This document shows, one piece after another, positions 1 through 64,000 of a stretch of 64,000 bases of DNA. This stretch comes from Candidatus Gastranaerophilales bacterium. GTDB lineage: Bacteria > Cyanobacteriota > Vampirovibrionia > Gastranaerophilales > Gastranaerophilaceae. The translations under genes were made by a program, and so were the position numbers. Within the stretch, counting starts at the first letter, position 1, and each line of letters starts with the position of its first letter. The notes under the pieces were generated by a model. That model was not told the origin of the DNA and ran no database searches. It was given only the letters and a program-made list of their open reading frames with translations. The DNA lies in the NCBI GenBank assembly GCA_900767135.1, contig CAAFYU010000005.1, positions 18,371-82,370 of the forward strand, written 5' to 3'.

Positions 1-374
1 TTGTAATCATCACTAAAAACTCCGCCAGCCATTTTTTTACTATTTCTTTCAAATTGATCTATCGCATTACCTGCCATTGATACACGACCACTTTTTTGAA
101 TTTTATCTTCGGTAATAGTATACTTTAAATCACTAACGCCTGATTTTAGCGTCAAAAAGAATTTGTTAGGCTTTACATCATTCGTATTCGCTGGTGGTGT
201 AGTTGTTGATGTAGTAGTTGTTGTTGGTGATGCTGGTGTTGTTGTTGGGACAGAACTTGTTGTACCTGAACGTCCTGAAAAGATAGAAACATTAGTATCT
301 TTCTCTGGAAACTGTTGACTACCAGGTTGTAGTGTAGATGGCAATGACGATACATCTATTCTGCTAATGAACAT
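1..374 (-). CDS. 5' portion of a gene running off the window start. It encodes a protein with a Thr/Pro-rich low-complexity linker (MFISRIDVSSLPSTLQPGSQQFPEKDTNVSIFSGRSGTTSSVPTTTPASPTTTTTSTTTPP...) and is a probable secreted or surface protein.
   Basis: ATG at 372-374 (minus strand) sits 7 nt after an AAGGAG RBS. The frame stays open to the window edge. It was not in the ORF track because it has no stop inside the window. Confidence 0.55.
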   Translation of the reverse strand, partial: MFISRIDVSSLPSTLQPGSQQFPEKDTNVSIFSGRSGTTSSVPTTTPASPTTTTTSTTTPPANTNDVKPNKFFLTLKSGVSDLKYTITEDKIQKSGRVSMAGNAIDQFERNSKKMAGGVFSDDY

Positions 375-574
375 GGTTACTCCTTTATTTTGTGTGCATT
401 ATACAAGTTTTATATCGGCATATTTTTTGAAGACTTTAAGAATTATAGACTAATTGTTATAATTGTTTACCTTTCCAATCGTAACTTCTGAATAGCAAGA
501 AAATTTATTTTCACTAATCGTTCAAAATAATTTTCTAAGCTTTCAGAATGACGAGAATATTTGAACCGAAACGA

Positions 575-645
575 CCTTAGTGCCTTAGTAACCTAGTAAC
601 TTAATTTTTGCTTAGCTGCCTCGCTTCCTAGCCGCTTAGCTGCAT
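575..645 (-). repeat. GCTAAGC-rich dispersed element directly 3' of the rnhB stop codon.
   Basis: In gene sense: TAG-ATGCAGCTAAGCGGCTAGGAAGCGAGGCAGCTAAGC... About 40 nt are near-identical to 32803-32845. Confidence 0.75.
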
Positions 646-1278
646 CTATACCTCATTATATGTTTTGAAATGCGTTTTACAAACTTCTTTCAAGCGGTCT
701 TTACCATACTTTCCAATGAACTCTGCCGCAACATTTTTAACCAACCCTGAACAGCCTTTTTGAAATTTCAATCCATAATTGTCTTCCATAGCCTGCATTT
801 TTTCAACAAAAGTAGCACGAGCTAAAACAGACGCTGCTGCAACCGCAATGTCACTTTCAGCCTTACACATCTGCTCCAAACGAATAGTTCTGCCATTTTT
901 CATTAACGCTGATTCAATTAAACTTTCATCACCAAATTTGTCCGAAAGTGCGTATTCACAGCGATTTTTCTCCAAAATATTTTCAATAACTCTTGCATGC
1001 CCCCATGCCAGAAGCTTATTCAGGTTTTTAATATTTGCGTAAAGCTCGTTATATTTAGAATTTGAAATTGCAATAATCGAATGTGGTGCAGTTTTTTTTA
1101 TTTCGCCGGCAAGCATTAACATTTTTTTATCAGAAAGCTTTTTGCTGTCTTTAATCCCGAGTTCCTTAAAGTATTCAGCGGCTTTTTCGTCTGCTAAAAC
1201 CCCTGCAATTACCAAAGGCCCAAAGAAATCGCCCTTCCCTGACTCATCTGTTCCAATATGTGCAATAAATTCTGTCAT
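646..1278 (-). CDS. rnhB: Ribonuclease HII
   Basis: 210 aa. N-terminal IGTDESGKGDFFGPLVIAGV is the typical RNase HII catalytic motif (DESG/RG). Length fits the family. Confidence 0.9.
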   Translation of the reverse strand: MTEFIAHIGTDESGKGDFFGPLVIAGVLADEKAAEYFKELGIKDSKKLSDKKMLMLAGEIKKTAPHSIIAISNSKYNELYANIKNLNKLLAWGHARVIENILEKNRCEYALSDKFGDESLIESALMKNGRTIRLEQMCKAESDIAVAAASVLARATFVEKMQAMEDNYGLKFQKGCSGLVKNVAAEFIGKYGKDRLKEVCKTHFKTYNEV

Positions 1279-1317
1279 TTTGTCCTTTCGATTGTTTATA
1301 AAAAGAATAAGAAATAA

Positions 1318-1441
1318 GTGAATGGTGAATAGTGAGTAGTGAATTGTTCTTATAGATTAAAATTATTTTCCTGTATCATAGTCATATATAATTATATTTT
1401 TATTGATATGAACTACTCACTACTCACTATTCACCATTCAC
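1318..1441. repeat. Inverted-repeat element. Two ~26-nt arms built from tandem GTGARTR heptamers (GTGAATGGTGAATAGTGAGTAGTGAA and its reverse complement) flank a 72-nt AT-rich centre.
   Basis: Arm 1318-1343 is the exact reverse complement of 1419-1441, extending imperfectly toward 1416. Intergenic between rnhB and the PBP1A gene. Confidence 0.85.
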
Positions 1442-1480
1442 TACCAGCAAAATTCGGCTTCCCAGTTACCTAGCCACTTC

Positions 1481-3634
1481 TTACCTTACCCCTTCCGGCA
1501 CTGCCATCGGAATAGGCACAGGAGCTGCTGTATTTTGAGCTTTTGGCGCTGCAACCGGTTTTGAAGTTGCAGTTTGAGCTGGTTTTGGTTGAGTTTGTTC
1601 ATGCTCAATCTTTTTAACTGATTCCGGCAAAGTCGGTTCAGTTTCGTTCAAATCGATTTCCGCCTGCTCTTCAACTTTTGGCTTTGCAACAGGTGCACCT
1701 ATAACTTTGTTAGGATTAATAGCTCCGAACGGAATTAATTCAACTTGCGGATAATTAAATTCAGCTTTGCCGTAAGGTTCTGTTGCAACCTTCATAACGT
1801 CTTTCCAAATCAATGCCGGAACACTTCCACCTTGAATAGACTTGTTCATTACAGAGTTATCGTCATTTCCGACCCAAACACCTGTTACGATATTTGGAGT
1901 ATAGCCCATAAAATAAGCATCTTTGTTGTCATCGGTTGTTCCTGTTTTGCCAGCTGCCGGTTTTCCTATATTTGCAGCACGTCCGGTTCCATTTGAAATA
2001 ACTAATTTCATCATTGCAGTCATTTCAGCAGCTGTATTCATGCTTAGCTGATGAGTAATTTTGGTTTTTGGAGCTTTGTAAACAACTTTTCCGCGAGATG
2101 TTTCAACTCTTTCGATTGCATAAGGTTGAACGACATAACCTCCGTTTGCAAATGCTCCATAAGCTCTTGTAAATTCAAACAATTTTACGCCGTTTGAACC
2201 CAAAGCAATTGTGTAATCATATTCCAAAGGAGTTTCAATTCCCAGAATTCTTGCAGTTTGAATAACAGAGCGAATTCCAACTTCTTTAATTAATCTTGCG
2301 GCACATACGTTTGAAGAATACATCAAAGCAGTATAAACAGGAATTTTTCCTCTGTATTTTCCCGCATAGTTTCTTGGGGACCACTGCCCGATTGTCAAAG
2401 GTCTATCTTCTATCATATCATTTGGAGAAATTCCTTTTTCCATTGCTGCCGCATACACAATCGGTTTAAATGAAGATCCCGGTGGTCGCACTGCTTGCGT
2501 AACTCTATCATATTGGCTCTTCGTATAATCTTTTCCACCTGAGTAAACGAGGATTTTTCCGTCTATCGGGCTAAAAGAGAATACAGCAGCTTGGTTTTTA
2601 TCACCGCTCAATCCCCAACCTCTTAAATTACGCAAAATAGCTTCATTGGCTGCTTTTTGAGCTTTATAATCCAATGTCGTTACAACTTTATAACCGCCTT
2701 GTGAAATTTCTGTTTCATCAAAACCCAGTTTTTCCAATTCTTTCATTACATAGTCGCAAAAATAAGGAGCTTTATTGGTTGTATAGAATTGAGGAACTTT
2801 TGCTAAATGAACTTTTTCTTTTTTTGCGTTTTCATATTCTTCGGTCGTAATGTATCTCATTTTATACATTCTTGTTAAAACTTGATTACGACGTTGAACC
2901 GCCAAATCCATATTATTAAACGGGTTGTAAACAGAAGGTGCTTGTGGCAAACCGGCAATCAATGCAAGTTCTGCCAAATCACAATCTTTTAAATGTTTGT
3001 CAAAATATATTTGTGCGGCACCTTCAACTCCATAAGCACCAGCTCCAAGATAGACATTATTCATATACATTTCAAGAATTTGGTCTTTTGAAATAGTTTT
3101 TTCAATTCTTGCCGCAATAAATAATTCTTTTAATTTTCTATCAAAAGTTCTTTCATTGTTAAGGAATAAAACCCTTGCTAACTGTTGTGTAAGGGTACTT
3201 GCACCTTGGACAACATGACCTGCCAGTATGTTTTGAACCGTAGAACGAGCCAAGCCTGTTAAGTCATAGCCATGGTGACGATAAAAATTCTTGTCTTCCG
3301 TTGCAATTAGGGCTTTTTTCAAGTTGTCAGGAATGTCTTTTAAGTCAATTTTTTCATAAGTATATGCAGTAAAAGTTTTAATAATTTCACCGTCACCTGA
3401 ATAAATCTTAGTTACAATATTAGGTTTAAATTGTTCCAAATTATCAATAGGTGGTAACGACTGCAAATAAAGTTCCAAAGATGCGACACCCGCCAAGGCA
3501 CACGCACAACCAAGCATAAATACAAATTTTATAGTAGAAAAAAATCCGCCTTGTTTGCGTTTAGTTTTCTTGGAAATATTCGCTTTCGCCATTTCTTTGG
3601 CTGTATAATCTCTTTTTACGTAATATTTTGACAT
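1481..3634 (-). CDS. Class A penicillin-binding protein (PBP1A type), a bifunctional glycosyltransferase/transpeptidase
   Basis: 717 aa. N-terminal TM anchor. GT51 motifs (EDKNFYRHHGYD, STLTQQLAR). Transpeptidase SxxK (PGSSFKP) and KTGT motifs. Confidence 0.9.
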   Translation of the reverse strand: MSKYYVKRDYTAKEMAKANISKKTKRKQGGFFSTIKFVFMLGCACALAGVASLELYLQSLPPIDNLEQFKPNIVTKIYSGDGEIIKTFTAYTYEKIDLKDIPDNLKKALIATEDKNFYRHHGYDLTGLARSTVQNILAGHVVQGASTLTQQLARVLFLNNERTFDRKLKELFIAARIEKTISKDQILEMYMNNVYLGAGAYGVEGAAQIYFDKHLKDCDLAELALIAGLPQAPSVYNPFNNMDLAVQRRNQVLTRMYKMRYITTEEYENAKKEKVHLAKVPQFYTTNKAPYFCDYVMKELEKLGFDETEISQGGYKVVTTLDYKAQKAANEAILRNLRGWGLSGDKNQAAVFSFSPIDGKILVYSGGKDYTKSQYDRVTQAVRPPGSSFKPIVYAAAMEKGISPNDMIEDRPLTIGQWSPRNYAGKYRGKIPVYTALMYSSNVCAARLIKEVGIRSVIQTARILGIETPLEYDYTIALGSNGVKLFEFTRAYGAFANGGYVVQPYAIERVETSRGKVVYKAPKTKITHQLSMNTAAEMTAMMKLVISNGTGRAANIGKPAAGKTGTTDDNKDAYFMGYTPNIVTGVWVGNDDNSVMNKSIQGGSVPALIWKDVMKVATEPYGKAEFNYPQVELIPFGAINPNKVIGAPVAKPKVEEQAEIDLNETEPTLPESVKKIEHEQTQPKPAQTATSKPVAAPKAQNTAAPVPIPMAVPEGVR

Positions 3635-3723
3635 GGATACTCCCTTTATTATTTGATAAGATTTTATTATAAAAGTAATTTATTAGCAAATAAATGTTAA
3701 TAATTCTAAGGAATTATGCTATA

Positions 3724-4134
3724 ATGTACGGTATGTTTGATTTCTTTTTTGTAATAATAAATGAAATTCGCTCGTATTTTGTACCTGAAAAAATAAGTTA
3801 CGAAATTACCGGTGAATGTAAAAAGTGTGGTAAATGCTGTAATTATATGTACAGTTATGACACTTATACAGAAAAAGAGTTTAAAATTATGCAATTTCTT
3901 TTTCCTGCATACAAAAGGTTTTATATTAAGGGAAAAGATGAAGATGGCAACTTGATTTTTGCCTGCAAATTGGTAACAAAAGACGGTCTATGCTCGGATT
4001 ACAAACACAGACTCCCGATGTGCCGAAGATATCCGGCAAAAAGAATTTCATACCCCGCAAAGCTCCATGAAGGTTGCGGTTATAAGGTTAACGTAAAAAC
4101 ATTTGAAGATTATTTAGATAAAAATAATGCTTAA
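3724..4134 (+). CDS. YkgJ/UPF0153-family Cys-cluster (CxxCxxCC) putative metal-binding protein
   Basis: CKKCGKCC motif plus downstream Cys residues. Start chosen at the ATG 10 nt after AAGGAA. The track ORF starts at 3694 with no RBS. Confidence 0.5.
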   Translation: MYGMFDFFFVIINEIRSYFVPEKISYEITGECKKCGKCCNYMYSYDTYTEKEFKIMQFLFPAYKRFYIKGKDEDGNLIFACKLVTKDGLCSDYKHRLPMCRRYPAKRISYPAKLHEGCGYKVNVKTFEDYLDKNNA

Positions 4135-4520
4135 TTCAATTTTACAATATCCCAATTAAGCTTTACTGCAAAAATCAGCCATAAAATATATGGAATTTGT
4201 AAAATTCCTAATAACAAGGAAATTCTAAAAAATAAAAAAGTCATTAAAATTACTGTAATCAAAAGGGCTATACATATTACAAAAGCAAGCCCGATTTTTT
4301 TTAATCTGAAAAATACCGGTGTCCAAAATAAATTTAAAATAAATTGAAATGCAAAAAGGGGGATTGCAACTATTTTTGAAATGCTTATTGGAGCAAAATA
4401 AAAAACAACGAAAGATACAAGCATCAAAAGGTATAAACCAGACCATACCGGCCCAAATATTTTTCTATCAGGAGCATATAATGGTTTATTTATAGTGTTG
4501 TAAAAATCAAAATTATTCAT
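4131..4520 (-). CDS. TspO/MBR-family tryptophan-rich membrane protein
   Basis: 129 aa with multiple TM helices. Conserved pattern NKPLYAPDRKIFGPVWSGLYLLM...FQFILNLFWTPVFF...IPYILWLIFAVKLN matches TspO. Confidence 0.6.
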   Translation of the reverse strand: MNNFDFYNTINKPLYAPDRKIFGPVWSGLYLLMLVSFVVFYFAPISISKIVAIPLFAFQFILNLFWTPVFFRLKKIGLAFVICIALLITVILMTFLFFRISLLLGILQIPYILWLIFAVKLNWDIVKLN

Positions 4521-4639
4521 AACTCAAATATTACAAGTAATTTGTTAAAAATGCATTAACCGATTAAATAATAAATTAGGACAATAAAAAAGACTGAGAA
4601 ATCCTCAGCCTTTTTATGTTTAAATATTTATAGTCTAAA

Positions 4640-4999
4640 CTATGCTTCAACAGGAGCTTCTGCTGCTTCTGCTTCGGCAGCAGCTTTTGCCTCAGCTTCA
4701 GCCTTAGCTTTTGCTTGTGCTTTTTTAGAAAGTTTTACTGTTTCTTTTTTAACATAGTTTAAAGTACCGTCTTCATTGCAGTTTTTAATCAAATATGCAA
4801 CAGTTTCAGTTGGTTGAGCACCTTTTTTAACCCAATCCAAAGCAGCAACTTTGTCCAATTTCATTTCTTTTGTTTTTGGATTGTAATGTCCAAGTTCTTG
4901 AACAGGTCTGCCTTCACGTTTTGTTGTTGAGTTAATAACGACTACTCTGTATGTAGGGTTCTTTTTTGCACCCAATCTTTTCAATCTGATTTTTAGCAT
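4640..4999 (-). CDS. rpsP: 30S ribosomal protein S16 with a C-terminal Ala/Glu/Lys-rich extension
   Basis: MLKIRLKRLGAKKNPTYRVVV is the canonical S16 N-terminus. The C-terminus adds about 35 aa of KAKAEAEAKAAAEAEAAEAPVEA low complexity. Start trimmed to the conserved Met. Confidence 0.9.
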   Translation of the reverse strand: MLKIRLKRLGAKKNPTYRVVVINSTTKREGRPVQELGHYNPKTKEMKLDKVAALDWVKKGAQPTETVAYLIKNCNEDGTLNYVKKETVKLSKKAQAKAKAEAEAKAAAEAEAAEAPVEA

Positions 5000-5189
5000 T
5001 TTTGTTTTCCTTCTTAATTTTGTAACTGTTCTGAAATCTGTTTCAGACTTCAACTTTCGAGTTTTTCAAATACCGCAGCCGCGCCGTATCTGTTAAACTC
5101 TTGAATAAGGTTAAGAGGAATTACCTTATTCCACAATAGATTAAATCACAAAACTTTTGACTAATCAAGTATAGATTAAAAAAGATTAA

Positions 5190-5233
5190 TCAAAACACAA
5201 AAACCGTCGAATTGTAATGACAATCCGACGGTT
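5190..5233 (-). terminator. Rho-independent terminator of the Fe-ADH gene
   Basis: 8-bp stem AACCGTCG/CGACGGTT followed on the minus strand by a U-rich tract. Confidence 0.6.
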
Positions 5234-5252
5234 TAGTGCAAAAATAATTAAA

Positions 5253-6461
5253 TTATAGAGGTTTTACAGAGTTTCTGTAAATTTCTTCTACAACTTTTCT
5301 GCTGTTTCCGGAAGGTGCAATGTCGATTAAGCCTGCCAATGATGGTGTTGTGAATACTAAATCTGTTAGTTTTTCAACATCAGCTTCTGTAAAGCCTTCA
5401 TCTGTTAATTTTTCTTTTACACCAACAGAATACAACCAGTCTTGAACTTTTTTCGCAGCTTTATCTGCATCAGATGCTTCCGGTTTTAAGTTTGGAGCAA
5501 TTGGAGCCAAAATGTCTGCCAAAACGTTCGGTCTGTCTTTGTAAATAGTTTTGATTACGGCAGGTAAAAGAATTGCTAAACCTAAACCATGTGACAAATC
5601 AGGTTTTACGGCACTCAATGGGTGTTCAAGTGCGTGAGTGTAGTGTAATAAGCCGTTATCAAAGCTTACTCCGCCCATCATAGCAGCGTATGCCAAGAAG
5701 TAACGAGCTTCCAAATCATCAGGATTTGCAATTGCTTTTGGTAAATATTTTGCAACAAGTTCAATTACTTGTTTTGCCAAAGTGATTGAATAAGGTGATG
5801 CAACAGTTGAAGTTGCAGCTTCTACAACGTGGTTTACAGCATCAATTGAAACGTATCTTGTTTGTTTTGGTGACAATTTTGTCATCAATTGAGGATCATC
5901 AATTGCAAACATCGGATAAATGCAATCGTACGCAATTGCCGGTTTGAAGTTCTTTTCCAAGTTTGTTACAACTGCAAATCTGTTTGTTTCAGTACCAGTG
6001 CCATGAGTTAGATTGATTGAAACAATCGGTGCAGCTTTTTCAGGTGTAAATCTGAATTCATAAATATCGTCCGCAGATTTTTCAGGGTATTCAAGTAAAA
6101 TTGCAACTGATTTTCCTGCATCTGTCGGAGAGCCACCACCGATTGAGATAACAGCTTTTGCACCGAAATCTCTTGCTAATTTAGCTGCATCATCAACGTG
6201 ATGAGTGTTAGGATTTGGTGTGACTTCTGCAAAGTTTACATAGCCAATACCATTTTCTTTCAAAGCTTTTTCAACGTAATCCCAAGCACCTGTTGCTTTG
6301 TAAGCGTGTTTCCCTGACATTACGATAACTTTATCAATGCCTTTGCCTTTTAATACTTTTGCGATATCATCAATTTTTTTGATAGCACCAACACCAAAAT
6401 AAACAGTAGTTCTAGTGCGAATTTCTTTAACTTCATTGATGTTAATATCTTTTTCCCACAT
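5253..6461 (-). CDS. Iron-containing (group III) alcohol dehydrogenase
   Basis: 402 aa. GGGSPTDAGK NAD-binding motif and conserved His cluster (HYTHALEHPLS). A stem-loop terminator follows. Confidence 0.85.
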   Translation of the reverse strand: MWEKDININEVKEIRTRTTVYFGVGAIKKIDDIAKVLKGKGIDKVIVMSGKHAYKATGAWDYVEKALKENGIGYVNFAEVTPNPNTHHVDDAAKLARDFGAKAVISIGGGSPTDAGKSVAILLEYPEKSADDIYEFRFTPEKAAPIVSINLTHGTGTETNRFAVVTNLEKNFKPAIAYDCIYPMFAIDDPQLMTKLSPKQTRYVSIDAVNHVVEAATSTVASPYSITLAKQVIELVAKYLPKAIANPDDLEARYFLAYAAMMGGVSFDNGLLHYTHALEHPLSAVKPDLSHGLGLAILLPAVIKTIYKDRPNVLADILAPIAPNLKPEASDADKAAKKVQDWLYSVGVKEKLTDEGFTEADVEKLTDLVFTTPSLAGLIDIAPSGNSRKVVEEIYRNSVKPL

Positions 6462-6645
6462 AATAAACTCTCCTTTCTTAACATGTCAATTACGACAATA
6501 TTATAAAAAATGTAAATTAAAATTGCAAGCAAATTTTTTAAGATTTTTTGCAGGATTTTGGCAGAAAAATTTCATCTGTTTAGAGGTTTGACAAATCAAA
6601 AAATATTATTAATATATTCACAGGTAGAACAGAAGGTAAAAATTA

Positions 6646-7202
6646 TGGCAAACAATAATAATGGGATTTTATCAGGAATTTATTCAGGATTGAGTTCAAC
6701 ATATTCGCTTTTGGCATCGCAATATCCAAACGGTTTGACGTTGGAAAATATTACGGAAGCTAGAACAAAAACTTCTAACACAAATGTTTTGAACCAATCT
6801 TTTGCATCATATTTGCAAACAAATTTTGCAAATATTGATAAAAATGGCGATGGAATTATTTCGTCAGACGAGATGAATAATTTGTCTAATACGCTTTCAA
6901 CACAAGGACTTACAAAAGCAGAACTGACTCAACTTTATGCATCAGGTTCAAGCGGATTGTCAGAAAGCACAATGTCAAAAATCCTTGAACACTTTGACGA
7001 TATGGACACAAATCATGATGGAAGGATTACGAGTGCAGAAATTTCCGCTTATGACGTAAACGCTTCAAGAATGGCGGTTGAAGATGAGTTTAATAACCGT
7101 CGTGCAACTGATATGTCAGTGTTTTATGGCGATAGCTCTTCATCTTCTGCTGATTCTTATAATTTGTTGAGCTACAAGTATAAATCATCAACAAAATCTT
7201 AA
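6646..7202 (+). CDS. EF-hand calcium-binding-motif protein of unknown function
   Basis: Two canonical EF-hand loops, DKNGDGIISSDE and DTNHDGRITSAE. Ser/Asn-rich. Start set at the Met after AAGGTAAA. The longer track ORF starts at 6558. Confidence 0.6.
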
Positions 7203-7410
7203 AAACTTAAAACCATAAAATCTTAAATCTATTCATAATTCCTAAACTTAGTAACGATACATTTGGAAAGGAAATGACTTCTATTACATAGAGGTCATTT
7301 ATTTTTTATATTTCTTAATAAAACCTAAAGTTTTTTCATGAAATATCCGTTATACATTCCGTAAAAATAGAAATTGTAAAATGTAGAAACTTTACAGAAA
7401 GGACAGGTAT

Positions 7411-7797
7411 ATGGAAATTTCAGGAGTATCATCAAAAGCCTACACTTCGGCAGCCCAAGGGGTTGAAGAAGATGAAGAACTAGAAGAAACCAAAGAAGAG
7501 AAAGCCAAAGAATACGGGGTATCAGCAAAAGAGGAAGAAGAAAAAGACGTCACAGAATTTTCTTCATCAGACTATTCAAATACAGATGTGGAAGCGAAAG
7601 CTCAAAATTATTTGAAAAACATATTGTTTATCGGTAATTTGACAGATGAATCAAAAGCAGCTCTGACTCAGTATATGAACACATTTGATGTTGCAAAATT
7701 TATAAGAAATTATGGACCGTTTGCTTCTACATCGGAAATCTCAGCAGCAATGTATGCAGCAACGGCCGGCATGGTAAAACACCCTGAGTCGGACTAA
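7411..7797 (+). CDS. Small acidic protein with a Glu/Lys-rich N-terminal half; hypothetical
   Basis: 128 aa ORF preceded by AGAAAGGA. A rho-independent terminator follows at 7827-7859. Confidence 0.5.
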   Translation: MEISGVSSKAYTSAAQGVEEDEELEETKEEKAKEYGVSAKEEEEKDVTEFSSSDYSNTDVEAKAQNYLKNILFIGNLTDESKAALTQYMNTFDVAKFIRNYGPFASTSEISAAMYAATAGMVKHPESD

Positions 7798-7826
7798 TTT
7801 TTGAATATTTATGAACAAAAAAAAGA

Positions 7827-7859
7827 ATTATCCCTCACAACTTGCGGGGGATAATTTTA
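7827..7859 (+). terminator. Rho-independent terminator
   Basis: Stem ATTATCCCTC/GGGGGATAAT (one G-U pair), then TTTTAT. Confidence 0.55.
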
Positions 7860-8057
7860 TAATTTAGATAATGGTAAAAAAAAGAGCCTTTTTTAATAAG
7901 GCTCATTGGAATTAAGAATAGCTGGAAGTATGAAAAAGATTTAATAATTATATTAAACGAAAATCCCACTTGATTGCCAATTAGACTCGTGGATAAATTC
8001 ATATTAGTCAGGTGGGGGATTTGTTGACTTTCTAAGAGATTTCGTTATAAACAAAGT

Positions 8058-8447
8058 ATGACTATTTTGGAACTTTTTAAACTGAATAAGACCTGTGAAC
8101 ACGCAAAAGTTCGCCCTGACGTAGATTTTGCTTACTGTCCGGATTGCGGAGAACTCATTGAAAATCAGTGGTATTTAGTTCGCTGTGGCTGTTGTGGAGT
8201 CAAGTTAAAGGGGGTTATTAAAAATAAACAAATTATTCCAGAACTCCATTTTTGCCATAACTGTGGTGGGCGAGAGTTCATTGTTGAACGGATTAATAAG
8301 ATTAATTTTATAGATATAAGTTATGCAGTTCTGGTTAAAGCTGTTGTTCAAAACGGTAAAGCAGAAGATTACACTCAAAGTTGGGTTGATATAAATTTTG
8401 AAAGAAACAGTTACCCCAAAAAACTTTTGGGAGTAAAATTATCATAA
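8058..8447 (+). CDS. Multi-CxxC zinc-ribbon protein; hypothetical
   Basis: CPDCG, CGCCG and CHNCGG pairs typical of zinc ribbons. 129 aa. Confidence 0.45.
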   Translation: MTILELFKLNKTCEHAKVRPDVDFAYCPDCGELIENQWYLVRCGCCGVKLKGVIKNKQIIPELHFCHNCGGREFIVERINKINFIDISYAVLVKAVVQNGKAEDYTQSWVDINFERNSYPKKLLGVKLS

Positions 8448-8448
8448 C

Positions 8449-8486
8449 CCAATATTAGAGTGTGGTAGTATATTGGCAAATTTTTT
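8449..8486 (+). terminator. Stem-loop terminator between convergent genes
   Basis: CCAATAT/ATATTGG stem, 14-nt loop, then TTTTTT. Confidence 0.4.
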
Positions 8487-8488
8487 GA

Positions 8489-9967
8489 TTACACTTCTGC
8501 AATTACGTCAAGATGAACGTTATTTCCGATTTCTTCACGAGAAAGCACTGTAATATCGTTCATATATGTGCTCAAAAGCGAGAAAATAAGTTGCCTGAAT
8601 TCAAGTGGTGCTACCAAAATCGGACTCTCAATATTCAAAGTCTTTGCTTGCTTGTTAATTTTATTCGCCAATTTTTCTGCAAAACTTGCATCAATTCGAA
8701 TTATAGCATCTTCACTTTCTTCAAAATTCGGCAAGAATTTGTCCATTGTTTTGTCGGAAACTTCGAATGCCGAAATTGTATTTTCTTCATTACTAAGATT
8801 TCTGCATATTTGACGTGCCATAGTTAGACGAATCTTCTTTATCAAATCTGATTTAGAGCTTTCTTCTGCAAAATCGTTGATTTTTTCAAAAATGTACGAA
8901 ATGTTTTTTATTGAAACTCTTTCTCTAACCAAACTTGTCAAAATATACCGCAAATCAGAAAGTGAAATGTAGTCAGGGATAATGTTTTCAACTAAATATT
9001 CGTTGTTTTGGCTCACGACATCAATATATTTGTCTAGTTGGTCGTAATCCAACAATTCATCAACATACTTAACTGCACAGAATTCCAAAGCCCTTGCAAT
9101 AAATTCAGACCCAGATATTCCATTTTGCCAAAAATCTTTTGTTAAAGTTTTTTCTACCCAAATGATTTTTTTACCTGTGATTTCATCTATTGCAGAAACG
9201 GAATTTTTAATTTTCTTTTCAGTGTGCAGTTCGTCTGCAAAGAACATCAAGAAGTTTGGGTAAACCGTTGCAGTAAAGACATCTACACCTCGGATTTTAA
9301 TCGAAAACTCATAAGGATTTAGGTTTTCATCATCTTGAAAAACAATTTTTGGAATTACATAACCCAACTCCTCAGTTAGCTTCAAGCGGGTTTTTACGGT
9401 TTCTGCGACGAGCTCTTCTTCTTCAATTTCGCTGTCAGGATTTAGGTAACCCAAAATTTCTTCGCTTAAACAGATTGAAAGTTTTTCTTCTTTTAGTTTT
9501 GAATACATTGCATCAGGCGAAGTTGCTTTTGCAAGTTCAAGTTTCAAATCTTCCAATTCTTTTAGTCCCGCAGAAATTTTGTCGTTCAATTTCTTTCTGC
9601 TGACAGATGCCGGAGCTTCGCCTTCAAGCTCTTTTTTTACTTTTGCAATCTTTGCTTTTTGGTCTTTAATTTTGCTTTGAATATCCAAACAAATTTCGTA
9701 AGGAGATTGTTCAGGTGAAAGCATTTTTTCCATCTGGCTTTTGAATGATGAAATGTTGATGGTATCAGCATTTAGGTCATTCGACGAAGAAACTGCTTCA
9801 CGCATAAAAATGCAATTGCACAAAATTTGCCCGTCATCGCCTTCAACTTCTTGCATACTGTAAAGTTCCCAGTTGTTCATTGACATTTCATTCAGCAAGT
9901 TTTGAAGTTCTTGCGTATTGTCGCTGGCACAAGTTTTTATTACATATTGCATTTTTTTGTTTAACAT
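8489..9967 (-). CDS. Soluble FlhA/FHIPEP cytoplasmic-domain homolog lacking the transmembrane export-gate domain. Carries an N-terminal DUF4177-like module and a coiled-coil linker.
   Basis: 492 aa with no TM segments. Internal GYVIPKIVFQDDENLNPYEFSIKIRGVDV resembles the start of the FlhA cytoplasmic domain. RYILTSLVRERVSIKNISYIFEKINDFAEESSKSDLIKKIRLTMARQI and the C-terminal ...ITVLSREEIGNNVHLDVIAEV match conserved FlhA-C segments. The N-terminal ~55 aa (YVIKT...NEMSMNNWELYSMQ) resembles DUF4177. Confidence 0.55.
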   Translation of the reverse strand: MLNKKMQYVIKTCASDNTQELQNLLNEMSMNNWELYSMQEVEGDDGQILCNCIFMREAVSSSNDLNADTINISSFKSQMEKMLSPEQSPYEICLDIQSKIKDQKAKIAKVKKELEGEAPASVSRKKLNDKISAGLKELEDLKLELAKATSPDAMYSKLKEEKLSICLSEEILGYLNPDSEIEEEELVAETVKTRLKLTEELGYVIPKIVFQDDENLNPYEFSIKIRGVDVFTATVYPNFLMFFADELHTEKKIKNSVSAIDEITGKKIIWVEKTLTKDFWQNGISGSEFIARALEFCAVKYVDELLDYDQLDKYIDVVSQNNEYLVENIIPDYISLSDLRYILTSLVRERVSIKNISYIFEKINDFAEESSKSDLIKKIRLTMARQICRNLSNEENTISAFEVSDKTMDKFLPNFEESEDAIIRIDASFAEKLANKINKQAKTLNIESPILVAPLEFRQLIFSLLSTYMNDITVLSREEIGNNVHLDVIAEV

Positions 9968-9976
9968 TATTGCTCC

Positions 9977-10747
9977 TTATTTTTTGTCGTTTTCAATAAG
10001 AATTTTCAAAGCTTCAACAGCTGTTTTAATTGCCATATCGGTATCATGGACAACAGGATTTTCCAAACCTAATTTTTCTCTTTCCTGATTTGCCACAACC
10101 AAAAATACAGAACCAACCTTGACTCTCAAAAAGCTTCCAACGATAAACAGTGCTGCTGACTCCATTTCAGACGCCAAACACCCCATCTTTTTCCAAGCTT
10201 CCCACTTGTTCAAAAGTTCGTAGTTTACAGGCATTTTTTCAGGACTGTGTTGCCCGTAAAAAGAGTCTTTACACTGAACAACACCTGTGTGATATTCGTG
10301 TCCGAGATTTTTTGCTGCCTGAACAAGAGAATTTACTACATCTAAATTCGCAACTGCCGGAAATTCAATCGGAGCGTATTCTTTTGTAGTGCCTTCCATA
10401 CGGATTGCACCTGTTGCAATAACAATATCTCCGCCTTTAACGTCAGTTTGGACTCCACCGCAAGTTCCCACTCTGATGAAGGTTTTAGCTCCAACATTTA
10501 CAAGTTCTTCCAACGCAATAGAAGCAGAAGGTCCACCGATTCCGGTTGATGTAACACTGACTTTCACACCGTTTAAAAAACCTGTGTAAGTTGTGTACTC
10601 ACGTCTGTCTGCAACAAGTTTTGCGTCATCAAAATATTCGGCAATTTTGGCACAACGTTTCGGATCACCGGGCATAATTACATATTCGCCGACATCTCCA
10701 ACGTTTAAGCCGATGTGGTACTGTTCTCCATGTTCAGAATATTTCAT
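9977..10747 (-). CDS. Purine/uridine nucleoside phosphorylase (PNP/UDP family, DeoD/Udp type)
   Basis: 256 aa with the PNP-UDP fold pattern (GDPKR..., [28 protein letters not shown]). Confidence 0.8.
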
Positions 10748-10767
10748 AATTTCTCCTTAATTTCTAA

Positions 10768-11226
10768 TTAAAACTGACCGCTTTTTAATTTTTGAATAAC
10801 TAAGTCAGAAATGTCAACACCACCAACAAAAATTACTCTGTAATCAACAATTGCATCAAGTTTTTGTTCTACAAGAACTTGTTTTGTTGCAGCTTGAATT
10901 TTATTATAAACTTGTTCTTCTTTACTTGCTTTTAATCTCATATAAGCATCTTGTTTAAGTTTAAATTCTCTTGCTGTTTGATCTTCAAAATTTTGTTTTT
11001 TCAAAGGAGTATCCAAAGCTTTGTATTGTTTTTCTTTATCAACCATATATTGTTGCATTTCCAACGCTTTGGCGTCAATTTCTTTTACTGCTTGTTGAGC
11101 AAAAGGGAAACCATCTTGAACTTTTTGATAGTCAATATATCCTACTCCGGCTGCATTTGCTTGGTTACCAAGAGTTAGAAATAAACCTACACCCATTAAC
11201 AAAGCTGCTAATTTTAAATTTTTCAT
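10768..11226 (-). CDS. skp: OmpH/Skp-family periplasmic chaperone
   Basis: 152 aa with a signal peptide. Lys/Gln-rich coiled-coil body. Sits directly downstream of bamA, as is typical. Confidence 0.7.
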   Translation of the reverse strand: MKNLKLAALLMGVGLFLTLGNQANAAGVGYIDYQKVQDGFPFAQQAVKEIDAKALEMQQYMVDKEKQYKALDTPLKKQNFEDQTAREFKLKQDAYMRLKASKEEQVYNKIQAATKQVLVEQKLDAIVDYRVIFVGGVDISDLVIQKLKSGQF

Positions 11227-11238
11227 ATTATACCTCCA

Positions 11239-13191
11239 TTAGTACATTATATCGCCTACACCAAAAGTAAAGTAACCATTGTTGTTACCGTTACTACCCG
11301 GATTTGTAAGTGGAATACCGTAATCGATAGACAACGGTCCCATACCCGGAACATAAAGTTTTAAACCGACACCGGCAGATACTGCATAAAGCGGTCTGTC
11401 ATATATTTTATCCGTAATTGACGGGTTGAAAATTTTACCTGCGTCAGCCCAAACTGTAAATCTCAAATTATTTAAGAAGTTAATTCTTGTTCTGTCTAGG
11501 AACGGAATAGGAGTTGCAAATTCCGCACTACCCATAATGAACGCATCGCCGGTACCAACACCACTCATTTTGAAACCTCTGATAGTGTAAGGGCCACCTA
11601 AGCGGTATGCCATAACTTCCGGCATGTTGTCACCATGGATTTTTCCACCACCCTTAGCTGTGAATGACAAAGATGATTTTTTGCCGACAGGAATATATTG
11701 TTTAACCATACCGGTCAACTTACCATGGGTTTTATCAAAATCAAGAACTCCCAATTCTTCGTCAAATCTCAAGCTAGCCATAGTACCTTTTCTGGTAACT
11801 GTTGCACTATCTCTTGTGTCATACAAAAGAGCAGGGCTCAAAGATAGGAATAACCCACCGTCTAACTGTCTTGCACGTTCTGAAATCGGAATGTTGTATT
11901 TTGAATACAAACTTGTAATTTTACCTTTATCGCCTTCTGAAACATCAATATTTTCAACCCCGAGTGAGAAAGTTCCCGTCACGTGCTTGTTAAACTTCAT
12001 GCGGTGTGCAACAGTTGCTTCTGCACCAATTCTTCTTTCAATTGCAAGTGGAACTTGGTATGAACCAAAATCACGATAGAAAATCTTGCTCATCAATGAA
12101 GTATCGGCATTATAAAAATACGGTTTGAAATAGCTCAATTCAGCCTGTAAGTTCATACGACGTTTGATAGATGAGTCGTTCAAGATTACACCGGTACCTG
12201 CGATACCGTTTAGGGAAATTCTTTCGTTACGCCCCATAAAGTTGTTATCAGCAATTCCGACAGATCCGAAAACACCAGTTACAGAGTCGATACCACCACC
12301 AACAGAAATACTTGCGGTTCTTTGTTCTTCGATATTAATTGTGATGTCGTATTTGTCAGGATCGTCAGTCAGTTCAATCTCTCTTGTAACGTCTTTAAAC
12401 GCCTGAGTTGCGTAAAGTCTTACCAAATCTTCTTTCAACAAGTTTTCGTTATAAACCTGCCCAGGCTCAGTCAACACATTACGCTCAATAACGTAATCTT
12501 TTGTCTTTTCGTTGCCGGAAATCAAAATTCGATTGATAGTACCTTCTTTAATGCTAATGTTCACAGTTCCGTCCGGATCGTCTGAAACGGAATCAATTCT
12601 CGCGAGAATATAACCTTTTGAGCTATAACAGTCTTGGATTTTAGAAATCGCATCATTCAAATCTCCGATATTTTGGGGTTTGCCTTTCATCGGCAAAAGA
12701 TAGGATAGAATTTCATCGGTAGAAATTACGGTGTTACCTTCAATCGTAAAATCTGTTACAGGTGCATTTTCAACAAGAACAATTTTTAATGTAATGCTTC
12801 CATCTGCATTATTAATCGGGATAGCTTTCATTTTTTCGGTAAAGTAACCCATTTCATAAATGGCTTTTAAATCTCTTTGAACAAGTTCTCTGCTGTAAGT
12901 ATCGCCAACTTGCAATTTCATTTGTTGCAAAATCAAAGCTTTGTCAACAACGTTATTCCCCACAAATTCAATGTTTTTTATAACTCTTTTATCTTTATTA
13001 GTCGCAGTAACAGATGCAGACGTCATGGGTGTTTCGTCTACTGCTGTCTGAGTTGCGGTTGGAGTTTGGAGTTGTGTTTGAACTGTGTCAGACTCTTTCG
13101 TGTTTCCCCAAAAGCCCTTTGCAGAACCTTGAAGAGGGCACATTATAACCAACATGAGGGCTATTAAAGATATATATTTCTTATTATTCAA
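11239..13191 (-). CDS. bamA: Outer membrane protein assembly factor BamA (Omp85/D15)
   Basis: 650 aa. Signal peptide, POTRA-like N-terminal repeats, C-terminal beta-barrel ending in an aromatic residue (…FGVGDIMY). Confidence 0.85.
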   Translation of the reverse strand: MNNKKYISLIALMLVIMCPLQGSAKGFWGNTKESDTVQTQLQTPTATQTAVDETPMTSASVTATNKDKRVIKNIEFVGNNVVDKALILQQMKLQVGDTYSRELVQRDLKAIYEMGYFTEKMKAIPINNADGSITLKIVLVENAPVTDFTIEGNTVISTDEILSYLLPMKGKPQNIGDLNDAISKIQDCYSSKGYILARIDSVSDDPDGTVNISIKEGTINRILISGNEKTKDYVIERNVLTEPGQVYNENLLKEDLVRLYATQAFKDVTREIELTDDPDKYDITINIEEQRTASISVGGGIDSVTGVFGSVGIADNNFMGRNERISLNGIAGTGVILNDSSIKRRMNLQAELSYFKPYFYNADTSLMSKIFYRDFGSYQVPLAIERRIGAEATVAHRMKFNKHVTGTFSLGVENIDVSEGDKGKITSLYSKYNIPISERARQLDGGLFLSLSPALLYDTRDSATVTRKGTMASLRFDEELGVLDFDKTHGKLTGMVKQYIPVGKKSSLSFTAKGGGKIHGDNMPEVMAYRLGGPYTIRGFKMSGVGTGDAFIMGSAEFATPIPFLDRTRINFLNNLRFTVWADAGKIFNPSITDKIYDRPLYAVSAGVGLKLYVPGMGPLSIDYGIPLTNPGSNGNNNGYFTFGVGDIMY

Positions 13192-13268
13192 AAAATCTCT
13201 ACCTTAAAAACTTCAATTACTATCCTAAAAATATTATATCATAAATTAAAAAAAGTGTACTATGTAAA

Positions 13269-14078
13269 TTATTTTAAACATCTTTTGTAAATATCATTTT
13301 TATTAAGCCCATACAATTCGGCCAAAATCACCGATATATCTTTGGCTTTGAACCCTTTATTTTTAAGGCAATTGATTTTGTTTTCTATGTCAATATCAGA
13401 AAAATCTGACTTATCTCTAAAAACAAGTCCGACAATTTCACCTTTCAAAACGTTGGTTTCAAAATGATTTATCACATTTTCAACATTATCAATCACAATT
13501 TCTTCAAAAATTTTAGTCAATTCACGTCCGATTGCAACTTTTGAGTTTGGACGGAATTCTTTAACGATTTCCAAAGTGTTTAAAATCCTGTTCGGGGAGT
13601 CATAAAACACCATATCAGTGGCTTTGAATTGTTTAAGCAGGTTTTCAATTTGTAATTTTGTTTTTGGTAAAAATCCAACGAATGCAAAATCTTCACCTTC
13701 CCTTGCGACATGCGAAAGAAATGTCGCAACGGCATTCGCACCCGCCAAAGAAGTTACAGAAAAACCATTTTTTTGCAACTCGTCAACAATTACAGCCCCC
13801 GGATCGCAAAAAAGCGGAGTGCCTGCATCAGAAACAAGTGCGATTTTTTTGCCTTCTCTAAGCATGTTCAAAAACGCATCTACACGCTCTTTTTCATTAA
13901 ACTTGTGATAAGAAATACACTTTGTTTTGATATCGTAGTGATTGAGTAATTTTTGAGTAACTCGCATATCTTCGCAAGCAATCAAGTCAACAGATTTTAA
14001 AGTTTCAATTGCTCGAAGTGTTATATCACCAAGGTTTCCGATAGGAGTCGGAACTATGTAAAAATCGTATTCCTTCAT
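13269..14078 (-). CDS. rsmI: 16S rRNA (cytidine1402-2'-O)-methyltransferase RsmI
   Basis: Tetrapyrrole-methylase fold: IVPTPIGNLGDITLRAIETLK, IACEDMRVTQKLL, VSDAGTPLFCDPG. Has a C-terminal extension. Confidence 0.85.
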   Translation of the reverse strand: MKEYDFYIVPTPIGNLGDITLRAIETLKSVDLIACEDMRVTQKLLNHYDIKTKCISYHKFNEKERVDAFLNMLREGKKIALVSDAGTPLFCDPGAVIVDELQKNGFSVTSLAGANAVATFLSHVAREGEDFAFVGFLPKTKLQIENLLKQFKATDMVFYDSPNRILNTLEIVKEFRPNSKVAIGRELTKIFEEIVIDNVENVINHFETNVLKGEIVGLVFRDKSDFSDIDIENKINCLKNKGFKAKDISVILAELYGLNKNDIYKRCLK

Positions 14079-14124
14079 AGTTTGATTATAGCATAAATCT
14101 CATTGAATGAATAATTATTTTAGA

Positions 14125-14796
14125 TTAGTCATTCTCTAAGGACAATATTTCAAATAAGTTTTCATCTTTGCCATCAGAGATGCTGGTTGTTTTAATATTT
14201 TCATTCAGTTTTTCAAGAGTTTTTTCAACAGCCTCTCTGTTTGTTCGCATTGTAACAAGACCATCTTCCCCGCCAGTTTGTTTAAACCCGAGTTTCATAT
14301 ATTTCGAAACGGTACTGTACGGGCCATCTGTAATTGCAGTCAAATTAATGACTTTTGCCGGCGAATTTTGAAAATCTTCAAACATTTGTTTAAACAAAGT
14401 CTGTCCTGCCATTTTTACTTTTTTCCCGATTTCAGCAGGCCAAGTGCAGATGCAATCCAAATCGAACTTATTTTCTGTCGGTTTAAACGAAATTATTCCG
14501 CAAGGTTTTTTATTTACAGCCGCCAAATAGCTCTGTTCACCTCTATGAAAGGATTGTGAAATTACATATTCAAACAAAAATTGCCACCTGTTATATTGTT
14601 GTGTTGTAATCTTGTTGTCAGGCATCAAATCAATCATTTTTTTTGAACTTCTAAGTTGCATTAAAAAACGATCATCTTTTGGCGTCATTTTATATATATC
14701 AATAGTTGTTTTAAGCCCGTCAACAACATTTGTGGCTTTTGCGACATGAATTCCTTTAAAATTAGTCTTTGAGTTAAAGTTACTTTGAATTTGCAT
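14125..14796 (-). CDS. Hypothetical protein, possibly an acyl-CoA N-acyltransferase (GNAT-like) fold
   Basis: Start moved to the ATG 8 nt after AGAGG; the track start is a TTG at 14826. C-terminal ...YMKLGFKQTG resembles a GNAT motif, weakly. Confidence 0.45.
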   Translation of the reverse strand: MQIQSNFNSKTNFKGIHVAKATNVVDGLKTTIDIYKMTPKDDRFLMQLRSSKKMIDLMPDNKITTQQYNRWQFLFEYVISQSFHRGEQSYLAAVNKKPCGIISFKPTENKFDLDCICTWPAEIGKKVKMAGQTLFKQMFEDFQNSPAKVINLTAITDGPYSTVSKYMKLGFKQTGGEDGLVTMRTNREAVEKTLEKLNENIKTTSISDGKDENLFEILSLEND

Positions 14797-14853
14797 AAAA
14801 AATACCTCTGAGTATACAAAATTCAAAAATAATTTTTTTTGCTAATTGAAAAT

Positions 14854-15552
14854 TTATTGTACATTAAGTTTGTAACCGCCACCATAAATGGTTTCAATAT
14901 ACTTTTTCCCATTTGCGATTTTGTCAATTTTGCTTCTCAAATGTCTGATATGAACTCGAATTGTTTCAATATCATCGTCCGGCGAATACCCCCAAATATC
15001 TTTTAGAAGCTGAGCTGATGAAACCATATTTCCATGATTTTGAAAAAGTAAATTAAAAATATCAAATTCAATTGGGGTTAATTTAGCTTGTTTATCTCCG
15101 ATTTTCACACTATATAATTCCGGCAAAAGCGTGATTTCTCCGAGGGTCAAAAGTTCTCGAGTAGATGCACTTTCAGGAATTTGCAAAGTTCTTTTAAGAA
15201 GAGCCCTGACTCGAACTTGTAATTCTTCCATTTCAAAAGGTTTAACGAGATAATCATCAACCCCGAGATTAAACCCTTTTACCTTGTCGTTAATTTGCGA
15301 CAATGCTGTTAACATTAAAATCGGAATATTTTTTGTCTCTTCGTTTTTGCGAATTCTTTGAGCTACCGTAAATCCATCAACGTCAGGCATCATAACGTCC
15401 AAAATTACAAGTGAAGGAATTTCTTGTTTGCACAAAGCAAATCCCTTAATTCCGTCATAAGCCTGAACTACCTTATAACCGCAAAGTTCAAGGTTAACTT
15501 TTATAAGTTCGTTTATTGCTAAATCATCATCTATAACCAAAATCTTATTCAT
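14854..15552 (-). CDS. OmpR-family response regulator (receiver plus winged-helix), RpaB/Ycf27-like; no adjacent histidine kinase
   Basis: 232 aa. Receiver Asp pocket (VIDDD, ILDVMMP), ...LTAL...KVKGF..GVDDYLVKPF, and a C-terminal winged helix (YIETIYGGGYKL). Confidence 0.85.
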   Translation of the reverse strand: MNKILVIDDDLAINELIKVNLELCGYKVVQAYDGIKGFALCKQEIPSLVILDVMMPDVDGFTVAQRIRKNEETKNIPILMLTALSQINDKVKGFNLGVDDYLVKPFEMEELQVRVRALLKRTLQIPESASTRELLTLGEITLLPELYSVKIGDKQAKLTPIEFDIFNLLFQNHGNMVSSAQLLKDIWGYSPDDDIETIRVHIRHLRSKIDKIANGKKYIETIYGGGYKLNVQ

Positions 15553-15788
15553 ATCTGAATTTTATATACAAAAAACAAAAAATACAACTATTAATGTTAA
15601 AAAATATTAATAAAGATAGTACATTCGAATAATACAATATAACTTATTTTCGGACATATTTATTTGAAAAGATTTGTAAATAAATTTATTAAAAGTATAA
15701 AATTTACAAATTTTTTGATTTTTATTGTATTATAATATTGCGAAAAGCGATTTGTAGGAAAAATATACATTTATAGGAGGCACATGAA

Positions 15789-16241
15789 TTGGCACTAACA
15801 TCACCATTTACAGCATTTAAGAACGGTAAAAAAGAAATTCACTTAGGACAACATGTCTTAGCAGAGTTTTTTGAATGTGACCCAAACACATTGAACAGTT
15901 TGGACAAAGTTGAAAAATACATGGTAGATGCCGCCCTTGAATGTGGTGCGACCGTTGTTCAAAAATGTTTCCACATGTTCAACCCTTATGGCGTTTCAGG
16001 TGTAGTAATTATTTCAGAAAGCCACTTGGCAATTCACACTTGGCCTGAACTTGGATACGCAGCGGTAGATTTGTTTACTTGCGGTGATAAATGTGATCCA
16101 AAAGTTTCTTATGAATTTTTGAAGAAAAAATTTAATTCGAAAAAGGCTACTTTTTCTGAGCTAAAAAGAGGTATTATTGACGAAGCTACTCTTAAAGTCG
16201 CAGAAAAACCTTTCGAAATAATGCAGCAATTTGCTGATTAA
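15789..16241 (+). CDS. speH: S-adenosylmethionine decarboxylase proenzyme (class 1B, SpeH type)
   Basis: GQHVLAEFFECD and SESHLAIHTWPE are hallmark AdoMetDC motifs. TTG start 8 nt after AGGAGG. The ATG at 15784 is too close to the RBS and hits a stop after 4 codons. Confidence 0.8.
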   Translation: MALTSPFTAFKNGKKEIHLGQHVLAEFFECDPNTLNSLDKVEKYMVDAALECGATVVQKCFHMFNPYGVSGVVIISESHLAIHTWPELGYAAVDLFTCGDKCDPKVSYEFLKKKFNSKKATFSELKRGIIDEATLKVAEKPFEIMQQFAD

Positions 16242-16275
16242 TTAATAGACTTTTTTATTGTATACAACAATTTTT

Positions 16276-16305
16276 GTTCCATACCCCCCGTATGGAACTT
16301 TTTTT
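16276..16305 (+). terminator. Rho-independent terminator of speH
   Basis: 9-bp stem GTTCCATAC/GTATGGAAC, CCCCC loop, T7 tract. Confidence 0.8.
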
Positions 16306-16430
16306 ATCTATAATTGTAATAGGCATTCTGAAAGTATAGAATTTTTCATGTTAACTCATGTAAAAAATTTGCCTTCATGACATGACAACAGTATATGGTT
16401 TTAATATGATTATCTTAATAGGGGGTAGAA

Positions 16431-16910
16431 ATGCCGGAAGATTTATTAGAAAGAAAATCAAATTTTGACTTAACATCTAGAAGTGCTTTTTCAAATAACG
16501 AGGAAGTTTTCACATCTCGTTCGTACGCTGCACTTTTGGCGAAAAATATCATTCCATATTCGCATAAAAAAATTGCAGATAATTATACGATTATTAAAAA
16601 AGTTTTTAAATTCCAGGCTGTAATGCCAAGAATAACAAATGCAGAAAAGACTCTTTTGGCAAAGTATGATTTTAATACTCTTGAATACACGACAGTAAAA
16701 CAAATGTATGAAGAATTGACACTATTGCAGAAATGGTCTATGTCTGATGACGAAAATTTAAAAAAAGATTCTGATGCAATTTTAGAAATTCGAACAAAAG
16801 AGTTGAAATATATTATCGCAACAAGTTACGCCAATATTTCTAACGAAATATATAGAGGTTACTTAGCTTTGGAAAATTATTTTATCGAAATCAGCAAATA
16901 TTCTGACTAA
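16431..16910 (+). CDS. Hypothetical protein
   Basis: 159 aa ORF with a GGGGG/GTAG RBS-like stretch. Followed by a strong terminator. Confidence 0.4.
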   Translation: MPEDLLERKSNFDLTSRSAFSNNEEVFTSRSYAALLAKNIIPYSHKKIADNYTIIKKVFKFQAVMPRITNAEKTLLAKYDFNTLEYTTVKQMYEELTLLQKWSMSDDENLKKDSDAILEIRTKELKYIIATSYANISNEIYRGYLALENYFIEISKYSD

Positions 16911-16935
16911 AATTTTAAACAAACAATAAAAAAAA

Positions 16936-16969
16936 TTATCCCAAACATTTCGTGAGGGATAATTTTTTT
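16936..16969 (+). terminator. Rho-independent terminator
   Basis: Stem TTATCCC/GGGATAA, 13-nt loop, T7 tract. Confidence 0.7.
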
Positions 16970-17015
16970 ACTTTACTTTTCAATCCATAAAGGGTGGTTG
17001 AAACAGCTACGTTCC

Positions 17016-17330
17016 TTACGAAGTCGTTAGCTTTTTAAATTCTACCAACACCTAATGGGTGGGTGGAGCGGCACTTTTTACGAAGTCGCTTATCTTTTAA
17101 ATCGCACCAACACCTAATGAGTGGGTGAAGCTTCAAGCTTCTTACGAAGTCGCTTATCTTTTAAATCGCACCGACACCTAATGAGTGGGTGAAGCTTCAA
17201 GCTTCTTACGAAGTCGTTGGCTTTTAAAATCGCACCAACACCCAAAGGGCGGGTGGAGCGGCACTTTTTACGAAGTCGCTTATCTTTTAAATCGCACCAA
17301 CACCTAATGGGTGGGTGAAGCTTCAAGCTT
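17016..17330. repeat. Tandem array of five ~62-64 bp units. Core: TTACGAAGTCGCTTATCTTTTAAATCGCACCAACACCTAATGRGTGGGTG. Two alternating 3' variants: ...GAGCGGCACTTT (A) and ...AAGCTTCAAGCTTC (B), in order A-B-B-A-B.
   Basis: Direct reading. Units start at 17016, 17078, 17142, 17206 and 17268. The array ends at the base before the ppdK stop codon (17331). Confidence 0.9.
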
Positions 17331-20009
17331 CTATTTGCAACCTAGTGGTAATGAGATGTCTTTGGATTGTTTGAACTCAATTACCGCTTGAGCTGCTGCA
17401 AGACGAGCTTGCGGAACTCTGAACGGAGAGCAAGAAACATAATTCAAGCCAATTCTGTGGCAGAATTTTACTGATGCCGGATCTCCACCATGTTCTCCAC
17501 AGATACCACGTTTAAGGTGAGGTCGAACTTTTAGAGCTTTGTCGAGTGCTATTTTCATTAATTGTCCAACACCTTCTTGGTCAAGTGTTGAGAATGGGTT
17601 AGCTGGAAGAATTTTTTGTTCTACATAGTTTTGTAGGAACTTGCCTTCCGCATCATCTCTTGAAAAGCCGAAAGTCATCTGAGTCAAGTCGTTTGTACCG
17701 AATGAGAAAAATTCTGCATATTCTGCAATTTGATCTGCTGTTAGGGCAGCACGAGGAATTTCAATCATTGTACCAAACATATAGTCGACTCTGACGTTCT
17801 TTTCGTCCATAACTTCATTTGCAACACGTTCTAGAACTTCTTTTACGGTTTTAAGTTCATTTACGTGCCCTACAAGTGGAATCATGATTTCAGGTTTAAC
17901 ATCTAAACCTTCTTTTTTCAAGTCGCAAGCTGCATAGAAGATTGCACGAACCTGCATTTCATTGATTTCCGGATAAGTAAGACCAAGACGACAACCTCTA
18001 AGTCCCATCATTGGGTTAGATTCAGACATTGCTTCGACGATGTTTAGAAGCTTTTCATCTTCTTTGTAATCTTCGCCTTTTGCTTTTTTAGTAGCAACTT
18101 TTGCGATAAGTTCTTCCTTATCAGGCAAGAATTCGTGAAGAGGTGGGTCAAGAAGTCTGATTGTCATTGATTTGTCGCCTAATGCTTTAAACATAGCGTG
18201 AAAATCACTGTATTGCATAGGGAGCAAGTGTTCTAGTGCTTCTTTTCGAGCTTCCGGAGTACCTGCAATAATCATTTTTTGAACCCAAGGAAGTCTTTCA
18301 GGATCCATAAACATGTGTTCTGTTCTGCAAAGTCCAACGCCTTCTGCACCAAGTTCCAGAGCTTTTGCAACGTCAGCCGGTGTATCAGCATTTGCACGAA
18401 CGCCTAACAATTTGATATCGTCAACCCATTCGAACAATTTTTTGAAATTGTCGTCCATTGTAGGCGGAACAAGATGAATTGCACCGTCCATAACTTCGCC
18501 AGTACCACCATCTAAGGAGATTACGTCGTTTTTGTGGTAAACAGTTCCGTCACCGGCTGTTAGAGTTTCATTTTTAAGATCAATTGAAAGGTCTTCGCAA
18601 CCTGCAACACAAGGTTTTCCCATACCTTTTGCAACAACGGCTGCGTGAGATGTCATTCCGCCACGAAGAGTTAAAACACCTTGTGACTCAATCATACCAT
18701 GGATATCGTCAGGGCAAGTTTCAATTCTTACCAAGATAACTTTTTCACCTGCTTTGCCTCGTTCTGCTGCTTCTTCGGTGTCAAAAACGATTTTACCTAC
18801 TGCTGCACCAGGGGAAGCTGCAAGACCTTGGGCTATTTTATGTGCTTCTTTTTTAGCTTTCGGGTCAAAGTCAGGAAGTAGTACTTGATATAGTTGATTT
18901 GCATCAACAAGTTCTACTGCTCTTTCTTTGTCTATAATGCCTTCTTCGCACATTTCAACGGCAATTCTGACTGATGCTTTTGCGGTTCTTTTTCCGTTAC
19001 GAGTTTGCAAAATCCACAATTTGCCTCTTTCGATTGTAAATTCCATATCTTGAACATCTTTGTAGCCTTTTTCAAGTTTTTTCGCGATGTCAACGTATTG
19101 CTTGTAAAGTTCAGGCATTTCGTGTTCAAGTTCTGCGATAGGTTTTGGAGTTCTGATACCTGCAACAACGTCTTCACCCTGAGCGTTGGTTAGATATTCC
19201 CCATAGAACTTGTTTTCGCCTGTTGACGGGTTTCTTGTGAAAGAAACACCTGTCGCACAATCGTCGCCCATGTTGCCGAATACCATTGTTTGAACGTTTA
19301 CGGCAGTTCCGTAATTATGGTCGATTTTGTAATGTTCTCTGTATGCAACGGCACGTGGAATATTCCATGAGCGGAATACGGCTTCAATTGATTCTTCAAG
19401 TTGAACGTACGGATCTTGCGGAAAATCTTTGCCTGTTTCTTTTTTGATTAAGTCTTTGTAAGGTTGAATTAAAGATTTCCAGTCGTCTGCTGTCAGGTCT
19501 GTATCTGATTTGTATCCTTTTTCTTCTTTAATTTTGTCTAGGTAGTCTTCAAATTTTTGTCTGTCGATTTCCCAAGCAACAGAGCCGAACATTGTCAAAA
19601 ATCTTCTATATGAGTCATAACAAAATCTCGGATTGTTTGTTAGCTTAATCATACCTTCAACAGTTTGGTCGTTTAAACCTAAGTTAAGGATAGTTTCCAT
19701 CATGCCTGGCATTGAAAGTCTTGCACCTGAACGAACAGAAACTAAAAGCGGGTTTTCAGCATCACCAAATTTTTTCCCTGCTTGTTTTTCAATAGTATGA
19801 AGAGCTTCTCTAACCTCGTCCATAAGCCCTATTGGCATTTTATTGCCATGGTTAATGTAATCCATACAGGTTTCTGTGGTAATCGTAAGCCCCGGTGGAA
19901 CTGGCAAACCTAAATTTGTCATCTCTGCAAGGTTAGCACCTTTGCCACCCAAAAGGTTACGCATATCTGCATTGCCTTCTTTGAACAACCATACACGTTT
20001 TGCACTCAT
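17331..20009 (-). CDS. ppdK: Pyruvate, phosphate dikinase
   Basis: 892 aa. PPDK N-terminus (LFKEGNADMRNLLGGKGANLAEM), phosphohistidine region (GGMTSHAAVVA), PEP-utilising C-terminal domain. Has a ~12 aa C-terminal extension (…KQSKDISLPLGCK). Confidence 0.95.
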   Translation of the reverse strand: MSAKRVWLFKEGNADMRNLLGGKGANLAEMTNLGLPVPPGLTITTETCMDYINHGNKMPIGLMDEVREALHTIEKQAGKKFGDAENPLLVSVRSGARLSMPGMMETILNLGLNDQTVEGMIKLTNNPRFCYDSYRRFLTMFGSVAWEIDRQKFEDYLDKIKEEKGYKSDTDLTADDWKSLIQPYKDLIKKETGKDFPQDPYVQLEESIEAVFRSWNIPRAVAYREHYKIDHNYGTAVNVQTMVFGNMGDDCATGVSFTRNPSTGENKFYGEYLTNAQGEDVVAGIRTPKPIAELEHEMPELYKQYVDIAKKLEKGYKDVQDMEFTIERGKLWILQTRNGKRTAKASVRIAVEMCEEGIIDKERAVELVDANQLYQVLLPDFDPKAKKEAHKIAQGLAASPGAAVGKIVFDTEEAAERGKAGEKVILVRIETCPDDIHGMIESQGVLTLRGGMTSHAAVVAKGMGKPCVAGCEDLSIDLKNETLTAGDGTVYHKNDVISLDGGTGEVMDGAIHLVPPTMDDNFKKLFEWVDDIKLLGVRANADTPADVAKALELGAEGVGLCRTEHMFMDPERLPWVQKMIIAGTPEARKEALEHLLPMQYSDFHAMFKALGDKSMTIRLLDPPLHEFLPDKEELIAKVATKKAKGEDYKEDEKLLNIVEAMSESNPMMGLRGCRLGLTYPEINEMQVRAIFYAACDLKKEGLDVKPEIMIPLVGHVNELKTVKEVLERVANEVMDEKNVRVDYMFGTMIEIPRAALTADQIAEYAEFFSFGTNDLTQMTFGFSRDDAEGKFLQNYVEQKILPANPFSTLDQEGVGQLMKIALDKALKVRPHLKRGICGEHGGDPASVKFCHRIGLNYVSCSPFRVPQARLAAAQAVIEFKQSKDISLPLGCK

Positions 20010-20100
20010 GTTATTCTCCTTTCATATTCATATAATAAACACTTTTGATGTGCGTATTATATCATGAAAAAAGAAATATGTATAGTTTTATTTTAAAAAA

Positions 20101-21732
20101 TTAATTGTGAAAATCTTTTCCGCCAACTATCCGCAAGTGTCTGTTTGTGCCTTCACCAATTGACTTGCTCGTCATATTATGTTGTTCTACAAGTTCGTGT
20201 TGAAGTTTTCTAATATGTTGATTTTGAGGTTGCAATTCAACTGATTCGGTTCCGGCAAGAATTTTATTAATAGCAGCTTTTGCCTCGTCCAAAGCTCTTT
20301 CTGCATCATCATAATATCCGCAAAGAGTTTCAGATGCTTCTGTTATTTGCAATGCCTCTTTCAAAACCTTTTGAATTTGAGCCATAGAATTTGTTTTTAC
20401 ATAAAATATCTGCAACCTGTAATCGTTTGCAGTACTCAAAACTTTTGCTCCACCTTTGATAAAGTTTTTGTGAGCAATAACAATATCTGCCTCATCGAGG
20501 TTACGAGTAATTTCTGCGTTCAAGTTCAAGCGTTCGATTACTTTTTCCACAATCGTTCTTGAAACCGCATAAAGATAAATCTTCTTAAATCCTTTTACTT
20601 CATCTACATATTTTTGTCTTGAAAATGAAAATTTCAAACTGTCCGTATTATGTTCGGGCTGAATTTTTTGTTCCAATTTGTTGATTTCTTTGGGTATATC
20701 AGTAATTGTCGGTTCAGATTTTTGTGGATTTGTCGAAGGCATTTCGCCTTCATAAGACTTATCAACCTTTCTAATCTCTGGTCTAATCGGCCAACCCCTC
20801 AAAATATAATCAACCGCTTCTGCCGTATCTTTATAGACTGCAAGCGTATTTCTGTCTAAAATTTCTATTACAACATCAAAAGTCGGTTGTTTTTCACGCT
20901 CCAAAACCGTTTTTTGGGAAGCCCTACGTTTTGCTTCATCATCACCCAAGGTAACGGATTGAATTCCACCGACCAAATCCGACAATGTCGGGTTTTTGAT
21001 AAGGTTTTCCAAACTATTACCGTGAGCGGTTGCAATCAACATAACCCCACGTTCTGCAATGGTACGTGCGGCTTGTGCTTCTGCCTCTGTACCAATTTCA
21101 TCGACAACGATAACCTCAGGGGTGTGATTTTCAACCGCCTCAATCATAATATCCTTCTGAAATTCGGGCTGAGTAACTTGCATACGACGTGCATGCCCGA
21201 TTGCAGGGTGCGGAGTATCTCCATCGCCCGCAATTTCGTTTGAAGTATCTACAATTACAACTCGTTTCCCAAGTTCATCGGCAACAAGACGAGAAATTTC
21301 TCTTAATTTTGTCGTTTTACCGACACCGGGACGTCCGAGGAACAAAATACTTTTGTTCATCATACAAATATCTTTTATACAAGCAATCGTACCTGTTACA
21401 ACACGACCGATACGGCAAGTTAGGCCAATAACCTTCCCTTGTCTGTTTCTAATCGCACTGATACGGTGAAGAGTTCCGGGAATACCTGACCTATTATCTG
21501 ACGTAAATTCTTGAATTCGACTCGTAATATAATTTATATCTTCATCTGTTACAAACTCGTCGCCAAGATACTCAATCTTCCCGCCGGCATGACGAATTTC
21601 CGGGGTTCTGCCGATATCCAAGACAATTTCAATTACATCTTCCATTTTTTCATAAGAGATGTGCTTTTTTACCTTTTCGGGTAAAACTTCTGTCAATCGG
21701 TCTAAGTCGTTTTGAAATTGTAAGTTGCTCAT
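20101..21732 (-). CDS. Ycf45/SpoIIIAA-like AAA ATPase with an R3H nucleic-acid-binding region
   Basis: Walker A (GRPGVGKTT) and Walker B (VIVVDEIGTEAEA). Domain order matches the cyanobacterial/plastid Ycf45 family. Start trimmed to MSNLQF (ATG at 21732). Confidence 0.65.
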   Translation of the reverse strand: MSNLQFQNDLDRLTEVLPEKVKKHISYEKMEDVIEIVLDIGRTPEIRHAGGKIEYLGDEFVTDEDINYITSRIQEFTSDNRSGIPGTLHRISAIRNRQGKVIGLTCRIGRVVTGTIACIKDICMMNKSILFLGRPGVGKTTKLREISRLVADELGKRVVIVDTSNEIAGDGDTPHPAIGHARRMQVTQPEFQKDIMIEAVENHTPEVIVVDEIGTEAEAQAARTIAERGVMLIATAHGNSLENLIKNPTLSDLVGGIQSVTLGDDEAKRRASQKTVLEREKQPTFDVVIEILDRNTLAVYKDTAEAVDYILRGWPIRPEIRKVDKSYEGEMPSTNPQKSEPTITDIPKEINKLEQKIQPEHNTDSLKFSFSRQKYVDEVKGFKKIYLYAVSRTIVEKVIERLNLNAEITRNLDEADIVIAHKNFIKGGAKVLSTANDYRLQIFYVKTNSMAQIQKVLKEALQITEASETLCGYYDDAERALDEAKAAINKILAGTESVELQPQNQHIRKLQHELVEQHNMTSKSIGEGTNRHLRIVGGKDFHN

Positions 21733-21959
21733 TTTCTTTTCTGCCTTTCTGATATTTTGTATATATAACAAAATAATTATCGGCTGATTACAATTTCGCA
21801 CCCGCAGCGAAACTAATATTTATTTTTTATAAACTCAATTCACCTTTCTATTTATATTATACCACTTTTTTACAAAAATTCATCAATCCAAAGTATTACA
21901 TCAGTAGCAATTTTACATTTTTTAATATTGACTTAATTACACTTATTATTAATTCCCAC

Positions 21960-21989
21960 ATAAAAAAAGAGGTGAATAAATCACCTCTT
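21960..21989 (-). terminator. Rho-independent terminator of ftsZ
   Basis: 9-bp stem AAGAGGTGA/TCACCTCTT followed on the minus strand by a U7 tract. Confidence 0.6.
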
Positions 21990-22023
21990 AAACTTTTTCA
22001 TACTTCACTTCAATTAGTGTGAA

Positions 22024-23217
22024 TTATTTTTTCAAGAAATCTGGAATTTCAATGTTTGTGAAGCTTGAAGAAACTTCCGGCATTGAACTTCTTCTTACTT
22101 GTTGCGATTGAGAAGACATTGCAGAATTTGCACCATTATTGAATGTTCCTGCAAAGAAGTCAGAAGCACTCAATTGCTTAGCACTTGTCTTTTCTTCCGG
22201 TTTTTGTTGGTTTTTCATTTCAAAACCGGTTGCAATAACAGTAATTTGGATTTCTCCTTGAATATTTTCGTTTACGGCAGTACCGATAATAACAGTTGCG
22301 TCGTCATTAACTGCATCATGGATAATATTTGCAGCATCTGAGATTTCGTGCAATGTCATATCAGGTCCACCTGTAATATTAACGATTACGCCAGTTGCTC
22401 CATTGATTGAAGATTCAAGCAATTGTGAATTGATAGCGATTTCAGCAGCTTTAACAGCTCTACCTTCACCTTGACCGCGACCAATACCCATCAATGCAGA
22501 GCCAGAAGCTTGCATTACACACTTAACATCAGCAAAGTCAACGTTGATAAGTCCAGGAACTGTGATGATATCAGAGATACCTTGAACACCTCTCAATAGA
22601 ACTTCGTCAACAATTACGAATGCTTCTGTCAAAGACACTTGTCTATCAACGACTTGCAACAATTTGTCGTTAGGAACAACAATAACAGCATCAACAGCTT
22701 CTCTAAGTTTTTCCAAACCTTGGTTAGCTTGATTTTGTCTTTTACGACCTTCCCAGCTGAAAGGTTTAGTAACAACTGCGATTGTCAAAATACCTAATTC
22801 CTTAGCGATTTTAGCAACAACCGGAGCAGCACCTGTTCCTGTTCCGCCACCCATACCGGCAGTGATAAATACCATATCAGCACCGTCAAGAGCTTCGGTG
22901 ATTTCTTGTTGAGCTTCTTCAGCAGCTTTTTCACCTACCGAAGGATCTCCGCCTGCACCAAGTCCTGATGTAGATTTAGAACCTAATTGAATTCTGTTCT
23001 TTGTTTGACCATATTCCAAAACCTGTAAATCTGTATTCATCAACCAGAATTCTACACCTGATAAACCGGCTTTAATCATTCGATTAACAGCATTTCCGCC
23101 GCCGCCACCTACACCAATAACTTTGATTTTAGTAGGGTTTACAGGAGGTCTTTGAGTTTGATCATTACTTGCTGAATTATCTTTTTTAGCAAAGATGTCT
23201 GATACGAAATTTTCCAC
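22024..23217 (-). CDS. ftsZ: Cell division GTPase FtsZ
   Basis: [13 protein letters not shown] tubulin signature, [13 protein letters not shown]-terminal variable tail. Confidence 0.95.
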
Positions 23218-23340
23218 TTTTTTTACCTCTTTATATAATTATAGTATTATCGACTTTATAATATACTAACATACTATTTTAAATAGAAAAAATGTACAAG
23301 AAAATTTGAATAATTATGAACAAAAATTAATAATTTTGAA

Positions 23341-23455
23341 GTGAGTGGTGAATTGTGAGTAGTGAGTAGTTCAAATAGCTCGCGTTGCTCGGAAGTAATT
23401 TCTAGTGCACTAGCACTTGTTATGCTCCATTCACTACTCACAATTCACCACTCAC
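23341..23455. repeat. Second copy of the GTGARTR-heptamer inverted-repeat element: 24-nt perfect arms with a 67-nt centre.
   Basis: 23341-23364 GTGAGTGGTGAATTGTGAGTAGTG is the reverse complement of 23432-23455. Lies between ftsZ and nadK, abutting the nadK stop. Confidence 0.85.
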
Positions 23456-24250
23456 TTATTTAGCATACGCCGGTGGCATTGCCCAATGGAGTTTGTTTTG
23501 TAAAATGGAGTAGAACTCAAAATTTCCTAAAAGGGCTAATTTCGCTGTATAAACAGATTTTTTTATTTCAATTTCATTGTCAAACTCAAAGAGTTCCTGT
23601 CCATCAGTAGAAAGCACATACTTTGATTTTTTATCAGTACAAACTGTAATTTTTTCACAATCCGGCACTACAATTGGTCTTGCAGTAAGCGTATGCGGAC
23701 AAATTGGAACAATTACAAAAGCATTTAACGACGGAGCCAAAACTGGCCCCCCTGCTGAAAGCCCGTAAGCCGTAGAGCCGGTCGGTGTTGAAACAATAAT
23801 TCCGTCCGCCAAATAATCACAAACAAATTTGTCATTAATCTTCAATGAAAAACTCGACGTCCTTCCAAAGTCACAACCCTTAATAACAAAATCATTCAGT
23901 GCCGTAAAATTTCCGCTTTCAAGCATTATTCTATCTTCAATAATATATTCATTTGCCAAAATTTTATCGACAGATTTTTCTATTTCCTCTTTTGAAGACT
24001 GAGAAAGAAACCCTAAACGTCCAAGATTTACCCCAAAAACGGGAGTTTTAAACTTTGCATAAAACCTAGCCGTCTTTAAAATCGTACCATCACCCCCGAT
24101 TACAAAGACGAAATCAAACCCTCCTTTAAGGTTATCAATATCTAATATTTGAGCTGTAACACCTTTTTGGGCAAGGATTTGAGCCAATTTATCCTTGATT
24201 TCTACCGAATGTAATATTTCCTGATTGTAGCAAATTGCAAAGTTTTTCAT
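23456..24250 (-). CDS. nadK: NAD(+) kinase
   Basis: GGDGTIL, NLGRLGFL and DGIIVSTPTGSTAYGLSAGGP motifs. Confidence 0.85.
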   Translation of the reverse strand: MKNFAICYNQEILHSVEIKDKLAQILAQKGVTAQILDIDNLKGGFDFVFVIGGDGTILKTARFYAKFKTPVFGVNLGRLGFLSQSSKEEIEKSVDKILANEYIIEDRIMLESGNFTALNDFVIKGCDFGRTSSFSLKINDKFVCDYLADGIIVSTPTGSTAYGLSAGGPVLAPSLNAFVIVPICPHTLTARPIVVPDCEKITVCTDKKSKYVLSTDGQELFEFDNEIEIKKSVYTAKLALLGNFEFYSILQNKLHWAMPPAYAK

Positions 24251-24558
24251 AACCTTGTTATAACATAAGTTCTTAATTTGAGCAAGATTATAGAAGCAAG
24301 CCAGAAACTCTTGTCATTCGTACCTTTTAAAAAAATGTTAAGTTTTGTTACTATAAAAAATCCCAAAAAAGCAATTCTCAACTCAAAAAAGTTTTTATAT
24401 TAGTACAAGGGGAAAATTAATCACTTTAATCTAACAATTAAGTATTTTGCAAATGACTTTGAATGATTGCAAACAGTTGAGTTTATTATTCAAAGACGTT
24501 GCGGAAGGCTAATTTCATCTTGGTAAAAATGTAAGAAAACGAGGAAAAGGGGAAAATT

Positions 24559-25854
24559 ATGAGTTTAGACGGAAAAATCAATTACAATTACGCAGGGTAT
24601 CAATTAAAATTTGATCCATCAAAAACAAGTTCAACAATTATGGACTTTAACACTCCAAAACCAAAAGTACAACAAGCAAAGTACACAAACACACAAATCG
24701 GAAATATTTGGGGACAACCGACAAGCAGGATATACACATCTAGTCAAAATGCAGCTCCTGTGTTTAGTCAATATACAACTCCGACTTTAAGTCAAAATGC
24801 AGCTCCAATATTCAACCAACAGCCAAAGGTATACACACCTGTTCAGAATACAGCACCTTTGTTTAGTCAATATACGACTCCTACATTAAGTCAAAATACG
24901 GCTCCGATATTCAATCAACCGACAAACACTCTTAATGTTCAGCCACCACTAACACAATCAACAAATCTCACATCAAATATACCGGCAAAACCACAGAATG
25001 CATATTCAGGTAGTTTACCACCAGTTAAGAATGGGGATATGTATGGCAAATTTTTAGCCCAAAATCCAGTTCCACAAGCTACACCAATTCAACTTATAGA
25101 TGAAAATAAAGCAGTAGCAGACAAACCTATTACAGGTGACACTGATGCCGGCAAACAAGCTAAACCTAAAAAAGTAAAAACAGCTGAACAACGTGCAGCA
25201 CAGTTAAGAAAAATCAGAAGCAACCCAAGAGCAAGATCTCTATATAAAAGATTAAAATTAAAAAACAATCCGGAACTTGCAAGCAGATATGAAAATTATT
25301 GCAAATCCGTAAAAAATTCTAACAAACTAAAAGGTTTGAAAAAAGCAGGTAAATGGGGTGCACTTGCAGCCTTGGCAATTGGTACAGTTGCAGTAGCAGT
25401 TCAAGCTTGCAAAGGCGACAAAAAAGACGACGCCGTAAAACCGGAAACAACACAACCGGTAGCAGACACACAAACTCCGGCAGAACCGGCAAAACCAGCA
25501 GAAGAAACTCCTGCAACACCAGCTCCGGCACCAACAGAGCCTGAAACTCCTGTCGAACAAACAAATCCGGTAGCACCTGTCGAAATAGGCGTTGGCGAAT
25601 TCAATGACGGCAAATATAAGGTTAAAAAAGGTGATACTTTCTGGAATATCGCAGAAAAAAATCTAATTGAAGAATACAAAAAAGCTCAAACTGCTAAAAA
25701 TGAAGCAATTGACGAAAATTACAAACCAACAGATGCAGAAATCTTGAAAGAAACTGAAAGATTAGTTGCGAAGAACAAATATGAATTTGACGAAAAACAT
25801 TGGAATACAACAAAACCGATTTATGAAGGCGACATCTTAAATATTGCAGCGTAA
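24559..25854 (+). CDS. Membrane-anchored protein with an N-terminal Q/N/T/P-rich repeat region, one TM helix, a Pro/Glu/Thr-rich linker and a C-terminal LysM-like peptidoglycan-binding domain
   Basis: Tandem ~30-aa repeats (YTTPTLSQNAAPIFNQ...). TM segment WGALAALAIGTVAVAV. C-terminal YKVKKGDTFWNIAEKNL...IYEGDILNI resembles LysM. Confidence 0.55.
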   Translation: MSLDGKINYNYAGYQLKFDPSKTSSTIMDFNTPKPKVQQAKYTNTQIGNIWGQPTSRIYTSSQNAAPVFSQYTTPTLSQNAAPIFNQQPKVYTPVQNTAPLFSQYTTPTLSQNTAPIFNQPTNTLNVQPPLTQSTNLTSNIPAKPQNAYSGSLPPVKNGDMYGKFLAQNPVPQATPIQLIDENKAVADKPITGDTDAGKQAKPKKVKTAEQRAAQLRKIRSNPRARSLYKRLKLKNNPELASRYENYCKSVKNSNKLKGLKKAGKWGALAALAIGTVAVAVQACKGDKKDDAVKPETTQPVADTQTPAEPAKPAEETPATPAPAPTEPETPVEQTNPVAPVEIGVGEFNDGKYKVKKGDTFWNIAEKNLIEEYKKAQTAKNEAIDENYKPTDAEILKETERLVAKNKYEFDEKHWNTTKPIYEGDILNIAA

Positions 25855-25898
25855 ATATAGAATATAGAAAAAGAAAGAAAGGTTAAAAAGGTGATGTT

Positions 25899-26405
25899 AT
25901 GGCAATTAACGGAAATTATGTTCAAAGTTTTACTTCGGCACACATGCCAAAATTCAATGGCAATTCGACATTAGCACATTATAATTTTGCAAATGCACAG
26001 TCGACACAGCACTTTCCAAAAGCAACAGCTCCAAAAATTACAGCTCCCAAAATTACAGCTCCAACAGGAGCAGCAGCGGGTGCAGCACATGCTCCACAAA
26101 CAGTAGCAACTGTAAAACCAACAGGAGCAGGCATAATGGCTCAAATAAAAGATAAATTTTCACAAGTTTATCAGTCCGTAAAAAAACAAGTTACAAAAGG
26201 TTTAGAATATTTGAAAAACAAGACAGGTATAAACGCAGAAACTGTTAAAAACAAATCGAAAGACTTAACAAAATCTGCTAAGGGATTGTGGTCAAAACTC
26301 AAAACCTCTATCCAGAAAAACCCTAGTAAATGGGGTGTTGGAGCAGCAGTTACTGCATTAGCACTATTGGTAATGTCTTCTATCAAAGGAAACGCCAATG
26401 ACTAA
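25899..26405 (+). CDS. Hypothetical protein with a Pro/Ala repeat (APKITAPKITAP) and a C-terminal TM helix (tail-anchored-like)
   Basis: 168 aa ORF with an AAAGGTGA RBS. A perfect hairpin terminator follows. Confidence 0.45.
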   Translation: MAINGNYVQSFTSAHMPKFNGNSTLAHYNFANAQSTQHFPKATAPKITAPKITAPTGAAAGAAHAPQTVATVKPTGAGIMAQIKDKFSQVYQSVKKQVTKGLEYLKNKTGINAETVKNKSKDLTKSAKGLWSKLKTSIQKNPSKWGVGAAVTALALLVMSSIKGNAND

Positions 26406-26442
26406 AATCTAAATTCTAAAATTTAAACAATTTTAGTAAAAA

Positions 26443-26470
26443 ATCCCCCAAAATTTTGGGGGATTTTATT
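26443..26470 (+). terminator. Rho-independent terminator
   Basis: Perfect 11-bp palindrome ATCCCCCAAAA/TTTTGGGGGAT followed by a T-run. Confidence 0.75.
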
Positions 26471-26515
26471 TAAATATTAAACATCTGCATAATAAACGAA
26501 AAGATATTTTCTCTA

Positions 26516-29080
26516 TTATTCAGATTTATTATTATCATCTAGCAAGCTTGTTTGAGCTACATTAGATTGAGTTTCAGCAGCGTCCATTGCAGCTACATCT
26601 TTTTTAACCGTTTCATCTTCGTCAGGATTCAAAATCTTATTTACAGATACAACTGAGTCATTATCTGTCAAGTTTTGAGCTCTTACACCTGTTGCAGGGC
26701 GACCTTGACGAGAAATTGAACCGGCATTCAATCTTGTCACAACTCCGTTTGCTGTAACCATCATAATATCATCTGATTCTTTTACGATAGTCAATGCAAC
26801 AAGTTTTGATGAAGTTGATTTAAACTTAGTTGCAATCAAACCTATTCCACCTCTGTTTTGGCTTCTGAATTCTGACAATTTTGTACGTTTGCCAAAGCCA
26901 TCAGATGTTACAACCAACAAGTCAGCGTCATAATCTCTTGGAACAATATCGCAACCAACAAGTTCGTCGCCAGCTCTCAACTTCATTGAAGTTACACCTC
27001 TTGCACTTCTGCCCAAAGGTCTTAAATCTTCAATCGGGAATCTGATTGCCATACCACAAGATGTTCCGATAATGATTTCATCTCTTGCTGCTGCAAGTTT
27101 TACCCAGTTAAGTTCATCGCCTTCTTCCAAACCGATTGCGATAATACCATTTCTTCTGATATTTGAGAAGTTGTCTAATTCGATACGTTTAATATAGCCT
27201 TTCTTAGTCAACATAATCAAGTTCAAATCGTGTGAGAAGTTGCTTACAGGAACAACTGCCGTAATTCTTTCATCTTGATCAATTGGAAGAACGTTTACAA
27301 TCGGCAAGCCCTTAGACTGACGTCCACCTTCTGGGAAGTCGTAAACACTCAAACTGTAAACAGTTCCCTTAGAAGAGAAGAACAACACTTTATCGTGCAT
27401 CATTGCAGTAAAGAAGTGTTGAATATCATCATCTTCCTTAGTTTTAATACCTGATTTACCACGAGTTGCACGATTTTGACGTTCAAACGTATCAAGAGAA
27501 ATACGTTTCAAATATCCTTGGTGAGTAATAAATACTGCCATTGGAGTATTTGGTGTCAAGTCCTCAATTGTAACTTCACCTTGTTCCGGCAAAATTTGAG
27601 TTTTTCTGTCGTCACCGTATTTTTCTTTGTCTTCAAGCAATTCTTTTTTAATGATGTCAAGAATTTTTTGACGGCTTGCAAGAATTTCTTCGTATTCAGC
27701 GATTTTCTTCAAAAGTTCGTCGTACTCAGCTTTAACCTTGTCTTGTTCCAATCCTGTCAATCTTCTCAATTGCATTTCCAAAATCGCATTTGATTGATCA
27801 ACATCAAGCCCAAATCTGCTCATCAAACCTGTTCTTGCATCATCTGTTGTCTTAGATTTTTTGATAAGTTCAATAACTTCATCAATTGAACCCAACGCAA
27901 TAATCAAACCTGCCAAAATATGAGCTCTAATTTTTGCCTTTTTCAAGAAGAAAATTGTACGTCTTGTAACAATTTCAACCCTGTGTTCAACGAATTCTGA
28001 AAGGACTTCAAACAAGTTCATCAATCTAGGCTGTTTACCACAAAGTGCAAGCATATTCACGCCAAAAGTAGTTGCTAATTGAGTAAACTTGAACAAATTA
28101 TTTTTAACAACATCAGGTTTTGCGTCACGTTTAAGTTCAATTACGATACGCATACCTTCTCTGTCGGATTCATCACGAATATCAGAAATTCCGGTAATTC
28201 TTTGATCCTTAACAAGTTCTGCGATTTTTTCAATCAAAGCAGCTTTGTTTACCTGATAAGGAATTTCGGTTACAACGATTGCCGTACGAGTTTGACGACC
28301 GTTTCCGCCTGCAATTTCTTCAAAGTTTGCAACAGCCTGCATTTTGATAGAACCACGACCTGTTTCATAAGCCTGTTTAATATCACTTAAACCAATAATT
28401 GTAGCGGCAGTAGGGAAGTCAGGACCCTTTACATATTCCATCAGTTCCGGAATAGAAATATTCGGATTATCAATCAAAGCAATTGTACCATCAACGATTT
28501 CACAAAGGTTATGAGGCGGAATATTTGTAGCCATACCAACGGCAATACCTGAACAGCCGTTCAAAAGCAACATTGGAAGTCTAACAGGTAAAACAGAAGG
28601 CTCTTGTAACGAACCGTCAAAGTTCGGCTCAAATTCAACTGTTTCACAATCAATATCTGCAAGCATAGATTGAGTAATCTTATGCATTCTTGCCTCAGTA
28701 TACCTCATCGCAGCCGCACCATCACCATCGACAGAACCGAAGTTTCCATGACCGTCAACTGTCAAATACCTTGTAGAGAAATCTTGTGCCATACGAACCA
28801 AAGCTTCGTAAACCGCTGTATCACCATGTGGGTGATATTTACCAAGAACTTCACCAACGATACGGGCACATTTCTTAAATGGTTTGTCCGGAGTCATGCC
28901 AAGTTCGTTCATAGCATACAAAATACGTCTGTGTACCGGTTTTAAACCATCTCTAACATCAGGTAGTGCACGTCCGACAATTACACTCATCGCATAGTCG
29001 ATATATGAACGCTTCATCTCTTCTCTGATATTAACAGGAACGATTTTCCCATCTGCAAACATATTTTGTTGATTGCTCAT
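26516..29080 (-). CDS. gyrA: DNA gyrase subunit A
   Basis: N-terminus [39 protein letters not shown], active-site region, C-terminal beta-pinwheel repeats. Start set at MSNQQ (ATG at 29080, after AAAGGGA). Confidence 0.95.
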
Positions 29081-29252
29081 TTCAATCCCTTTCTCTTCCA
29101 AGTCTAATCTGTTATTAATATTGTATCACAAACAGATTTTTTAGGAAAATTTTAAAATAATCTTTACATTTTCAAGATAAAAAGCATACAAATAACCTGT
29201 TACAAAATAAATAACAATTAATACTAATTTATCCCTTTGACACTATTTTTTA

Positions 29253-29807
29253 CTATAAATTTTCGGTAATAATTCCGCCAGAACCTCTATCAATTTCTCG
29301 TTTGAACGGTTTATCGTTTTCATCAAAATATGTTTTTACGGTTCCTCGTTCTTCTATCTTTTCAATCCGTTTACCCTTTTCATCATATTGGCAGTATGTT
29401 GTTATATTTCCAGTCAAAGTTGTAATGACTTCTGCTTTTAGAACTCCATTGTCGTGGTATTCCATATCATACTCAGTTTTCATAGCGAGAACATTGTGTT
29501 CATCATACACAGAGTCATATTTATAGTCCATATTCCCGAATTCGTCATAATGATGCCCGATTTCAAAGTTTCCCTGACGAGCATAGTCAAGCCACAACTT
29601 ATTTTTTTTATCATAGCAACGCATAATCAAAGTTCCGTTAGGATTTTTCTCTAAAACTCTTAGCCCAAAATTTTCTTGCATCTCAATTACTTCTGTTCCG
29701 TCCGGCTTGATGTAACTCGGAGCCATCGGATTTTTTTCTTTTTGCTTTTCAAAAGGATTTACAAAAAAATATTTACGTTTTTCGTGATTATCTTGCATAT
29801 TATCCAT
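29253..29807 (-). CDS. Hypothetical protein with short YD/MORN-like repeats (…HYDEFGNMDYKYD…, …YCQYDEKGKRI…)
   Basis: 184 aa ORF. The repeat pattern is weak. No signal peptide. Confidence 0.4.
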   Translation of the reverse strand: MDNMQDNHEKRKYFFVNPFEKQKEKNPMAPSYIKPDGTEVIEMQENFGLRVLEKNPNGTLIMRCYDKKNKLWLDYARQGNFEIGHHYDEFGNMDYKYDSVYDEHNVLAMKTEYDMEYHDNGVLKAEVITTLTGNITTYCQYDEKGKRIEKIEERGTVKTYFDENDKPFKREIDRGSGGIITENL

Positions 29808-29879
29808 AATATAATATTACGACAAAAATATTTTAATCTTTAATCATACATTTATAGGAAATTGTGATATAATGCCGTT

Positions 29880-30779
29880 ATGAAGAAGTTAGTTTCAGCA
29901 TGTATAATAGGATTTTTGTTTTCAACAACATCAATATTTGCAAGCGAGTTGACAGAGGATTATTTTGACATCGCATCTGAATACGCAACTTATGGGAAAT
30001 ATTCTGATGCAATGGTTTATGTCGATAAAATCCTTCAATTGGAGCCAAATAATTCTGATGCAAAAGAGTTGAAAAACACCCTGATTAGAGTAACAAACTC
30101 TAATGCAAAATCGTATTTAACTTCTTTTGACAAAAACTATCAACAGGCTGAAAACTATAAAAATCAGGGCAATAAATCTAAACAAATTTCACAATTAGCT
30201 TCTGCAACAAGTGATTATTGGTCTATGTTTACGCTTGCTAATATTTATAGAAACAACTCTGATTTCAAAAACGCAATCACATATTACCAAAAAGCTATCA
30301 CATTAAAACCGGCTTTTGCACAAAGCTATTTAGGGTTGGCACAAAGTTATTACGGGCTAAAAGATTTTAAAAACACAGTAAATTATGTAGATAAGTATCT
30401 TTCATACAATTCCAAATCAGATATCGCTTACGCATTACGTGCTCTGGCTAATATGGAAATGAATTACTTAGTCGAGGCACAAGACGATATTAAAAAAGCA
30501 TTAGACATTGAAGAAAATATTTCATATTTATTAATAGATGCCAAAATCGCTTATTATAGAGGGAATTACGACGATGCGAGAGAAAAATTGAACTTGCTTT
30601 TACGTAATGTTCAAACGTCAGAAGTCTACAAATACATCGGACTTTGCGATTACGCACAGAATGATTTGCCAAGTGCACTTTTAAATATTAACAAAGCAAT
30701 CATACTCTCTGATGACGACAAAGATTTGAATTTGAAGTATAATGAAATAAAATCAGAACTGGATAAACAACAGCAATGA
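29880..30779 (+). CDS. Secreted TPR-repeat protein
   Basis: Signal peptide MKKLVSACIIGFLFSTTSIFA. Several TPR-like helical repeats (AITYYQKAITLKP, SYLGLAQSYYGLKDF). Confidence 0.6.
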   Translation: MKKLVSACIIGFLFSTTSIFASELTEDYFDIASEYATYGKYSDAMVYVDKILQLEPNNSDAKELKNTLIRVTNSNAKSYLTSFDKNYQQAENYKNQGNKSKQISQLASATSDYWSMFTLANIYRNNSDFKNAITYYQKAITLKPAFAQSYLGLAQSYYGLKDFKNTVNYVDKYLSYNSKSDIAYALRALANMEMNYLVEAQDDIKKALDIEENISYLLIDAKIAYYRGNYDDAREKLNLLLRNVQTSEVYKYIGLCDYAQNDLPSALLNINKAIILSDDDKDLNLKYNEIKSELDKQQQ

Positions 30780-30826
30780 CGACTAGAAGATATAGAAAAA
30801 GAAAAGTTATAAAAAAGGAGAGCATA

Positions 30827-31768
30827 ATGACAAGATTAAAAAACTGGTCAATCTCTATTTTGTTATCAGGTGCAATGCTTTTAGGTTTGCAGTGTTACAG
30901 TAGCACATCAAGTTTAAAGTTCGCACAAGTCAGTGACACACATTTTTATACCGGAAGCAATAACACAACCTTCAAAATGGTTGCAGAATCACCAAAACTT
31001 CTTGACGATGTGATTGAGCAGATTAATGAAACCCCAAATGTTTCTTTCGTAATGTTTACGGGCGATTTAATTGACAAACCATTTGAAAAAGAGTTGAGTG
31101 CATTCCTTCCGCACACAGAAAAACTTAATTATCCTTGGTATTTTGCGTTCGGGAACCACGACACAATGTTTGGCGGATATTTGACTCCGAGGGTTTATAT
31201 GGACTTGGTAAACCAATATAACACCAACTACAAGTTTGAAAAATCATACTATTCATTTGTGCCACAAAAAGGTTACAAGGCAATAGTTTTGGACACAATT
31301 ATTCGTGACAGGTTAACATCAAACGGTCAAATCGGCGAAGAACAGCTAAAATGGCTTGACAACGAACTTGCAAATTCAAAAAAAGATACTGTTTTAATCT
31401 TTATGCACGTACCTGTTTTGGAGCCATACAACAGCCCAAATCACAGGCTTTTAGATGCTGACAAAATGCAAGAAATCCTTAATAAATATAAGCAACCGAT
31501 TGCGATATTTCAAGGACATTACCATGGTGCAAAAATTACTCAGCGAGATAATCTTCTGTATGTAAGTTGCCCATCTATGGTGTCATATCCAAACGCTTTC
31601 AGAATGATTACGGTGACAAATTACAGAAACAAGGTCGTATTTAATATTCAAAATAAGGAAACTAATTTGAAAAATGTACAAAAACTTGCAAAACTATTGG
31701 TCTTTGGAACAACTATTTACACAGGCGAAGCGAAAGATCAAAATGCAACAATAGTGATTAAAAAATAA
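30827..31768 (+). CDS. Secreted calcineurin-like metallophosphoesterase
   Basis: DTH, GDLID, GNHD and GHYH motifs. Signal peptide. Start at the ATG after AAGGAGAG; the track ORF starts upstream at 30776. Confidence 0.7.
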   Translation: MTRLKNWSISILLSGAMLLGLQCYSSTSSLKFAQVSDTHFYTGSNNTTFKMVAESPKLLDDVIEQINETPNVSFVMFTGDLIDKPFEKELSAFLPHTEKLNYPWYFAFGNHDTMFGGYLTPRVYMDLVNQYNTNYKFEKSYYSFVPQKGYKAIVLDTIIRDRLTSNGQIGEEQLKWLDNELANSKKDTVLIFMHVPVLEPYNSPNHRLLDADKMQEILNKYKQPIAIFQGHYHGAKITQRDNLLYVSCPSMVSYPNAFRMITVTNYRNKVVFNIQNKETNLKNVQKLAKLLVFGTTIYTGEAKDQNATIVIKK

Positions 31769-31797
31769 GAAGTTTAGTGCTAATGCATAGTTTATTA

Positions 31798-31851
31798 CCG
31801 AGCAAAGCGAGCGAAATGAACTTTTCACTATTCACGTCTCACTTTTCACTT
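31798..31851. repeat. Half element: CCGAGCAAAGCGAGCG module followed by four tandem TTCAC(N2-3) motifs; no partner arm.
   Basis: TTCACTATTCACGTCTCACTTTTCACTT at 31824-31851. The CCGAGCAA(A/C)GCGAGC motif recurs in reverse orientation inside the 23341-23455 element (about 23386-23400). Confidence 0.6.
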
Positions 31852-31871
31852 AAATTCAGAAAGGACGAAAC

Positions 31872-32801
31872 ATGGGCGAATTTAAAATAAAATTTAGAGG
31901 TGTAAGAGGCAGTTATCCTGTTGCCAACAGGGATTTCTTGCAATATGGCGGAAACACGTCTTGTGTTGAAGTCAATGTCAATGGACATTTGATTATTCTT
32001 GATGCAGGAACAGGCTTGATTAATGTTGGAAACGAGCTTATGGGCAAATATATTGCCTCTGGCGAAAACTCATCAGACAGAACGCCAATTCAAGCAACTG
32101 TGTTAATTTCACATATTCACCAAGACCACTTACAAGGGTTTACGTTCTTCCGTCCGCTTCATATTCCATCATCACAAATCAATGTTTATGGGAATGTAAA
32201 TTACAATGAAAGCTTGGCAGATGAACTTTCTGAACTTCTTTTTGGCAAGTCGTTTCCACTAGATTTAGGCGACATTGCGGGGAATTTGAACATAAAAGAT
32301 ATCAATGAAACCGAAGGAATTATCCTAAGACATGGAGAAGCACCTATTATCAAACGCATAGAAAATGAAAATGATGCAAAAGTTGAAGGTGACGATGTTA
32401 TGATTACTTGCTATCGTTCTTATGCACACCCACAAGAAGGTGTTTTGGTTTATAAAATAGCATATCAAGATAAAGTTTTGGTTTATGCAACGGATAAAGA
32501 AAGCTACCCCGGCGGAGATAAAAAACTTGTAAGCTTTGCTCGTGGGTGCGATTTACTAATCCATGACGCACAATACACAATGGAAGATTATCTTGATGCA
32601 TTTGTTCCAAAACAAGGTTACGGGCACTCAACTTTTGATATGGCAATTGAAGCTCAAAAACAAGCTAATGCCAAAAAAGTTGTTTTCTTCCACTTCGATC
32701 CAAGCTATGATGACAACAAATTAAATATCATTAAAGAACATTACAAAGACCTCGGAGAAAGTGCAATTCTTGCATACGAAGGGCTGGAAATAGAACTATA
32801 A
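31872..32801 (+). CDS. MBL-fold metallo-hydrolase
   Basis: HxHxDH motif (SHIHQDHLQGF) plus downstream His/Asp ligands. 309 aa. Confidence 0.75.
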   Translation: MGEFKIKFRGVRGSYPVANRDFLQYGGNTSCVEVNVNGHLIILDAGTGLINVGNELMGKYIASGENSSDRTPIQATVLISHIHQDHLQGFTFFRPLHIPSSQINVYGNVNYNESLADELSELLFGKSFPLDLGDIAGNLNIKDINETEGIILRHGEAPIIKRIENENDAKVEGDDVMITCYRSYAHPQEGVLVYKIAYQDKVLVYATDKESYPGGDKKLVSFARGCDLLIHDAQYTMEDYLDAFVPKQGYGHSTFDMAIEAQKQANAKKVVFFHFDPSYDDNKLNIIKEHYKDLGESAILAYEGLEIEL

Positions 32802-32802
32802 A

Positions 32803-32870
32803 TGCGGTTAAGCGGCTAAGCAGCTAGGAAGCGATGCGGCTAAGTTTATTAGAGGCTAAGATGCGTAGAG
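32803..32870 (+). repeat. GCTAAGC-rich dispersed element directly 3' of the MBL-hydrolase stop codon.
   Basis: TAA-ATGCGGTTAAGCGGCTAAGCAGCTAGGAAGCGATGCGGCTAAG...GGCTAAG. Related to 575-645 and to 44736-44766. Confidence 0.75.
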
Positions 32871-32898
32871 GCAAAGTCCGTATCATAAAGCAACCACC

Positions 32899-33465
32899 AT
32901 GAAAACAAAATCCACAATCCTAATATCATTAATATTTTTAAGCTTCCTCACATCTGGTTACAAAAAACCGGACGTATATGTTATTGATGCAACAAAAAAT
33001 GCTTATTTACACAATAACATGGGAATTCGCTATATGGACGAAGGGATTTATTATGCAGCAATTCAAGAATTCAAGATTGCAATAAGTCTTAATCCTAACA
33101 CACAAGCAACTTCTGTGTATTACAAAAATATTGGGGACGCATATATGGCAATTGGCTATGCTGATATGGCAAGACAACCTTATGAGGACGCAATTCGCCA
33201 GTATAGTTTGAATTTTCAGTATTACCAAAAACTTGCAAAATGCTATAAAAGTCTTGGGCTTGCAAACTCTAAAATTGCAGAATATAGCAAAAGTCAAAAT
33301 GCACTTGACAAAGTTATGCTCGGGCTTTTGTATATTGAAAACGGAAATTTACGTCGTGGTATAATTATTTTGGACGAATTCACGTCAGATGAGCCGGATT
33401 TGATAATCACGCCGGCTGTCAAACACTTTATCAAAGAAAATGTCAAAAAGATGAATGGTGGCTAA
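32899..33465 (+). CDS. Secreted TPR-like protein
   Basis: Signal peptide. Helical repeats with TPR character (GDAYMAIGYADMARQPYEDAIRQY). Confidence 0.5.
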   Translation: MKTKSTILISLIFLSFLTSGYKKPDVYVIDATKNAYLHNNMGIRYMDEGIYYAAIQEFKIAISLNPNTQATSVYYKNIGDAYMAIGYADMARQPYEDAIRQYSLNFQYYQKLAKCYKSLGLANSKIAEYSKSQNALDKVMLGLLYIENGNLRRGIIILDEFTSDEPDLIITPAVKHFIKENVKKMNGG

Positions 33466-33511
33466 ATTTTGACAAACCTAAAACGGCCTAAATCGTGTGA
33501 GGTAGCAGATT

Positions 33512-34735
33512 ATGAAAAATTTATTTTTAAAAACAAGTCTAATTCTTATAATTTTATTGTTGGCGATTTTTACAATACCGTTTGGCAAAAAATCCGTCGA
33601 TAACGAAGTTGTGTTTTGGACTTTGCAAATGAATGATTTTGCACCTTATATGAACAAAGTAATCAGTGAATTTGAGGCTCAAAACCCTGATGTTAAGATA
33701 AAATGGATTGATGTTCCATTCTCGGAAGGCGAAAAAAGGACGCTTGCATCAGTTTTAAGTGACAACCCACCGGATTTGATTAACCTAAACCCTGATTTTA
33801 CGGCACTTTTGGCTCAACGCGGAGCTCTTTATCAAATTGATGAACAGTATACAAAACAATATAATCAGTCAATCATAAATTCGCTTAAAACAAATGGTAA
33901 ATTGTACTCACTGCCATGGTATGCGACATCTGCGGTGACGATTTATAATAAAGACTTGCTAGCTAAATCCGGTGCTAAAATGCCTGCAACCTACAAGGAT
34001 TTAGCTCAAATTGCTCCGCAAATTAAACAAAAAACAGGTGCCTATGTCTTACTCCCTAATATCACTGAAAACGATACTATGGCAAGAATTTTGAACAAAT
34101 ACGGCGTAACACCTAACAACATTAATTCTCAAAAATCACAAAAGGTGTTTGAACTTTTCAAAAATTTGTATGAAAAAGATTTAATTCCCAAAGAGTCAAT
34201 TACGCAAACCCATCGCGAGGCGTTGGAAAAATATATGGCTGAAAAAATTGTGTTTTTCCAAGCCGGAGCAAACTTTTTGACCATGATTAAGGAAAATGCA
34301 CCTTCAACTTATACAAATACAGACGTTGCACCACAAATTGTTGGTGAATTAGGACAAAACGACTTTTCTTTAATGAATTTTGTAATTCCGACTCGTGCAA
34401 AACATAAAAGTGAAGCTTTGAAATTTGCACTGTTTTTGACAAATAGCGAAAACCAGCTTGCGATGGCGAAGTTGACAAATATTTTGGCTGTAAACGAAGA
34501 AACTTTGCAAAACAAATTTTACACAGAATATGATGAAAAAGATTTAATGTCAAAAGCACGTGTGATTAGTGCAAAACAGCTAAACAAGATTGAGCCGACA
34601 TTCATGCCTGCAAGAAATCAAAAAGAAATTAATATTCTTGTCAATGAAGCCGTTCAACAAATTCTTTTGAACAAAGCAACAACAAAAAATATTTTAGATA
34701 ACTTATCTGACAAAATGAAAGAGCTTTCTGAATAA
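33512..34735 (+). CDS. ABC-transporter extracellular solute-binding protein (family 1, sugar type); orphan, with no permease or ATPase adjacent
   Basis: N-terminal anchor then VVFWTLQMNDFAPYMNKVISEFEAQNPDVKIKWIDVPF..., typical of SBP family 1. Confidence 0.7.
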   Translation: MKNLFLKTSLILIILLLAIFTIPFGKKSVDNEVVFWTLQMNDFAPYMNKVISEFEAQNPDVKIKWIDVPFSEGEKRTLASVLSDNPPDLINLNPDFTALLAQRGALYQIDEQYTKQYNQSIINSLKTNGKLYSLPWYATSAVTIYNKDLLAKSGAKMPATYKDLAQIAPQIKQKTGAYVLLPNITENDTMARILNKYGVTPNNINSQKSQKVFELFKNLYEKDLIPKESITQTHREALEKYMAEKIVFFQAGANFLTMIKENAPSTYTNTDVAPQIVGELGQNDFSLMNFVIPTRAKHKSEALKFALFLTNSENQLAMAKLTNILAVNEETLQNKFYTEYDEKDLMSKARVISAKQLNKIEPTFMPARNQKEINILVNEAVQQILLNKATTKNILDNLSDKMKELSE

Positions 34736-34742
34736 TCTAAAT

Positions 34743-35261
34743 TTAATTTTTACTTCCGATAAAGCTTAGAGCAGCACCGATTGCAGCTCCAATCCCAACA
34801 CCCCATAAAAATTTGTTTCTTTTAATAAGTTTAAACACTTTTGCACAATTGTTATCCATCAGGCTGGCATCTTTTTTGTATCTCTCAAAATTTGAGGCAA
34901 AATCGGCTTTTAATCTTTTTACATTAGACGGATCAGAAACTTTTCTGTCCAAGTCAATGCATTTGTTCGTAATTTGATGAAAATCTTCGGACAAGCCCAT
35001 TTCTTGCAAAATCATCTTGCTTTCAGGGCTGACTTTACCTTCCAGAACTTCTTTTGCGGCATTTCTTAGTGCCATAATCTGTGTAGTTGCTTCATCATGG
35101 GTTACATCAAATGCTCTTTGCACAAAAACATCTTTTTTTATAGGAATATAATAAGCATTCATACCGATAAGCCCTCCGGCTGCGGCAAGTCCGACAGTTC
35201 GCTTCTTTTGTGCAGAAGGACTCGGTGGATAATATGCCATATTTGAATTAATTTCAGCCAT
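34743..35261 (-). CDS. Hypothetical membrane protein
   Basis: 172 aa. Gly/Ala-rich hydrophobic segments at both ends. Confidence 0.4.
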   Translation of the reverse strand: MAEINSNMAYYPPSPSAQKKRTVGLAAAGGLIGMNAYYIPIKKDVFVQRAFDVTHDEATTQIMALRNAAKEVLEGKVSPESKMILQEMGLSEDFHQITNKCIDLDRKVSDPSNVKRLKADFASNFERYKKDASLMDNNCAKVFKLIKRNKFLWGVGIGAAIGAALSFIGSKN

Positions 35262-35340
35262 TAAAATACCTCTTTAATTTAAGCTGATTATTAAAAATCC
35301 CTGAATATTATTTTTTGCTAGTAAACTTAAAAATATGGTT

Positions 35341-36357
35341 TTATAAAACTTTATCCACAATATCTTGTGCTGTAATTTTCAGACAGTCCAAATTTTCGCA
35401 AGTTGTTTGTCTATGTGCCCAAAGACAAGGTTTTATCGGACATTTGTCATTTGCTTTGATTGCGGTAACAAGTTCGGATTGCGGAATTAAAACCTTATCA
35501 TCAGTTGGCCCGAAAATCACGTAAGTTCTTGTTTTCATTGCAACAGCGACATGTAAGGGTGCAGAATCAGAACAAATAAATTTTTCAGCTTGTCCGATTA
35601 GAACCGCCAAGTCTTTTAAGCTTCTGGTTTTGCCATAAAAGTTGGTAAAATTAGGTGAATTTAACAATTCAGGAGAAGCAGACAACTGTGCCAAAATCTT
35701 TTCAATAACCTCATTATCATCAGGCCCACCGGCAAGTATAACATGTTTACCCTGTTCTAAAAGCAATTTAACCACATTTGCCCAAATATCAGCCCCGACA
35801 GTCTTAATCATACCCTTGTTCACGCTCATTTTGCTTACTCCGGGGTGAATTAGAACGGAATTAACAATTTTTTCTTGTGTCGGAACATTAATTTCAGGTA
35901 ACTCTGTTTTATGGTTCGTAATCGGTGAAATCAAGTCGTGATACATTGCACAGGCATATTGCTTTTTGTTTAACGGAACAGCTTTTGTCAATAAAACTTG
36001 ACTTAACTTTCCTGTATCATAGCCAAAACGCTTCTTTATCCCCATAAGTATCAACAAGATACTAATAAGCTTGTTTCCACCCGACGAAAGAACCATATCA
36101 AAATGGCCTTTTCGTGCCAAAAACACAAGTTTTAAAAGTTCTGCATACTTATTTTTTCCTTTTACATCAATTAAAAACAAGTCGTCTATTATATCTGTCA
36201 AATCCTTTACACTCTTGCTTCTTGGCTCTAATGCCAATGTTATTTTTGAGTTTGGATATTCTTTTTTTAAAGATATAAGTGTTGGGAGAAAAAATATTTC
36301 GTCACCAATTCCGCCAAAATTTATTGCTAATATGTTCATAAACAAATTATATAACAA
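35341..36357 (-). CDS. Glycosyltransferase family 9 (LPS heptosyltransferase-like)
   Basis: INFGGIGDEIFFLPTLISLKKEYPNSKITLA N-terminus plus a C-terminal GT-B domain, typical of WaaC/WaaF/WaaQ. Confidence 0.75.
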   Translation of the reverse strand: MLYNLFMNILAINFGGIGDEIFFLPTLISLKKEYPNSKITLALEPRSKSVKDLTDIIDDLFLIDVKGKNKYAELLKLVFLARKGHFDMVLSSGGNKLISILLILMGIKKRFGYDTGKLSQVLLTKAVPLNKKQYACAMYHDLISPITNHKTELPEINVPTQEKIVNSVLIHPGVSKMSVNKGMIKTVGADIWANVVKLLLEQGKHVILAGGPDDNEVIEKILAQLSASPELLNSPNFTNFYGKTRSLKDLAVLIGQAEKFICSDSAPLHVAVAMKTRTYVIFGPTDDKVLIPQSELVTAIKANDKCPIKPCLWAHRQTTCENLDCLKITAQDIVDKVL

Positions 36358-36384
36358 AAAGATTTTTTGTAGTACTATAAGCTT

Positions 36385-37920
36385 ATGGTAAATAAAGTTA
36401 CAACTGCAACCGTAATAGGGCTTGATGCATACAATGTGTCGGTGGAAACTGATGTTTTGAACGGAATTCCGTCATTTTCAATTGTTGGATTGCCTGATAC
36501 TGCAATAAATGAGGCACGTGACAGAGTTCGTTCAGCTATAAAAAATTCAGGTTTTACATTTCCCGCAAAAAAGGTAGTAATCAATCTTGCACCGGCGGAT
36601 TTGAAAAAAGAAGGATCAAATTTTGACCTTCCTATTGCTGTCGGCCTTCTTGTGGAAGAAGAGGTTTTGTCCGAAGAAAAACTCAAAGACTATGCATTTA
36701 TCGGCGAACTTTCTCTTGACGGTTCTTTGCGAGGTGTAACCGGTGTTTTGCCTTTGATTTTGGGATTAAAAGCACATGGGATAAAAAATGTTTTTGTGCC
36801 AAAAATTAACGCATCAGAAGCTGCTCTTGCAGGTGATATTAATATTTTTGGAGCAAGTTGCCTTTGTGATGTCGTTAATCATTTTGCAGATTCAAAAATT
36901 ACACCGACTATAATTGATATCCAAAACTATTTGGAAGAAGGTGCAAAGCAAGATTATTTATACGATTTTAAGGACGTAAAAGGACAACAAAAAGCGAAAA
37001 AAGCACTGGAAATTGCAGCCGGTGGTGGACATAATATGCTTATGATTGGCTCTCCGGGGTCTGGCAAAACCCTTATGGCAAAGTGTTTTGCATCAATTTT
37101 GCCACCATTGGAACTTCAAGAAGCACTTGAATTGACAAAAATTTACAGTATCTCAGGGCTTTTGTCGCCAGATGAACCGCTTATGACAAAACGTCCGTTT
37201 CGTGCAGTTCACCACACAGCTTCTGCAAACGGGATTATTGGTGGTGGAACAGTTCCAAAACCTGGGGAGATTACGCTTGCTCATCGTGGAGTTTTGTTTT
37301 TGGACGAAATGGTTGAATTTCCGAGAAATGTTTTGGAAGTTCTCAGACAACCGCTTGAAGACGGTGAAATAGTTATTTCAAGAGCTAAGCATTCGATTAA
37401 ATACCCTGCAAAATTTATGCTTTTGGGTGCGATGAATCCTTGCCCTTGCGGATATTTGGGTGATAAACAAAAGCAATGTACATGTTCTGAATTCCAGATA
37501 AGTCGTTATCAATCAAGGCTTTCAGGCCCATTGTTGGATAGAATTGATTTGCAAGTGGAAGTTCCTCGTCTAACGTCAGATGAGTTATTGAATATAGAAC
37601 CGGCGACTGAATCTTCGGCAGACATTCGAAAACGGGTTATAAAAGCTCGAAAAATTCAGGCAGAACGCTACAAAAACGATGGAATTTTGACGAATTCAGA
37701 ATTAACATCAAAACTTATCAAAAAATATTGTCAAATTGATGCACAATCGACAGCTTTACTAAAAACTGCAATTGTTAAATATCAGCTTTCAGGCAGACGT
37801 TACGATAGAATTCTCAAGCTTGCCCGTACAATTGCGGATTTGGATAATTCTGAAAATATCAAGCAAATCCATCTTATGCAGGCTTTGCAATACAGAATGT
37901 CTAATTTCCTGTCAAATTAA
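36385..37920 (+). CDS. comM: Mg-chelatase-like AAA+ protein ComM/YifB
   Basis: Lon-like N-domain (VETDVLNGIPSFSIVGLPD...ERVRSAIKNSGFTFP), Walker A GSPGSGKT, and Mg-chelatase ChlI-type C-terminus. Confidence 0.9.
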   Translation: MVNKVTTATVIGLDAYNVSVETDVLNGIPSFSIVGLPDTAINEARDRVRSAIKNSGFTFPAKKVVINLAPADLKKEGSNFDLPIAVGLLVEEEVLSEEKLKDYAFIGELSLDGSLRGVTGVLPLILGLKAHGIKNVFVPKINASEAALAGDINIFGASCLCDVVNHFADSKITPTIIDIQNYLEEGAKQDYLYDFKDVKGQQKAKKALEIAAGGGHNMLMIGSPGSGKTLMAKCFASILPPLELQEALELTKIYSISGLLSPDEPLMTKRPFRAVHHTASANGIIGGGTVPKPGEITLAHRGVLFLDEMVEFPRNVLEVLRQPLEDGEIVISRAKHSIKYPAKFMLLGAMNPCPCGYLGDKQKQCTCSEFQISRYQSRLSGPLLDRIDLQVEVPRLTSDELLNIEPATESSADIRKRVIKARKIQAERYKNDGILTNSELTSKLIKKYCQIDAQSTALLKTAIVKYQLSGRRYDRILKLARTIADLDNSENIKQIHLMQALQYRMSNFLSN

Positions 37921-38437
37921 AAAATCCGGCAACAAGCCCGACAAGTGCTGATATTGCAATATAAAACAGAGGATCACGTTTTTCTCTGATACTTGCGATG
38001 AAAAGCCCGATTAACAAAAACATTCCCCACAAATTAATATTATTAATAAACATATCAACGCCAACTGCCGCCAAAAGTCCGCAACCGGCAGGTTTTAGAG
38101 TGTAAATCACAGATTGAACGTATTTGTTTTCTCTAAATTTGTCCAAAAGCTTGGAAATTATGATTATCAGGATTAAAGAGGGAAGCATTACGGCAGTTGT
38201 TGCAACAAACGCGCCCGCAATTCCGCCGGTTGTAAATCCTGCAAAAGTTGCAACGTTTACCCCAATTGGCCCAGGGGTGATTGATGATACAGCAATCATA
38301 TCGGCTAATTGTTTTGTGGTGTACCATTTTTGAACGTCTGCTATGTGGTATAAAAACGGTAAGGTCGCATAACCACCACCATAAGAAAATAAACCAATAT
38401 GGAAAAATTCTAAAAATAACTTTAAATATATCAGCAT
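37901..38437 (-). CDS. chrA: Chromate transporter ChrA, short-form half (C-terminal partner)
   Basis: CHR-family motif FSYGGGYATLPF. About 180 aa with multiple TMs. Adjacent to the other half. Confidence 0.75.
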   Translation of the reverse strand: MLIYLKLFLEFFHIGLFSYGGGYATLPFLYHIADVQKWYTTKQLADMIAVSSITPGPIGVNVATFAGFTTGGIAGAFVATTAVMLPSLILIIIISKLLDKFRENKYVQSVIYTLKPAGCGLLAAVGVDMFINNINLWGMFLLIGLFIASIREKRDPLFYIAISALVGLVAGFFNLTGN

Positions 38438-38994
38438 TATTTTTTGCCTCCATATTCAATGTTTTTCTGTACTTGTAGCCACAAACCGATAAAAATTGCA
38501 AGAATTATAAGCCCTGCTGGCGGAGCCTTAAAAACACCTGACAAGATAAATGTTAGGAAAAACATTCCGCACGAAAACTTGTCTACAACGCTTTTTCGCC
38601 ACATTTCTTTTACTGCAAGATAAATCAAAATCATAACAGCAATTCCAACACCCCAAAAGATGCTTTGGACAAATTGCATTTTTACAACTTGTTCCAAAAT
38701 CCTTGCAATTATGATTATTGAAACAAATGCAGGCAAAACAAGACCTATTGTTGCGGTGAAAGCACCTGCCGTTCCTCTGAGTTTGTACCCCGTAAACATT
38801 GCAGTGTTTGCAGCAATAATTCCCGGAACACTTTGGCTAAGAGCGTAATATTCGCACAATGTATCGTCGTCAATCCAATGTTTTTTGTCAACAAGCTCAG
38901 ATTGCAAAAGTGGTAAAATTACATAGCCACCGCCAAGTAGCAAAGTGCCAACTTTAAAAAACGTTTTAAAAATCTGGTACAAAGATTTTTCCAT
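38437..38994 (-). CDS. chrA: Chromate transporter ChrA, short-form half (N-terminal partner)
   Basis: LLLGGGYVILPLLQSEL CHR motif. 185 aa. Start/stop overlaps the partner gene. Confidence 0.75.
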   Translation of the reverse strand: MEKSLYQIFKTFFKVGTLLLGGGYVILPLLQSELVDKKHWIDDDTLCEYYALSQSVPGIIAANTAMFTGYKLRGTAGAFTATIGLVLPAFVSIIIIARILEQVVKMQFVQSIFWGVGIAVMILIYLAVKEMWRKSVVDKFSCGMFFLTFILSGVFKAPPAGLIILAIFIGLWLQVQKNIEYGGKK

Positions 38995-39083
38995 AAGTCA
39001 ATTATACAATAAACAAAATATTCGCTAATTGGGTATGTAATTTCTCGCTATTTGAGTCTATTACTATTTTTCTATTATAATCC

Positions 39084-39431
39084 CTACAAATAAACATTTT
39101 TCAAATGTTCAATTTTAATCTCGGGTTTTAGGGTAATTCCGATTACGTCAATTCGAAAATCTTTGACTTTGTGTTCCGCCAAATAATATTGAACTCCCTG
39201 CTTTATATGTTCAAATTTCGTTTTTGTAATAGCTTCTGTCGGAGTGCCAAAAGCTGTTGTGGAACGAGTTTTTACCTCAACAAAAACAACTGTTTTTTTA
39301 TATTGTGCGATAATATCAATTTCGCAAAATCTGGAATAGTGTTTGTTCCGCTCTAAAATTTTATAGCCGTTTCTTTCTAAGAAACGACAAGCTAAGTCTT
39401 CGCCGGCATTTCCACGTTTTTTGTTATCCAT
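39084..39431 (-). CDS. yraN: YraN-family (UPF0102) endonuclease-like protein
   Basis: GNAGEDLACRFLERNGYKILERN...EIDIIA...VVFVEVKTR matches the YraN PD-(D/E)xK pattern. Confidence 0.8.
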   Translation of the reverse strand: MDNKKRGNAGEDLACRFLERNGYKILERNKHYSRFCEIDIIAQYKKTVVFVEVKTRSTTAFGTPTEAITKTKFEHIKQGVQYYLAEHKVKDFRIDVIGITLKPEIKIEHLKNVYL

Positions 39432-40330
39432 TATTGTTTAATTGTTCCTCGTGCAAATTTTGTAACATCATTTAGCACTGCAACCCATTTTGGACTGCAA
39501 TTTTTGCTCCAACGAGAAGGGCAAATATCTATTCCGCCACGTCTTGTGTATAATGCACAAACAAAAAGTTCATCGCCTTCGTCTAACAAATCATAGAACC
39601 TTTTAAAAATCATTTCACAACACTCTTCATGAAAATGATATTCTGAACGGAATGACGTCAGGTATTTTACAAGATTTCCTTCTTCTATGTGTTTTTTCGA
39701 TTTGTAATACAAATACAAATCGCCAAAATCCGGTTGGTGAGTGACTCTACAATTTGAACGAAGCGAATCGAAAGTTAAAAAATATTCTTTCGCTTCATTT
39801 ATTTGCTCGACTGTCAAAACTTCCGGAGCTTCTTTAAATTTGTCGATTTTTAACTCTTTTTCATCGACAAACTGCATAATGTTTTGAAAGTTCTCGAAAA
39901 TATTGATTTTGGGAGCATTATTGTCTATAAAGTTGACTTCAACTTTGGTTTGAAGCTTTTCCGACAAATCATGTTCAATCTTGTTTTTGCAGATATCAAG
40001 GCACTCTTTGATAGAGGAGCCAAATCGGCTCATATTAAAAGAATTCAGGTATAATTTTAAAGATTTTGACTCAACCAAAAATTTGCTATTTGGAGAGTAT
40101 TTCAACTTCAAAAGTCTTGTAACAGGAACTCCGTTTACACTCATTGCCGAAAATTCATAAGCGTGCCAAATATCCCAACCGTTGAATGGTAGGTCTTTGG
40201 AATTCAAGTTATATTGTTTTCTGTTTTCTTCTCTCGGAATGGCAACCAAAAGCGAAGGATCATAATTTTCGCTTCCTGCAACTTTTTTGCCTAAAAACTT
40301 TGATGCAATTTCGTCTGTTTTCATAAACAC
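39431..40330 (-). CDS. queF: NADPH-dependent 7-cyano-7-deazaguanine reductase QueF (bimodular type)
   Basis: VESKSLKLYLNSF contains the QueF motif E(S/L)K(S/A)LK(L/Y)(Y/F/W). Length (~300 aa) fits the two-domain YqcD type. Confidence 0.7.
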   Translation of the reverse strand: MFMKTDEIASKFLGKKVAGSENYDPSLLVAIPREENRKQYNLNSKDLPFNGWDIWHAYEFSAMSVNGVPVTRLLKLKYSPNSKFLVESKSLKLYLNSFNMSRFGSSIKECLDICKNKIEHDLSEKLQTKVEVNFIDNNAPKINIFENFQNIMQFVDEKELKIDKFKEAPEVLTVEQINEAKEYFLTFDSLRSNCRVTHQPDFGDLYLYYKSKKHIEEGNLVKYLTSFRSEYHFHEECCEMIFKRFYDLLDEGDELFVCALYTRRGGIDICPSRWSKNCSPKWVAVLNDVTKFARGTIKQ

Positions 40331-40465
40331 ATTTTAGCACGAAAACCATTTTACTAATAGCATCTGAATAACTTTTGTAAATTTTACCATTACACATCAT
40401 AATCAGTCGTCATTCTGAAAGCATAGAAAATTATTTTGAACGAGTAGTGAAAAAATAAGCTAATT

Positions 40466-40759
40466 CTAACCAAGCTTGAACGTCACACCTTTTGTTCCTT
40501 TTGGGTATTCCCATTCTAAGGAATTGTCCTCGCAAGCGATTCTACACGCACCGCATTCTAGGCAATTTTCATAATTTACGATTAGTTTTTTTGAGTTTTC
40601 GTCCCACTCATACACTCCTGCCGGACAGATTTTTGTACAAATCCTTGAAGTACATTCTTGGCAACTTTTTTGATTTGGTTTTAGGTGTGAAGTTGTGTCC
40701 GGTGTGTATTTTACGGTGTATAATTTGTCTTCTAGGTTGCTCATTTTAAAATCCCCCAT
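40466..40759 (-). CDS. fixX: FixX-type ferredoxin-like protein
   Basis: 4Fe-4S Cys clusters (CQECTSRICTKICP, CLECGACRIAC). Sits directly downstream of fixC and overlaps it. Confidence 0.7.
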   Translation of the reverse strand: MGDFKMSNLEDKLYTVKYTPDTTSHLKPNQKSCQECTSRICTKICPAGVYEWDENSKKLIVNYENCLECGACRIACEDNSLEWEYPKGTKGVTFKLG

Positions 40760-42063
40760 AAAAGTTTGATTGCGGCTTTTGCATCTTTAAATATTTCCGA
40801 AATTTTCCTGTCTTTGAAAAAACTTTTAATAAAATTATGATATTTTTCTCGTTTCGGAACACTATCTACCGATGTAAACATTTCAAAAAATTCACTAATT
40901 TTTTTTGGATAGTAGCCTAAAAAGTGTTCTGCTCTTTCGCCGACACCGCTCATCAAATCTTTGTAAGTTCGTAAATCCTTCATTATAAAAGAATTTTCGA
41001 GTAAATCTTGATAGTGCGAAAGAGTATGTTCTGAATAATCTTTTTTGCCAAGTGCAATAATTGCGGTTTCACCTGCCAATTTGCCTGAAATCATCGCTAA
41101 GTTTGTTCCTTCCCAGTGCATGTTGTTTACAAACATTGCAGCGTCGCCACAAACCATTACACCTGCCCCAAAAAGCAACGGAATTTTCTTGTATCCGCCT
41201 TCCGGAATCAAGTGAGCAGAATATTCCAAAAGTTCTCCGTCTTTAAGTAATGGAGCAATTTCCGGGTGTGCTTTGAGTTTGTCTAACATGTCGTAAGGTT
41301 TAAGTTCTCGTTCTATGAGTTCACTCAAAGTTATGCCTAGTCCGATTGTAACAGATGTTTTGTTTGTGTACATAAATCCAAGCCCAAGCATTCCAAGCAT
41401 AGGACCACCAAAAATTTCATAAATACAACCTTCGTCGCTGTTTACATGAAATCTGTCATTGATAACTTGTTCAGGAAGTTTTATAACTTCTTTTACGCTA
41501 AGAGCAACATCTTCCGGTTTTATGTCACCACGTAAACCTACTTGTTTTGCTAAAAGAGAATTTACTCCGTCTGCAAGCACGACAATGTTTGCATAATAAT
41601 CTTCAAGTTCTGTTTTAACGCCTTTTACAAACCCGTCCTCAATAATAAGTTCTCTAACAACCGTTTCTTCAACGATTACAACTCCTTCTTTTTTGGCTTC
41701 TTCTGCCGCCCAGCGGTCAAATTTTCCTCGAATTACCGTATAGCTAACAGCATCTTGTAATTTTTTCTTGTGCGAAATCACAGTTGCATCATTTTCTGTA
41801 AGTAATGCAAATTTATGTTCAATATTTTTTCTTTCAAGTGGTGCACTTTGCTCAAAATCAGGGAATATTTCTCGTGTTGGTTGGGCATAAATGGCACCGC
41901 CAAATACATTTTTACTTCCAGCAAATTTTCCCCTTTCGATAAGTACAACTTTTTTTCCTGCTCTTGCAAGTGTGATTGCACATGAAATTCCGGCAGGCCC
42001 ACCTCCAACAACTATAACTTCTGTTTTATTTTCTATATTCTCCATAATAACCGCTTTCATCAC
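40741..42063 (-). CDS. fixC: Electron-transfer-flavoprotein:quinone oxidoreductase FixC
   Basis: FAD-binding GGGPAGISCAITLARAGKKVVLIERG. About 440 aa. fixX follows. Confidence 0.8.
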   Translation of the reverse strand: MMKAVIMENIENKTEVIVVGGGPAGISCAITLARAGKKVVLIERGKFAGSKNVFGGAIYAQPTREIFPDFEQSAPLERKNIEHKFALLTENDATVISHKKKLQDAVSYTVIRGKFDRWAAEEAKKEGVVIVEETVVRELIIEDGFVKGVKTELEDYYANIVVLADGVNSLLAKQVGLRGDIKPEDVALSVKEVIKLPEQVINDRFHVNSDEGCIYEIFGGPMLGMLGLGFMYTNKTSVTIGLGITLSELIERELKPYDMLDKLKAHPEIAPLLKDGELLEYSAHLIPEGGYKKIPLLFGAGVMVCGDAAMFVNNMHWEGTNLAMISGKLAGETAIIALGKKDYSEHTLSHYQDLLENSFIMKDLRTYKDLMSGVGERAEHFLGYYPKKISEFFEMFTSVDSVPKREKYHNFIKSFFKDRKISEIFKDAKAAIKLLWGILK

Positions 42064-42155
42064 TTAAAAAGATTAAATCTGACTCGGCAAACTTTATAAA
42101 TCTCAGTTTACAATAGCACTATACATCAAATTTTATTCATTGTAAAATAGTTAAT

Positions 42156-42668
42156 ATGATAATTACAGCAGGTAAATTTAAGGGGCAGAAAGTTGTCGCT
42201 CCGGACGAAAATATTACTCGCCCAACACTTTCAAAAGTAAGAATGAGTATTTTTAACACATTACAAGCACTCATTGAATTCAATGGAAGTTCTTTTTTGG
42301 ACATGTTTGCAGGTTCAGGAATAATGGGGTTGGAAGCTTTGTCAAGAGGTTTTGAAAGTGCCGTTGCTATTGAAAAAAATCCAAAAGTTGTTAGGGTGAT
42401 AAAAGAAAACTTTAAAAAATTTAAACAAGCACCGAAATTGTTGGTTGGTGATAGTATTAAAGTTTTATCTAAATCAGAGCAAAATTTTGATGTAATTTAC
42501 ATTGATCCGCCATACTTTTCAGGTGTTTACGAAAATAGCCTTGAAGTGGTTCGAAATATATCATCTGGCATTGTTATTTTAGAACATGTAGTCGATGTTG
42601 ATTTTGGGGATTTTGAAGTTATAAAACAAAAAAAGTATGGTGATAAATTTGTAACTTTTTTAAGATAA
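42156..42668 (+). CDS. rsmD: 16S rRNA (guanine966-N2)-methyltransferase RsmD
   Basis: LDMFAGSGIMGLEAL SAM motif and DPPY catalytic motif. 170 aa. Confidence 0.8.
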   Translation: MIITAGKFKGQKVVAPDENITRPTLSKVRMSIFNTLQALIEFNGSSFLDMFAGSGIMGLEALSRGFESAVAIEKNPKVVRVIKENFKKFKQAPKLLVGDSIKVLSKSEQNFDVIYIDPPYFSGVYENSLEVVRNISSGIVILEHVVDVDFGDFEVIKQKKYGDKFVTFLR

Positions 42669-42700
42669 ATGTTTTGGCAGAATGTTAAAACTTTCTTTAT

Positions 42701-43696
42701 TTAATTTGATGCAAGCTCGTTTTCGCCAAACAAAAATACTTGTAACACATTTTCTTGTTGTTTTATTGGTTTATAAAAATCCTTGATTAAAACGCATTGT
42801 GTCTGAATACAGTTCAAATTTCTCTCGTGCAAATATTTTTCCACTAAGTCTGCGTTCACTGTGTATTGACGATGTTTCAAGAACGCATAGAATGTCGATT
42901 TCCTTCTCGAAATTTCACCTAATGCAAAATTTATAATTTCGTCATAAGGCACTCCGTAAGCGTCATTTAGCGATAAATCTATAATAAAATTCAAATTGTC
43001 GCTTGTTGTAATTGATAAATATGCAATAATTCTGTGGTTTGACGGTTCTTCTAACACGTAACGGTTTTTGTAATAATTTGTCAAACCTTCAAAAATCGGT
43101 TCTCTGTATTCCGTTTTGAGCCTTTGAAGTGACAGTTTGTAAAGCGGTTTGAGTTCGCTGTTGTATAGCTGTGCGACTTGCTTGGCATCAGAGTTTTGGC
43201 AGTATCTGAAATCAGCGACAACATCAGTTTCCGGCTTGAAATTATCCAGTTTCCACAAATTTTCATAACTGCATTGCCTAAATCCACAACCTTGCATAAA
43301 CAAATTTAAAAGCTCATCGTGTGACTGATCGACTGTTACAGCAAAAGAAGTTGCACCTTTTGCACCAAATCTTGCGATAACAAATTCGACAAGGCGTTTA
43401 CCTACATCGTACATGTTTTGTTGAAACACAAGTCTTGTTATATTCATTTTGTAAGGATTTCCGCTCGTTGGAACAACAGTAATTAATCCAAGAATTTCTT
43501 TTTTCTCTAAGAGAATATAAGTTTCAGGCAAGAACTTATATTTCAACGGCAAAAGGCCATGAATTAAACCAAAAGCCTCTGCTGTAAGTGCTTTTGAAAA
43601 CTTTTCGTTATCCCCAAGGTACGAAATCATTTTTTTTATTTTTGGTGCATCAAAACAATTTAATCTTCTTATTAACGTCATAAAAATATTATACAA
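42701..43696 (-). CDS. Hypothetical protein, possibly tandem GNAT-like acyltransferase folds
   Basis: YDVGKRLVEFVIARFGAKGATSFAVTV and FMQGCGFR resemble GNAT motifs A/B. Weak. Confidence 0.4.
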   Translation of the reverse strand: MYNIFMTLIRRLNCFDAPKIKKMISYLGDNEKFSKALTAEAFGLIHGLLPLKYKFLPETYILLEKKEILGLITVVPTSGNPYKMNITRLVFQQNMYDVGKRLVEFVIARFGAKGATSFAVTVDQSHDELLNLFMQGCGFRQCSYENLWKLDNFKPETDVVADFRYCQNSDAKQVAQLYNSELKPLYKLSLQRLKTEYREPIFEGLTNYYKNRYVLEEPSNHRIIAYLSITTSDNLNFIIDLSLNDAYGVPYDEIINFALGEISRRKSTFYAFLKHRQYTVNADLVEKYLHERNLNCIQTQCVLIKDFYKPIKQQENVLQVFLFGENELASN

Positions 43697-43748
43697 TTTA
43701 TTTTTATCTTTTCAAGTTTGTGATAAAATCTTTACGAGAGGTCAGAGA

Positions 43749-44735
43749 ATGAAAACAGCAGTAATTAATGATGACAAAATCATAATAAGGCAAGCCGATG
43801 ATATCAAACTTGACGGTCGAAAAGGTGCTATCGTAAAAGTTTTAGGTTGTGGGCTTTGTGGATCTGATATCGTTAAGTTTGTACATAAAATTGCGAAAAA
43901 CGGAACGGTTTTGGGGCACGAAATTGTCGCTCAAATAGTTGATATAAATTCAGAAACCAATTTTAAAGTTGGTGATGAAATAGTTACATCACACCATATT
44001 CCTTGTGGAGAATGCATTTATTGTAAACATGGAAACGTTTCTATGTGTCAGCATTTCAAGTCAACAAATATTCGCCCGGGAGGATTTTCTGAGTTTGTTT
44101 ATTTAAGCGAAGAACATCTTCAAAATGTCGCACATATCAAACCTGAAAACTTGACTGATATTGAGGCATCTTTCTATGAACCGCTTGGGTGTATTGTTAG
44201 AGCAGTAAAAAGAGCGAATTTATTGGAAGGCGATGAGGCACTTGTTGTCGGATTGGGCTCAATCGGAATTTTGACAGCACAAGCACTAAAAGCTTACGGT
44301 GCAAAGGTTACAGGCTGTGATTTAATTCCTGAACGTGTTGAGTTCTTGAAATCGTTAGGAATAAATGCAGTTGATGTCAGAACTTTGTCAGAAGAACATA
44401 AATTTGACGGAATATTCATGACATCAGGTGCGGACAAGGCGATTGATACAGCTTTAAAATACGTTCGAAACGGAGGAAAAATCCTTGTATTTTCAAGCAC
44501 TCCGCACGACGAGTCGGCCTATCCAAACAACGAAATCTATTACAGAGAATTGACTGTAATGGGAAGTTATTCGCCGTCACCTGCGGATTTAAAGGATTCT
44601 TTGGAACTCTTGAAAACGAAAAAAGTCGTTGTTAAAGGACTTTCAACAGAATACAAACTTGACGACATTGAACAAGCCTTTGAGGACACAATGGCAAATC
44701 GGATTATGAAGGCGTATATCAGTGTGAGTAGCTAA
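43749..44735 (+). CDS. Zn-dependent medium-chain alcohol/polyol dehydrogenase (threonine/sorbitol dehydrogenase-like)
   Basis: GCGLCGSDI with GHE, structural-Zn Cys cluster (CGECIYCKHGNVSMC), GLGSIG Rossmann motif. Confidence 0.8.
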   Translation: MKTAVINDDKIIIRQADDIKLDGRKGAIVKVLGCGLCGSDIVKFVHKIAKNGTVLGHEIVAQIVDINSETNFKVGDEIVTSHHIPCGECIYCKHGNVSMCQHFKSTNIRPGGFSEFVYLSEEHLQNVAHIKPENLTDIEASFYEPLGCIVRAVKRANLLEGDEALVVGLGSIGILTAQALKAYGAKVTGCDLIPERVEFLKSLGINAVDVRTLSEEHKFDGIFMTSGADKAIDTALKYVRNGGKILVFSSTPHDESAYPNNEIYYRELTVMGSYSPSPADLKDSLELLKTKKVVVKGLSTEYKLDDIEQAFEDTMANRIMKAYISVSS

Positions 44736-44924
44736 GCAGGTCGGAAGCTTGCTAAATTGCAGCGAAGTGAATAAGTGAATAAGAAAATAGGTGAATAGGT
44801 TCTTATCGCTCACTTTGTTCGAAATAATATAAAGCTTCTATATTCAAAATCTTTCTACGAGTATGAAAATCGCTTTTTGAAATGAACTTATTCACTAATT
44901 CACTTATTTTCTTATTCACTTACA
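44736..44924. repeat. Composite intergenic element: a GCTAAGC-rich module (44736-44766), then GTGAATA heptamer array (44768-44800), 87-nt centre, inverted TTATTCAC array (44888-44924).
   Basis: Direct reading. Arms are imperfect; about 19 nt match exactly. Lies between the two Zn-ADH genes and starts at the stop codon of the first. Confidence 0.75.
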
Positions 44925-44963
44925 AATAGTATTTGGGTATTCCCCACAACCAAAAGGAAAACA

Positions 44964-46007
44964 ATGAAAGCAATACAATATTACGGACCACAAAATATTA
45001 AATATGAAGAAGTTATGGTAAAACCGCCACAAGAAGGCGAAGTTGTCGTAAAAGTCATGTCAGCTTTGACTTGCGGAACTGATGTTAAGACATTCAGACG
45101 CGGGCACCCTGTCTTGATTAAATCAGTGCCGTCGGGCTTCGGGCACGAGTTTGCAGGGATTGTTGAAAAAGTCGGCAAAGGTGTTGAGAATGTTAAAGTT
45201 GGCGACAGAGTTGTTGCGGCGAATTCTGCACCTTGCGGAAAATGTTTTTATTGCAGACATGAAGAGTTCAATTTGTGCGAGAATTTAGACTTATTGAACG
45301 GAGCTTATGCTGAATATATCACAGTTCCGGCACGTATTGTTGAAAAAAATATGCTTATTTTGCCGGATAATTTAAGTTTTGATAAAGCCGCATTTTGCGA
45401 ACCTTTGGCAAATGTAGTTCATGGTGTTGAAAGGACAGGGATTAAAGCAGGGCAAACTGTTGGTATTATTGGGATTGGCCCTATTGGTTTGATGTTTGCA
45501 AGACTTGCAAAATTGAAAGGTGCAAATGTTATTGTTGCCGGAAGAAATCCAATAAAATTAAAGGCAGCAGAAGATTTTGCACACGCCGATGAAATCGTTG
45601 ATTTGACAAGATATCCAAATCCTGAAAAGATTTTTAGAGAGTTTACGGAAGAACACAAAGGGCTTGATGTTGCAGTGGAATGCGTTGGGTTGCCTGAGAT
45701 TTGGGAAAGAATATTCTCTTGTGTTCGCCCTGGTGGGACTGTTCACTTCTTTGGCGGGTGCAAATCAGGTTCTACCGTAACTTTTGACACAACAAAAATG
45801 CATTACGGCGACATCAAATTGATGAGCGTGTTCCACCATACGCCAAAATATTTCAGAATGGCGTTGGATTACATTGCATCAGGCGATGTTGAGGTGGAAA
45901 AACTTATCACAGATACCTTGCCTTTGAATAAGGTTGAATGGGCTATGCACCAACATATTGAGGGCAAAGCGATTAAGTTTTTGATTAAGCCACAAATGAA
46001 AGATTAG
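44964..46007 (+). CDS. Zn-dependent medium-chain alcohol/polyol dehydrogenase (second paralog)
   Basis: CGTDV...GHEFAG, CGKCFYCRHEEFNLC, GIGPIG motifs. Confidence 0.8.
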   Translation: MKAIQYYGPQNIKYEEVMVKPPQEGEVVVKVMSALTCGTDVKTFRRGHPVLIKSVPSGFGHEFAGIVEKVGKGVENVKVGDRVVAANSAPCGKCFYCRHEEFNLCENLDLLNGAYAEYITVPARIVEKNMLILPDNLSFDKAAFCEPLANVVHGVERTGIKAGQTVGIIGIGPIGLMFARLAKLKGANVIVAGRNPIKLKAAEDFAHADEIVDLTRYPNPEKIFREFTEEHKGLDVAVECVGLPEIWERIFSCVRPGGTVHFFGGCKSGSTVTFDTTKMHYGDIKLMSVFHHTPKYFRMALDYIASGDVEVEKLITDTLPLNKVEWAMHQHIEGKAIKFLIKPQMKD

Positions 46008-46046
46008 AGCTCGATTGTAGGTCGGCATTGCAATGCCGACAAAATG

Positions 46047-46211
46047 CTACACATCTTCCGGAATAAAGAAATCTACTTTTGACAACAATTCGCGAGTATG
46101 TTCATAACAGCACGAGTTATGGCAAATTTCTTGGTACTCACGAACGATACTCAATACATCATCTACTGACATTTTGATAATTCTTCTTTCGCCATCAATA
46201 ATTCTAGCCAT
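46047..46211 (-). CDS. Small Cys-containing hypothetical protein (~54 aa)
   Basis: ATG preceded by AAAGGAA. Contains CHNSCCYEH. Lies between convergent genes. Weakly supported. Confidence 0.3.
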   Translation of the reverse strand: MARIIDGERRIIKMSVDDVLSIVREYQEICHNSCCYEHTRELLSKVDFFIPEDV

Positions 46212-46365
46212 AGTTTTAATTCCTTTCAAAATTATCTACGGCAAATTTTTTTAAACCTTTTGCAAAATCGTGTATTAGGTTTAGAAATGAAGTATAGAAT
46301 GTGAATGTACATTTAAATTTAATTGGTTGCTATAAATTTATTCTTTTTTATAATATAGTTTTTAT

Positions 46366-48057
46366 ATGGGATTAAGCAGAAAAATCTTCAAAAATACAAG
46401 CTATTTTTTACAAGAAATTGCACGAAGTAAAATCGTTTTACAAGCAATTTTAGTCGGATTAATTTCCGGATTGCTCGTAGTACTTTTTAAAATCTGCATA
46501 AATGAATTGTTTGGATTTATTCAAAATAGCATTGCTCACTTTGATTTGCTACATAAGCTGTTTATTTTTCCAATAATAACAACGCTTGGCGGACTTATTT
46601 CCGGCATATTAGTTTTCAAATTCGCACCGGAAACAAAGGGGAGCGGAATTCCGTTTGTCAAAATGGTTATGGCTAGAATGGGCAATATTACTAGACTTAG
46701 AAGTATTATTATCAAATTTATTGCCGGCGTTGCTGGAATCGGAACGGGATTATCTCTTGGCAGAGAAGGTCCTAGTGTTCAGCTCGGAGCTGGTGCAGGT
46801 GCTCTTGTCGGAAAAATATTTAAAATGCGTGGAACAGACCAAAGCAAACTCGTTGCAGCAGGTGCCGGATCTGCAATTGGAGCAACTTTCAACGCACCTA
46901 TTGCCGGAACAGTATTTGTTTTAGAAGAGTTAACAAACAAGTTTTCTGCCAACTTGTTGTTTCCGGTTTTGGTTGCAACTGTTACAGCAGCATCAGTTGC
47001 AAGACACTTTCTCGGGAACAACCCGTCTTTTACAATCCCTTATATTACTCACGACCTATCTTTTGAAGGAATTTCTGTTTGCATAATACTTGGAATTATT
47101 GCTGGCTTTTTAGGCGTAGCATTTGCAAAAATCATATATAAAAACAACGATTTTTTTGAGAATATCAATAAAGTTCCGAACTGGTTAAAACCGGCAATTG
47201 CGGGATTTGTTATAGGAATAATCGGACTTTTTATTCCTTATGTATTAGGATCCGGCAATTTATCAGTTGACTTACTTCTGCAACACAAATTAACATTGAC
47301 TACTGTGTTGTTGGTATTTGTTGCAAAATTTTTCATCACACCATTTTGCTTCGGCTCCGGAGCTGTTGGCGGAATTTTCTTACCAATGTTGATGTTGGGT
47401 TCGTTTTTGGGCTACATTGTTGCATCTGTTTTTAACATACTTGGCATTCAAACAGATGTTATCGTAATGTCTATGATTGGAATGGGAGCTTTTCTGTCAG
47501 CCGTTGCAAGAACTCCAATTACTGCTGTCGTAATGGTATTTGAAATGACAGCCGGCTACACACACATTTTACCAATTATGCTTAGTGCAGCAATCGCCGA
47601 CTTAGTTGCCGAGAAACTCAATCATAGACCAATTTATGCAAGTTTAATTGTAAATCAGGTAAAATCTCCTGAGGCAAAACATTTAAGTAAACTTTTCGTT
47701 CGGGATTTTATGCAACGAGATGTAGTTTGCTTTGAGAATGGAATTTCTTTAAAAGAGGCACAGGAAAAAATGAAAAGCTTTAACCATAAAACATATCCTG
47801 TAAAAACTTCTCATAATAAACTTTTGGGGTTGATAACCAAAGCCGATATTGAAGATGCAATATTCCAAGGAGTTGATGAAGTTGTTGAAATTAACCGTTT
47901 GATGAATCCGTCACCTATTACGATTGAGCAGAACGAAAACTTGTATATCGCATATTTCAGGTTGCATTCAAACAATGCAAAATGTCTTGTTGTTGTTGAC
48001 AAAAACAACAGAATTAAAGGTATAATAACCAGAACAGACATAAATAAAGCAATATAA
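46366..48057 (+). CDS. ClC-family chloride channel / H+-Cl- antiporter with two C-terminal CBS domains
   Basis: GSGIP, GREGP and GxFxP selectivity motifs, about 10 TM helices, C-terminal CBS pair. Confidence 0.85.
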   Translation: MGLSRKIFKNTSYFLQEIARSKIVLQAILVGLISGLLVVLFKICINELFGFIQNSIAHFDLLHKLFIFPIITTLGGLISGILVFKFAPETKGSGIPFVKMVMARMGNITRLRSIIIKFIAGVAGIGTGLSLGREGPSVQLGAGAGALVGKIFKMRGTDQSKLVAAGAGSAIGATFNAPIAGTVFVLEELTNKFSANLLFPVLVATVTAASVARHFLGNNPSFTIPYITHDLSFEGISVCIILGIIAGFLGVAFAKIIYKNNDFFENINKVPNWLKPAIAGFVIGIIGLFIPYVLGSGNLSVDLLLQHKLTLTTVLLVFVAKFFITPFCFGSGAVGGIFLPMLMLGSFLGYIVASVFNILGIQTDVIVMSMIGMGAFLSAVARTPITAVVMVFEMTAGYTHILPIMLSAAIADLVAEKLNHRPIYASLIVNQVKSPEAKHLSKLFVRDFMQRDVVCFENGISLKEAQEKMKSFNHKTYPVKTSHNKLLGLITKADIEDAIFQGVDEVVEINRLMNPSPITIEQNENLYIAYFRLHSNNAKCLVVVDKNNRIKGIITRTDINKAI

Positions 48058-48162
48058 AAGTATAACACAACGCTTGAAAAATCGTTATCTGAATTCTTTC
48101 TCTAATTACTCAAATGACAGTAGGCTTGATAATTTTGAGCAGAGAGTTTGAGTATTGTAAAA

Positions 48163-48201
48163 GTAGGTCGTGTTGAATAAAATGTGTTCAACACGACCTA
48201 C
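48163..48201. terminator. Long perfect stem-loop (15-bp stem) between convergent genes; possible bidirectional terminator
   Basis: GTAGGTCGTGTTGAA / TTCAACACGACCTAC with a 9-nt loop. No strong U-tract on either side. Confidence 0.4.
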
Positions 48202-48229
48202 AGGCTTATAAATTTTAATATAAATCAGT

Positions 48230-49294
48230 TTAAGCTTTTGGATAAAAAAGATTATTATTTTCTTCTACTGCAGATATTATTTTTAAAGCTTTTTTATGTA
48301 AAGGTTTTATTTGTTCAATAAAATCAGAAAGTAATTTTTTTGCTTCATCTAATGGGATATCACATTCTGAAATCGTACCATCAGTTCCAATTATAAATCC
48401 TGTCTTCTCACTTTTACCTTTTAGCTTAATACTTTGTGTATAGTCATAAAATTGTTCGCCTAAATTTCCATTAATATCTATTGTCTGATCTTTAGTAAGC
48501 TTATAATATTCTGACCCTTTCCATAAAGTATAAGATTTCAAATTTTTAGAATAGCCAAAAGATTTCTTTCCTGTGCGATCAAATTCCCAAAGAAATCCAT
48601 CAGGAGTTCCATAAGAATAACAACCCATTCTTTTGGTGCCTTTACTGTATGAATGTATTATTCCCGAGATTTTTCCTTGTTCATCATATGCGAAAATGTC
48701 ACCCGTTTTATAATCTTGACGATATTTTAAGGCATTATCTTCCAAAATACAAAAACCATCTTTTGTATTTATTCTGGTATAATTACCAATAGTCCTCCTT
48801 TCAAATAGTATATTCCCACGCTTGTTCAATACTTTTGTTAGGTTGCCATTATTATCATAATTATATATTTTGGAAAAAACCACCTCTTCACCGTTCAGTT
48901 TTTTTGTATTTTGTAAAACTCCATTTTTATATTCACGTACAACAACTTTTCCATCTTTTAATTTTTGAGTTAATTTTCCTGTATAATTTTCACCGTTTGC
49001 AAGTTTTGCAACACCTTTTTCAAACTTATTGCCGGCTTGCTTAAAAGCATCAATAGCCAAGTCTTTTACTTGTTCTACAGGACGTTGGGTTCCTTCGGTA
49101 ACATTTGAGCCACCTTTTTTACCTCGAGTTGCAAGATAAATTCCGACAGCCCCAAGTGCTGCCAAACCTGTCATTAACAACACTTTCCCGTTTTTATGTT
49201 CTGTTACCTGAGTTTCGGGTTCTGAGGAAAAAGATTGTTTATCTTTGGAAGTTACAATGTTAGTTTGAATATTTTTTATAGGGTCAATAGACAC
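48230..49294 (-). CDS. Membrane-anchored protein with YD-repeat-like motifs (…IYNYDNNGNLTKV…, …FAYDEQGKISGI…)
   Basis: 354 aa. N-terminal TM helix (LLMTGLAALGAVGIYLA). Repeated YxYDxxG(N/K)(L/I) pattern. Confidence 0.45.
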   Translation of the reverse strand: MSIDPIKNIQTNIVTSKDKQSFSSEPETQVTEHKNGKVLLMTGLAALGAVGIYLATRGKKGGSNVTEGTQRPVEQVKDLAIDAFKQAGNKFEKGVAKLANGENYTGKLTQKLKDGKVVVREYKNGVLQNTKKLNGEEVVFSKIYNYDNNGNLTKVLNKRGNILFERRTIGNYTRINTKDGFCILEDNALKYRQDYKTGDIFAYDEQGKISGIIHSYSKGTKRMGCYSYGTPDGFLWEFDRTGKKSFGYSKNLKSYTLWKGSEYYKLTKDQTIDINGNLGEQFYDYTQSIKLKGKSEKTGFIIGTDGTISECDIPLDEAKKLLSDFIEQIKPLHKKALKIISAVEENNNLFYPKA

Positions 49295-49638
49295 AAATTT
49301 ACCTCCACATTTTACCTATATATTTTACCTACATATATTAAACCTTAAATGAAAAGATATTTGCTATATTGGGCTTTTAAAAACATTTTTATTTACAATA
49401 CTTAATAGTTTGAAACTTGGAGTGTCTATCCAACAAATTCAAATTACCCAAATTACTCTTTATTTACTCTGGGATAAAATCGGTTTGTGGAGTAAATATA
49501 AGGCAGATTTGTTAAATACTCAAAAAAGTACACTAATTACTCAAAATGACAACTAATAGCCTCCCCCCCCTAGGCCTAACGTTCTATTGCCTTTTAAAAA
49601 CTTAGCTATCTAACCACTTTACTCGCTATTCATAAAAA

Positions 49639-49715
49639 TGGTCGGGACGACAAGATTCGAACTTGCGACCCCCGCGACCCGAACACGGTGCGCTACCAGG
49701 CTGCGCTACGTCCCG
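49639..49715 (-). tRNA. tRNA-Pro (anticodon CGG)
   Basis: Manually folded cloverleaf. Acceptor CGGGACG/CGTCCCG, D-arm GCGC/GCGC, anticodon stem CCGTG/CGCGG with loop TTCGGGT, T-arm GCAAG-TTCGAAT-CTTGT, discriminator A plus encoded CCA. Confidence 0.85.
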
Positions 49716-49837
49716 ACAATTTTTAGCTTTTGGAAAAATTCGTTATCGAACTTCTTAAACCTACTAAATTATAAATCGTAAATATTTTTTGTAAATTAAT
49801 AATTGCAAAAATTTAAAAAAAATGTTAAAATTCTCCT

Positions 49838-50917
49838 ATGAATATTAAAGATTTTAGAAAAATTATTTTTATGAATTCTCAATATTGTACTTACTATTTT
49901 GTTGGAAACAGTACAATTTTGGCAGGCATTTTACGCAATAACGGCTACCTTTATCCGCATAAATTAGAAAAAGAAGAACTTAAAGCTGTTGAAAAGAAAT
50001 ACAGAAAATACACAACTATTTTAAACTGCGTTGTCGCAATCGGAATTATTTTATTTTTATACCTAATCGTTTTTCCACATTTTTTACAATTATTTGACGG
50101 TCAGTTTTTCGTTGTCTTATTTTCTCTTTGTATGCTACCTTTGGTTCTGCTTTATTTGACTTATGTCATTGCAAATTCTTTCTTCGAAAAATTTTTGACG
50201 AATAAATTTGGAACGTATAAAAAAACAGCTTTTAAACCAAGCGTTAAATATATTCAAGATGAAACTTTTGATGAATATGAAAAAACTCCGAGAAAAAGTA
50301 TCTATGTAGCTCTTATACTTGCTGTAATGTTTTGTGGCTACATTTTAACTCCGTTTATAATAAACGATATGAACATCGGAAAAAACTATATAGGGGCCGA
50401 AAAATTATCAAATCTATACCTAACATTTGTACCGATTTCTGCTGATACTTATGCTTCACGAGCTTACGCCAAGTTTGGCCAAAAACAATATAAAGAAGCA
50501 ATTGTTGATTATGAATTAGCAAATAAATACAGTATGTCAGACAGCTTTTTAACCGATATAACTGGGGTAAAAACATATTTTATGCCATATCCGGACATGA
50601 TAAAAGAATTTGACAAAGCAATTGCAGAAGAACAAGAAGAAGGTTCAAAATATTTCTTACGTTGCGAAAAAGCAATTTATCAATTAAAAAACAATAAAGA
50701 CACAAATCTTGCTTATGCAGAATTAAACAAACTTTTAGCCGACTTTGAAAACGGGAAAGATGTATATTTTTCACCGGCACTGGCATTTTTTATGCGAGGT
50801 CAGGTAAAAACCAAATTAGGCGATTTACAAGGAGCTAAAAAAGATTTTGCAGAAGCAAAAAAAATGTGCCCTGATTGTAAATATACTTATGAAACAAACT
50901 TAATCAGAAAGCCATAG
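49838..50917 (+). CDS. Membrane protein with a C-terminal TPR-like region
   Basis: Several TM helices in the N-terminal half. TPR-like helices at the C-terminus (YAKFGQKQYKEAIVDYELANKY; GDLQGAKKDFAEAKKMCP). No clear RBS. Confidence 0.45.
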   Translation: MNIKDFRKIIFMNSQYCTYYFVGNSTILAGILRNNGYLYPHKLEKEELKAVEKKYRKYTTILNCVVAIGIILFLYLIVFPHFLQLFDGQFFVVLFSLCMLPLVLLYLTYVIANSFFEKFLTNKFGTYKKTAFKPSVKYIQDETFDEYEKTPRKSIYVALILAVMFCGYILTPFIINDMNIGKNYIGAEKLSNLYLTFVPISADTYASRAYAKFGQKQYKEAIVDYELANKYSMSDSFLTDITGVKTYFMPYPDMIKEFDKAIAEEQEEGSKYFLRCEKAIYQLKNNKDTNLAYAELNKLLADFENGKDVYFSPALAFFMRGQVKTKLGDLQGAKKDFAEAKKMCPDCKYTYETNLIRKP

Positions 50918-50988
50918 AATATTACTCTCTTTGGTATTGAGTTTTCATTTTTTTTAAGTTATTCTGAACATACAAAAGGGAGAGATGT

Positions 50989-52260
50989 ATGCTTATTTTA
51001 GAAGACTTGAAAGAAATTAATGACGTAATAAAAGAACTTGCAGAATTCGTCCAAAATGATGAAGCTGTTAAACCTGATTTTGAAGAATATATAAAAACTG
51101 TGAACGGAATGAATTTCCAATCAGCTTGTTTTAATTATATTTTTGAAAGAAATCTTAACCATAAAAGTATCCTGACTTTGTTTTTAGAGAATTCAAAAAA
51201 ACTTTCTGCATCTACTAAAAAGATTGTGAAAGCATTAATGGACTCTATATCTTCAATTTTTGAAGTAAAAAGAGTTTTACAAAACGGATTCGATTTAAAC
51301 AATATTATCAATGAAAAAACTTATGGCGTTGTTTCACTCGTAAAAATGACTTCTTTCAGAGGAATTGGAGCAGGTCAATATGTTGTTGCAAGGATTTTCA
51401 AGTTTGAAAAAGCATACTATTTATTAGAAATTTCAGGAGTTTTGCCATCTTCAAGAAAAGATGATGCTTTAAGATATTCTGTCGCAAAAATTATCCAAAA
51501 CCCTGAACTTGTTTACCTTGACAACCCTGCAAAACAAAAAGAAATTGAAAAAGAAGTTAAAGATATTTATGACAAATTTATCGAGTTTTTTGGAAAAGAT
51601 GAAGTTGTTACAACAAATAAATTTGCAGATGATTTAATAGGTGCGTTCAATGATTTTGCAGAAGGTGGCGAAAAAGTTGATTTTAAAGAAAAAATTCAAC
51701 TTCCGGAAAGTTATAAATTTTTTGACGTAAATGAATTCAATAATTCTTACGAAAACTTCTTAGAAAACTCATTGGGCGGTTTTTCTTCGCACAAAGAAAC
51801 CTATGATGTTGGGATCGTTTTTGACAAAGAATTAGGGCTATATGCAGTACCATTTTTTGAAACTTTAAACAAAATTTTTGAAAATCCGGACGGAATTGAA
51901 AACGCAAAAGCTTGTGTTAAATTTTTCTTAGAAAATGACAAGTTCTCCGCAAATATAATCAAACGAGTAGCAGAACGTCACGAAAATTTCATGGAAATCG
52001 TAAACAATTTCTTGGGTACAAATTACAGTTTTGATGAACTTTTAGAACATTACAAATCAAGATATTTAGAGAACAAAATTTTCTCATCTACAACTGTTTT
52101 GTACAAATCCAAAGCTTTTTCAAAAACTTTGGGGATAATCGAAGAAGACATTGAAAAACCGGAACTTGATGGAATTGATTTGAGCAAGATAGGCAGAAAC
52201 GACCCTTGTCCTTGCGGAAGTGGCAAAAAATTCAAAAAATGTTGCGGAGCAAATCTATAA
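50989..52260 (+). CDS. Hypothetical protein with a C-terminal SEC-C metal-binding motif
   Basis: Ends ...[19 protein letters not shown], the SEC-C zinc motif also found at the SecA C-terminus and in YecA. Strong AAGGGAGAG RBS. Confidence 0.55.
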
Positions 52261-52324
52261 TTCATTCATACTACATATTTTGGTAGTAGTAATTATAAAC
52301 GAAAAAAGAAATCAATAAACAAAG

Positions 52325-52362
52325 CCAAAGTCGTCATACTTCCCTTAGAATGACGACTTTGG
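52325..52362. terminator. Bidirectional stem-loop terminator between convergent genes
   Basis: 13-bp stem CCAAAGTCGTCAT/ATGACGACTTTGG flanked by A/T runs on both strands. Confidence 0.55.
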
Positions 52363-52381
52363 ACGTAATTTAGATACTTTT

Positions 52382-53533
52382 TTATTTTTTATCCAGATTT
52401 GAAAAATCAATCTTATTTTCGTTGCTCTTTTTAATCAAATATGCTGCAACGATTGCCGTAATCGGCACACAGAAAAGGATTGCAATACTTCCAATCAGGG
52501 CTGAAAGTATTTCTGTCGCAACTTGATTTAGGTTAAAAAACTTGTTCAAATCAATATTACTAGACAACAAAACAAGCGGCAATGAACTTCCCAAATAAAC
52601 CAAAATCAACGTATTTGACATTGTTCCAATAATGTCACGCCCGACATTCATTCCGGAATTAAAAAGTTGTTTAACAGTCAGTGTCTTATCCGTTTCATAA
52701 ATTTCATTAACCGTACTTGCTATTGAAACAGCTGTATCCATCAACGCTCCAAGTGCTGCAATAATCATTGATGCCGCAAGAATTCCGGTAAAACTTAAAT
52801 CCGGTCTTGCGGTATACAAAAACATATTTTCTTCCCCAGCAAAACCTGTCAAATGTGCAAAGTAAATCGCAAGCATCGAAAATCCGCCTGCAAAAATCAA
52901 ACTTATTGACGTTCCGATAATCGCAGCTGAACTCTTTGAATTAAACCCACCTACAAGATAAACTGTCACGATTGTTGAAAGAATTCCAACCAATACGGCT
53001 GATGCAATCGGGCAAAATCCATTCAATATCATTGGGATTAAAACAAAAAATATTAAGCACATCGTTGAAATAATAGAAATTATGCTTGTTGCACCTTTTT
53101 TCTTTCCAATAAACAACAACAACGCAAAAAATATTGCTGTAAAAATATAAATCTGGTTATCCCTTTGAATATCTGCAATAAAAATATCCACATCATCAGG
53201 AGTCGAAACGGTGTCGTCAAGTGGTTCCAAATGCAAAACAACTTTGTCACCTTTTGTTAAATTTATGTCATAAGCAGGGTTTCCGGTGAGCATATTATCA
53301 ACAAGGCGTTCAGTGCCCTTAAATTTTCCGGTCAAAACCTTTACGGTTACAACCTGCTTTGTAGTTTCCTCTCCCTGATTAAGCCCCTTTGCATCTTCAT
53401 ATTGAATTTTCTCAACCAATCCGGTTTCTGACGGCAAAACAGGTTTTCCACTATCATCAGCAAATGACGGAATTACAAAACCAATTAACAAAAATAAAAT
53501 TATTAAAAATTTCTTCATGCTCACATCTCCCAC
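52382..53533 (-). CDS. YibE/F-family membrane protein
   Basis: Signal/anchor plus extracellular domain, then about 8 TM helices; pattern typical of YibE/F. Confidence 0.6.
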   Translation of the reverse strand: MGDVSMKKFLIILFLLIGFVIPSFADDSGKPVLPSETGLVEKIQYEDAKGLNQGEETTKQVVTVKVLTGKFKGTERLVDNMLTGNPAYDINLTKGDKVVLHLEPLDDTVSTPDDVDIFIADIQRDNQIYIFTAIFFALLLFIGKKKGATSIISIISTMCLIFFVLIPMILNGFCPIASAVLVGILSTIVTVYLVGGFNSKSSAAIIGTSISLIFAGGFSMLAIYFAHLTGFAGEENMFLYTARPDLSFTGILAASMIIAALGALMDTAVSIASTVNEIYETDKTLTVKQLFNSGMNVGRDIIGTMSNTLILVYLGSSLPLVLLSSNIDLNKFFNLNQVATEILSALIGSIAILFCVPITAIVAAYLIKKSNENKIDFSNLDKK

Positions 53534-53579
53534 AAATCAGTCTAGCACAAAGTTCAACCAGATTAAATAGAAATGAGAG

Positions 53580-54902
53580 CTAATTTTTGCAATCTTCAAC
53601 TGATGTCAAAGTTCCTGCAATCGCAACCATAGTCCAGAACACAAACTGAATTTGCGGTCTGAAAAATACTGTATCAACAAAACCATGAATACATACAGCA
53701 CAAATTGAAATTCCAGCCGTTGCAACGAGAATAACTGCCTTCGTATTTTCTGATTTCAAGATAAATTGAACAGAATTTTTTACTAAATTTATCAAAAATC
53801 CGACAAATGCAATCAGTGCAAAGATGCCACTTTCAACAGCGATTTCCAAGAAAATATTATAAGCACTCAATGCATCAAAACCTGTCTTCATGTACAATCC
53901 ATAAATTTCTCTGAAATTTTGGTTTCCTACTCCAATTCCTAAAAGCCAGTTGTCTTTAAACATTTCAACAGATGAGTGATAAACGTTAAATCTGAACGAA
54001 TTTGAGGAATCTTGCCTCATTGCAAATATAGACAAAACTCTTGCTCGCAAAGACGAAACCAACAATATTGCACTTGTCGCAAACGCAACCACACCACCAA
54101 CAACTGACAAATATATTGTTTTGTAATTTTTCCACAAATATTTTGCACTAACTGCAAACATAGAGCAGAAAATCACCATCATTCCAATATAAGAGCCTCT
54201 GCACCCTGTTAAAAACAATGTCAAAGTTGACAACAAGGCTAAAACAACACCTACAATTGATAGTTTATATTTTCTATCTGCCAAAAAGTATGCAGAAAGT
54301 CCATACAAAGCAGGAATTCCGGCAACAAAATATCCGCCTAAAAGGTTCGGATTGAAAGGTTTTAGAGTTCCGTAAACCCTTGTCATAACCTCTTCCGGAT
54401 TTAAGCTTGAAACATCTTGCCAACCTGAGATTTCTTCAACATGAGAAAAGTTTTGTAAAAATCCGACAACTGCCTCGAAACTTACGCATAATCCAATTGC
54501 ACCAAGCAAATACGGGATTTTACTTTTGTTATTTTTCAAATATTGCATAAGTGAAAAATAAAAAGCCATATAAGTAAAAGTTTTAAAAAAACCTTTCAAG
54601 CTCAAATGAAACAAAGTTGAGCCTGCAAGACTTATTATAACAATCATAAAATAAGCCAAAAGCCACAGTTCATATCCTCTGCACGACAAAGTTTCATCAG
54701 GCTTTGTTAATATTTTTACAACTGTTAAAAACACTGTGATTAAGGCAATAAACCCGATTACGTCCGAAGACATTACGGTAGACGCCAAAAATACGAGTAT
54801 TATTGAGGCAAAAATCAATTTGTCTATGTGTTGCAAAAATAAGCTATTTTTATACAAATATTCTGTTTTTTGTTGAGAAAATTTTAATATTTTATTGAAC
54901 AT
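53580..54902 (-). CDS. O-antigen ligase/polymerase-like (Wzy_C) polytopic membrane protein
   Basis: 440 aa, about 12 TM helices, large periplasmic loop near the C-terminal third. Sits near heptose LPS genes. Confidence 0.6.
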   Translation of the reverse strand: MFNKILKFSQQKTEYLYKNSLFLQHIDKLIFASIILVFLASTVMSSDVIGFIALITVFLTVVKILTKPDETLSCRGYELWLLAYFMIVIISLAGSTLFHLSLKGFFKTFTYMAFYFSLMQYLKNNKSKIPYLLGAIGLCVSFEAVVGFLQNFSHVEEISGWQDVSSLNPEEVMTRVYGTLKPFNPNLLGGYFVAGIPALYGLSAYFLADRKYKLSIVGVVLALLSTLTLFLTGCRGSYIGMMVIFCSMFAVSAKYLWKNYKTIYLSVVGGVVAFATSAILLVSSLRARVLSIFAMRQDSSNSFRFNVYHSSVEMFKDNWLLGIGVGNQNFREIYGLYMKTGFDALSAYNIFLEIAVESGIFALIAFVGFLINLVKNSVQFILKSENTKAVILVATAGISICAVCIHGFVDTVFFRPQIQFVFWTMVAIAGTLTSVEDCKN

Positions 54903-55458
54903 CGTTGTTTTCGTTTATTGAATTATGAAATTTATCATCATTAGTTTCAGGCATAACTTTTAAGTCTGAAACAGTACCGTTGAATTTGTAATCTTTACCT
55001 TCAAGAGTAATAGGCAAGCCCATTTTAATCTTGTTACCGCCAACAACAGCACCATCTTTTGTAATTTTAGCAGTGTCTTTTAAAGTAACTGTGATGTCGT
55101 ACATATTTGCTTGTGAAACATCTTCAACAATCATTACTTTTTTGCTGTTCAAAATCGGTAAAACAATTTTCTTTCTGTCAGCTTTTACATCAACGATATC
55201 CAAGTCTGTATAAGGAACATTTCTGATACTAATAAATGTTTTGTCATTTGCTCTCATTGGAATTTCGTTACCAGTTAGAGTTACACCTCTAACAAAAACT
55301 TGGAATGAGATTTGAGAAGTTGCCTCAATTTGCTTAGCTGCTGTTTGCCTAAAATTTTTGTAAGTAAAAAATCCGACAAGTAACGCCACAATTACACCTG
55401 CAATTATAATCAAATCCACAGGTCTAAACTTTTTTAGTATTTCTGTTAATTTTTCCAT
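54892..55458 (-). CDS. Membrane-anchored hypothetical protein (DUF4330-like)
   Basis: 188 aa, single N-terminal TM helix. Overlaps the downstream gene by 11 nt. Confidence 0.45.
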   Translation of the reverse strand: MEKLTEILKKFRPVDLIIIAGVIVALLVGFFTYKNFRQTAAKQIEATSQISFQVFVRGVTLTGNEIPMRANDKTFISIRNVPYTDLDIVDVKADRKKIVLPILNSKKVMIVEDVSQANMYDITVTLKDTAKITKDGAVVGGNKIKMGLPITLEGKDYKFNGTVSDLKVMPETNDDKFHNSINENNDVQ

Positions 55459-55498
55459 TTTAAAGTTCTCTCCATATATTTTTATTAATTACTGTTGG

Positions 55499-56503
55499 CT
55501 ATAATTTGTCAACAGCACTTAAAATCTCATCTATTGTTGTTGTTGCACAACCAAACTGTCTAACAACGATACTTGCGGCAATGTTTCCGATAATCGCAGC
55601 ATAAGAAGGTTCTGCACCACATGCCAACGCAAGTGTATAAACAGCAGTAACAGTGTCACCGGCACCTGTAACATCAAAAACTTCTGACTTGTTGAATACA
55701 GGAATTTTGGTATAATTTCCATGAGCCCTTGCAACAAACATTCCATCTGCCCCACAAGTTATAAGAACAGATTTTGCATTCGTTTCAGCAAGCAATTTGT
55801 CGCCGGCACGTTTCAAATCTTCCTCATTTTCAATAAAAAATCCGACAGATTTTTGAGTATCCGGAAGGTTCGGCGTCATTGACGTAACGTTTTTATAAAC
55901 CTCTAATTCCTTTTGAGCATCAACCACAACAACTTTGTTGTATTGATTTGCAAGTCTTATTGTTTCTTGAATAATTTTAGGAGTTAAAGTGCCGATGTGG
56001 TAATTTGAAAGAATTATCGCATCATGTTCAGGAATAGCTCTTTCAATTTGTTTCAAAACTTCTTCTTCTATTTCAGGGCTCAAAAGTTCGTTAGTTTGCC
56101 TGTCAATTCTAACAATCTGCTGAGTTATAGAAGTTGTAATTGAACCTGAAATCCTTGTTTTAGTAGTTGTTTTTCTTGAAGGGTCAACGACCAAAAGTCC
56201 ACAATTAACGTTTGCTTCTTCAAATGTTTCACGAAGTTGAGTTGCTTGAAAATCGTCCCCGCAAACCCCGATTACGCTAACTTTTCCACCATTAAGGGTT
56301 GAAACGTTATGAGCTGCGTTTGATGCAGCACCTAAAATTAATTTTGTATTTGAGTGACGCAAAATTAGAACGGGAGCTTCTCTTGAAATTCTTTCAGCAT
56401 CGCCGTATATCATTTCATCTATTGCTAAATCACCAATTACCAAAACTCTTGGTTCACTCAATTTTTTTATATGAGAAATCAATTGTTCTTTATTTATATA
56501 CAT
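55499..56503 (-). CDS. D-glycero-beta-D-manno-heptose-7-phosphate kinase (HldE domain I / RfaE-I; PfkB family), stand-alone
   Basis: PfkB motifs (VLVIGDLAIDEMIYGDAERISREAPVL; DVTGAGDT). 334 aa with no fused adenylyltransferase domain. Confidence 0.7.
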   Translation of the reverse strand: MYINKEQLISHIKKLSEPRVLVIGDLAIDEMIYGDAERISREAPVLILRHSNTKLILGAASNAAHNVSTLNGGKVSVIGVCGDDFQATQLRETFEEANVNCGLLVVDPSRKTTTKTRISGSITTSITQQIVRIDRQTNELLSPEIEEEVLKQIERAIPEHDAIILSNYHIGTLTPKIIQETIRLANQYNKVVVVDAQKELEVYKNVTSMTPNLPDTQKSVGFFIENEEDLKRAGDKLLAETNAKSVLITCGADGMFVARAHGNYTKIPVFNKSEVFDVTGAGDTVTAVYTLALACGAEPSYAAIIGNIAASIVVRQFGCATTTIDEILSAVDKL

Positions 56504-56588
56504 AAAATAATCCTCTCGTGTATATTAACACAAATAAAAATTTTATCAAAATTAAAAAAATATCTTGTACTGTAAAGTTTTTTGAATT

Positions 56589-57122
56589 ATGATAGCAAAA
56601 AAAATTTTTACAAGCTTTATAATAGCATCGAAAGGTAAAAAAATGATTACAGCAATTAAAAACAACTATTTTACAAACTTCACAACTCCTAATAAACTAG
56701 GCGTTTCTACTCAAAACAAAAATAACAAAGTTAACTTCAATTATGCGACAGACAGCGTTTCTTTTTCAGGAAGTGCAAAAGCAGCCGCAAAATTATCAGA
56801 AGCAAGTACAGAATTAGTGCAAAAATTTGCAAAAGAATTGAAATTGAACAAATTATATAAAATAGACAATCCTACGGAGCAAATAAGGCTTGCGTCTGTT
56901 GCAAATCCGAAAGCTCCGGAAGAACGTTCTCTTTTTATTCAATATTCAGCATATTCAAAAAATAATTCTGCAAAATACCTAATGTTTTCTGTTAACAACG
57001 CAGGCGAAGTCTATGAAAGTGGCAACAAACTCAAAGAGTCAAAAGATTTAGCCCTTTACGAAAACATTTTGCCAAAATTAATAAACATGGCATCAAAAGA
57101 ATTTCATATGAATTTGAAATAA
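56589..57122 (+). CDS. Hypothetical protein
   Basis: 177 aa ORF, Lys/Asn-rich. Confidence 0.4.
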   Translation: MIAKKIFTSFIIASKGKKMITAIKNNYFTNFTTPNKLGVSTQNKNNKVNFNYATDSVSFSGSAKAAAKLSEASTELVQKFAKELKLNKLYKIDNPTEQIRLASVANPKAPEERSLFIQYSAYSKNNSAKYLMFSVNNAGEVYESGNKLKESKDLALYENILPKLINMASKEFHMNLK

Positions 57123-57140
57123 ATAAAAACAAAACTCAAA

Positions 57141-57875
57141 CTAAATATGTCTTGACGTCGGGTGTAAAATCATCTGTGCAAGTTTATCCGCTCCGTCAAA
57201 AGTTCTGCTTTGCATAATTTTTGCAGCTTCTTCTCTATTATAGTCAAGCAGTCTGTGTTCCAGCGTAAATTCGCCATTATTAAATTCAGCAATACAATAA
57301 CAAGATTTTGCATCTGGCGTCATTGGACGTCCAACACTACCCACATTTACAACTGTTTGCTTTTTAGTCGTTTGATAACCAGCCGGAACATGCGTGTGTC
57401 CGCAAAAAATTAAATCTGCATCAGTACCTTCAATTATTTCTTCAATTTTTTCCAATGGCATATCTGGTAAAATATCTTCGTTGTTTCGCCTTGGAGAACC
57501 ATGAACAAGTAGAACTTTTACCCCATCAACATTTAATTCTTTTTGAGGCGAAAGATTTTTAAGAAAATTCTTCGCATCGTCACTTAAAAACAAAACATCA
57601 TCTGCAAGAGCATGCCCCATTACAGGAAATGATTTTTCTGTGTTTTTAAGAATTTCTGGCGTAAAATCTGCAATCATCTTATCGGTATTACCCTGAATTA
57701 CAGTCCAGTTGGGTTGTTTTTCCACAAAATCAATAACTTTTTGAGGTTCAGGCCCAGCCATTGCCAAATCTCCAAGACAAAAAACTTTATCACAACCATT
57801 AGCTTTTATATCCTCTAAAACTCTTTCCAATGCCTGCATATTTCCATGTATATCCGATAAAACTGCAATTTTCAT
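57141..57875 (-). CDS. Metallophosphoesterase (YfcE/MJ0936-like phosphodiesterase)
   Basis: MKIAVLSDIHGN, GDLAMAGPEP, LVHGSP and GHTHVP motifs. Start set at the ATG after AAAGGAGAG; the track ORF starts at 57971. Confidence 0.75.
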   Translation of the reverse strand: MKIAVLSDIHGNMQALERVLEDIKANGCDKVFCLGDLAMAGPEPQKVIDFVEKQPNWTVIQGNTDKMIADFTPEILKNTEKSFPVMGHALADDVLFLSDDAKNFLKNLSPQKELNVDGVKVLLVHGSPRRNNEDILPDMPLEKIEEIIEGTDADLIFCGHTHVPAGYQTTKKQTVVNVGSVGRPMTPDAKSCYCIAEFNNGEFTLEHRLLDYNREEAAKIMQSRTFDGADKLAQMILHPTSRHI

Positions 57876-57907
57876 GTCAACTCTCCTTTTTGTGATATCA
57901 TTATAAT

Positions 57908-58963
57908 ATGATAAAAAGAAGAAAATCAAAACAAATTTCAATTGGAAATGTAAAAATCGGTGGAGATGCACCGATTAGTGTTCAATCAATGTGTAACACA
58001 GATACAAGAGATGTAGAGGCAACTTTAAATCAAATCAATGAACTTGCTGCCAAAGGGTGTGAACTCGTGCGTCTTGCGGTCTTAAATCAAGAAGCAGCTG
58101 ACGCTATAAAAGATATTGTAAAAAAATCACCGGTTCCTTTGATTGCAGATATTCACTTTGACTACAAACTTGCGATAAAATGTATTAATAACGGGATAAA
58201 CGCTTTACGCCTAAACCCAGGAAATATCGGAAAACGCGAAAATGTAGAGAAAGTTGTTACACTTGCAAAACAACAACAAATCCCAATCCGAATAGGCGTA
58301 AATGCAGGATCACTTGAAAAAGACTTGTTGAACAAAGATATTCCACTATCCGAAAAAATGGTTTTGAGTGCACTCGGACACATCAAAATTCTTGAAGATT
58401 TGGACTTTGATTTAATAAAAGTTTCACTTAAATCATCTGATGTTTTGACAACAATTGAAGCTTACCGTTCAATTGCCGAAAAAATCCAATACCCACTACA
58501 TTTGGGGGTAACAGAGGCAGGAACACTTCGTGGTGGCTTAATCAAATCATCTGTCGGCTTAGGGACTCTTCTTGCAGAAGGTATCGGCGACACAATTCGA
58601 GTTTCTTTGACAGAAAGCCCTGTTGAAGAAGTTTCAGCTGGTTTTGATATCCTAAAAAGTTTGGGGCTTAGAGAACGCGGTGTAAACTTTGTTTCTTGCC
58701 CAACTTGCGGAAGAACTCAAATAGATTTAATCGGACTTGCTAAAAAAGTTGAAGAGAGATTTAAAGATTTTGACAAACCGATTACAATTGCAACAATGGG
58801 CTGTGCAGTAAATGGCCCCGGAGAAGCAAGACACGCTGATTTTGGAATTGCAGGCGGTGTAAACGAAGGTATAGTTTTCAAAAAAGGTGAAATTATTGCC
58901 AAAGTTCCGGAAAAAGATTTGCTTACAAAACTGGAAGAAATCATACGAAAATCATACGAATAG
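57908..58963 (+). CDS. ispG: 4-hydroxy-3-methylbut-2-en-1-yl diphosphate synthase (GcpE/IspG)
   Basis: IGNVKIGGDAPISVQSM N-terminus. C-terminal Cys triad CPTCGRT...C for the 4Fe-4S cluster. Confidence 0.9.
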   Translation: MIKRRKSKQISIGNVKIGGDAPISVQSMCNTDTRDVEATLNQINELAAKGCELVRLAVLNQEAADAIKDIVKKSPVPLIADIHFDYKLAIKCINNGINALRLNPGNIGKRENVEKVVTLAKQQQIPIRIGVNAGSLEKDLLNKDIPLSEKMVLSALGHIKILEDLDFDLIKVSLKSSDVLTTIEAYRSIAEKIQYPLHLGVTEAGTLRGGLIKSSVGLGTLLAEGIGDTIRVSLTESPVEEVSAGFDILKSLGLRERGVNFVSCPTCGRTQIDLIGLAKKVEERFKDFDKPITIATMGCAVNGPGEARHADFGIAGGVNEGIVFKKGEIIAKVPEKDLLTKLEEIIRKSYE

Positions 58964-59050
58964 TTTATAGGCAAATTTCTGTAAAGAATTTATAATATTC
59001 TTGTAACTACTAAAAAATATACTATAATAGTTAGTATAATTGAGGTGTAA

Positions 59051-59371
59051 ATGAAAAAGACTTATTTATTAATTTGTTCTATTTTGCTTGTAGCAACTCC
59101 TGCTTTTGCAGAATTAACAACAAGCGATGCCGTAAGCGAAGAATTTCTAAAAAATCATGGATATTCCCCTGCTTTAATTCAAGCAACACATCGTTCAATT
59201 TCACAGGCTAATGGCGAAGAAAATCCAACATATTACGAACACAAAATTTACAAAAAAGGAATTGTACGAGGTGTCAGAAGATTCTTTATGTACCTAGACC
59301 CTGCTTATGACGATCAATCATTCATGAATAACCACAAAATCCACACATCTCCAAACATTGGGGACTTATAA
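59051..59371 (+). CDS. Small secreted hypothetical protein
   Basis: Signal peptide MKKTYLLICSILLVATPAFA. GAGGTG RBS. Confidence 0.45.
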   Translation: MKKTYLLICSILLVATPAFAELTTSDAVSEEFLKNHGYSPALIQATHRSISQANGEENPTYYEHKIYKKGIVRGVRRFFMYLDPAYDDQSFMNNHKIHTSPNIGDL

Positions 59372-59517
59372 TATTAGTAAAAATAAAAAATCGGCAATTC
59401 TTAATTTTAAGTATTGTCGATTTTTTGTTTGTAATATAATATTTTTGGGTTGAGTGCGGATTTTACATCTCTGCAAAAAACTCGGAACAATAAATCTTTA
59501 CAGGACTAGGGAGAAAA

Positions 59518-60141
59518 ATGAATTTATTAAAAAGGATAACAATGGTTGCGGTTCTTTTATCGGTAACTTTACCGGTTTGGGCAGAAAACTTTGAATATGA
59601 CTCTGCGGTTTATCCTAAAATGAATTACAAGCAAATAAAAGATGAGGCCGACAAATCTTTTGAAATGTTTATTAATTCTTCTGAAAACGCCCAAAAGGAA
59701 AAATTTCTTCAAGATGCAATGAGTAAATATTATACACTAACAATGGTAAATGGTGATATGATATTACCTTATGTACAATTGGGAAGGATTTATGACGAAA
59801 CAGACAATTCAAAACTTGCAAAAGAATGTTTTTGCAAAGCTTCTAATATCAGAGCGAAAGACCCTATTTTGAATTTCTATTTCGGTGAATATTATTACAA
59901 AAGACACGAATATGCCCACGCAATTGAGCATTATAAAATTGCAAATGAAGGTGGGTTTTCAAACAAATACGAACTATATATGCGACTTGCAATTACCTAC
60001 GAAAAAATTGCAGATATTGCTAACGCAAAAAAGTTTTACCAGTTATCATACAATATGAGGCCTGATTACATGCTTCGAAGAAAAATGCAGTCATTAGACG
60101 AAGCGGATTTAGACACAAATCCTGTCGATGATGAGGAGTAA
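59518..60141 (+). CDS. Secreted TPR-like protein
   Basis: Signal peptide. TPR-like helices (HAIEHYKIANEGG, AKKFYQLSYNMRPDY). Confidence 0.5.
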   Translation: MNLLKRITMVAVLLSVTLPVWAENFEYDSAVYPKMNYKQIKDEADKSFEMFINSSENAQKEKFLQDAMSKYYTLTMVNGDMILPYVQLGRIYDETDNSKLAKECFCKASNIRAKDPILNFYFGEYYYKRHEYAHAIEHYKIANEGGFSNKYELYMRLAITYEKIADIANAKKFYQLSYNMRPDYMLRRKMQSLDEADLDTNPVDDEE

Positions 60142-60146
60142 GAGAG

Positions 60147-62114
60147 ATGTTTAACAAAAAAAATATAATAATTTCAATTTTAGCAATATTTATAACAGCA
60201 CAAATTGCAACAGCAGACGATGTTTACCCTATCTTGACCGCAAGGCATAAAACAAATACTGAGCAACAAACGCAAGAAAAAATTGAAGACTCTGTTACTC
60301 CAATAAATATGGACGCTTCTGAAATAGTAATTCCGGAAGAAGAACTTTCTCCGGTGTTCAAACCATACCAACCTTCAAAAGGAGAAGTTGTTTTCAGTTA
60401 CACAAAAAATTGGATTAATGCAATTGACCCAACAGCTGTAACAAACAAAGTAGGTGGCTATCTTCCGGGAGCAAGAGGCGTTAATCAACTCGTGATATAT
60501 ACCCCAAATTATGGTATTAGAACAAATACGAATGAATTTGGTGCCGAAGCAGTTGTAGAAGACAATACAGTAACGGAACTTTCAGGAGCTGATTCTTTTA
60601 TTCCGGCAAACGGGATTGTAATTAGTGGACATGGCAAGGCCAAGAACTGGATAAATTCAAGTATTAAAGTCGGAACAAAAATCTACATCGACAAAGAAGC
60701 AAATTTAGTTTATACATACACAACCTCAGAAAGCTACATCTTTGAGTCACAAAAAAAGATTGCAGAAGCAGAACAAATGCTTGAATATTACAGAACAATC
60801 AGTCCGGATTACAACTGGAAAGTTCCATACAGCTACATTAATGATGCAAAAGACTATGTTCGTAAAGCAAGACGTAATCCGGAAGAAGTTCAAAAATACT
60901 CTCAACTCGCAATTGAAGCATCAAACGACGCATTGAAAAGTGTTTTGCCTTACAAAGCAAATGAACTTAAAGGGGTTTGGCTAAGACCTACGGAAAAATC
61001 TGAAACAGAAATTATTGCAACATTAAACAGACTTAAAAATGCAGGAATTGACAATATTTTCTTGGAAACGTATTTTCATGGAAAGACAATTTTCCCAAGC
61101 ACAACAATGGAAGCTTACGGTTTTACCCCGCAAAATGAGCTATTCAGTGGCTTTGACCCTCTTGCAATCTGGGTAAAAGAAGCTCATAAACGAAACATGA
61201 AAATACATACATGGTTTGAAACATTTTATGTAGGAGTACAAAACCCGAATGACTGCCCTCAAAGCATTTTAGGAATGAACCCGTCTTGGGGGAACAAAAT
61301 GAAAAAAGATATCAACTCAGTTGTTCCATCAAAATCAACATCTGAGCATAACGGCTATTTTTTAGATCCCGCAAACCCTTATGTGCAAGACTTTTTGCTA
61401 AAACTTATATCTGAAATAATTTCAACATACAAGCCTGACGGAATTAATATTGATTACATAAGATACCCTAATAGCGTTGCCGTAAACGAAGCCACAAGCT
61501 GGGGATATACCGATTATGCAAGAAACGAATTTAAGTCAATCTATGGAGTTGACCCTGTAACTATTACAAAGGCTGATCCTTTATGGCTTGATTGGTGCAA
61601 TTTTAGACGCGAAAAAGTTTCTGATATGGTGAAAAAAATCGGAGTTTTGGGAAGACAAACAAACACCTACATCAGTGCCGTAATCTTTCCTGACAGACTT
61701 GCTGCACTAACAAACAAACAACAAGACTGGAAAACTTGGTCTACAAGAGGCTATTTAGACGGATTTACACCTCTTTTCTTAACTTGCGATTCTAAAACCG
61801 CAAACAAAATGATGACTGATGTAATTAAGGCAAAATCGCCAAACACAGACTTTTATGCCGGTTTATTCGTAACATTTATGAATGGTTCTGATGAAGACTT
61901 AATCCGACAAATTCATGAAGCGAGAAAATTGAACGCCAAAGGGGTAATTATATTTGATTATGCTCATTTGAACAACAAATATATAAACACCCTTTCTACA
62001 AGTGTATTTTCACAACATTCGCCAATCAAACAGCCTACACAACAGATTACGGCACAACCTAAAATTCAGCCTTCTACAAAAAGAAAAGGCTGGTGGGTGT
62101 TCACAAAAGATTAA
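60147..62114 (+). CDS. Glycoside-hydrolase-like family 10 (GHL10/YngK-like) secreted protein
   Basis: Signal peptide. TIM-barrel-like segment GVWLRP...GIDNIFLETYFHGKTIFPS...KIHTWFETFYVG...DGINIDYIRYPN, typical of GHL10. Confidence 0.6.
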   Translation: MFNKKNIIISILAIFITAQIATADDVYPILTARHKTNTEQQTQEKIEDSVTPINMDASEIVIPEEELSPVFKPYQPSKGEVVFSYTKNWINAIDPTAVTNKVGGYLPGARGVNQLVIYTPNYGIRTNTNEFGAEAVVEDNTVTELSGADSFIPANGIVISGHGKAKNWINSSIKVGTKIYIDKEANLVYTYTTSESYIFESQKKIAEAEQMLEYYRTISPDYNWKVPYSYINDAKDYVRKARRNPEEVQKYSQLAIEASNDALKSVLPYKANELKGVWLRPTEKSETEIIATLNRLKNAGIDNIFLETYFHGKTIFPSTTMEAYGFTPQNELFSGFDPLAIWVKEAHKRNMKIHTWFETFYVGVQNPNDCPQSILGMNPSWGNKMKKDINSVVPSKSTSEHNGYFLDPANPYVQDFLLKLISEIISTYKPDGINIDYIRYPNSVAVNEATSWGYTDYARNEFKSIYGVDPVTITKADPLWLDWCNFRREKVSDMVKKIGVLGRQTNTYISAVIFPDRLAALTNKQQDWKTWSTRGYLDGFTPLFLTCDSKTANKMMTDVIKAKSPNTDFYAGLFVTFMNGSDEDLIRQIHEARKLNAKGVIIFDYAHLNNKYINTLSTSVFSQHSPIKQPTQQITAQPKIQPSTKRKGWWVFTKD

Positions 62115-62217
62115 AGTGTTATATATTTAGCAGAAATTTTTGAAAATTCCTTTATTTCTACTATTTTAATTTTTTGAAAATTGTGTTATCCTTAATACAT
62201 AAGAAGTAGGAGCATCA

Positions 62218-63546
62218 ATGAACAGCACAAACCAATATTTAAAACCACTTACAACAAAAATAAATCCCGACGGAATTTTAGAAATTGGAGGGTGCGATTT
62301 AGTTAAGCTTGTAGAAAAATACGGAACTCCACTGTATGTTTTAGATGAATTTACGCTTCGAAAAATCTGCAAAGACTACAAAGAAGCGTTCAAAGGCTAT
62401 CCGAAAGTCAATATGATGTATGCATCAAAAGCCTTGTGTTCTATGGCAACATCTGCAATTATTGCAAGTGAAGGTTTTGGCTTTGATGTTGTATCGGCTG
62501 GCGAAATCTATACGGTTTATAAAGCCGGAGCTGATATGTCAAAGGTATTGTTTAATGGAAACAACAAGTCTTTTGACGAATTGACTCTTGCTATTGAATT
62601 AGGTGTTGGAAGAATTTCTGTTGACAATTTCTTTGAACTTTCGCTTCTTGATGAAATTGCAAAATCTCATGACAAAACAGTTGATATTTTACTTCGAATT
62701 ACTCCGGGAATTGAATGCCATACCCACGAATACATTCAAACAGGGCATTTAGACTCGAAATTTGGCTTTGATTTAACTCAAATCGACGATGCTGTTGATT
62801 TAATTTTAAATGATTACACAAATCTAAAATTACATGGACTTCACGCTCATATCGGCTCACAAATCTTCGAAACATCGATTTATGGCGACGAAATAGAAAT
62901 TTTAGTAAAAGAAATTGCGAGATTAGACGAAAAATTCAACCTTAAACTCGACGAAATAAACATTGGTGGCGGTTTAGGCGTAAAATATACAGATTCAGAT
63001 TGTCCTCCATCGACTTACACAATAGCAGAAATCGTTATAAAAAGACTTTACGAATGTATTGAAAAATACAAAATTGACGCACCTGCACTGTTTATAGAAC
63101 CTGGGAGAAGTATTATTTCCACAGCAGGCGTAACCCTTTACACGCTTGGAAGTTCAAAACAAGTTCCAAAAGGCAAAAAATATGTTGCAGTAGATGGCGG
63201 AATGGCAGATAATGCAAGACCTTCAATGTATCAGGCAGAATATTTTGCACAAATCGCAAACAAACCGGATTATGAACTTGCAAACACAGTAACTATTGCC
63301 GGACGTTTCTGCGAATCAGGAGATATTTTGATTAAAGAAATAAAGTTACCTGAAATCGAAGAAGGCGATATTCTCTGCGTTTATAACACCGGTGCCTACA
63401 ACTACTCAATGAGCTCAAATTACAACAGAGTGCAAAAACCGGCAATGGTAATTTTAAACGAAGGTCATGCAGATGTTATTATAAAACGAGAAAGCTTAAA
63501 AGATTTGATAGAACACGATGTAATTCCGGATAGGTTGAAGAAATGA
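62218..63546 (+). CDS. lysA: Diaminopimelate decarboxylase
   Basis: Fold-III PLP decarboxylase: YASKA PLP-Lys region, GGGLG, CESGD and EPGR motifs. 442 aa. Confidence 0.9.
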   Translation: MNSTNQYLKPLTTKINPDGILEIGGCDLVKLVEKYGTPLYVLDEFTLRKICKDYKEAFKGYPKVNMMYASKALCSMATSAIIASEGFGFDVVSAGEIYTVYKAGADMSKVLFNGNNKSFDELTLAIELGVGRISVDNFFELSLLDEIAKSHDKTVDILLRITPGIECHTHEYIQTGHLDSKFGFDLTQIDDAVDLILNDYTNLKLHGLHAHIGSQIFETSIYGDEIEILVKEIARLDEKFNLKLDEINIGGGLGVKYTDSDCPPSTYTIAEIVIKRLYECIEKYKIDAPALFIEPGRSIISTAGVTLYTLGSSKQVPKGKKYVAVDGGMADNARPSMYQAEYFAQIANKPDYELANTVTIAGRFCESGDILIKEIKLPEIEEGDILCVYNTGAYNYSMSSNYNRVQKPAMVILNEGHADVIIKRESLKDLIEHDVIPDRLKK

Positions 63547-64000
63547 TAAATGATTTTTTGATGTACATATTAAAATATATTGGCAATTTGGAGTTGTCTT
63601 TTAATTGGTCAGATTTTCTCCAAATACTTTTTATTGCCGGTTTGCTACTATTTTTATACAAAAAATTTATTAAAAATACATCGTCCGAAAAATTTGTCAA
63701 AGGTTTATTAATCCTTGTCTTCACTTGGGTTTTAAGCGAAATATTGATGCGAATAGATTTGAAAATCGTCGGAATGTTTTTAAAATCGGTTGTGACTCTC
63801 GTATCATTGAGTTTAATCGTTATTTTCCAACCTGAGTTGAGAAAATTTTTAGGCTTTTTGGGACAAGTTGATTTTGTGACGAAATTATTTAATTCTAACC
63901 AAAAACAAAACGACAGAAAAATTGACGTTGTAAAAGAATTGATTGAAAGCATAAAATACCTTTCAAAATCTCACACAGGAGCACTCATAGTCTTTCAAAG
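63543..64000 (+). CDS. cdaA: Diadenylate cyclase CdaA (DisA_N domain), 5' portion running off the window
   Basis: N-terminal TM helices followed by the start of the DAC domain (...SKSHTGALIVF...). Start overlaps the lysA stop (ATGA). Confidence 0.7.
   Translation, partial: MINDFLMYILKYIGNLELSFNWSDFLQILFIAGLLLFLYKKFIKNTSSEKFVKGLLILVFTWVLSEILMRIDLKIVGMFLKSVVTLVSLSLIVIFQPELRKFLGFLGQVDFVTKLFNSNQKQNDRKIDVVKELIESIKYLSKSHTGALIVFQ

Follow-up and report, generated by a model that had tools for sequence, protein, structure and literature searches.

Mirrored heptamer-array hairpins in operon spacers of a Gastranaerophilales bacterium: non-coding cassettes with probable ties to 23S rRNA IVS elements and PF05635 genes

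The stretch of DNA analysed here, referred to below as the window, comprises 64,000 nt from a Candidatus Gastranaerophilales bacterium and has a G+C content of 0.35. It contains four copies of an ORF-less hairpin cassette, three of them complete and one one-armed, all of which occupy spacers between co-directional protein-coding genes (Table 1). Copies 1 and 2 are located within the gene pairs PBP1A-rnhB and nadK-ftsZ, respectively, copy 3 separates two genes of the zinc alcohol-dehydrogenase family, and copy 4 lies between a metallophosphoesterase-type gene and a metallo-beta-lactamase-fold gene. The three longest inverted repeats in the window (1317-1442, 23339-23457, and 44765-44922) are those of the complete copies. 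When at most one mismatch is allowed, GTGARTRGTGARTR is matched 13 times in the 64 kb, versus 0.2 matches expected from shuffles.

Table 1. Positions of the hairpin cassettes and of the genes that flank them in the window
Feature	Position	Strand	Details
RNase HII gene	646-1278	-	PF01351; downstream of copy 1
Copy 1, G-rich arm	1317-1345		A + GTGAATG GTGAATA GTGAGTA GTGAATT
Copy 1, centre	1346-1413		68 nt, AT-rich, inner ends GTTC...GAAC
Copy 1, C-rich arm	1414-1442		TACTCAC TACTCAC TATTCAC CATTCAC + T
Class A penicillin-binding protein gene (PBP1A)	1481-3634	-	PF00912 + PF00905; upstream of copy 1
ftsZ	22024-23217	-	Downstream of copy 2
Copy 2, arm on + strand	23339-23368		AA + GTGAGTG GTGAATT GTGAGTA GTGAGTA
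Copy 2, centre	23369-23427	-	Small hairpin AGTGCTAGTGCACT + core CCGAGCAACGCGAGC (23378-23391, - strand)
Copy 2, second arm	23428-23457
NAD kinase gene (nadK)	23456-24250	-	Upstream of copy 2
Copy 4, one-armed	31769-31851	+	Between stop at 31768 and start at 31872; core at about 31798-31812
Zinc alcohol-dehydrogenase-family gene	43749-44735	+	Upstream of copy 3
Copy 3, G-rich arm	44765-44800		8-mers AAGTGAAT AAGTGAAT AAGAAAAT AGGTGAAT AGG
Copy 3, centre	44801-44885	-	Core CGAACAAAGTGAGC (44808-44821, - strand)
Copy 3, C-rich arm	44886-44922		Period 8
Second zinc alcohol-dehydrogenase-family gene	44964-46007	+	Downstream of copy 3

The cassettes follow a common plan: a G-rich 5' arm in which a 7- or 8-nt unit (GTGARTN in the window) is repeated three to five times in tandem, a short centre with small conserved modules, and a complementary C-rich 3' arm. 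An earlier note on this DNA placed the arms of copy 1 correctly, at 1318-1345 and, as the reverse complement, at 1414-1441. Its claim that the same heptamer architecture recurs, making three sites in all, holds for the inverted repeats but not for the unit, as copy 3 is built from 8-mers (AAGTGAAT). The note further described the centres as unrelated and only the arms as conserved, which is wrong: the core CGARCAAMGYGAGC adjoins one arm in copies 2, 3, and 4, and the inner ends GTTC...GAAC are common to all copies. The core of copies 2 and 4 has the sense orientation (in copy 2 with respect to both nadK and ftsZ), and that of copy 3 is antisense to the flanking + strand genes. In gene orientation, copy 2 starts directly 3' of the nadK stop codon TAA (23456-23458), with an overlap of two bases. 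Copy 4, which the note missed, consists of a small hairpin-like module, the core CCGAGCAAAGCGAG, GAAC, and the units TTTTCAC TATTCAC GTCTCAC TTTTCAC; thus, it possesses the C-rich arm only and lacks a 5' arm.

At the RNA level, the arms are predicted to pair into 26 consecutive base pairs in copy 1, slightly exceeding the perfect stem of about 24 bp that the note had proposed, and into 29 in copy 2, with an interrupted helix in copy 3. Copies 1 and 2 have fold z-scores of -8 to -10, and copy 3 has z-scores of -4 to -5. Complementary termini of about 28 bp, a property of 23S rRNA IVS elements, are thus found in copies 1 and 2 and are interrupted in copy 3. Among the three complete copies, the sense strand does not consistently give the more stable fold. 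A perfect stem of this length would plausibly suit RNase III, and the chances that the window copies are processed by this enzyme, like the 23S rRNA IVS, appear about even. A search of the window and eight related loci with Rfam 15 at gathering scores yielded no match to described RNA families, and a permissive Rfam search of the elements gave only sub-threshold matches to generic long hairpins (miRNA precursors).

Structured elements located 3' of stop codons, one of which (copy 1) is followed in gene orientation by a U-rich tract, might act as transcription terminators or attenuators between genes. This explanation is highly improbable, however, as a terminator scan detected no intrinsic terminator (a short G+C-rich stem with a small loop and a U tract) around the three complete copies. 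Moreover, the stems are AT-rich and very long and enclose large centres, copy 2 is located upstream of the essential gene ftsZ, and the related stems of a phage-like contig (see below) precede A-rich ribosome-binding regions instead of U tracts. A role of the arms in closing all reading frames was also considered and rejected as a general explanation (27% of the family versus 10% of shuffles); it does hold for the window arms, where stop codons occur in three frames of the G-rich arm and in none of the C-rich arm.

Within the species, the elements are abundant. Another ~40 kb of its DNA contains three more complete copies and several one-armed copies, corresponding to a density of ~1 copy per 13 kb over ~105 kb. 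The centres of these additional copies share a small hairpin, GGTGC-N4-GCACC, and a core resembling GAGCGAAGCGAAC, in either orientation. A comparison of related strains, as proposed in the earlier note, revealed that the elements are present, absent, or replaced between strains and species. Nine of ten assemblies with an identical NAD kinase carry copy 2, and the tenth (L010) has 47 nt of unrelated sequence in its place, with identical flanks. At the copy 1 site, two of ten assemblies with an identical RNase HII match the window, and two others have a different, longer spacer holding other repeats. In the remaining six, the 68-nt centre is reverse-complemented, the innermost unit is flipped too, and one 7-nt unit (TATTCAC) is missing from the C-rich arm; the flipped centre, as found in L131-type strains, is identical to the reverse complement of the window centre at 66 of 68 positions, versus 44 of 68 in the direct orientation. 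Copy 1 therefore varies in length by a whole 7-nt unit, as class II heptanucleotide repeats do. The replacement alleles of L010, L138, and L140 contain other 8-mer arrays. Because the arms are shorter than the assemblers' k-mers and each state recurs in independent assemblies, these states represent real differences between lineages.

The two orientations of the copy 1 centre call to mind an inverton, in which a recombinase would flip the centre between the arms and thereby switch the expression of the downstream gene. Indeed, the segment between the inverted repeats of copy 1 exists in both orientations, but between lineages only; within each lineage the orientation is fixed, together with a SNP and the unit deletion. 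Copy 2 shows a single orientation in nine strains, a promoter scan detected no promoter-like site within the centres of copies 1 and 3, no recombinase is linked to the elements, and many of the listed members of the wider family described below have loops of just 10-20 nt. An inverton is thus very improbable. As the scans revealed neither promoters in these centres nor terminators around the complete copies, neither the inverton nor the terminator reading was adopted.

In orthologous nadK-ftsZ spacers of other species, copy 2 is kept at NadK identities of 92% and 85% and absent at 82%, 76%, and 73%; in contrast to the element, the 120-nt stretch preceding ftsZ is conserved in all of them. Where it is kept, stem pairing is preserved, with three compensatory double changes, and one-sided changes read on the sense strand fall into at least seven G-U cells versus three A-C cells. 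Uncompensated stem changes are also present at the copy 2 site. A further tally of G-U versus A-C gave 56 to 42 when counted by site (p = 0.19) and 24 to 9 when counted by locus, a substitution pattern that weakly suggests pairing at the RNA level. Inspection by eye of all copies and of filled and empty alleles showed no target-site duplication, nor was a clean empty site seen, strains without the element carrying unrelated sequence.

The search for arrays was also extended beyond the window. With one genome taken per species, the pattern (GTGARTN)3GTGA returned at least 120 loci. The matches listed include Bacteroidota, Acidobacteriota, Gemmatimonadota, Cyanobacteria, Gastranaerophilales (four MAGs), Armatimonadota, Planctomycetota, Chloroflexota, and several proteobacterial classes; a collection of viral contigs, scanned with the pattern too, gave many further matches. 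The mirrored layout is common among these loci. Its polarity is fixed: among the matches listed, an inverted partner (score of at least 12, within 450 nt) lies downstream of 41% of genome arrays and 44% of viral arrays and upstream of 0%, and another count of partners in the listed matches gave 34 downstream versus 2 upstream. Approximately 55-60% of the listed arrays have no detectable inverted partner. Centres in the matches listed mostly measure 10-80 nt; some fall between 100 and 320 nt, and a separate group of genome loci has centres of 370-400 nt. The window elements very probably belong to this broad and barely described family of hairpin cassettes. The literature searched contained no description of GTGARTN hairpins outside Nostocales. 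Many spacers in other phyla hold several different heptamer arrays side by side. One MAG locus (L077) matches the window at 72% of nucleotides over 295 nt, with a common repeat of ~70 nt (97%).

A phage-like contig (L146/L210; G+C about 0.32) carries about eight short-loop GTGARTN hairpins. They lie at distances of 0-3 nt from the preceding stop codon and 20-50 nt from the following start, and the stems are followed by A-rich ribosome-binding regions rather than U tracts. The location directly after stop codons, both here and in copy 2, hints at a site preference or at strong filtering. The mRNAs of phage T7 contain intercistronic hairpins for RNase III processing, with long stems between co-directional genes. 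The hairpins of the phage-like contig resemble them in directly following stops and preceding the next ribosome-binding site; in contrast, the T7 hairpins are unique sequences with internal loops and have neither stems of tandem units nor a dispersed family across hosts.

The largest centres connect the family to a protein. In L058 (a rumen Gastranaerophilales MAG) and L031 (Mesorhizobium), the 370-400-nt centre contains a gene for the 23S rRNA IVS protein (PF05635; S23p, Avd-like), and at L070 the ORF adjoining the array is likewise PF05635 (E-values of 1e-28 to 1e-34 for the three loci). It is the sole ORF found in full-size relatives, and only 3 of 120 GTGARTN loci among the matches listed have this ORF in or beside the array. 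To our knowledge, PF05635 is a four-helix-bundle protein without transposase activity, and we know of no function of the family outside diversity-generating retroelements. In those retroelements, its homolog is Avd (PMC10053308).

PF05635 genes were also sampled from metagenomes by protein rather than by DNA pattern. The sample consists of the best 80 matches to an L058-like query, 74 of which were usable, and may therefore represent only one subfamily. An inverted repeat (score of at least 14) brackets 42 of these 74 genes, versus none of the 108 control positions, which were shifted along the sequence. When mismatches were penalised slightly less, 47 cassettes qualified, and their arms were characterized: a period of 7 predominates (36 cassettes), followed by 8 (10) and 11 (one), and the 5' arm contains more G than C in 41 of the 47. 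The units are diverse (CGTGAGG, AGTACCC, AGTGATA, AGTGGTC, AGGATTC, and others), and two loci found via the protein, L328 and L274, have AGTGAAT arms. The window copies display the traits of these PF05635 cassettes, namely a period of 7 or 8 and a polarity from G-rich to C-rich. No paper in the literature searched described inverted heptamer arrays as a general flank of PF05635 genes.

The window centres resemble the ORF-bearing cassettes over short stretches only. The inner ends GTTCATATCAA... and ...GCGAAC are common to copy 1, L359, and L268, a PF05635 cassette from the human gut with 8-mer arms and a G+C content of 0.34; this likeness is short and only suggestive. The 14-nt core may conceivably be a remnant of PF05635 coding sequence, since CCGAGCAACGCG occurs inside the ORF of L334 and L296 contains an 18-nt near-match. 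However, in the high-GC viral contigs L207 and L226, an unrelated gene has the core in its 5' leader. Alignment of the window centres with ORF-bearing cassettes gave a best local score of 32 and a BLAST E-value of about 0.3, and BLAST against all fetched loci returned only short matches (E-values of 0.002 to 0.5). A local HMM search detected no PF05635 gene in the window or the ~40 kb of adjacent same-species DNA (~105 kb in total); accordingly, the window copies lack the S23p/PF05635 ORF carried by the large type of IVS. It is about an even bet that the window copies are derived from PF05635 cassettes.

The diversity of units also bears on the suggestion, made in the earlier note, that the arrays are DNA-binding sites of the iteron or transcription-factor type. 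Tandem short units in inverted sets do resemble the layout of operators and iterons. However, the arrays lie inside operons directly after stop codons, often 0-3 nt past them, they are present in many phyla and in phage-like contigs, and sister strains dispense with them. Furthermore, the cassette family has no fixed unit sequence, and heptamers vary freely from one related cassette to another. This suggestion is therefore considered exceedingly improbable.

Among known systems, the closest relatives of the window copies are the 23S rRNA IVS and the heptamer stem of a Nostoc intron. IVS elements with an S23p ORF reportedly occur in the 23S rRNA genes of Leptospira, Coxiella, Brucella, and Xanthomonas, as Ralph and McClelland are said to have described in 1993. 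The IVS of Coxiella burnetii has been characterized as a selfish element that carries an S23p ORF and is cleaved by RNase III at its terminal stem of 28 bp (Warrier et al., 2016; PMC4990558). This stem contains tandem GACAGAT heptamers, the number of which differs between strains (PMC4990558). Hence, the IVS and the window elements have in common complementary termini of ~28 bp, tandem heptamers of variable number (in Coxiella), and a sporadic, parasitic-looking distribution, and relatives of the window copies carry a PF05635 ORF between GTGARTN arms. Unlike the IVS, which sits in a 23S rRNA helix, the window copies are located between protein-coding genes and contain no ORF; in addition, RNase III excision has been demonstrated for the IVS, whereas for the window copies it is inferred.

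A second relative is found in the tRNA-Leu(UAA) intron of Nostoc and Calothrix. Its P6b stem-loop is described as always composed of TDNGATT or NNTGAGT heptamers, with gain and loss of whole units and replacement of whole regions (PMC4476775). The NNTGAGT type is the class II heptanucleotide repeat, which PMC4476775 credits to Costa et al. (2002). Class II P6b has practically the same unit as the window (N-GTGAGT), because a shift by one base converts the window unit into NNTGAGT. Both form a mirrored stem of degenerate heptamers, whole units come and go on one side of the stem or on both, and the hosts belong to the same phylum in the broad sense. The systems differ in that P6b lies inside a self-splicing group I intron, about half of the window units read TGAAT rather than TGAGT, and the centre modules of the window are extra. 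Neither location applies to the window copies: Rfam detected no rRNA in the window, which thus offers no 23S rRNA helix 9, 25, or 45, and its sole tRNA is a tRNA-Pro (49639-49715), with no match to an intron family.

Long simple sequence repeats, reportedly treated by Mrazek in 2007, belong together with STRR and TAACTGA arrays to the heptamer direct repeats. For example, TAACTGA heptamers form direct arrays without a known mechanism in Beggiatoaceae, Cyanobacteria, and Bacteroidetes (MacGregor, 2015; PMC4679880). Like the window elements, direct repeats of this kind have a 7-nt period, are intergenic, often just upstream of starts, and are patchily distributed across Cyanobacteria, Bacteroidota, and Proteobacteria (PMC4679880). 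They are nevertheless based on another unit and are almost never inverted, with 169 direct sets and one indirect set in the BOGUAY genome (PMC4679880).

Terminal inverted repeats, dispersed copies with common internal ends, and presence/absence polymorphism are all features of a DNA-transposon MITE, and the window elements combine them; here, a transposase would bind the subterminal heptamer arrays. The small dispersed repeats of Nostoc, said to have been described by Elhai et al. in 2008, are similarly small, non-coding, hairpin-forming, intergenic, and strain-polymorphic. A MITE in this strict sense is nonetheless quite improbable. Target-site duplications were not observed, strains lacking the element show replacement rather than clean excision, the arm sequence is free to differ between related cassettes, and the sole ORF of full-size relatives belongs to a family without known transposase activity. 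MITEs and REPINs share with the window copies their small size, lack of coding capacity, hairpin formation, intergenic position, dispersal, and strain polymorphism (Bertels and Rainey, 2011; PMC3116915). The window copies differ in having no target-site duplication, no identified transposase or RAYT partner, and no GTAG or CGTC tag such as marks the 20-40-bp imperfect palindromes of REP and REPIN elements, and their arms are tandem arrays of units starting with AAGTGA rather than a unique inverted repeat. The broader proposal of the earlier note, a structured and dispersed MITE- or REP-like element as opposed to a simple terminator, is borne out insofar as the family is real, strain-polymorphic, and spread over many phyla and no canonical terminator is present.

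It is also conceivable that the repeats do not move at all but are generated in situ, growing locally where spacers evolve fast and hairpins provoke strand slippage and template switching during synthesis, and that PF05635 genes and arrays merely accumulate in the same kind of spacer. Whole-unit gains and losses are in line with such local growth, both among the copy 1 strains and in the systems described in PMC4990558 and PMC4476775. So are the other 8-mer arrays in the three replacement alleles, the side-by-side arrays in spacers of other phyla, and the lack of visible target-site duplications. However, in-situ growth does not account for a core and inner ends common to copies at unrelated sites, for the recurrence of GTGARTN with unchanged polarity in different phyla and in viral contigs, or for the association with PF05635 (42/74 versus 0/108). 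It is therefore considered unlikely.

Since the same architecture brackets many PF05635 genes and forms the stems of 23S rRNA IVS elements, the window copies are best read as non-coding derivatives: ORF-less, IVS-like hairpin cassettes in operon spacers that are probable RNase III substrates and would persist as tolerated selfish insertions. The probability of this reading as a whole is estimated at roughly 0.6. According to it, the copies would be transcribed as part of the operon mRNA, and their perfect helices of 26-29 bp would be cut by RNase III in the manner of IVS stems, which might uncouple the cistrons on either side or make them more stable. As DNA, the cassettes would behave as tolerated selfish insertions that appear, are replaced, or are lost at a given site. 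Their arms would gain or lose whole units by slippage, with tandem units allowing re-pairing in shifted registers, and recombination between the arms would flip the centre and could keep the arms alike.

A more far-reaching possibility, doubtful at present, is that the hairpins of 7- and 8-nt arrays mark the ends of a pan-bacterial, phage-borne class of mobile cassettes whose sole protein is the pentameric, Avd-like four-helix bundle of PF05635. In that case, the tandem units, of which each arm has roughly four to five, would be recognition sites for this protein. It would propagate ORF-bearing as well as ORF-less copies by means of RNA excised by RNase III and a reverse transcriptase, or in some other way, with the window copies being non-autonomous members. 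If so, much of the unexplained heptamer repeat content of bacteria would be the footprint of this system.

For the organism, these findings imply that long double-stranded RNA is predicted to form inside the essential operons PBP1A-rnhB and nadK-ftsZ. Since the elements flip and change in length between strains, they should be useful strain markers and are possible modulators of operon expression. For the family, the new ties are that mirrored pairs of 7- or 8-mer arrays with a fixed polarity from G-rich to C-rich bracket more than half of the sampled PF05635 genes, and that ORF-less versions are common both in phage-like contigs and between the operon genes of a Gastranaerophilales-like bacterium from the human gut. 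The resulting hypothesis combines a hairpin cassette, whose RNA stem would be cleaved by RNase III, with an Avd-like partner. For decades, tandem heptamer repeats have been recorded in Cyanobacteria, Bacteroidota, Beggiatoaceae, and other bacteria without a mechanism, and the link to PF05635 may help to explain their origin.

In the tandem-unit hairpins of the window, each reading frame of the G-rich arms is interrupted by stop codons, while the C-rich arms are free of them (arms at 1318-1345, 23341-23368 and 44765-44800, together with their partners). Because the element is symmetric, translation would be halted at once from either side. Across the wider family, the all-frame stop pattern is only modestly enriched, occurring in 27% of cases vs 10% in shuffled sequences.

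Further repeats and shared motifs were also recorded in the window (see table). Downstream of the RNase HII gene lie C-rich 8-mer arrays, for which no partner arm was found in the window; comparable arrays form a mirrored pair in L138 and L140, strains that carry a different, longer spacer in place of copy 1, the hairpin beside the PBP1A gene. These two spacers also contain the second small repeat family, a further copy of which (97% identity) was found in a Gastranaerophilales MAG (L077, 1935-2002). In L010, an assembly with an identical NAD kinase but no copy 2 between nadK and ftsZ, the 47 nt that substitute for this copy contain the 8-mer array TACTAAAT TACTAAGA CACTAAGG. The core motif, common to the centers of copies 2, 3 and one-armed copy 4, was matched in two phage-like contigs of high G+C (L207 and L226), where it is positioned in a gene leader, just outside a heptamer hairpin. 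A related motif, TCCCGAGCGNAGCGAGGGA, was seen again in further loci (L107 and L237).

Repeat features of the window
Feature	Position	Details
C-rich 8-mer arrays	560-645	CCTTAGTG CCTTAGTA ACCTAGTA ..., then GCTTAGCTGC repeats
Second small repeat family, ~70 nt	486-556; 40409-40454 (reverse strand)	Termini TTCTGAA...TTCAGAA
Core ACTTCCGAGCAA(A/C)GCGAG	23378-23395; 31796-31811	17/18-nt match in L207 and L226
64-nt unit, five in tandem	17015-17332	Copies 83% alike
99-nt tandem repeat, two copies	24731-24926	Copies 83% alike; 24-nt sub-repeats

The 64-nt array, which has no match in Rfam, lies past the stop codon of the minus-strand gene for pyruvate phosphate dikinase (17331-20009). The number of units appears to vary among strains, since the length of this spacer shifts by ~64 nt in the gene tables of L001, L002 and L006. 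The 99-nt repeat falls within an ORF (24559-25854) and encodes a repetitive Q/T/P-rich segment. The ten assemblies with identical NAD kinase (L001-L010) form two strain groups by upstream gene content (above 24250 in the window), one carrying a gyrA/TPR block and the other a glycine-cleavage/T2SS-ATPase block; therefore, a rearrangement or replacement boundary is placed near 24300-24560.

At the nadK-ftsZ spacer of a related species (L354, 2289-2559; NadK 73% identical), the heptamer element is replaced by a different repeat, made up of two GTCATTGCGAGG...GCAATC-type units. Between the genes for biotin carboxylase and BCCP, two strains of the window species (L355, 15650-15760; L356, 14780-14880) carry different versions of the spacer, with a complete short GTGAAAA hairpin in one strain and a one-armed copy plus the core in the other. 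This spacer is a further example of element turnover at a fixed site.

Follow-up and report, generated by a model that had tools for sequence, protein, structure and literature searches.

What kind of protein is encoded by a gene that resembles only half of flhA and stands at the end of a bamA-skp cluster, and does it still take part in type III export? In all type III secretion systems (T3SS), substrate docking and specificity switching centre on the ring formed by FlhA-C/SctV-C. To our knowledge, and in agreement with the searched literature, this domain has been described so far only as part of a membrane protein, of which it makes up the cytoplasmic half. The window, i.e. the whole stretch of 64 kb analyzed here, belongs to a gut non-photosynthetic cyanobacterium (Melainabacteria). 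A naturally soluble, class-wide and strongly constrained paralog would show what an FlhA-C detached from the gate can do and would constitute a natural experiment on how the FlhA-C binding cleft can be re-specified. It bears, in addition, on why most human-gut Melainabacteria keep the export core, rod and hook without filament genes.

A cytoplasmic FlhA paralog without the export-gate domain

The ORF, whose start codon is ATG according to ORF calling, was divided into the following segments.

8489-9967, minus strand: complete ORF of 492 aa plus stop codon, soluble paralog with DUF4177-like domain, helical hairpin and FlhA-C
9794-9967, minus strand: N-terminal beta-alpha-beta-beta domain, DUF4177-like, residues 1-58 (AF2; PF13783 at the family level)
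9704-9793, minus strand: acidic/Ser-rich spacer, residues 59-88, low confidence (pLDDT 41-59; alignment)
9521-9703, minus strand: Lys/Glu-rich antiparallel helical hairpin, residues 89-149 (AF2 helices 89-115 and 122-149)
9485-9520, minus strand: segment resembling the FlhA linker, residues 150-161, SPDxMY motif conserved (alignments)
9257-9484, minus strand: FlhA-C subdomain D1, first part, residues ~162-237, contains R194 (boundary and residue mapping)
9113-9256, minus strand: subdomain D2, residues ~238-285, remodelled cleft (boundary mapping, alignment)
within 9113-9256, minus strand: paralog-specific invariants W280 and G283 of D2, KDFW motif (alignment)
9053-9112, minus strand: subdomain D1, second part, residues ~286-305, contains R292 (boundary and residue mapping)
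8816-9052, minus strand: subdomain D3, residues ~306-384 (structure match, alignment, boundary mapping)
8492-8815, minus strand: subdomain D4 and C-terminal tail, residues ~385-492 (structure match, AF2, boundary mapping)

The initial annotation, made from the sequence, had proposed a stand-alone FlhA-C lacking the transmembrane (TM) domain, and this was borne out by profile searches, hydropathy, AF2 modelling and Foldseek. The Pfam family FHIPEP (PF00771) was matched at E=3.1e-49 with 168.5 bits, where the cut-off is 29.1; the similarity is not a matter of chance. Protein residues 144-484 correspond to profile positions 314-656 of 657, hence to the C-terminal half only. The FlhA profile TIGR01398 was matched by residues 136-492 (profile positions 320-678 of 678) with 163.7 bits, below the cut-off of 772 bits for the full-length equivalog. 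The match to the injectisome profile TIGR01399 was weaker than that to FlhA (E=1e-28 vs. 6e-48). SctV, InvA, YscV and MxiA share the FHIPEP cytoplasmic fold (Foldseek TM-score 0.72-0.85) but are full-length membrane proteins. By sequence, the top solved structure was B. subtilis FlhA-C (3mix, E=7e-24). The AF2 model (mean pLDDT 81) superposes on FlhA-C, with Salmonella FlhA-C (6ch2_C) as the top Foldseek match at a target TM-score of 0.85 over ~340 columns. According to the HMM and AF2/Foldseek results, residues ~150-492 comprise the complete FlhA linker and D1-D4 cytoplasmic domain, with the most conserved FHIPEP block, IIPDxxSxxDLRYILTSLxxExVSIKxIxxIFEKINDF, located in D3.

No TM segment was detected in the 492-aa protein (maximum Kyte-Doolittle mean over 19 residues 1.21, usual cut-off 1.6), and the 8-TM export-gate domain of ~330 residues including the FHIPEP motif region is missing. 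The product of the ORF is a cytoplasmic paralog of FlhA, the flagellar export-gate protein. It has kept the linker and the four-subdomain FlhA-C, and in place of the 8-helix membrane domain it has a small DUF4177-like alpha/beta domain and an antiparallel helical hairpin.

The N-terminal domain was modelled with strands at residues 6-14, 34-42 and 48-57 and a helix at residues 18-30 (pLDDT about 88-95). PF13783 (DUF4177) matched 17 of 21 diverse family N-termini (best E=1.8e-4) but not the window protein itself at E<=10; the start proposed earlier as DUF4177-like may be called so at the level of the family. The spacer includes a short conserved FKSxMEKM helix. The segment first described as a Lys/Glu coiled coil is the hairpin of the AF2 model, and its second helix aligns with the helix following the last TM segment of canonical melainabacterial FlhA. 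A relation of the hairpin to FliJ (PF02050, FliJ/YscO) was considered and rejected, as residues 72-186 of 17 members matched only generic coiled coils in Pfam and PDB, including PCRF and TMEM120. Across 80 orthologs the N-terminal domain (mean identity 84%) and the hairpin (83%) are more conserved than the FlhA-C part, which argues that the two probably supply a further interaction.

Selection, distribution and gene context

The gene is preceded by the following elements.

9973-9978, minus strand: Shine-Dalgarno sequence AAGGAG, sharing bases with the TAA stop of the phosphorylase gene (direct sequence reading)
9977-10747, minus strand: upstream gene, nucleoside phosphorylase (PNP_UDP_1; Pfam match, context in relatives)
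10768-11226, minus strand: skp (OmpH; Pfam)
11239-13191, minus strand: bamA (POTRA and Omp85; Pfam)
10768-13191, minus strand: bamA-skp pair, conserved as a block upstream of the paralog gene within the main gut clade

The phosphorylase gene is probably co-transcribed with the paralog gene. The tight spacing noted earlier is real, but the intergenic gap is 9 nt and not 10 bp. Because the phosphorylase gene ends so close upstream, there is no room for a frameshifted TM domain. A frameshifted or split flhA was rejected also on the grounds that a nucleoside phosphorylase gene lies upstream at 80 of 80 loci and that a separate full-length flhA exists.

That the ORF is a non-functional remnant, a mis-called ORF or an assembly artefact of a decaying flhA has practically no probability left. 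In favour of this explanation, part of the flagellar gene set is missing through loss in many gut Gastranaerophilales, but the ORF is intact (486-500 aa) in all 80 independent orthologous loci with dN/dS values of 0.01-0.17 in every region, its length and architecture stay unchanged down to 30-32% identity, the canonical flhA is a separate gene and the Shine-Dalgarno sequence is a good one. A remnant or pseudogene is effectively refuted by these data, and the paralog is maintained by purifying selection.

The family is carried by 387 species genomes, and all organism-named matches were assigned to Vampirovibrionia, Melainabacteria or Cyanobacteriota. It is conserved across the class Vampirovibrionia (Melainabacteria), throughout which the survey of relatives suggested in the initial annotation recovered the DUF4177-like plus FlhA-C architecture. 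The host organisms of the family are uncultured. Literature searches on soluble or truncated FlhA paralogs, DUF4177 function and FHIPEP architectures, in part poorly targeted, yielded nothing relevant, and we found no earlier paper on this architecture. The initial remark that no described stand-alone FlhA-C was known stands in this sense, but the sequences themselves are already public under the name 'flhA' or 'FHIPEP family type III secretion protein'. The orthologs of MEL.A1, MEL.B1, MEL.B2 and ACD20 were counted as a second flhA by Di Rienzi 2013, in the core gene table as well as in the flagellar phylogeny, and their truncation passed unremarked.

Pfam matches agreed with the gene order read initially, response regulator - hypothetical - rsmI - bamA - skp - PNP - FlhA-C paralog. 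They agreed as well with the reported lack of other flagellar or injectisome genes, as no called gene across the 64 kb besides the paralog matched a flagellar or T3SS Pfam family. This absence is valid for the window but not as a genome-wide inference, since related genomes carry canonical FlhA and the export core. Scans of the operon were uninformative: promoter-like sites were less frequent than in shuffled sequence, and a convincing terminator was not found.

The gene neighbourhood in the window suits the alternative that a housekeeping process has taken over the FlhA-C fold as a protein-binding or oligomeric platform in the cytoplasm and that the protein has no role in type III export, which we regard as rather unlikely. 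Since the paralog is the last gene of the bamA-skp-(nucleoside phosphorylase) cluster in the dominant gut clade, the process might be tied to envelope biogenesis or nucleoside salvage. This alternative is favoured by the occurrence of bamA-skp upstream of the paralog in six sequence clusters with <62% identity to each other and by the window without flagellar genes. The slot between skp and the paralog is, in sister lineages, either empty or occupied by a non-homologous pyrimidine-nucleoside phosphorylase instead of PNP_UDP_1; that it is filled by either of two phosphorylases is a hint at active maintenance of this arrangement. However, the location at the 3' end of a bamA-skp operon applies to one large clade, whereas the bamA-skp link is absent in sister clades, which place the gene elsewhere, so that the association is not family-wide. 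Moreover, it is not evident by what mechanism a cytoplasmic protein would be linked to periplasmic Skp or outer-membrane BamA.

Most contexts in other clades are housekeeping genes, in line with a non-export function, and the paralog follows PSP1, ClpP, ChlI-like, TPR or thiamine genes there. In five further clades no flagellar neighbours were found, but PSP1, ClpP, ChlI-like, TPR and glycosyltransferase genes. Against a non-export function, the P0417 clade (same architecture, 38% identical) has a paralog gene that precedes fliJ-fliK-flgD-flgE by 147 bp in the same orientation, an arrangement seen on 5 independent contigs; it is the only clade with the gene in a flagellar/T3SS cluster. The paralog of the ACD20/RIFOXY clade has a flagellin gene at a distance of about 3 kb. 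In most clades, however, the paralog lies away from flagellar genes, which counts against a role in export.

Canonical FlhA in the same genomes and the origin of the paralog

In the table of Di Rienzi 2013, MEL.A1_1462 (K02400) is found beside skp, bamA and rsmI (genes 1464-1466), and ACD20, MEL.B1 and MEL.B2 have members in its orthogroup. Another K02400 orthogroup comes after fliF-x-fliH (Di Rienzi 2013), and the 7-8-TM FlhAs P0160 and P0355 are likewise encoded in a fliF-x-fliH-flhA context. On the basis of this orthology table, the soluble paralog and a canonical FlhA co-occur in 4 of 4 tabulated genomes, and the family is restricted to the sole cyanobacterial class with flagellar genes, which again speaks against a function outside export. 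The paralog and full-length FlhA coexist in fully flagellated genomes and in filament-less ones that keep the export core, rod and hook. Filament-less MEL.A1, for instance, retains fliF/H/I/P/Q/R, flhA/B and flgC/E/G in addition to the paralog (Di Rienzi 2013). From MEL.A1, whose ortholog is 79% identical, we infer that the source genome of the window carries flhA and the export core as well.

In a neighbor-joining tree with few outgroups and long branches, the paralog, a membrane-tethered paralog and the canonical melainabacterial FlhA-C grouped in 100% of bootstraps versus 10 other FlhAs. This suggests that the FlhA-C paralog arose by duplication of the lineage's own flhA. Canonical FlhA-C sequences, those of the own lineage included, are only about 20-25% identical to it.

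The membrane-tethered paralog represents a second non-canonical family, composed of a soluble N-terminal 'FDYKxFAE' domain, 2-4 TM helices and FlhA-C (e.g. P0172, 692 aa), of which we found no description. Like the soluble paralog, it has FlhA-C without the canonical gate domain and is encoded outside flagellar operons; its GC content is Gastranaerophilales-like, and it outscores canonical FlhAs against the window protein. In contrast to the soluble paralog it is membrane-anchored, and its FlhA-C is about 50% identical to canonical melainabacterial FlhA, compared to ~25% for the soluble paralog. With this identity, and nested among canonical melainabacterial FlhAs, it is a much younger duplicate.

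Ring-forming residues, the D1-D2 cleft and possible roles

Residues were equated with those of Salmonella FlhA via an alignment at about 20% identity, in which the SPDxMY motif corresponds to E351-D356, which we take to read EASWND, and R194, invariant in 21 of 21 family members, is aligned with R391. In Salmonella, where roles of E351 and R391 have been described, R391 forms an inter-subunit salt bridge that is needed for ring formation (bioRxiv 10.64898/2026.05.20.726703). FlhA has an acidic/hydrophobic linker motif in contact with this Arg. Judged by this alignment, the paralog family has kept both the Arg that forms the ring and the linker motif, which argues against a scaffold unrelated to export. 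Recombinant FlhA-C fragments (e.g. Salmonella 328-692; PDB 3a5i, 6ai0, 6ch1) consist, as the paralog does, of the soluble linker and D1-D4, and they form rings in solution in an R391- and linker-dependent manner (bioRxiv 10.64898/2026.05.20.726703; PMC7911332). These are laboratory truncations, whereas the paralog is a natural separate gene with an extra N-terminal module.

The cleft is different. In Salmonella FlhA, F459, L461 and T490 bind FliS, FliT and FlgN, and F459 and L461 are required for FliS/FliT complex formation (PMC5932034). The counterparts in the window protein, by the same alignment, are F243 (I440), D261 (D456), T264 (F459), K266 (L461) and R292 (T490). In the family, the position of F459 is T/S in 17 of 20 members, that of L461 is K/R in 16/20, that of T490 is R/K in 11/20, mostly R, and that of I440 has become aromatic. 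D456, kept in 16 of the 20 members, is the only cleft residue retained, and the hydrophobic D1-D2 chaperone dimple (I440, D456, F459, L461, T490) as a set is absent from the family. Such a non-conserved late-chaperone cleft would also fit a function apart from export.

This remodelling argues against a decoy that titrates chaperones, and it weakens the initial proposal that the protein titrates or mimics the docking platform. A soluble FlhA-C that competes with the gate ring for chaperone-substrate or ATPase complexes, and so lowers export, is favoured by the complete FlhA-C fold with linker, by the coexisting canonical FlhA and by the retained D456. We nevertheless consider such an inhibitor very unlikely: the residues at three of the chaperone-binding positions are replaced, a simple decoy does not require an N-terminal domain and hairpin that exceed FlhA-C in conservation, and strong purifying selection acts on the paralog where the filament, cap and junction genes were lost and hence nothing 'late' is left to titrate.

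Our tentative preference is that the paralog may assist the flagellar-type type III export apparatus as a soluble accessory subunit; the fliJ-fliK-flgD-flgE neighbourhood in the P0417 clade and the retention in filament-less MEL.A1 speak for this. Judged by a few conserved residues, it would oligomerise as FlhA-C does, through the SPDxMY linker motif and Arg194, and would pair either with further copies of its own kind or with the gate's FlhA-C ring. The remodelled D1-D2 cleft would receive some partner that is not one of the late chaperones (FliS, FliT, FlgN), which would place the protein in early (rod/hook-type) export or in FliH/FliI/FliJ/FliK coupling rather than in filament-subunit delivery.

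A further reading, distinctly unlikely in our estimate, is that the flagellar-type T3SS of Vampirovibrionia uses several FlhA-C platforms: the gate FlhA, the soluble ring and, in some species, the membrane-tethered protein as a third. The soluble DUF4177-FlhA-C ring would then sit on top of the gate ring, or take turns with it, and select a separate class of substrates; in the many gut species with export core, rod and hook but no filament, the apparatus might serve as a dedicated secretion device.

Compared to FlhA, the paralog shares the linker and D1-D4, the Arg equivalent to R391, the D456 equivalent and the D3 block; it differs by the lack of the 8-TM gate domain, by its DUF4177-like and hairpin N-terminus, by the replacement of F459, L461 and T490 and by a location usually outside flagellar operons. 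The FlhA of Chlamydia is full-length with the membrane domain. Chlamydia has orphan FlhA, FliI and FliF, i.e. export homologs kept without a complete flagellum, and its FlhA is listed as a flagellar ortholog (PMC2830194). As both the soluble and the membrane-tethered families are annotated 'flhA' (K02400), flagellar gene counts in genome surveys are inflated.

Architecture of a soluble FlhA-C protein

[quoted passage not shown]

8489-9967, minus strand: paralog gene, ATG start, 492 aa

Its ribosome-binding site (AAGGAG) and the stop codon of the preceding PNP_UDP_1 gene overlap; the two genes are 9 nt apart. Precomputed Pfam matches on the source contig confirm a cluster that runs from a response regulator through a hypothetical, rsmI, bamA, skp and PNP_UDP_1 to the paralog, and across the 64 kb they include no further flagellar or T3SS family. 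ORF, seven-gene order and the lack of further flagellar or T3SS genes all agree with the initial annotation.

The window protein matches Pfam FHIPEP (E=3.1e-49), its residues 144-484 covering only positions 314-656 of the 657-position profile. Against the FlhA profile TIGR01398 it aligns to positions 320-678 with 164 bits; the threshold for full-length members, 772 bits, is far out of reach because the protein lacks the membrane half. Hydropathy over a 19-residue span peaks at 1.21; hence there is no TM helix, as had been supposed from the absence of hydrophobic segments. By sequence, the nearest solved structure is B. subtilis FlhA-C (3mix, E=7e-24), followed by FlhA-C of Salmonella, Vibrio and Helicobacter and then by SctV proteins. 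In an AlphaFold2 model built from 21 diverse family members (mean pLDDT 81), residues 6-57 form a beta-alpha-beta-beta domain and are followed by a spacer modelled with low confidence (60-80), then by two antiparallel helices arranged as a hairpin (89-115 and 122-149). The C-terminal part has the FlhA-C fold; Foldseek matched it to Salmonella FlhA-C 6ch2_C at a target TM-score of 0.85 over ~340 columns. Profile and structural matches thus bear out the FlhA-C similarity first noticed from the sequence alone.

Distribution, selection and origin

The window belongs to a Gastranaerophilales bacterium of the human gut (Melainabacteria, class Vampirovibrionia). The closest genome matches are 97-99% identical, and relatives are encoded by 387 species-representative genomes, including the complete MEL.A1. 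The same layout recurs more widely: among 50%-identity cluster representatives, the full-length architecture was found in ~17 clusters down to 30-32% identity, followed by a clear score gap and then by other FHIPEP proteins. All organism-named matches belong to Vampirovibrionia, Melainabacteria, Gastranaerophilales or Cyanobacteriota; public labels read 'FHIPEP family type III secretion protein' or 'flagellar biosynthesis protein FlhA'.

The ORF was intact in 80 of 80 genome loci (486-500 aa), with pairwise dN/dS of 0.01-0.17 in each of four regions and a mean identity to the window protein of 84% for the N-domain and 83% for the hairpin versus 70% for FlhA-C. Judged by this conservation, the paralog is a functional gene and not a remnant; a remnant or artefact, refuted by the intact ORFs and the dN/dS values, retains virtually no probability.

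In the gene table of Di Rienzi et al., MEL.A1_1462 is neighboured by 1464 (no hit), 1465 (K07277, bamA) and 1466 (K07056, rsmI), surroundings that match the window synteny exactly and recur in the same order at MEL.B1.001_146/148/149; this identifies its orthogroup as the soluble paralog. MEL.A1_731, which with its partners makes up the other flhA orthogroup, comes after fliF (734), the 'no hit' gene 733 and fliH (732). This fliF-x-fliH-flhA context also surrounds the ~700-aa, 7-8-TM FlhAs P0160 and P0355, which identifies the orthogroup as canonical FlhA. Flagellar gene sets are complete in MEL.B1, MEL.B2 and ACD20; MEL.A1 lacks filament, cap, junction and L/P-ring genes and keeps export apparatus, rod and hook. 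[quoted passage not shown] For the window's own genome we infer flhA from the relatives MEL.A1, MEL.B1, MEL.B2 and ACD20. The paralog is established as a natural, soluble, selection-maintained copy of FlhA-C, specific to Vampirovibrionia and existing alongside canonical FlhA.

Canonical melainabacterial flhA lies directly after fliH, not flhB as in many bacteria, in the order fliF, FliG-like protein, fliH, flhA (L089 6173-12127; L090-L093 8134-12091). The protein at the FliG position has 347-387 aa and no Pfam hit on record.

In a neighbour-joining FlhA-C tree (362 columns, 200 bootstraps), the soluble paralogs were monophyletic (99%) and grouped with melainabacterial canonical FlhA and a second non-canonical family against ten other FlhAs (100%). 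Within the limits set by the method, long branches and few outgroups, the latter grouping suggests that the lineage duplicated an flhA of its own instead of acquiring one from elsewhere. Identity of the window FlhA-C is only ~25% to the canonical FlhA-C of its lineage and 20% to that of Salmonella.

Gene neighbourhoods

The genomic context of the paralog is heterogeneous. In the main gut clade (six clusters, <62% identical to each other) bamA-skp lies upstream, and the site that separates skp from the paralog is empty or holds either of two non-homologous genes, as if one nucleoside phosphorylase had been displaced in place by a non-orthologous one.

9977-10747: PNP_UDP_1 in the window, 256 aa
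L108 2247-3551, L155 5914-7233 and other loci: pyrimidine-nucleoside phosphorylase, ~434 aa, Glycos_trans_3N + Glycos_transf_3 + PYNP_C

The clade-wide linkage to bamA, skp and nucleoside phosphorylase speaks for a scaffold repurposed for a process unrelated to T3SS, a reading that we consider rather unlikely and that the family-wide pattern makes less likely. In sister clades the paralog follows a 173-aa hypothetical, PSP1, ClpP, ChlI-like ATPase or TPR proteins, or lies beside thiamine genes. In the P0417 clade, whose protein has the same architecture, no TM segment and 38% identity to the window protein, it follows infC-rpmI-rplT and precedes fliJ-fliK-flgD-flgE by 147 bp, with all of these genes on one strand; five contigs show this arrangement (L098 10001-15688; also L100-L103). 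This may be the ancestral site of the duplicate, since the ACD20 cluster reads fliH-flhA-fliI-x-x-flgE. In the ACD20/RIFOXY clade the paralog comes after two ABC permeases, and the opposite strand carries a flagellin gene at a distance of ~3 kb. Given such heterogeneity, neighbourhood does not reveal a partner shared by the whole family; only the flagellar neighbours form a functionally coherent set.

Two further features were observed in the window.

8058-8447, plus strand: convergent Cys-rich ORF, 129 aa, ending 41 nt from the paralog stop codon
17015-17332: five intergenic 64-bp tandem repeat units (83% matches), immediately after the ppdK stop codon

The ORF lacks a Pfam match, and its several CxxC pairs suggest a zinc ribbon. 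Only on the source contig (L081) does it adjoin the paralog; homologs lie ~11 kb away in three other loci, hence the adjacency is not conserved. The repeat matches neither a tRNA nor an Rfam family.

Functional residues and possible role

Salmonella numbering was anchored on F459A and T490M mutant chains and residues were mapped through the alignment. The linker motif SPDxMY is conserved in the paralog at the position of the Salmonella linker segment, which we take to be EASWND. Salmonella R391 corresponds to the invariant paralog R194. In Salmonella, R391 forms an inter-subunit salt bridge with linker E351 and is needed for FlhA-C ring formation and substrate-specificity switching (bioRxiv 10.64898/2026.05.20.726703). 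These retained ring determinants also speak against the repurposed scaffold. The hydrophobic dimple of FlhA, which takes a conserved Tyr/Leu of FliS and FliT (PMC5932034; PMC7911332), is altered in the paralog family, whereas position 459 stays F/Y in canonical melainabacterial FlhAs.

Chaperone-dimple positions (Salmonella numbering) in 20 aligned paralog members
D456: kept in 16/20
F459: T/S in 17/20
L461: K/R in 16/20
T490: R/K in 11/20
I440: aromatic in 17/20

The paralog passes the FHIPEP threshold and shows the FlhA-C fold but lacks three hallmarks of FlhA proper, i.e. gate domain, equivalog score and chaperone dimple, and should not be annotated as FlhA. We tentatively infer, at somewhat less than even probability, an accessory soluble subunit of a flagellar-type export apparatus, which would oligomerise in the manner of FlhA-C through R194 and the linker and bind something other than late chaperones. 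Retention in filament-less species with an export core and the fliJ-fliK-flgD-flgE adjacency in one clade are consistent with this reading. The decoy titrating chaperones, proposed in the initial annotation, appears improbable, as the cleft is remodelled and the paralog is retained where late substrates are gone.

Our literature search found no description of a stand-alone FlhA-C protein or of any non-canonical FHIPEP architecture. The presumed novelty holds for publications, but the sequences are already public and one paper treated them as 'flhA'. The protein is surprising for a T3SS specialist and tractable in vitro; its hosts are uncultured.

The second non-canonical family (P0172, L087 10001-12079; also P0152, P0158, P0162, P0166, P0184 and P0292-P0301) combines a ~190-aa soluble N-terminal domain starting 'xFDYKxFAE', 2-4 TM helices, a linker and an FlhA-C ~50% identical to canonical melainabacterial FlhA. 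Annotated as FHIPEP/FlhA only, its gene lies outside any flagellar operon at a locus of Gastranaerophilales-like GC (0.36). The N-terminal module occurs both fused to FlhA-C and free, the latter as a 225-aa protein with two TM helices at its C-terminal end (L071 14240-14917, plus strand), 2.8 kb downstream of a soluble paralog in a Gastranaerophilales MAG. P0148 (895 aa) and P0289 (952 aa) carry two tandem FlhA-C domains, each half matching the window protein.

Follow-up and report, generated by a model that had tools for sequence, protein, structure and literature searches.

A lineage-specific stem-loop minisatellite between the ppdK stop codon and a predicted terminator in gut Melainabacteria

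What is a head-to-tail array of repeats doing directly behind ppdK, the gene for pyruvate, phosphate dikinase (PPDK), in a gut bacterium of an uncultured phylum? We addressed this question in a 64,000-nt stretch of Candidatus Gastranaerophilales DNA (hereafter the window, meaning this stretch at its full length; G+C 35%) and in related loci from genome and metagenome collections. The reading that we favor, tentatively, is that the array is a transcribed 3'-UTR stem-loop minisatellite of ppdK, confined to one lineage and one locus, which perhaps shields the 3' end of the mRNA; its close rival is a near-neutral minisatellite.

Results and Discussion

Five Repeats Adjoin the ppdK Stop Codon

In the window, ppdK occupies 17331..20009 on the minus strand (892 aa; ORF list) and ends in a TAG stop codon at 17331-17333. 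Its product carries the Pfam domains PPDK_N, PEP-utilizers, and PEP-utilizers_C and scores 1368 bits against the NCBIfam equivalog TIGR01828 (cutoff 843). The array consists of five direct repeats of 62-64 bp each at 17016-17331, between this stop codon and a bidirectional terminator hairpin. Tandem Repeats Finder places it at 17015-17332 with a period of 64, 5.0 copies, 83% matches, and a score of 436, by a wide margin the strongest tandem repeat of the window. At ≤3 mismatches, the 31-nt 5' part of the repeat core occurs three times and the 23-nt 3' part five times; neither part has a copy in the rest of the 64-kb window, and dinucleotide shuffles yielded 0 matches to either. Read on the plus strand, the units follow the order A-B-B-A-B, distinguished by two tail variants, of which tail B contains two HindIII sites.

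A first-pass annotation of the window had described five tandem ~63-bp repeats in this order, which both Tandem Repeats Finder and the sequence bear out; its further statement that they fill the intergenic space needs amending, as a partial unit and a terminator remain beyond them, the stretch at 16911-16975 holding a terminator-type hairpin between an A-run and a T-run. The boundary at ppdK also shifts: the array had been said to end at the base before the stop codon, and it instead overlaps the stop by one base (17331), in that the 15-nt inverted repeat GAAGCTTCAAGCTTC spans 17317-17331 and its last base complements the G of TAG (17331-17333).

Numbered in ppdK sense (minus strand), unit 1 is a 64-nt type B unit at 17268..17331 (unit dissection; nhmmer E=3.7e-21) that opens with a hairpin, GAAGCU-UGA-AGCUUC, at 17317-17331, beginning at the G of UAG. 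Unit 2 (17206..17267, 62 nt, type A; E=3.7e-20) has the corresponding hairpin decayed by a 2-nt deletion (AAAGUGCCGCUCC). Units 3 (17142..17205; E=7.5e-20) and 4 (17078..17141; E=1.9e-20), both 64 nt and type B, differ by one base, and unit 5 (17016..17077, 62 nt, type A; E=2.5e-19) has a more diverged linker, GGUAGAAUUUAAAAAGCUAAC. A sixth, degenerate partial unit (GGAACGUAGCUGUUUC + AACCACCCUUUAUGGAUUG) at 16976..17015 is recognized weakly by nhmmer (E=0.034), and a terminal partial unit of this kind closes every array in all strains compared. Tail A is a decayed, 2-nt-deleted copy of the palindrome GGAGCGTGCCGCTCC, which is intact in other strains. The two tail variants first taken to be the only ones are thus those of the window; across strains, the variable palindrome has at least six variants and there are at least 27 distinct full units. 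The 70-aa ORF called inside the array is an artefact, as had been suspected: neither unit length, 62 or 64 nt, is divisible by three, and unit number and composition differ by strain.

The Array Very Probably Belongs to the ppdK Transcript

Folding reveals a bidirectional intrinsic-terminator-type hairpin at 16928..16969 (both strands; A-run, AAUUAUCCC ... GGGAUAAUU, U-run), with a stable 14-bp stem in the MFE and centroid folds of both strands; a consensus scan overlooked it because its loop exceeds 8 nt. The hairpin is predicted to end both the ppdK transcript (minus strand) and that of a convergent 159-aa ORF (16431..16910, plus strand; ORF list), which bounds the intergenic region in the window strain. 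This ORF had no match in Pfam, NCBIfam, or PADLOC, and its place is taken by other genes in other strains. Promoter-like sites were found neither inside the array, on either strand, nor between ppdK and the array. In all 19 array-bearing loci assembled below, the array starts at the ppdK stop and a terminator hairpin follows it, with three different terminators across four or more synteny contexts. Its position after the stop and before the terminator, the lack of an internal promoter-like site, and its travelling together with ppdK lead us to regard the array as very probably part of the ppdK transcript; the 3'-UTR placement proposed at first recurs in every synteny context. All 19 array-bearing ppdK genes end in TAG, with the G forming the first base of the first hairpin, and array-less relatives end in TAA or TAG; the uniform TAG could reflect a constraint from the hairpin or merely shared ancestry.

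One Locus in One Lineage

An exact look-up of the PPDK protein returned ten gut-metagenome contigs (L001-L010), and close PPDK variants led to three further array members (including L027 and L050). A pattern scan of 185,579 species genomes gave two matches (L011 and L012), both MAGs titled 'uncultured Candidatus Melainabacteria bacterium', and a second, different pattern gave four contigs (L013-L016) in JGI metagenomes, these scans of collections requiring exact pattern matches and the genomes being MAGs. The 19 array-bearing loci thus comprise two genome MAGs, four metagenome contigs, and 13 loci retrieved through ppdK. All six pattern-scan matches lie immediately 3' of a ppdK stop codon, and an nhmmer profile of the full units detected no other significant copy in the window, the 10-kb flanks, or the loci around RNase HII. 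The first-pass annotation had asked whether the unit is dispersed or unique: every copy found in related genomes and metagenomes sits at a ppdK stop, and since the pattern scans and nhmmer found none elsewhere, the repeat appears to be tied to one locus rather than dispersed.

Divergence at fourfold-degenerate sites of ppdK (d4) groups all array-bearing genes into a single clade, within which d4 reaches 0.36 at most; of the array-less lineages, the nearest (L046-48) stands at 0.42-0.46 and four others near 0.5. The clade consists of gut "Candidatus Melainabacteria" and spans several species, and the element is present in 19/19 sampled members, so that the absence of any conservation in related strains, which would have marked the array as a neutral minisatellite in the first-pass annotation, is not what we find. 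The five outgroup lineages lack the array, and in them a short spacer separates the stop codon from an intrinsic terminator. The empty site of L046-48 reads TAA, 22 nt, and then a terminator, T2; this terminator and the small ORF downstream of it are the same as those behind the array in L005-L011. The simplest history is a single gain in the ancestor of the clade, by insertion after the stop codon and ahead of the ancestral terminator, and the distribution indicates that the array has been retained in every sampled descendant through repeated rearrangement of the flanking genes.

A mobile-element or phage origin was rejected, with no blastn match in phage or plasmid collections; for relatives in IMG/VR, one pattern scan was empty and the other gave two chance matches inside a coding region. 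Origin from a duplicated 3' end of ppdK was likewise set aside, the alignment of the unit with the last 120 nt of the gene being no better than those of shuffles; a hint in that direction is the peptide PLGCK* in the gene vs PLGVGRI* in one frame of the unit. Our literature search found no paper combining Melainabacteria with tandem or intergenic repeats, and the TRIP1 repeats of E. coli proved unrelated in kind; a lineage-specific 3'-UTR minisatellite at ppdK is previously undescribed.

Two features of the surrounding DNA were recorded alongside. T2 is followed by a pair of small hydrophobic ORFs, one of 82-87 aa and one of 40 aa (L005:10804-11174, L006:12935-13304), which have a promoter-like TATAAT of their own, occur in several strains and in the empty-site lineage, and matched neither an NCBIfam nor a PADLOC family. 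A tRNA that looks like tRNA-Ala lies ~200 nt downstream of ppdK in array-less relatives (L017:4400-4480; L028-L037 at about 4380-4460), followed by a strain-specific serine recombinase, HNH, reverse transcriptase, or AAA_15/SMC_N ATPase gene, which suggests that this tRNA region is an integration hotspot.

Anatomy, Covariation, and Folding of the Unit

Across strains the unit measures 62-65 nt and, in ppdK sense, has four parts. Hairpin 1 has a 6-bp stem and a 3-4-nt loop; that of the first unit opens with the G of UAG. In hairpin 2, the C-rich ACCCRYCC pairs across a loop with the G/U-rich GGUGUUGGU, in the register ACC-CRYC(C) ... (G)GGUG-UU-GGU. An A/U-rich linker follows, and then the nearly invariant 12-nt ACGACUUCGUAA. 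Versions of hairpin 1 include GAAGCU/AGCUUC, GGAGCU/AGCUCC, GGAGCG/CGCUCC, and GGAACG/CGUUCC, with the G.U intermediate GGAGCG/CGUUCC.

To gauge pairing, we counted covariation over 29 distinct segments spanning hairpins 1 and 2. In hairpin 1, 91% of cells are paired and 3/6 pairs show compensatory double changes (GC/AU; GC/AU with a GU intermediate; GC/UA); in hairpin 2, 83% are paired, with one-sided changes only (A-U/G.U and C-G/U.G). The covariation score was reached by 0/500 shuffles and pairing in the real register was 86% vs 31-50% in slid controls, counts that are inflated because the units share a recent history of duplication. Outside its loop-closing pair, hairpin 2 has 23 G.U cells vs ~4 A.C cells, and G.U pairs form only in ppdK-sense RNA; hairpin 1 shows the opposite asymmetry, 13 A.C vs 1 G.U. 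As the two hairpins disagree, assignment of a strand from these counts was dropped.

Folding energies are unremarkable. Per-unit energies were no better than those of mononucleotide shuffles on either strand (mean z about -1), the RNAalifold consensus amounts to only -5.4 kcal/mol, and roughly one in three distinct units (type A) has a broken hairpin 1. The z-scores of -3 and -4 for the whole array arise from pairing between units, as in any tandem repeat. We therefore reject a highly structured RNA on the per-unit MFE z of about -1 on both strands; what survives of the structured RNA first suggested is weakly supported, two short hairpins with some covariation in units that fold no better than shuffles. 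No Rfam family reached threshold on the array in gathering or E-value mode, and over the whole 64-kb window Rfam returned one tRNA and nothing else.

Conservation along the unit is uneven: mean column identity is high in the 3' motif (0.95) and hairpin 2 (0.90) and lower in the linker (0.76) and in hairpin 1 (0.75), whose changes are compensated. The longest invariant run spans 11 columns (permutation p=0.027), and we found no structural explanation for the invariance of ACGACUUCGUAA.

Turnover, Exchange, and the Case for Neutrality

Across the clade, arrays have between 0 and 5 full units plus one partial, and between 1 and 5 full units among strains with identical PPDK protein, numbers that come from short-read metagenome assemblies and are possibly under-called or partly collapsed. 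Such variation among strains was among the checks first proposed for the array; at one extreme, L013 has no full unit and only the terminal partial one, and at the other, the arrangement of the window is reproduced exactly in an independent assembly (L002). Composition also differs among strains with identical PPDK protein. In L009, L012, and L027 a segment of ~107 nt interrupts the loop of hairpin 2 (L009:12700-12806; L027:4265-4371 and 4453-4524; L012:4061-4132) and carries a 15-bp terminator-type hairpin, AGCGCUAUUUACAGA...UCUGUAAGUAGCGCU, then UUUU. A 90%-identical copy of this insert is the ppdK terminator in L012 and L027. The insert copies of L009 and L027 are 100% identical despite a 35% difference between the two ppdK genes at fourfold sites, which points to a recent exchange of material between lineages at this locus.

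Between close strains (d4 0.05-0.09), best-match units diverge by 0.11-0.18, more than the synonymous sites, and the array therefore turns over faster than these sites. Between the most distant lineages, unit divergence is 0.09-0.26 at an adjacent d4 of 0.35. This plateau is suggestive of a bounded pool of permitted unit variants, and it is not decisive because exchange between lineages would also fit it and could mimic conservation.

These data bear directly on a selectively neutral origin, in which a short hairpin-bearing segment inserted a single time after ppdK and slippage has lengthened and shortened it ever since without consequence for the cell, its palindromes being kept complementary by templated (quasipalindrome) mutation and by the recent common descent of the units. 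Restriction to one clade with absence from relatives, the range of 0-5 copies including a strain without a full unit, the decayed hairpin 1 of type A units, the ordinary folding energy, and the rapid turnover between close strains would all be expected of such an element. Neutrality accounts less readily for an array that was never lost in 19 sampled loci at d4 up to 0.36, for the uneven conservation of the unit and its 11-column invariant run, for full compensatory changes at three stem positions, one with a G.U intermediate, and for units that are less diverged than the neighboring fourfold sites between the most distant lineages. We regard neutrality as possible though, on balance, doubtful. 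The protective 3'-UTR reading has its own difficulty, in that close relatives do without the array and have a short 3' UTR. On either account, the genome-specific minisatellite among the identities first listed is the description that fits best, with one locus, one lineage, and a varying copy number.

Rearranged Flanks and Possible DNA-Level Roles

Gene order beside ppdK varies among strains with identical PPDK (window 1-17015 vs L005-L011, L038-L043, and L050). The segment running from the 159-aa gene as far as RecJ has been inverted or rearranged, one of its breakpoints falling where the array ends distally, and the upstream neighbor of ppdK is either an R3H/SpoIIIAA-like gene or a POR operon, depending on the strain. 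Close strains show at least four downstream and at least two upstream contexts, throughout which ppdK and the array stay together. An inversion mediated by the repeat was considered and rejected, as the far junction lacks a unit copy by nhmmer and its best local alignment was matched by 50/200 shuffles. In the window, the upstream neighbor (20101-21801, minus strand) is a 566-aa SpoIIIAA-like ATPase/PTPase/R3H protein with a weak PADLOC match to mad8 (E=4e-7, 28 bits), behind which there is probably only a shared ATPase domain.

Such a hotspot of rearrangement would suit an array that acts as DNA, in which the palindromic hairpin 1 (7+7 nt) is bound by a dimeric protein and the 63-64-bp period, about six helical turns, sets the sites on the same face of the helix, with possible roles in nucleoid organization, in recombination, or as a barrier to replication or transcription. 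The near-perfect palindrome of hairpin 1 with its covarying arms, and the A.C intermediates that do not fit pairing in sense-strand RNA, are further points in its favor. However, the far end of the rearranged segment has no second copy, and the palindrome sequence is not conserved, with six or more variants where a sequence-specific site would lead one to expect constancy. Moreover, GC skew does not switch at the array, no conserved candidate gene for a binding protein adjoins it, and the G.U pairs of hairpin 2 would be meaningless in duplex DNA. We consider binding sites at the DNA level unlikely.

Could the 3' UTR Act in Trans?

The same transcript may be imagined to serve other molecules than its own, being processed to one or more small RNAs or acting as a sponge for protein or RNA through its C-rich, anti-Shine-Dalgarno-like CACCCRYCC motifs; a variant of this idea is a repeat RNA of the type III antitoxin kind. 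Tandem identical units followed by a terminator, a single-stranded A/U-rich linker between hairpins that is a plausible RNase site, and an invariant 12-nt ACGACUUCGUAA that structure does not explain would all be in keeping with it. It is harder to reconcile with the variable genes downstream, among which there is no conserved toxin-like gene and no PADLOC, NCBIfam, or Pfam match, with the lack of a promoter of its own and of an Rfam family match, and with the predicted pairing of the C-rich tract inside hairpin 2. Pairing between the 3' UTR and the 5' UTR was rejected, as the duplex energy of the unit with the ppdK leader was no better than that of shuffles. To a trans-acting RNA we assign a low probability, and the more specific notion that the ppdK 3' UTR is a multivalent regulatory RNA, which would offer C-rich anti-Shine-Dalgarno-like tracts and ACGACUUCGUAA to a protein or to target mRNAs, seems just as improbable. 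Were this regulatory reading true, unit number would tune central carbon metabolism, and the locus would be a gene-anchored contingency locus at the RNA level.

Comparison with Known Repeat Systems

With its period of 62-65 bp, which matches that of a repeat plus spacer, and its partly palindromic repeated segment, the array mimics a CRISPR, and a weak Rfam match to CRISPR-DR15 falls on the degenerate terminal unit (16977-17004, E=0.22), although its 21.4 bits are far below the gathering score of 36. Unlike a CRISPR, however, the array repeats the whole 64-nt unit without unique spacers; its variable block is a covarying 13-16-nt palindrome, of which the same few versions turn up repeatedly, both within a strain and among strains. 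Moreover, it abuts a stop codon without a leader, embedded in a 3' UTR, and no cas gene, by Cas Pfam domains, lies within ~10 kb on either side in any synteny context. A CRISPR array or remnant, already dismissed in the first-pass annotation, is in our judgment so improbable as to be negligible.

REP elements and their BIME clusters in enterobacteria are described in PMC2817692 and PMC3733652. Like these, the array consists of extragenic palindromic stem-loops just after a stop codon, inside a transcription unit, and forms a tandem cluster of a few alternating variants; in many units, the tetranucleotide GUAA/GUAG directly before the palindrome is reminiscent of GTAG-tagged REPs. REPs number more than 100 dispersed copies per genome, have longer stems, alternate in orientation within BIMEs, and are mobilized by RAYT transposases, whereas the array occupies one locus, has all units in direct orientation and a 64-nt unit with two hairpins, and no dispersal was found. 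The MIRU-type VNTRs of mycobacteria are intergenic direct repeats of 40-100 bp, oriented with the gene, that touch or overlap its stop codon and vary in copy number, and in these respects the array agrees, with units of 62-65 nt, a 1-nt stop overlap, and 0-5 full units (as counted from short reads). MIRUs, however, occupy ~40 loci per genome within operons and contain short ORFs that couple translation; here there is a single locus, none of the unit lengths (62, 64, and 65 nt) is divisible by three, no ORF is conserved, and the gene that follows either converges on ppdK or lies beyond a terminator.

BOX elements of Streptococcus pneumoniae, with the organization boxA-boxB(n)-boxC, are treated in PMC3049150. 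They resemble the array in their modularity, variable module number, hairpins, and distinct terminal module. In BOX elements the ~45-bp internal module varies in number, the hairpins are stable, transcription is shared with neighboring genes, and a distinct terminal module closes the element; unlike the single-locus array, BOX elements are MITE-like and present in more than 100 dispersed copies. The type III antitoxin ToxI, a tandem array of 5.5 x 36 nt followed by an intrinsic terminator, shares with our array short tandem RNA units before such a terminator, but the array lacks a promoter of its own and a downstream toxin of the ToxN/AbiQ type, and its unit is nearly twice as long. The genes downstream of the array in other strains, small membrane-like proteins among others, had no match in PADLOC, NCBIfam, or Pfam.

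Identity with REP/BIME, MIRU, or type III antitoxin systems is therefore rejected, as the dispersal of the first two and the promoter and toxin of the third were not found. As head-to-tail repeats at a fixed locus with polymorphism in unit number, the array qualifies as a generic VNTR and belongs to the class of bacterial intergenic minisatellites, among which it is unusual in being anchored to a gene, in its covarying hairpins, and in its retention across several species. Of the named systems, a REP/BIME cluster comes closest to it in presumed mode of action, and a MIRU-type VNTR in appearance.

A Possible Effect in Cis on ppdK mRNA

REPs are barriers to 3'-to-5' exonucleases that stabilize the upstream mRNA, and the 3' inverted repeats of chloroplasts likewise stabilize the upstream message. 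With REP/BIME hairpins and chloroplast 3' inverted repeats as the model, we propose, for a stem-loop minisatellite that protects its own transcript, that the chain of stem-loops would act in cis on the ppdK mRNA as a 3'-to-5' exonuclease barrier or as a processing platform. Unit number may change through replication slippage or unequal recombination, and would in turn modulate ppdK mRNA stability, possibly with a small effect.

If the hairpin chain does stabilize or process ppdK mRNA, the strains provide a natural series relating the dosage of 3'-UTR hairpins to expression, in the same gene for a central glycolytic/gluconeogenic enzyme, with 0 to 5 units by strain, in an uncultured gut phylum. 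If it is neutral, the locus documents well the birth and turnover of a minisatellite whose empty site is known. In both cases, it is usable as a VNTR marker for typing strains of these gut Melainabacteria, and annotation pipelines are warned that the period of the array mimics a CRISPR and that spurious ORFs arise in it.

A second long-period tandem repeat of the window lies at 24731-24926 (period 99, 2.0 copies, 83% matches), with a nested 24-nt periodicity. It falls inside a 431-aa ORF without a Pfam domain (24559-25854), which probably encodes a repetitive protein.

Follow-up and report, generated by a model that had tools for sequence, protein, structure and literature searches.

The spacer between two adjacent zinc-dependent alcohol dehydrogenase (ADH) genes of a gut Melainabacterium contains a short element, here called copy 3, in which inverted arrays of tandem 8-nt units enclose a centre that has no ORF. 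We interpret copy 3 as probably an ORF-less member of a class of palindromic cassettes that resembles both the intervening sequences (IVSs) of 23S rRNA and the intergenic STRR-type heptamer repeats, and whose members combine inverted arrays of 7- to 8-nt units with a variable cargo. The element entered a pre-existing ADH1-ADH2 spacer recently. That spacer is a hot spot at which different cassettes replace one another among strains, and the arms of these elements gain and lose units. The host belongs to the Gastranaerophilales, within the non-photosynthetic sister group of the Cyanobacteria. All coordinates refer to the window, the whole 64-kb stretch of DNA that was analyzed, which also contains two elements of similar design, copies 1 and 2.

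Architecture of the ADH1-ADH2 spacer element

Copy 3 is flanked by the TAA stop codon of ADH1 (44733-44735) and by the ATG of ADH2 at 44964, and the strings quoted for it in a preliminary description are all present at the positions reported there (Table 1). The ADH1 stop codon itself sits within a GCTAAGC heptamer (44731-44737). Tandem Repeats Finder detects an 8-nt period on both sides of the element, with 4.1 copies on the left (44765-44797) and 4.6 copies on the right (44886-44922). By inverted-repeat search, the two arms are complementary at 79% of positions over 43 nt, or at 96% over 25 nt when they are shifted by one unit, and the resulting terminal inverted repeats of 33-43 nt are able to form an extended stem. 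The centre described between the arms is likewise present, although it measures 86 nt rather than 87 nt; its sequence is 96.6-100% identical among eight strain contigs and is unique to this locus. Long inverted repeats are concentrated in such elements: four with arms of at least 25 nt occur in the window, compared with 0-1 in each of 20 dinucleotide-shuffled windows, and three of the four (1317-1442, 23339-23457, and 44768-44926) are repeat-armed.

Table 1. Coordinates of the repeat-armed elements, stop-adjacent arrays, and ADH genes in the window
Feature	Positions	Strand	Description
Arrays downstream of rnhB, stop-adjacent	575..645	-	GCAGCTAAGC GGCTAGGAAGC GAGGCAGCTAAGC, then AAGTTACT AGGTTACT AAGGCACT
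Copy 1	1317..1444	none	7-nt units GTGAATG/GTGAGTA; between PBP1 stop codon and rnhB start codon; 128 nt
Copy 2	23339..23457	none	7-nt units; directly after NAD-kinase stop codon, upstream of ftsZ
Stop-adjacent array	32803..32870	+	GCGGCTAA-type array with 8-nt period, then AGAGGCTA/AGATGCGT units
ADH1	43749..44735	+	Zn-dependent alcohol dehydrogenase paralogue; PF08240 and PF00107 domains; upstream cistron
GCTAAGCAG	44731..44744	+	One-unit remnant of a GCTAAGCA-type array over the TAA stop, then GTCGG, the 5' half of a small hairpin
Leader of copy 3, AAGCTTGCTAAATTGCAGCG	44745..44764	+	Allele-specific; found only at this locus, in strains with the same allele
Left arm of copy 3, AAGTGAAT AAGTGAAT AAGAAAAT AGGTGAAT AGG	44765..44799	+	Four 8-nt units; stops in three frames on the + strand
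Centre of copy 3	44800..44885	none	AT-rich, 86 nt, ORF-less; no recognized RNA, promoter, or terminator
Right arm of copy 3, inverted, (AC)TTATTCAC TAATTCAC TTATTTTC TTATTCAC TTA	44886..44922	+	Complement has stops in all three frames
Small hairpin GGGTATTCCCC and ADH2 ribosome-binding region (AAAAGGAAAACA)	44935..44963	+	Outside the copy 3 element
ADH2	44964..46007	+	Second Zn-ADH paralogue; downstream cistron

The leader of copy 3 shows no significant similarity to that of copy 1. On the other side of the element, the last 21 nt of the segment at 44935-44963 are common to an otherwise unrelated allele of the spacer (L009), and an analogous small hairpin is present in alleles of the type found in the complete genome MEL.A1, whose ADH2 is 96% identical to that of the window.

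The preliminary description treated the stop-adjacent GCTAAGC sequence as a module related to two other stop-adjacent sites, at 575-645 and 32803-32870. In shuffle tests, GCTAAGCAGGTCGGAAGC matches 32815-32832 at 16 of 18 positions, a score reached by 11 of 2000 shuffles, and the stop-adjacent string at copy 3 matches 606-645 on the reverse strand at 16 of 19 positions (56 of 2000 shuffles). The short match is therefore real; the remainder of the supposed module, AAGCTTGCTAAATTGCAGCGA, has no other match. The two distant sites are strongly related to each other (score 46, null maximum 30), and the array content at 575-645 differs between strains. We also considered the GCTAAGC sites as independent hairpins and rejected the idea, as neither 500-648 on the reverse strand nor 32800-32900 folds better than its shuffles. 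By eye, the ADH spacer of L009 and the rnhB spacer of L095 contain modules related to the site at 32803-32870; a BLAST comparison of L009 with that site returned no match.

Replacement of cassettes among strains and species

We compared contigs that encode an ADH2 protein identical to that of the window, of which 23 were examined. Beside this identical ADH2, the ADH spacer has lengths of 93, 177, 228, 236, or 295 nt. The 228-nt spacer is the window type, and the 236-nt spacer (L001) differs from it by one additional GTGAATAA unit in the left arm only, giving five units in place of four. The 93-, 177-, and 295-nt spacers have unrelated content. The 93-nt allele (L010) has GCTAAGCAGGTCGG in common with the window, followed by an intact hairpin, GTCGGGTTTACAAATCCGAC, and then by a right array of CTTAATGT CTTAATAG CTTAGTGC; L013 similarly continues from GCTAAGCAGGTCGG into the intact hairpin. 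Because these two alleles keep the hairpin intact, we read the stop-adjacent "module" of the window as the remnant of an array over the stop codon joined to half of a hairpin.

In the 295-nt allele (L009), about six GCTAAGCA/GCTAGGCA units form the left array and CTTAGTGC-type units the right one, in place of the GTGAATAA arrays of the window. The GCTAAGC and GTGAATA repeats can thus stand in for each other as arms of a single kind of element. The physical link once proposed between the GCTAAGC and GTGARTR families consequently survives in an altered form: both are tandem-unit variants (CTTAnTnn / nnAnTAAG) that serve as arms of one cassette class, and the "module" is not a unit. Other species have arrays of GTGATTAA, AGTGAAC, GATAGGGC, or GTGAAAA in their ADH spacers.

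None of the strain alleles presents a clean empty site, and the alleles differ by replacement rather than by simple insertion. We found no target-site duplication at any of the three elements of the window, whose flanks (GA..AC, GT..TA, and TA..TC) show no direct repeat, and no transposase or recombinase gene adjoins any of them. Replacement alleles also occur at the copy 1 and copy 2 sites (L098, L100, and L106).

The same spacer carries a gene in three related species. In L011, L019, and L020, the two ADH genes are separated by 444-452 nt, in which inverted octamer arrays (GATAAGGC... / ...GCCTTATC) enclose an ORF of 120 aa that matches PF05635 (23S_rRNA_IVP, 5.5e-36) and TIGR02436 (four helix bundle protein, 2e-34); models of the Avd family match the L011-type ORF weakly. 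The terminal inverted repeats around the ORF in L011 and L019 measure 30-39 nt.

Stop-codon polarity and arm mismatches

Stop codons in the arrays are polarized. The inward-reading strand has 11.0 stops per 100 nt and the outward-reading strand 3.2, and inward stops predominate in 22 arrays, outward stops in 3 (p = 1.6e-4). Every frame is closed inward in 19 of 35 arrays and outward in 4 of 35, and the stop count is 115 against a composition-only expectation of 64 ± 5.5. Each of the six window arms closes three frames when read inward and 0-1 when read outward. Since neither 7 nor 8 is divisible by 3, a single stop triplet in each unit suffices to close every frame. In L011 and L019, the reading frame of ADH1 terminates inside the array.

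The mismatches between paired arms were counted on the sense strand in 42 cassettes, and G·U (60) and A·C (67) combinations are about equally frequent (p = 0.59). This lack of bias speaks against selection on the RNA stem itself and makes DNA-level events the likelier means by which the arms stay complementary.

Transcript signals and a possible RNA function

Because copy 3 lies inside an operon, it is presumably transcribed. The predicted RNA fold of its spacer is more stable than expected from dinucleotide shuffles (z = -4.4), none of 200 of which folds equally well, and the predicted hairpins of copy 1 (z = -7.8) and copy 2 (z = -6.1) are stronger still. A search of the whole window at the Rfam gathering thresholds returned one tRNA and no rRNA, a permissive search of 44700-44990 gave only chance-level matches to snoRNAs and miRNAs, and the MEL.A1 element, with a centre of 238 nt, had no Rfam match. 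Scans for sigma-70-type consensus promoters and for terminators found neither within the three elements nor within the inverted form of copy 1. No intrinsic terminator was found in 44600-45050; the stem of copy 3 is AT-rich and encloses a loop of 86 nt, and its right arm is not followed by a U-tract. With no canonical terminator or promoter found, the suggestion that copy 3 is a terminator or insulator between the two genes is not borne out; the RNA hairpin might nevertheless influence the transcript.

These hairpins could in principle be adaptive, with copy 3 acting as an intercistronic stabilizer, processing site, attenuator, or insulator that tunes the ratio of ADH1 to ADH2. There is precedent in E. 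coli, where REP hairpins stabilize upstream cistrons, and all three elements of the window lie between co-oriented genes, upstream of a start codon. Regulatory roles have also been proposed for heptamer repeats in Nostoc and Beggiatoaceae (PMC4679880; bioRxiv 2022.06.06.494920). We nevertheless consider such a function unlikely, as the element is missing from most species and from some strains, the same site holds alleles of quite different content, mismatches between the arms do not favour G·U over A·C, no canonical terminator was found, and the ribosome-binding site of ADH2 lies outside the stem.

Copies 1 and 2 and inversion of the copy 1 centre

The three repeat-armed elements of the window had been described as three copies of one element. 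What they have in common is an arm motif and an architecture: the arms of copies 1 and 2 are ~88% identical, the centres of these two are unrelated, and a comparison of all three centres found no significant similarity. Each centre is single-copy in the window and in ~0.8 Mb of related loci. As neither centres nor leaders are significantly alike, copies 1-3 are three instances of one design and not of one sequence.

Copy 1 also varies in orientation. Its centre is reversed in L091, L092, L093, L096, L097, and L099 relative to the window, L094, and L095, with only two SNPs otherwise. The inversion carries the innermost arm units too, which places the break points within the arms, and in L091 and L092 the right arm has one unit fewer. 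The strains involved are closely related (21 of 1090 nt differ between L091 and L094 in the gene adjoining copy 1), and the alternative orientation is seen in both strain clades, in different samples. An assembly artefact seems unlikely here because the 128-nt element is shorter than assembler k-mers and reads. Since both orientations of the centre exist among strains, the arms of copy 1 recombine. The earlier proposal of a recombination substrate is upheld to this extent, and not with respect to the ADH duplication for which it had been made.

Phase variation offers another explanation for these observations, in which a recombinase would flip the centre between the arrays and so switch the downstream gene, ADH2 in the case of copy 3 and rnhB in that of copy 1. 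Both orientations of copy 1 among close strains, with break points inside the arms, would fit such an inverton, and the host is a gut bacterium, a group in which invertons are reportedly common according to a 2019 study in Science by Jiang and colleagues. We regard this explanation as improbable. The elements lack both a sigma-70-like promoter in their centres and a neighbouring recombinase gene, the centres are unrelated between elements, and the downstream genes (rnhB, ftsZ, and ADH) are housekeeping genes. Copies 2 and 3 were found in a single orientation only, in nine and eight contigs, respectively, and the flips of copy 1 were seen between samples and not within one.

PF05635 genes between inverted arrays at other loci

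The pairing of inverted arrays with PF05635 genes extends beyond the ADH spacer. A second Gastranaerophilales-like locus (L111-L130) has a PF05635 homologue between (NNACTAAG)4 and (CTTAGTNN)4. We scanned metagenomes by protein alignment, which returned 80 PF05635 loci, 52 of them with sufficient flanks, and scored an ORF as bracketed when the best inverted repeat around it exceeded the best of 20 shuffles by more than 2. By this measure, an inverted repeat brackets the PF05635 ORF in 33 of the 52 loci. The arms are mostly tandem 7-mers, with some 8- or 9-mers, and their units are diverse (GTGATGG, GTTTTCT, GTGACAAAC, ACGGGAG, GTTGCGA, TTAGCAG, GTGACGC, and AGTGAAC); in L162, the arms are TAGTGAA/TATTCAC, the window's own unit. 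An Rfam search of the 20 strongest loci found rRNA in none of them.

The L011 protein has structurally characterized relatives in the PDB, namely 2RLD and 2GSC, the latter being XCC0516 (E = 5e-24). For Xanthomonas, a supplementary table in Rehm et al. 2015 (PMC4692102) lists an array of GGGAATC heptamers that overlaps the XCC0516 start, and the PF05635 family goes unmentioned in that paper even though XCC0516 is in its own table.

The window itself has no PF05635 gene, and the centre of copy 3 shows no significant similarity to the interiors or ends of PF05635 cassettes. A weak tblastn match at 294-383, taken up as a candidate remnant, was rejected because it falls within another gene. We likewise dropped internal deletion of PF05635 cassettes as the source of the non-coding centres, for which the similarity was no better than in dinucleotide shuffles. 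Some resemblances between centre and cassette were noticed by eye, namely TTGTTCTTATAGATT with TTGTATTATAAAGATT and the ...GAAC/TTA junctions.

The arrays might instead be understood as a binding platform, in which the 7- to 8-nt units are iterated sites for the PF05635 protein, for a cold-shock-type OB-fold protein, or for a transposase or recombinase. Avd-family proteins bind nucleic acids, the units are iterated with cores that are conserved across loci (CTTA/TAAG and GTGA), and the arrays are tightly associated with PF05635 genes. Binding of CspB to heptamer repeats, with one protein per unit, provides a further parallel (cited in PMC4679880). As an account of copy 3, this reading seems doubtful to us: the units vary widely even in one genome (GTGAATA, GCTAAGCA, and GATAAGGC), a diversity that a single specific protein would not readily explain, and a PF05635 gene is absent from the window.

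Age of the ADH pair

The ADH1 and ADH2 proteins are only 25% identical. In all 79 species loci that have both genes, the two are adjacent, so that the paralogues are tandem in relatives with and without the element, and in 58 of the 79 the gap between them is at most ~50 nt and array-free. The low identity, the universal adjacency, and the mostly short array-free gaps together identify ADH1-ADH2 as an old operon that predates the element, and copy 3 is therefore a late insertion. The proposal that copy 3 is the scar or substrate of the tandem duplication behind the ADH pair, for which its location between two paralogues is the sole support, is refuted by these data and by the restriction of the element to a few very close strains, with other alleles substituting elsewhere. 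Copy 3 is accordingly uninformative on the origin of the ADH pair, and nothing shows that it regulates the pair.

Proposed origin and implications

The cargo of full-size cassettes is a PF05635/TIGR02436 gene for a four-helix-bundle protein (the "23S rRNA intervening-sequence protein", Avd-related). Copy 3, as a probable gene-less member of the class, would be carried passively, as selfish or neutral DNA, and not for regulation of the ADH genes. It is putatively mobile. Its subsequent evolution would have proceeded by unit slippage, arm-to-arm recombination, and allelic replacement, and its arms may stay complementary through DNA-level processes (slippage, conversion, or recombination between arms) rather than through selection for a stem in the RNA. 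Inward-facing stops would make landing at or over a host stop codon harmless. In the ADH1-ADH2 transcript, the ~35-nt arms are predicted to pair into an extended RNA hairpin that is probably a target of RNase III, by analogy with the terminal stems of rRNA IVSs; a cut there would split or re-shape the transcript.

A broader generalization can be put forward only tentatively, and we think it may well prove incorrect. Inverted 7- to 9-nt arrays with inward three-frame stops could be the ends of PF05635 cassettes distributed across phyla. This would unite the ORF-containing 23S IVSs, as the special case that landed in rRNA, with the intergenic heptamers (STRR and the GGGAATC pairs) and with the ORF-less hairpins of the window, as gene-less, MITE-like forms, and the PF05635 protein would bind or maintain the arms. 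Were this true, the repeat arms would be the candidate nucleic-acid partner of PF05635 proteins, the stop polarity would suggest how insertions at gene ends are tolerated, and inversion together with replacement would make these spacers recombination markers in gut Melainabacteria. A practical consequence concerns genome data: repeat-armed elements break assemblies and yield spurious C-terminal extensions, as where the L011 ADH1 frame runs into the array.

Comparison with known systems

Short ORF-less IVSs exist in Salmonella, and they parallel the ORF-less form in the window. Among IVSs with an S23p ORF, known from Leptospira and Coxiella burnetii, that of Coxiella measures 428-444 nt and ends in inverted repeats of 28 bp, whose stem RNase III cuts in the middle (PMC4990558). 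The L011 and L019 cassettes are alike in size and build (444-452 nt, with a ~120-aa PF05635 ORF), and both they and the IVSs occur sporadically among strains, with no mobility mechanism known for either. Copy 3 differs from IVSs in its location, in the mRNA spacer between protein genes, whereas IVSs occur in helix 9, 25, or 45 of 23S rRNA, replacing the tetraloop. Its arms, moreover, are tandem 7- to 8-nt arrays, and it has neither an ORF nor detectable homology to gene-bearing cassettes, unlike the L011, L019, and L020 alleles, which do have the PF05635 ORF.

Intergenic tandem heptamers were reportedly described as STRR by Mazel in 1990 and reported also by Jackman and Mulligan in 1995, and Elhai and colleagues are said to have described small dispersed repeats in Nostoc in 2008. 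Similar to these STRR, to the GGGAATC repeats of Xanthomonas, and to the TAACTGA repeats of Beggiatoaceae, Cyanobacteria, and Bacteroidetes, the arrays in the window are short intergenic tandem units near stop or start codons. Convergent inverted arrays close together, as in copy 3, are a shared feature, with 70-75 convergent inverted heptamer pairs per Xanthomonas genome (PMC4692102), and unit number varies between relatives, as it does in copies 1 and 3. Stop codons are also abundant on the forward strand of heptamer repeats (PMC4679880). Copy 3 differs in that its units are 8 nt long and of other sequence, while copies 1 and 2 have the 7-nt period. The papers on heptamer repeats neither link these repeats to PF05635 nor contain strain-level cassette replacement or inversion of the kind documented here.

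As with MITEs, REPINs, and BIMEs, the elements of the window are small, non-coding, intergenic, hairpin-forming, and strain-variable, and they coexist with larger gene-bearing versions. They differ from those systems in that their arms are internally repetitive and their cargo is different at every locus, and copy 3 has neither a target-site duplication nor, in the window and the ~0.8 Mb of related loci, a multi-copy identical core, nor a known cognate transposase or RAYT. The likeness to invertons consists of a short segment between inverted repeats that, in copy 1, occurs in both orientations; the differences are the absence of a promoter signal and of a nearby recombinase, and an inversion that is seen between strains and at copy 1 only.

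In the literature that we searched, we found no account that links such arms to PF05635 genes across phyla, notes that the stop codons of the arrays face inward, or documents strain-level inversion and replacement. At the level of description, intergenic tandem heptamers, including convergent pairs, are already known (PMC4692102; PMC4679880; bioRxiv 2022.06.06.494920), as are ORF-containing IVSs (PMC4990558). The lineage of the element in the ADH spacer is thus new, and the element is of a known type. Overall, two puzzles, the identity of the intergenic heptamers and the origin of the ORF-carrying rRNA IVSs and PF05635 proteins, appear to be faces of one kind of element.

Modular composition of intergenic spacers

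The coordinates of the features discussed here are collected in the table. Small modules make up the spacers as mosaics. The spacer downstream of rnhB in a sister strain (L091) contains a nested insert built of octamer arrays of the GACGATAA type together with a GC-rich hairpin (GTCGTCCCCTCGCCCCAACGGGGAGAGGG...). A separate, dispersed module has the sequence CGTCATTCTGAAAGC(A/T)TAGAAAATTATTTTGAACGA(T/G)TAGTGAAAA. In two related strains (L098 and L100) this module is found upstream of rnhB instead of downstream, and reversed, so it changes place or undergoes rearrangement from one spacer to another.

In MEL.A1, an element downstream of ADH2 opens with an arm of GTGAATG/GTGAGTG heptamers that is nearly identical to the arms of copies 1 and 2 of the repeat-armed elements in the window. 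The arm is followed by an unrelated centre of 238 nt, which is GC-rich, highly structured, and includes CTGATGAG, and then by an inverted arm that is only short. A search of Rfam gave no match for this element.

Coordinates of repeats and associated features
Feature	Location	Context
Tandem ~64-nt repeat	window 17015-17332	between convergent genes 16431..16910(+) and 17331..20009(-)
Dispersed module	window 486-580 and 40401-40454	two copies, 96% identity
Dispersed module	L098/L100 1149-1500	opposite orientation vs window; rnhB upstream side
rnhB downstream spacer, sister strain	L091 2133-2561	extra nested insert, ~160 nt, vs window
Heptamer-armed element	L016 (MEL.A1, CP017245) 5076-5353	downstream of ADH2
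Promoter-like site TTCAAA-16-CATAAT	window 23313-23340 (-)	starts at copy 2 outer edge, directed towards ftsZ
Palindrome, 30-nt arms (AAAAAATCGGCAATTCTTAA..TTAAGTATTGTCGATTTTTT)	window 59375-59436	

Other repeats and sites in the window

The tandem repeat comprises five copies, 83% alike, and the hairpin CACCAACACCTAATGGGTGGGTG is found in every one of them; at the gathering threshold, Rfam gave no match to the repeat. The palindrome resembles an ordinary bidirectional terminator; it is unrelated to the repeat-armed elements. Near the promoter-like site, the gene that precedes ftsZ is NAD kinase rather than ftsA.

The PF05635 cassette and its neighbors

In L011 (2571-3575) and L019, related species with a PF05635 cassette in the ADH1-ADH2 spacer, ADH1 has lost its own stop codon, and its frame enters the left array and terminates inside it (...KAYIIVEDDKAIGL*). 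The array thus provides the stop codon of ADH1 and alters the C-terminus of the protein.

A PF05635-family protein is also known from Xanthomonas campestris, XCC0516 (PDB 2GSC). Rehm et al. (2015) do not comment on a link between this protein and the intergenic GGGAATC repeat; their supplementary table places repeat no. 15 (XCC0516/XCC0517) 6 nt past bccP, overlapping the start of XCC0516.
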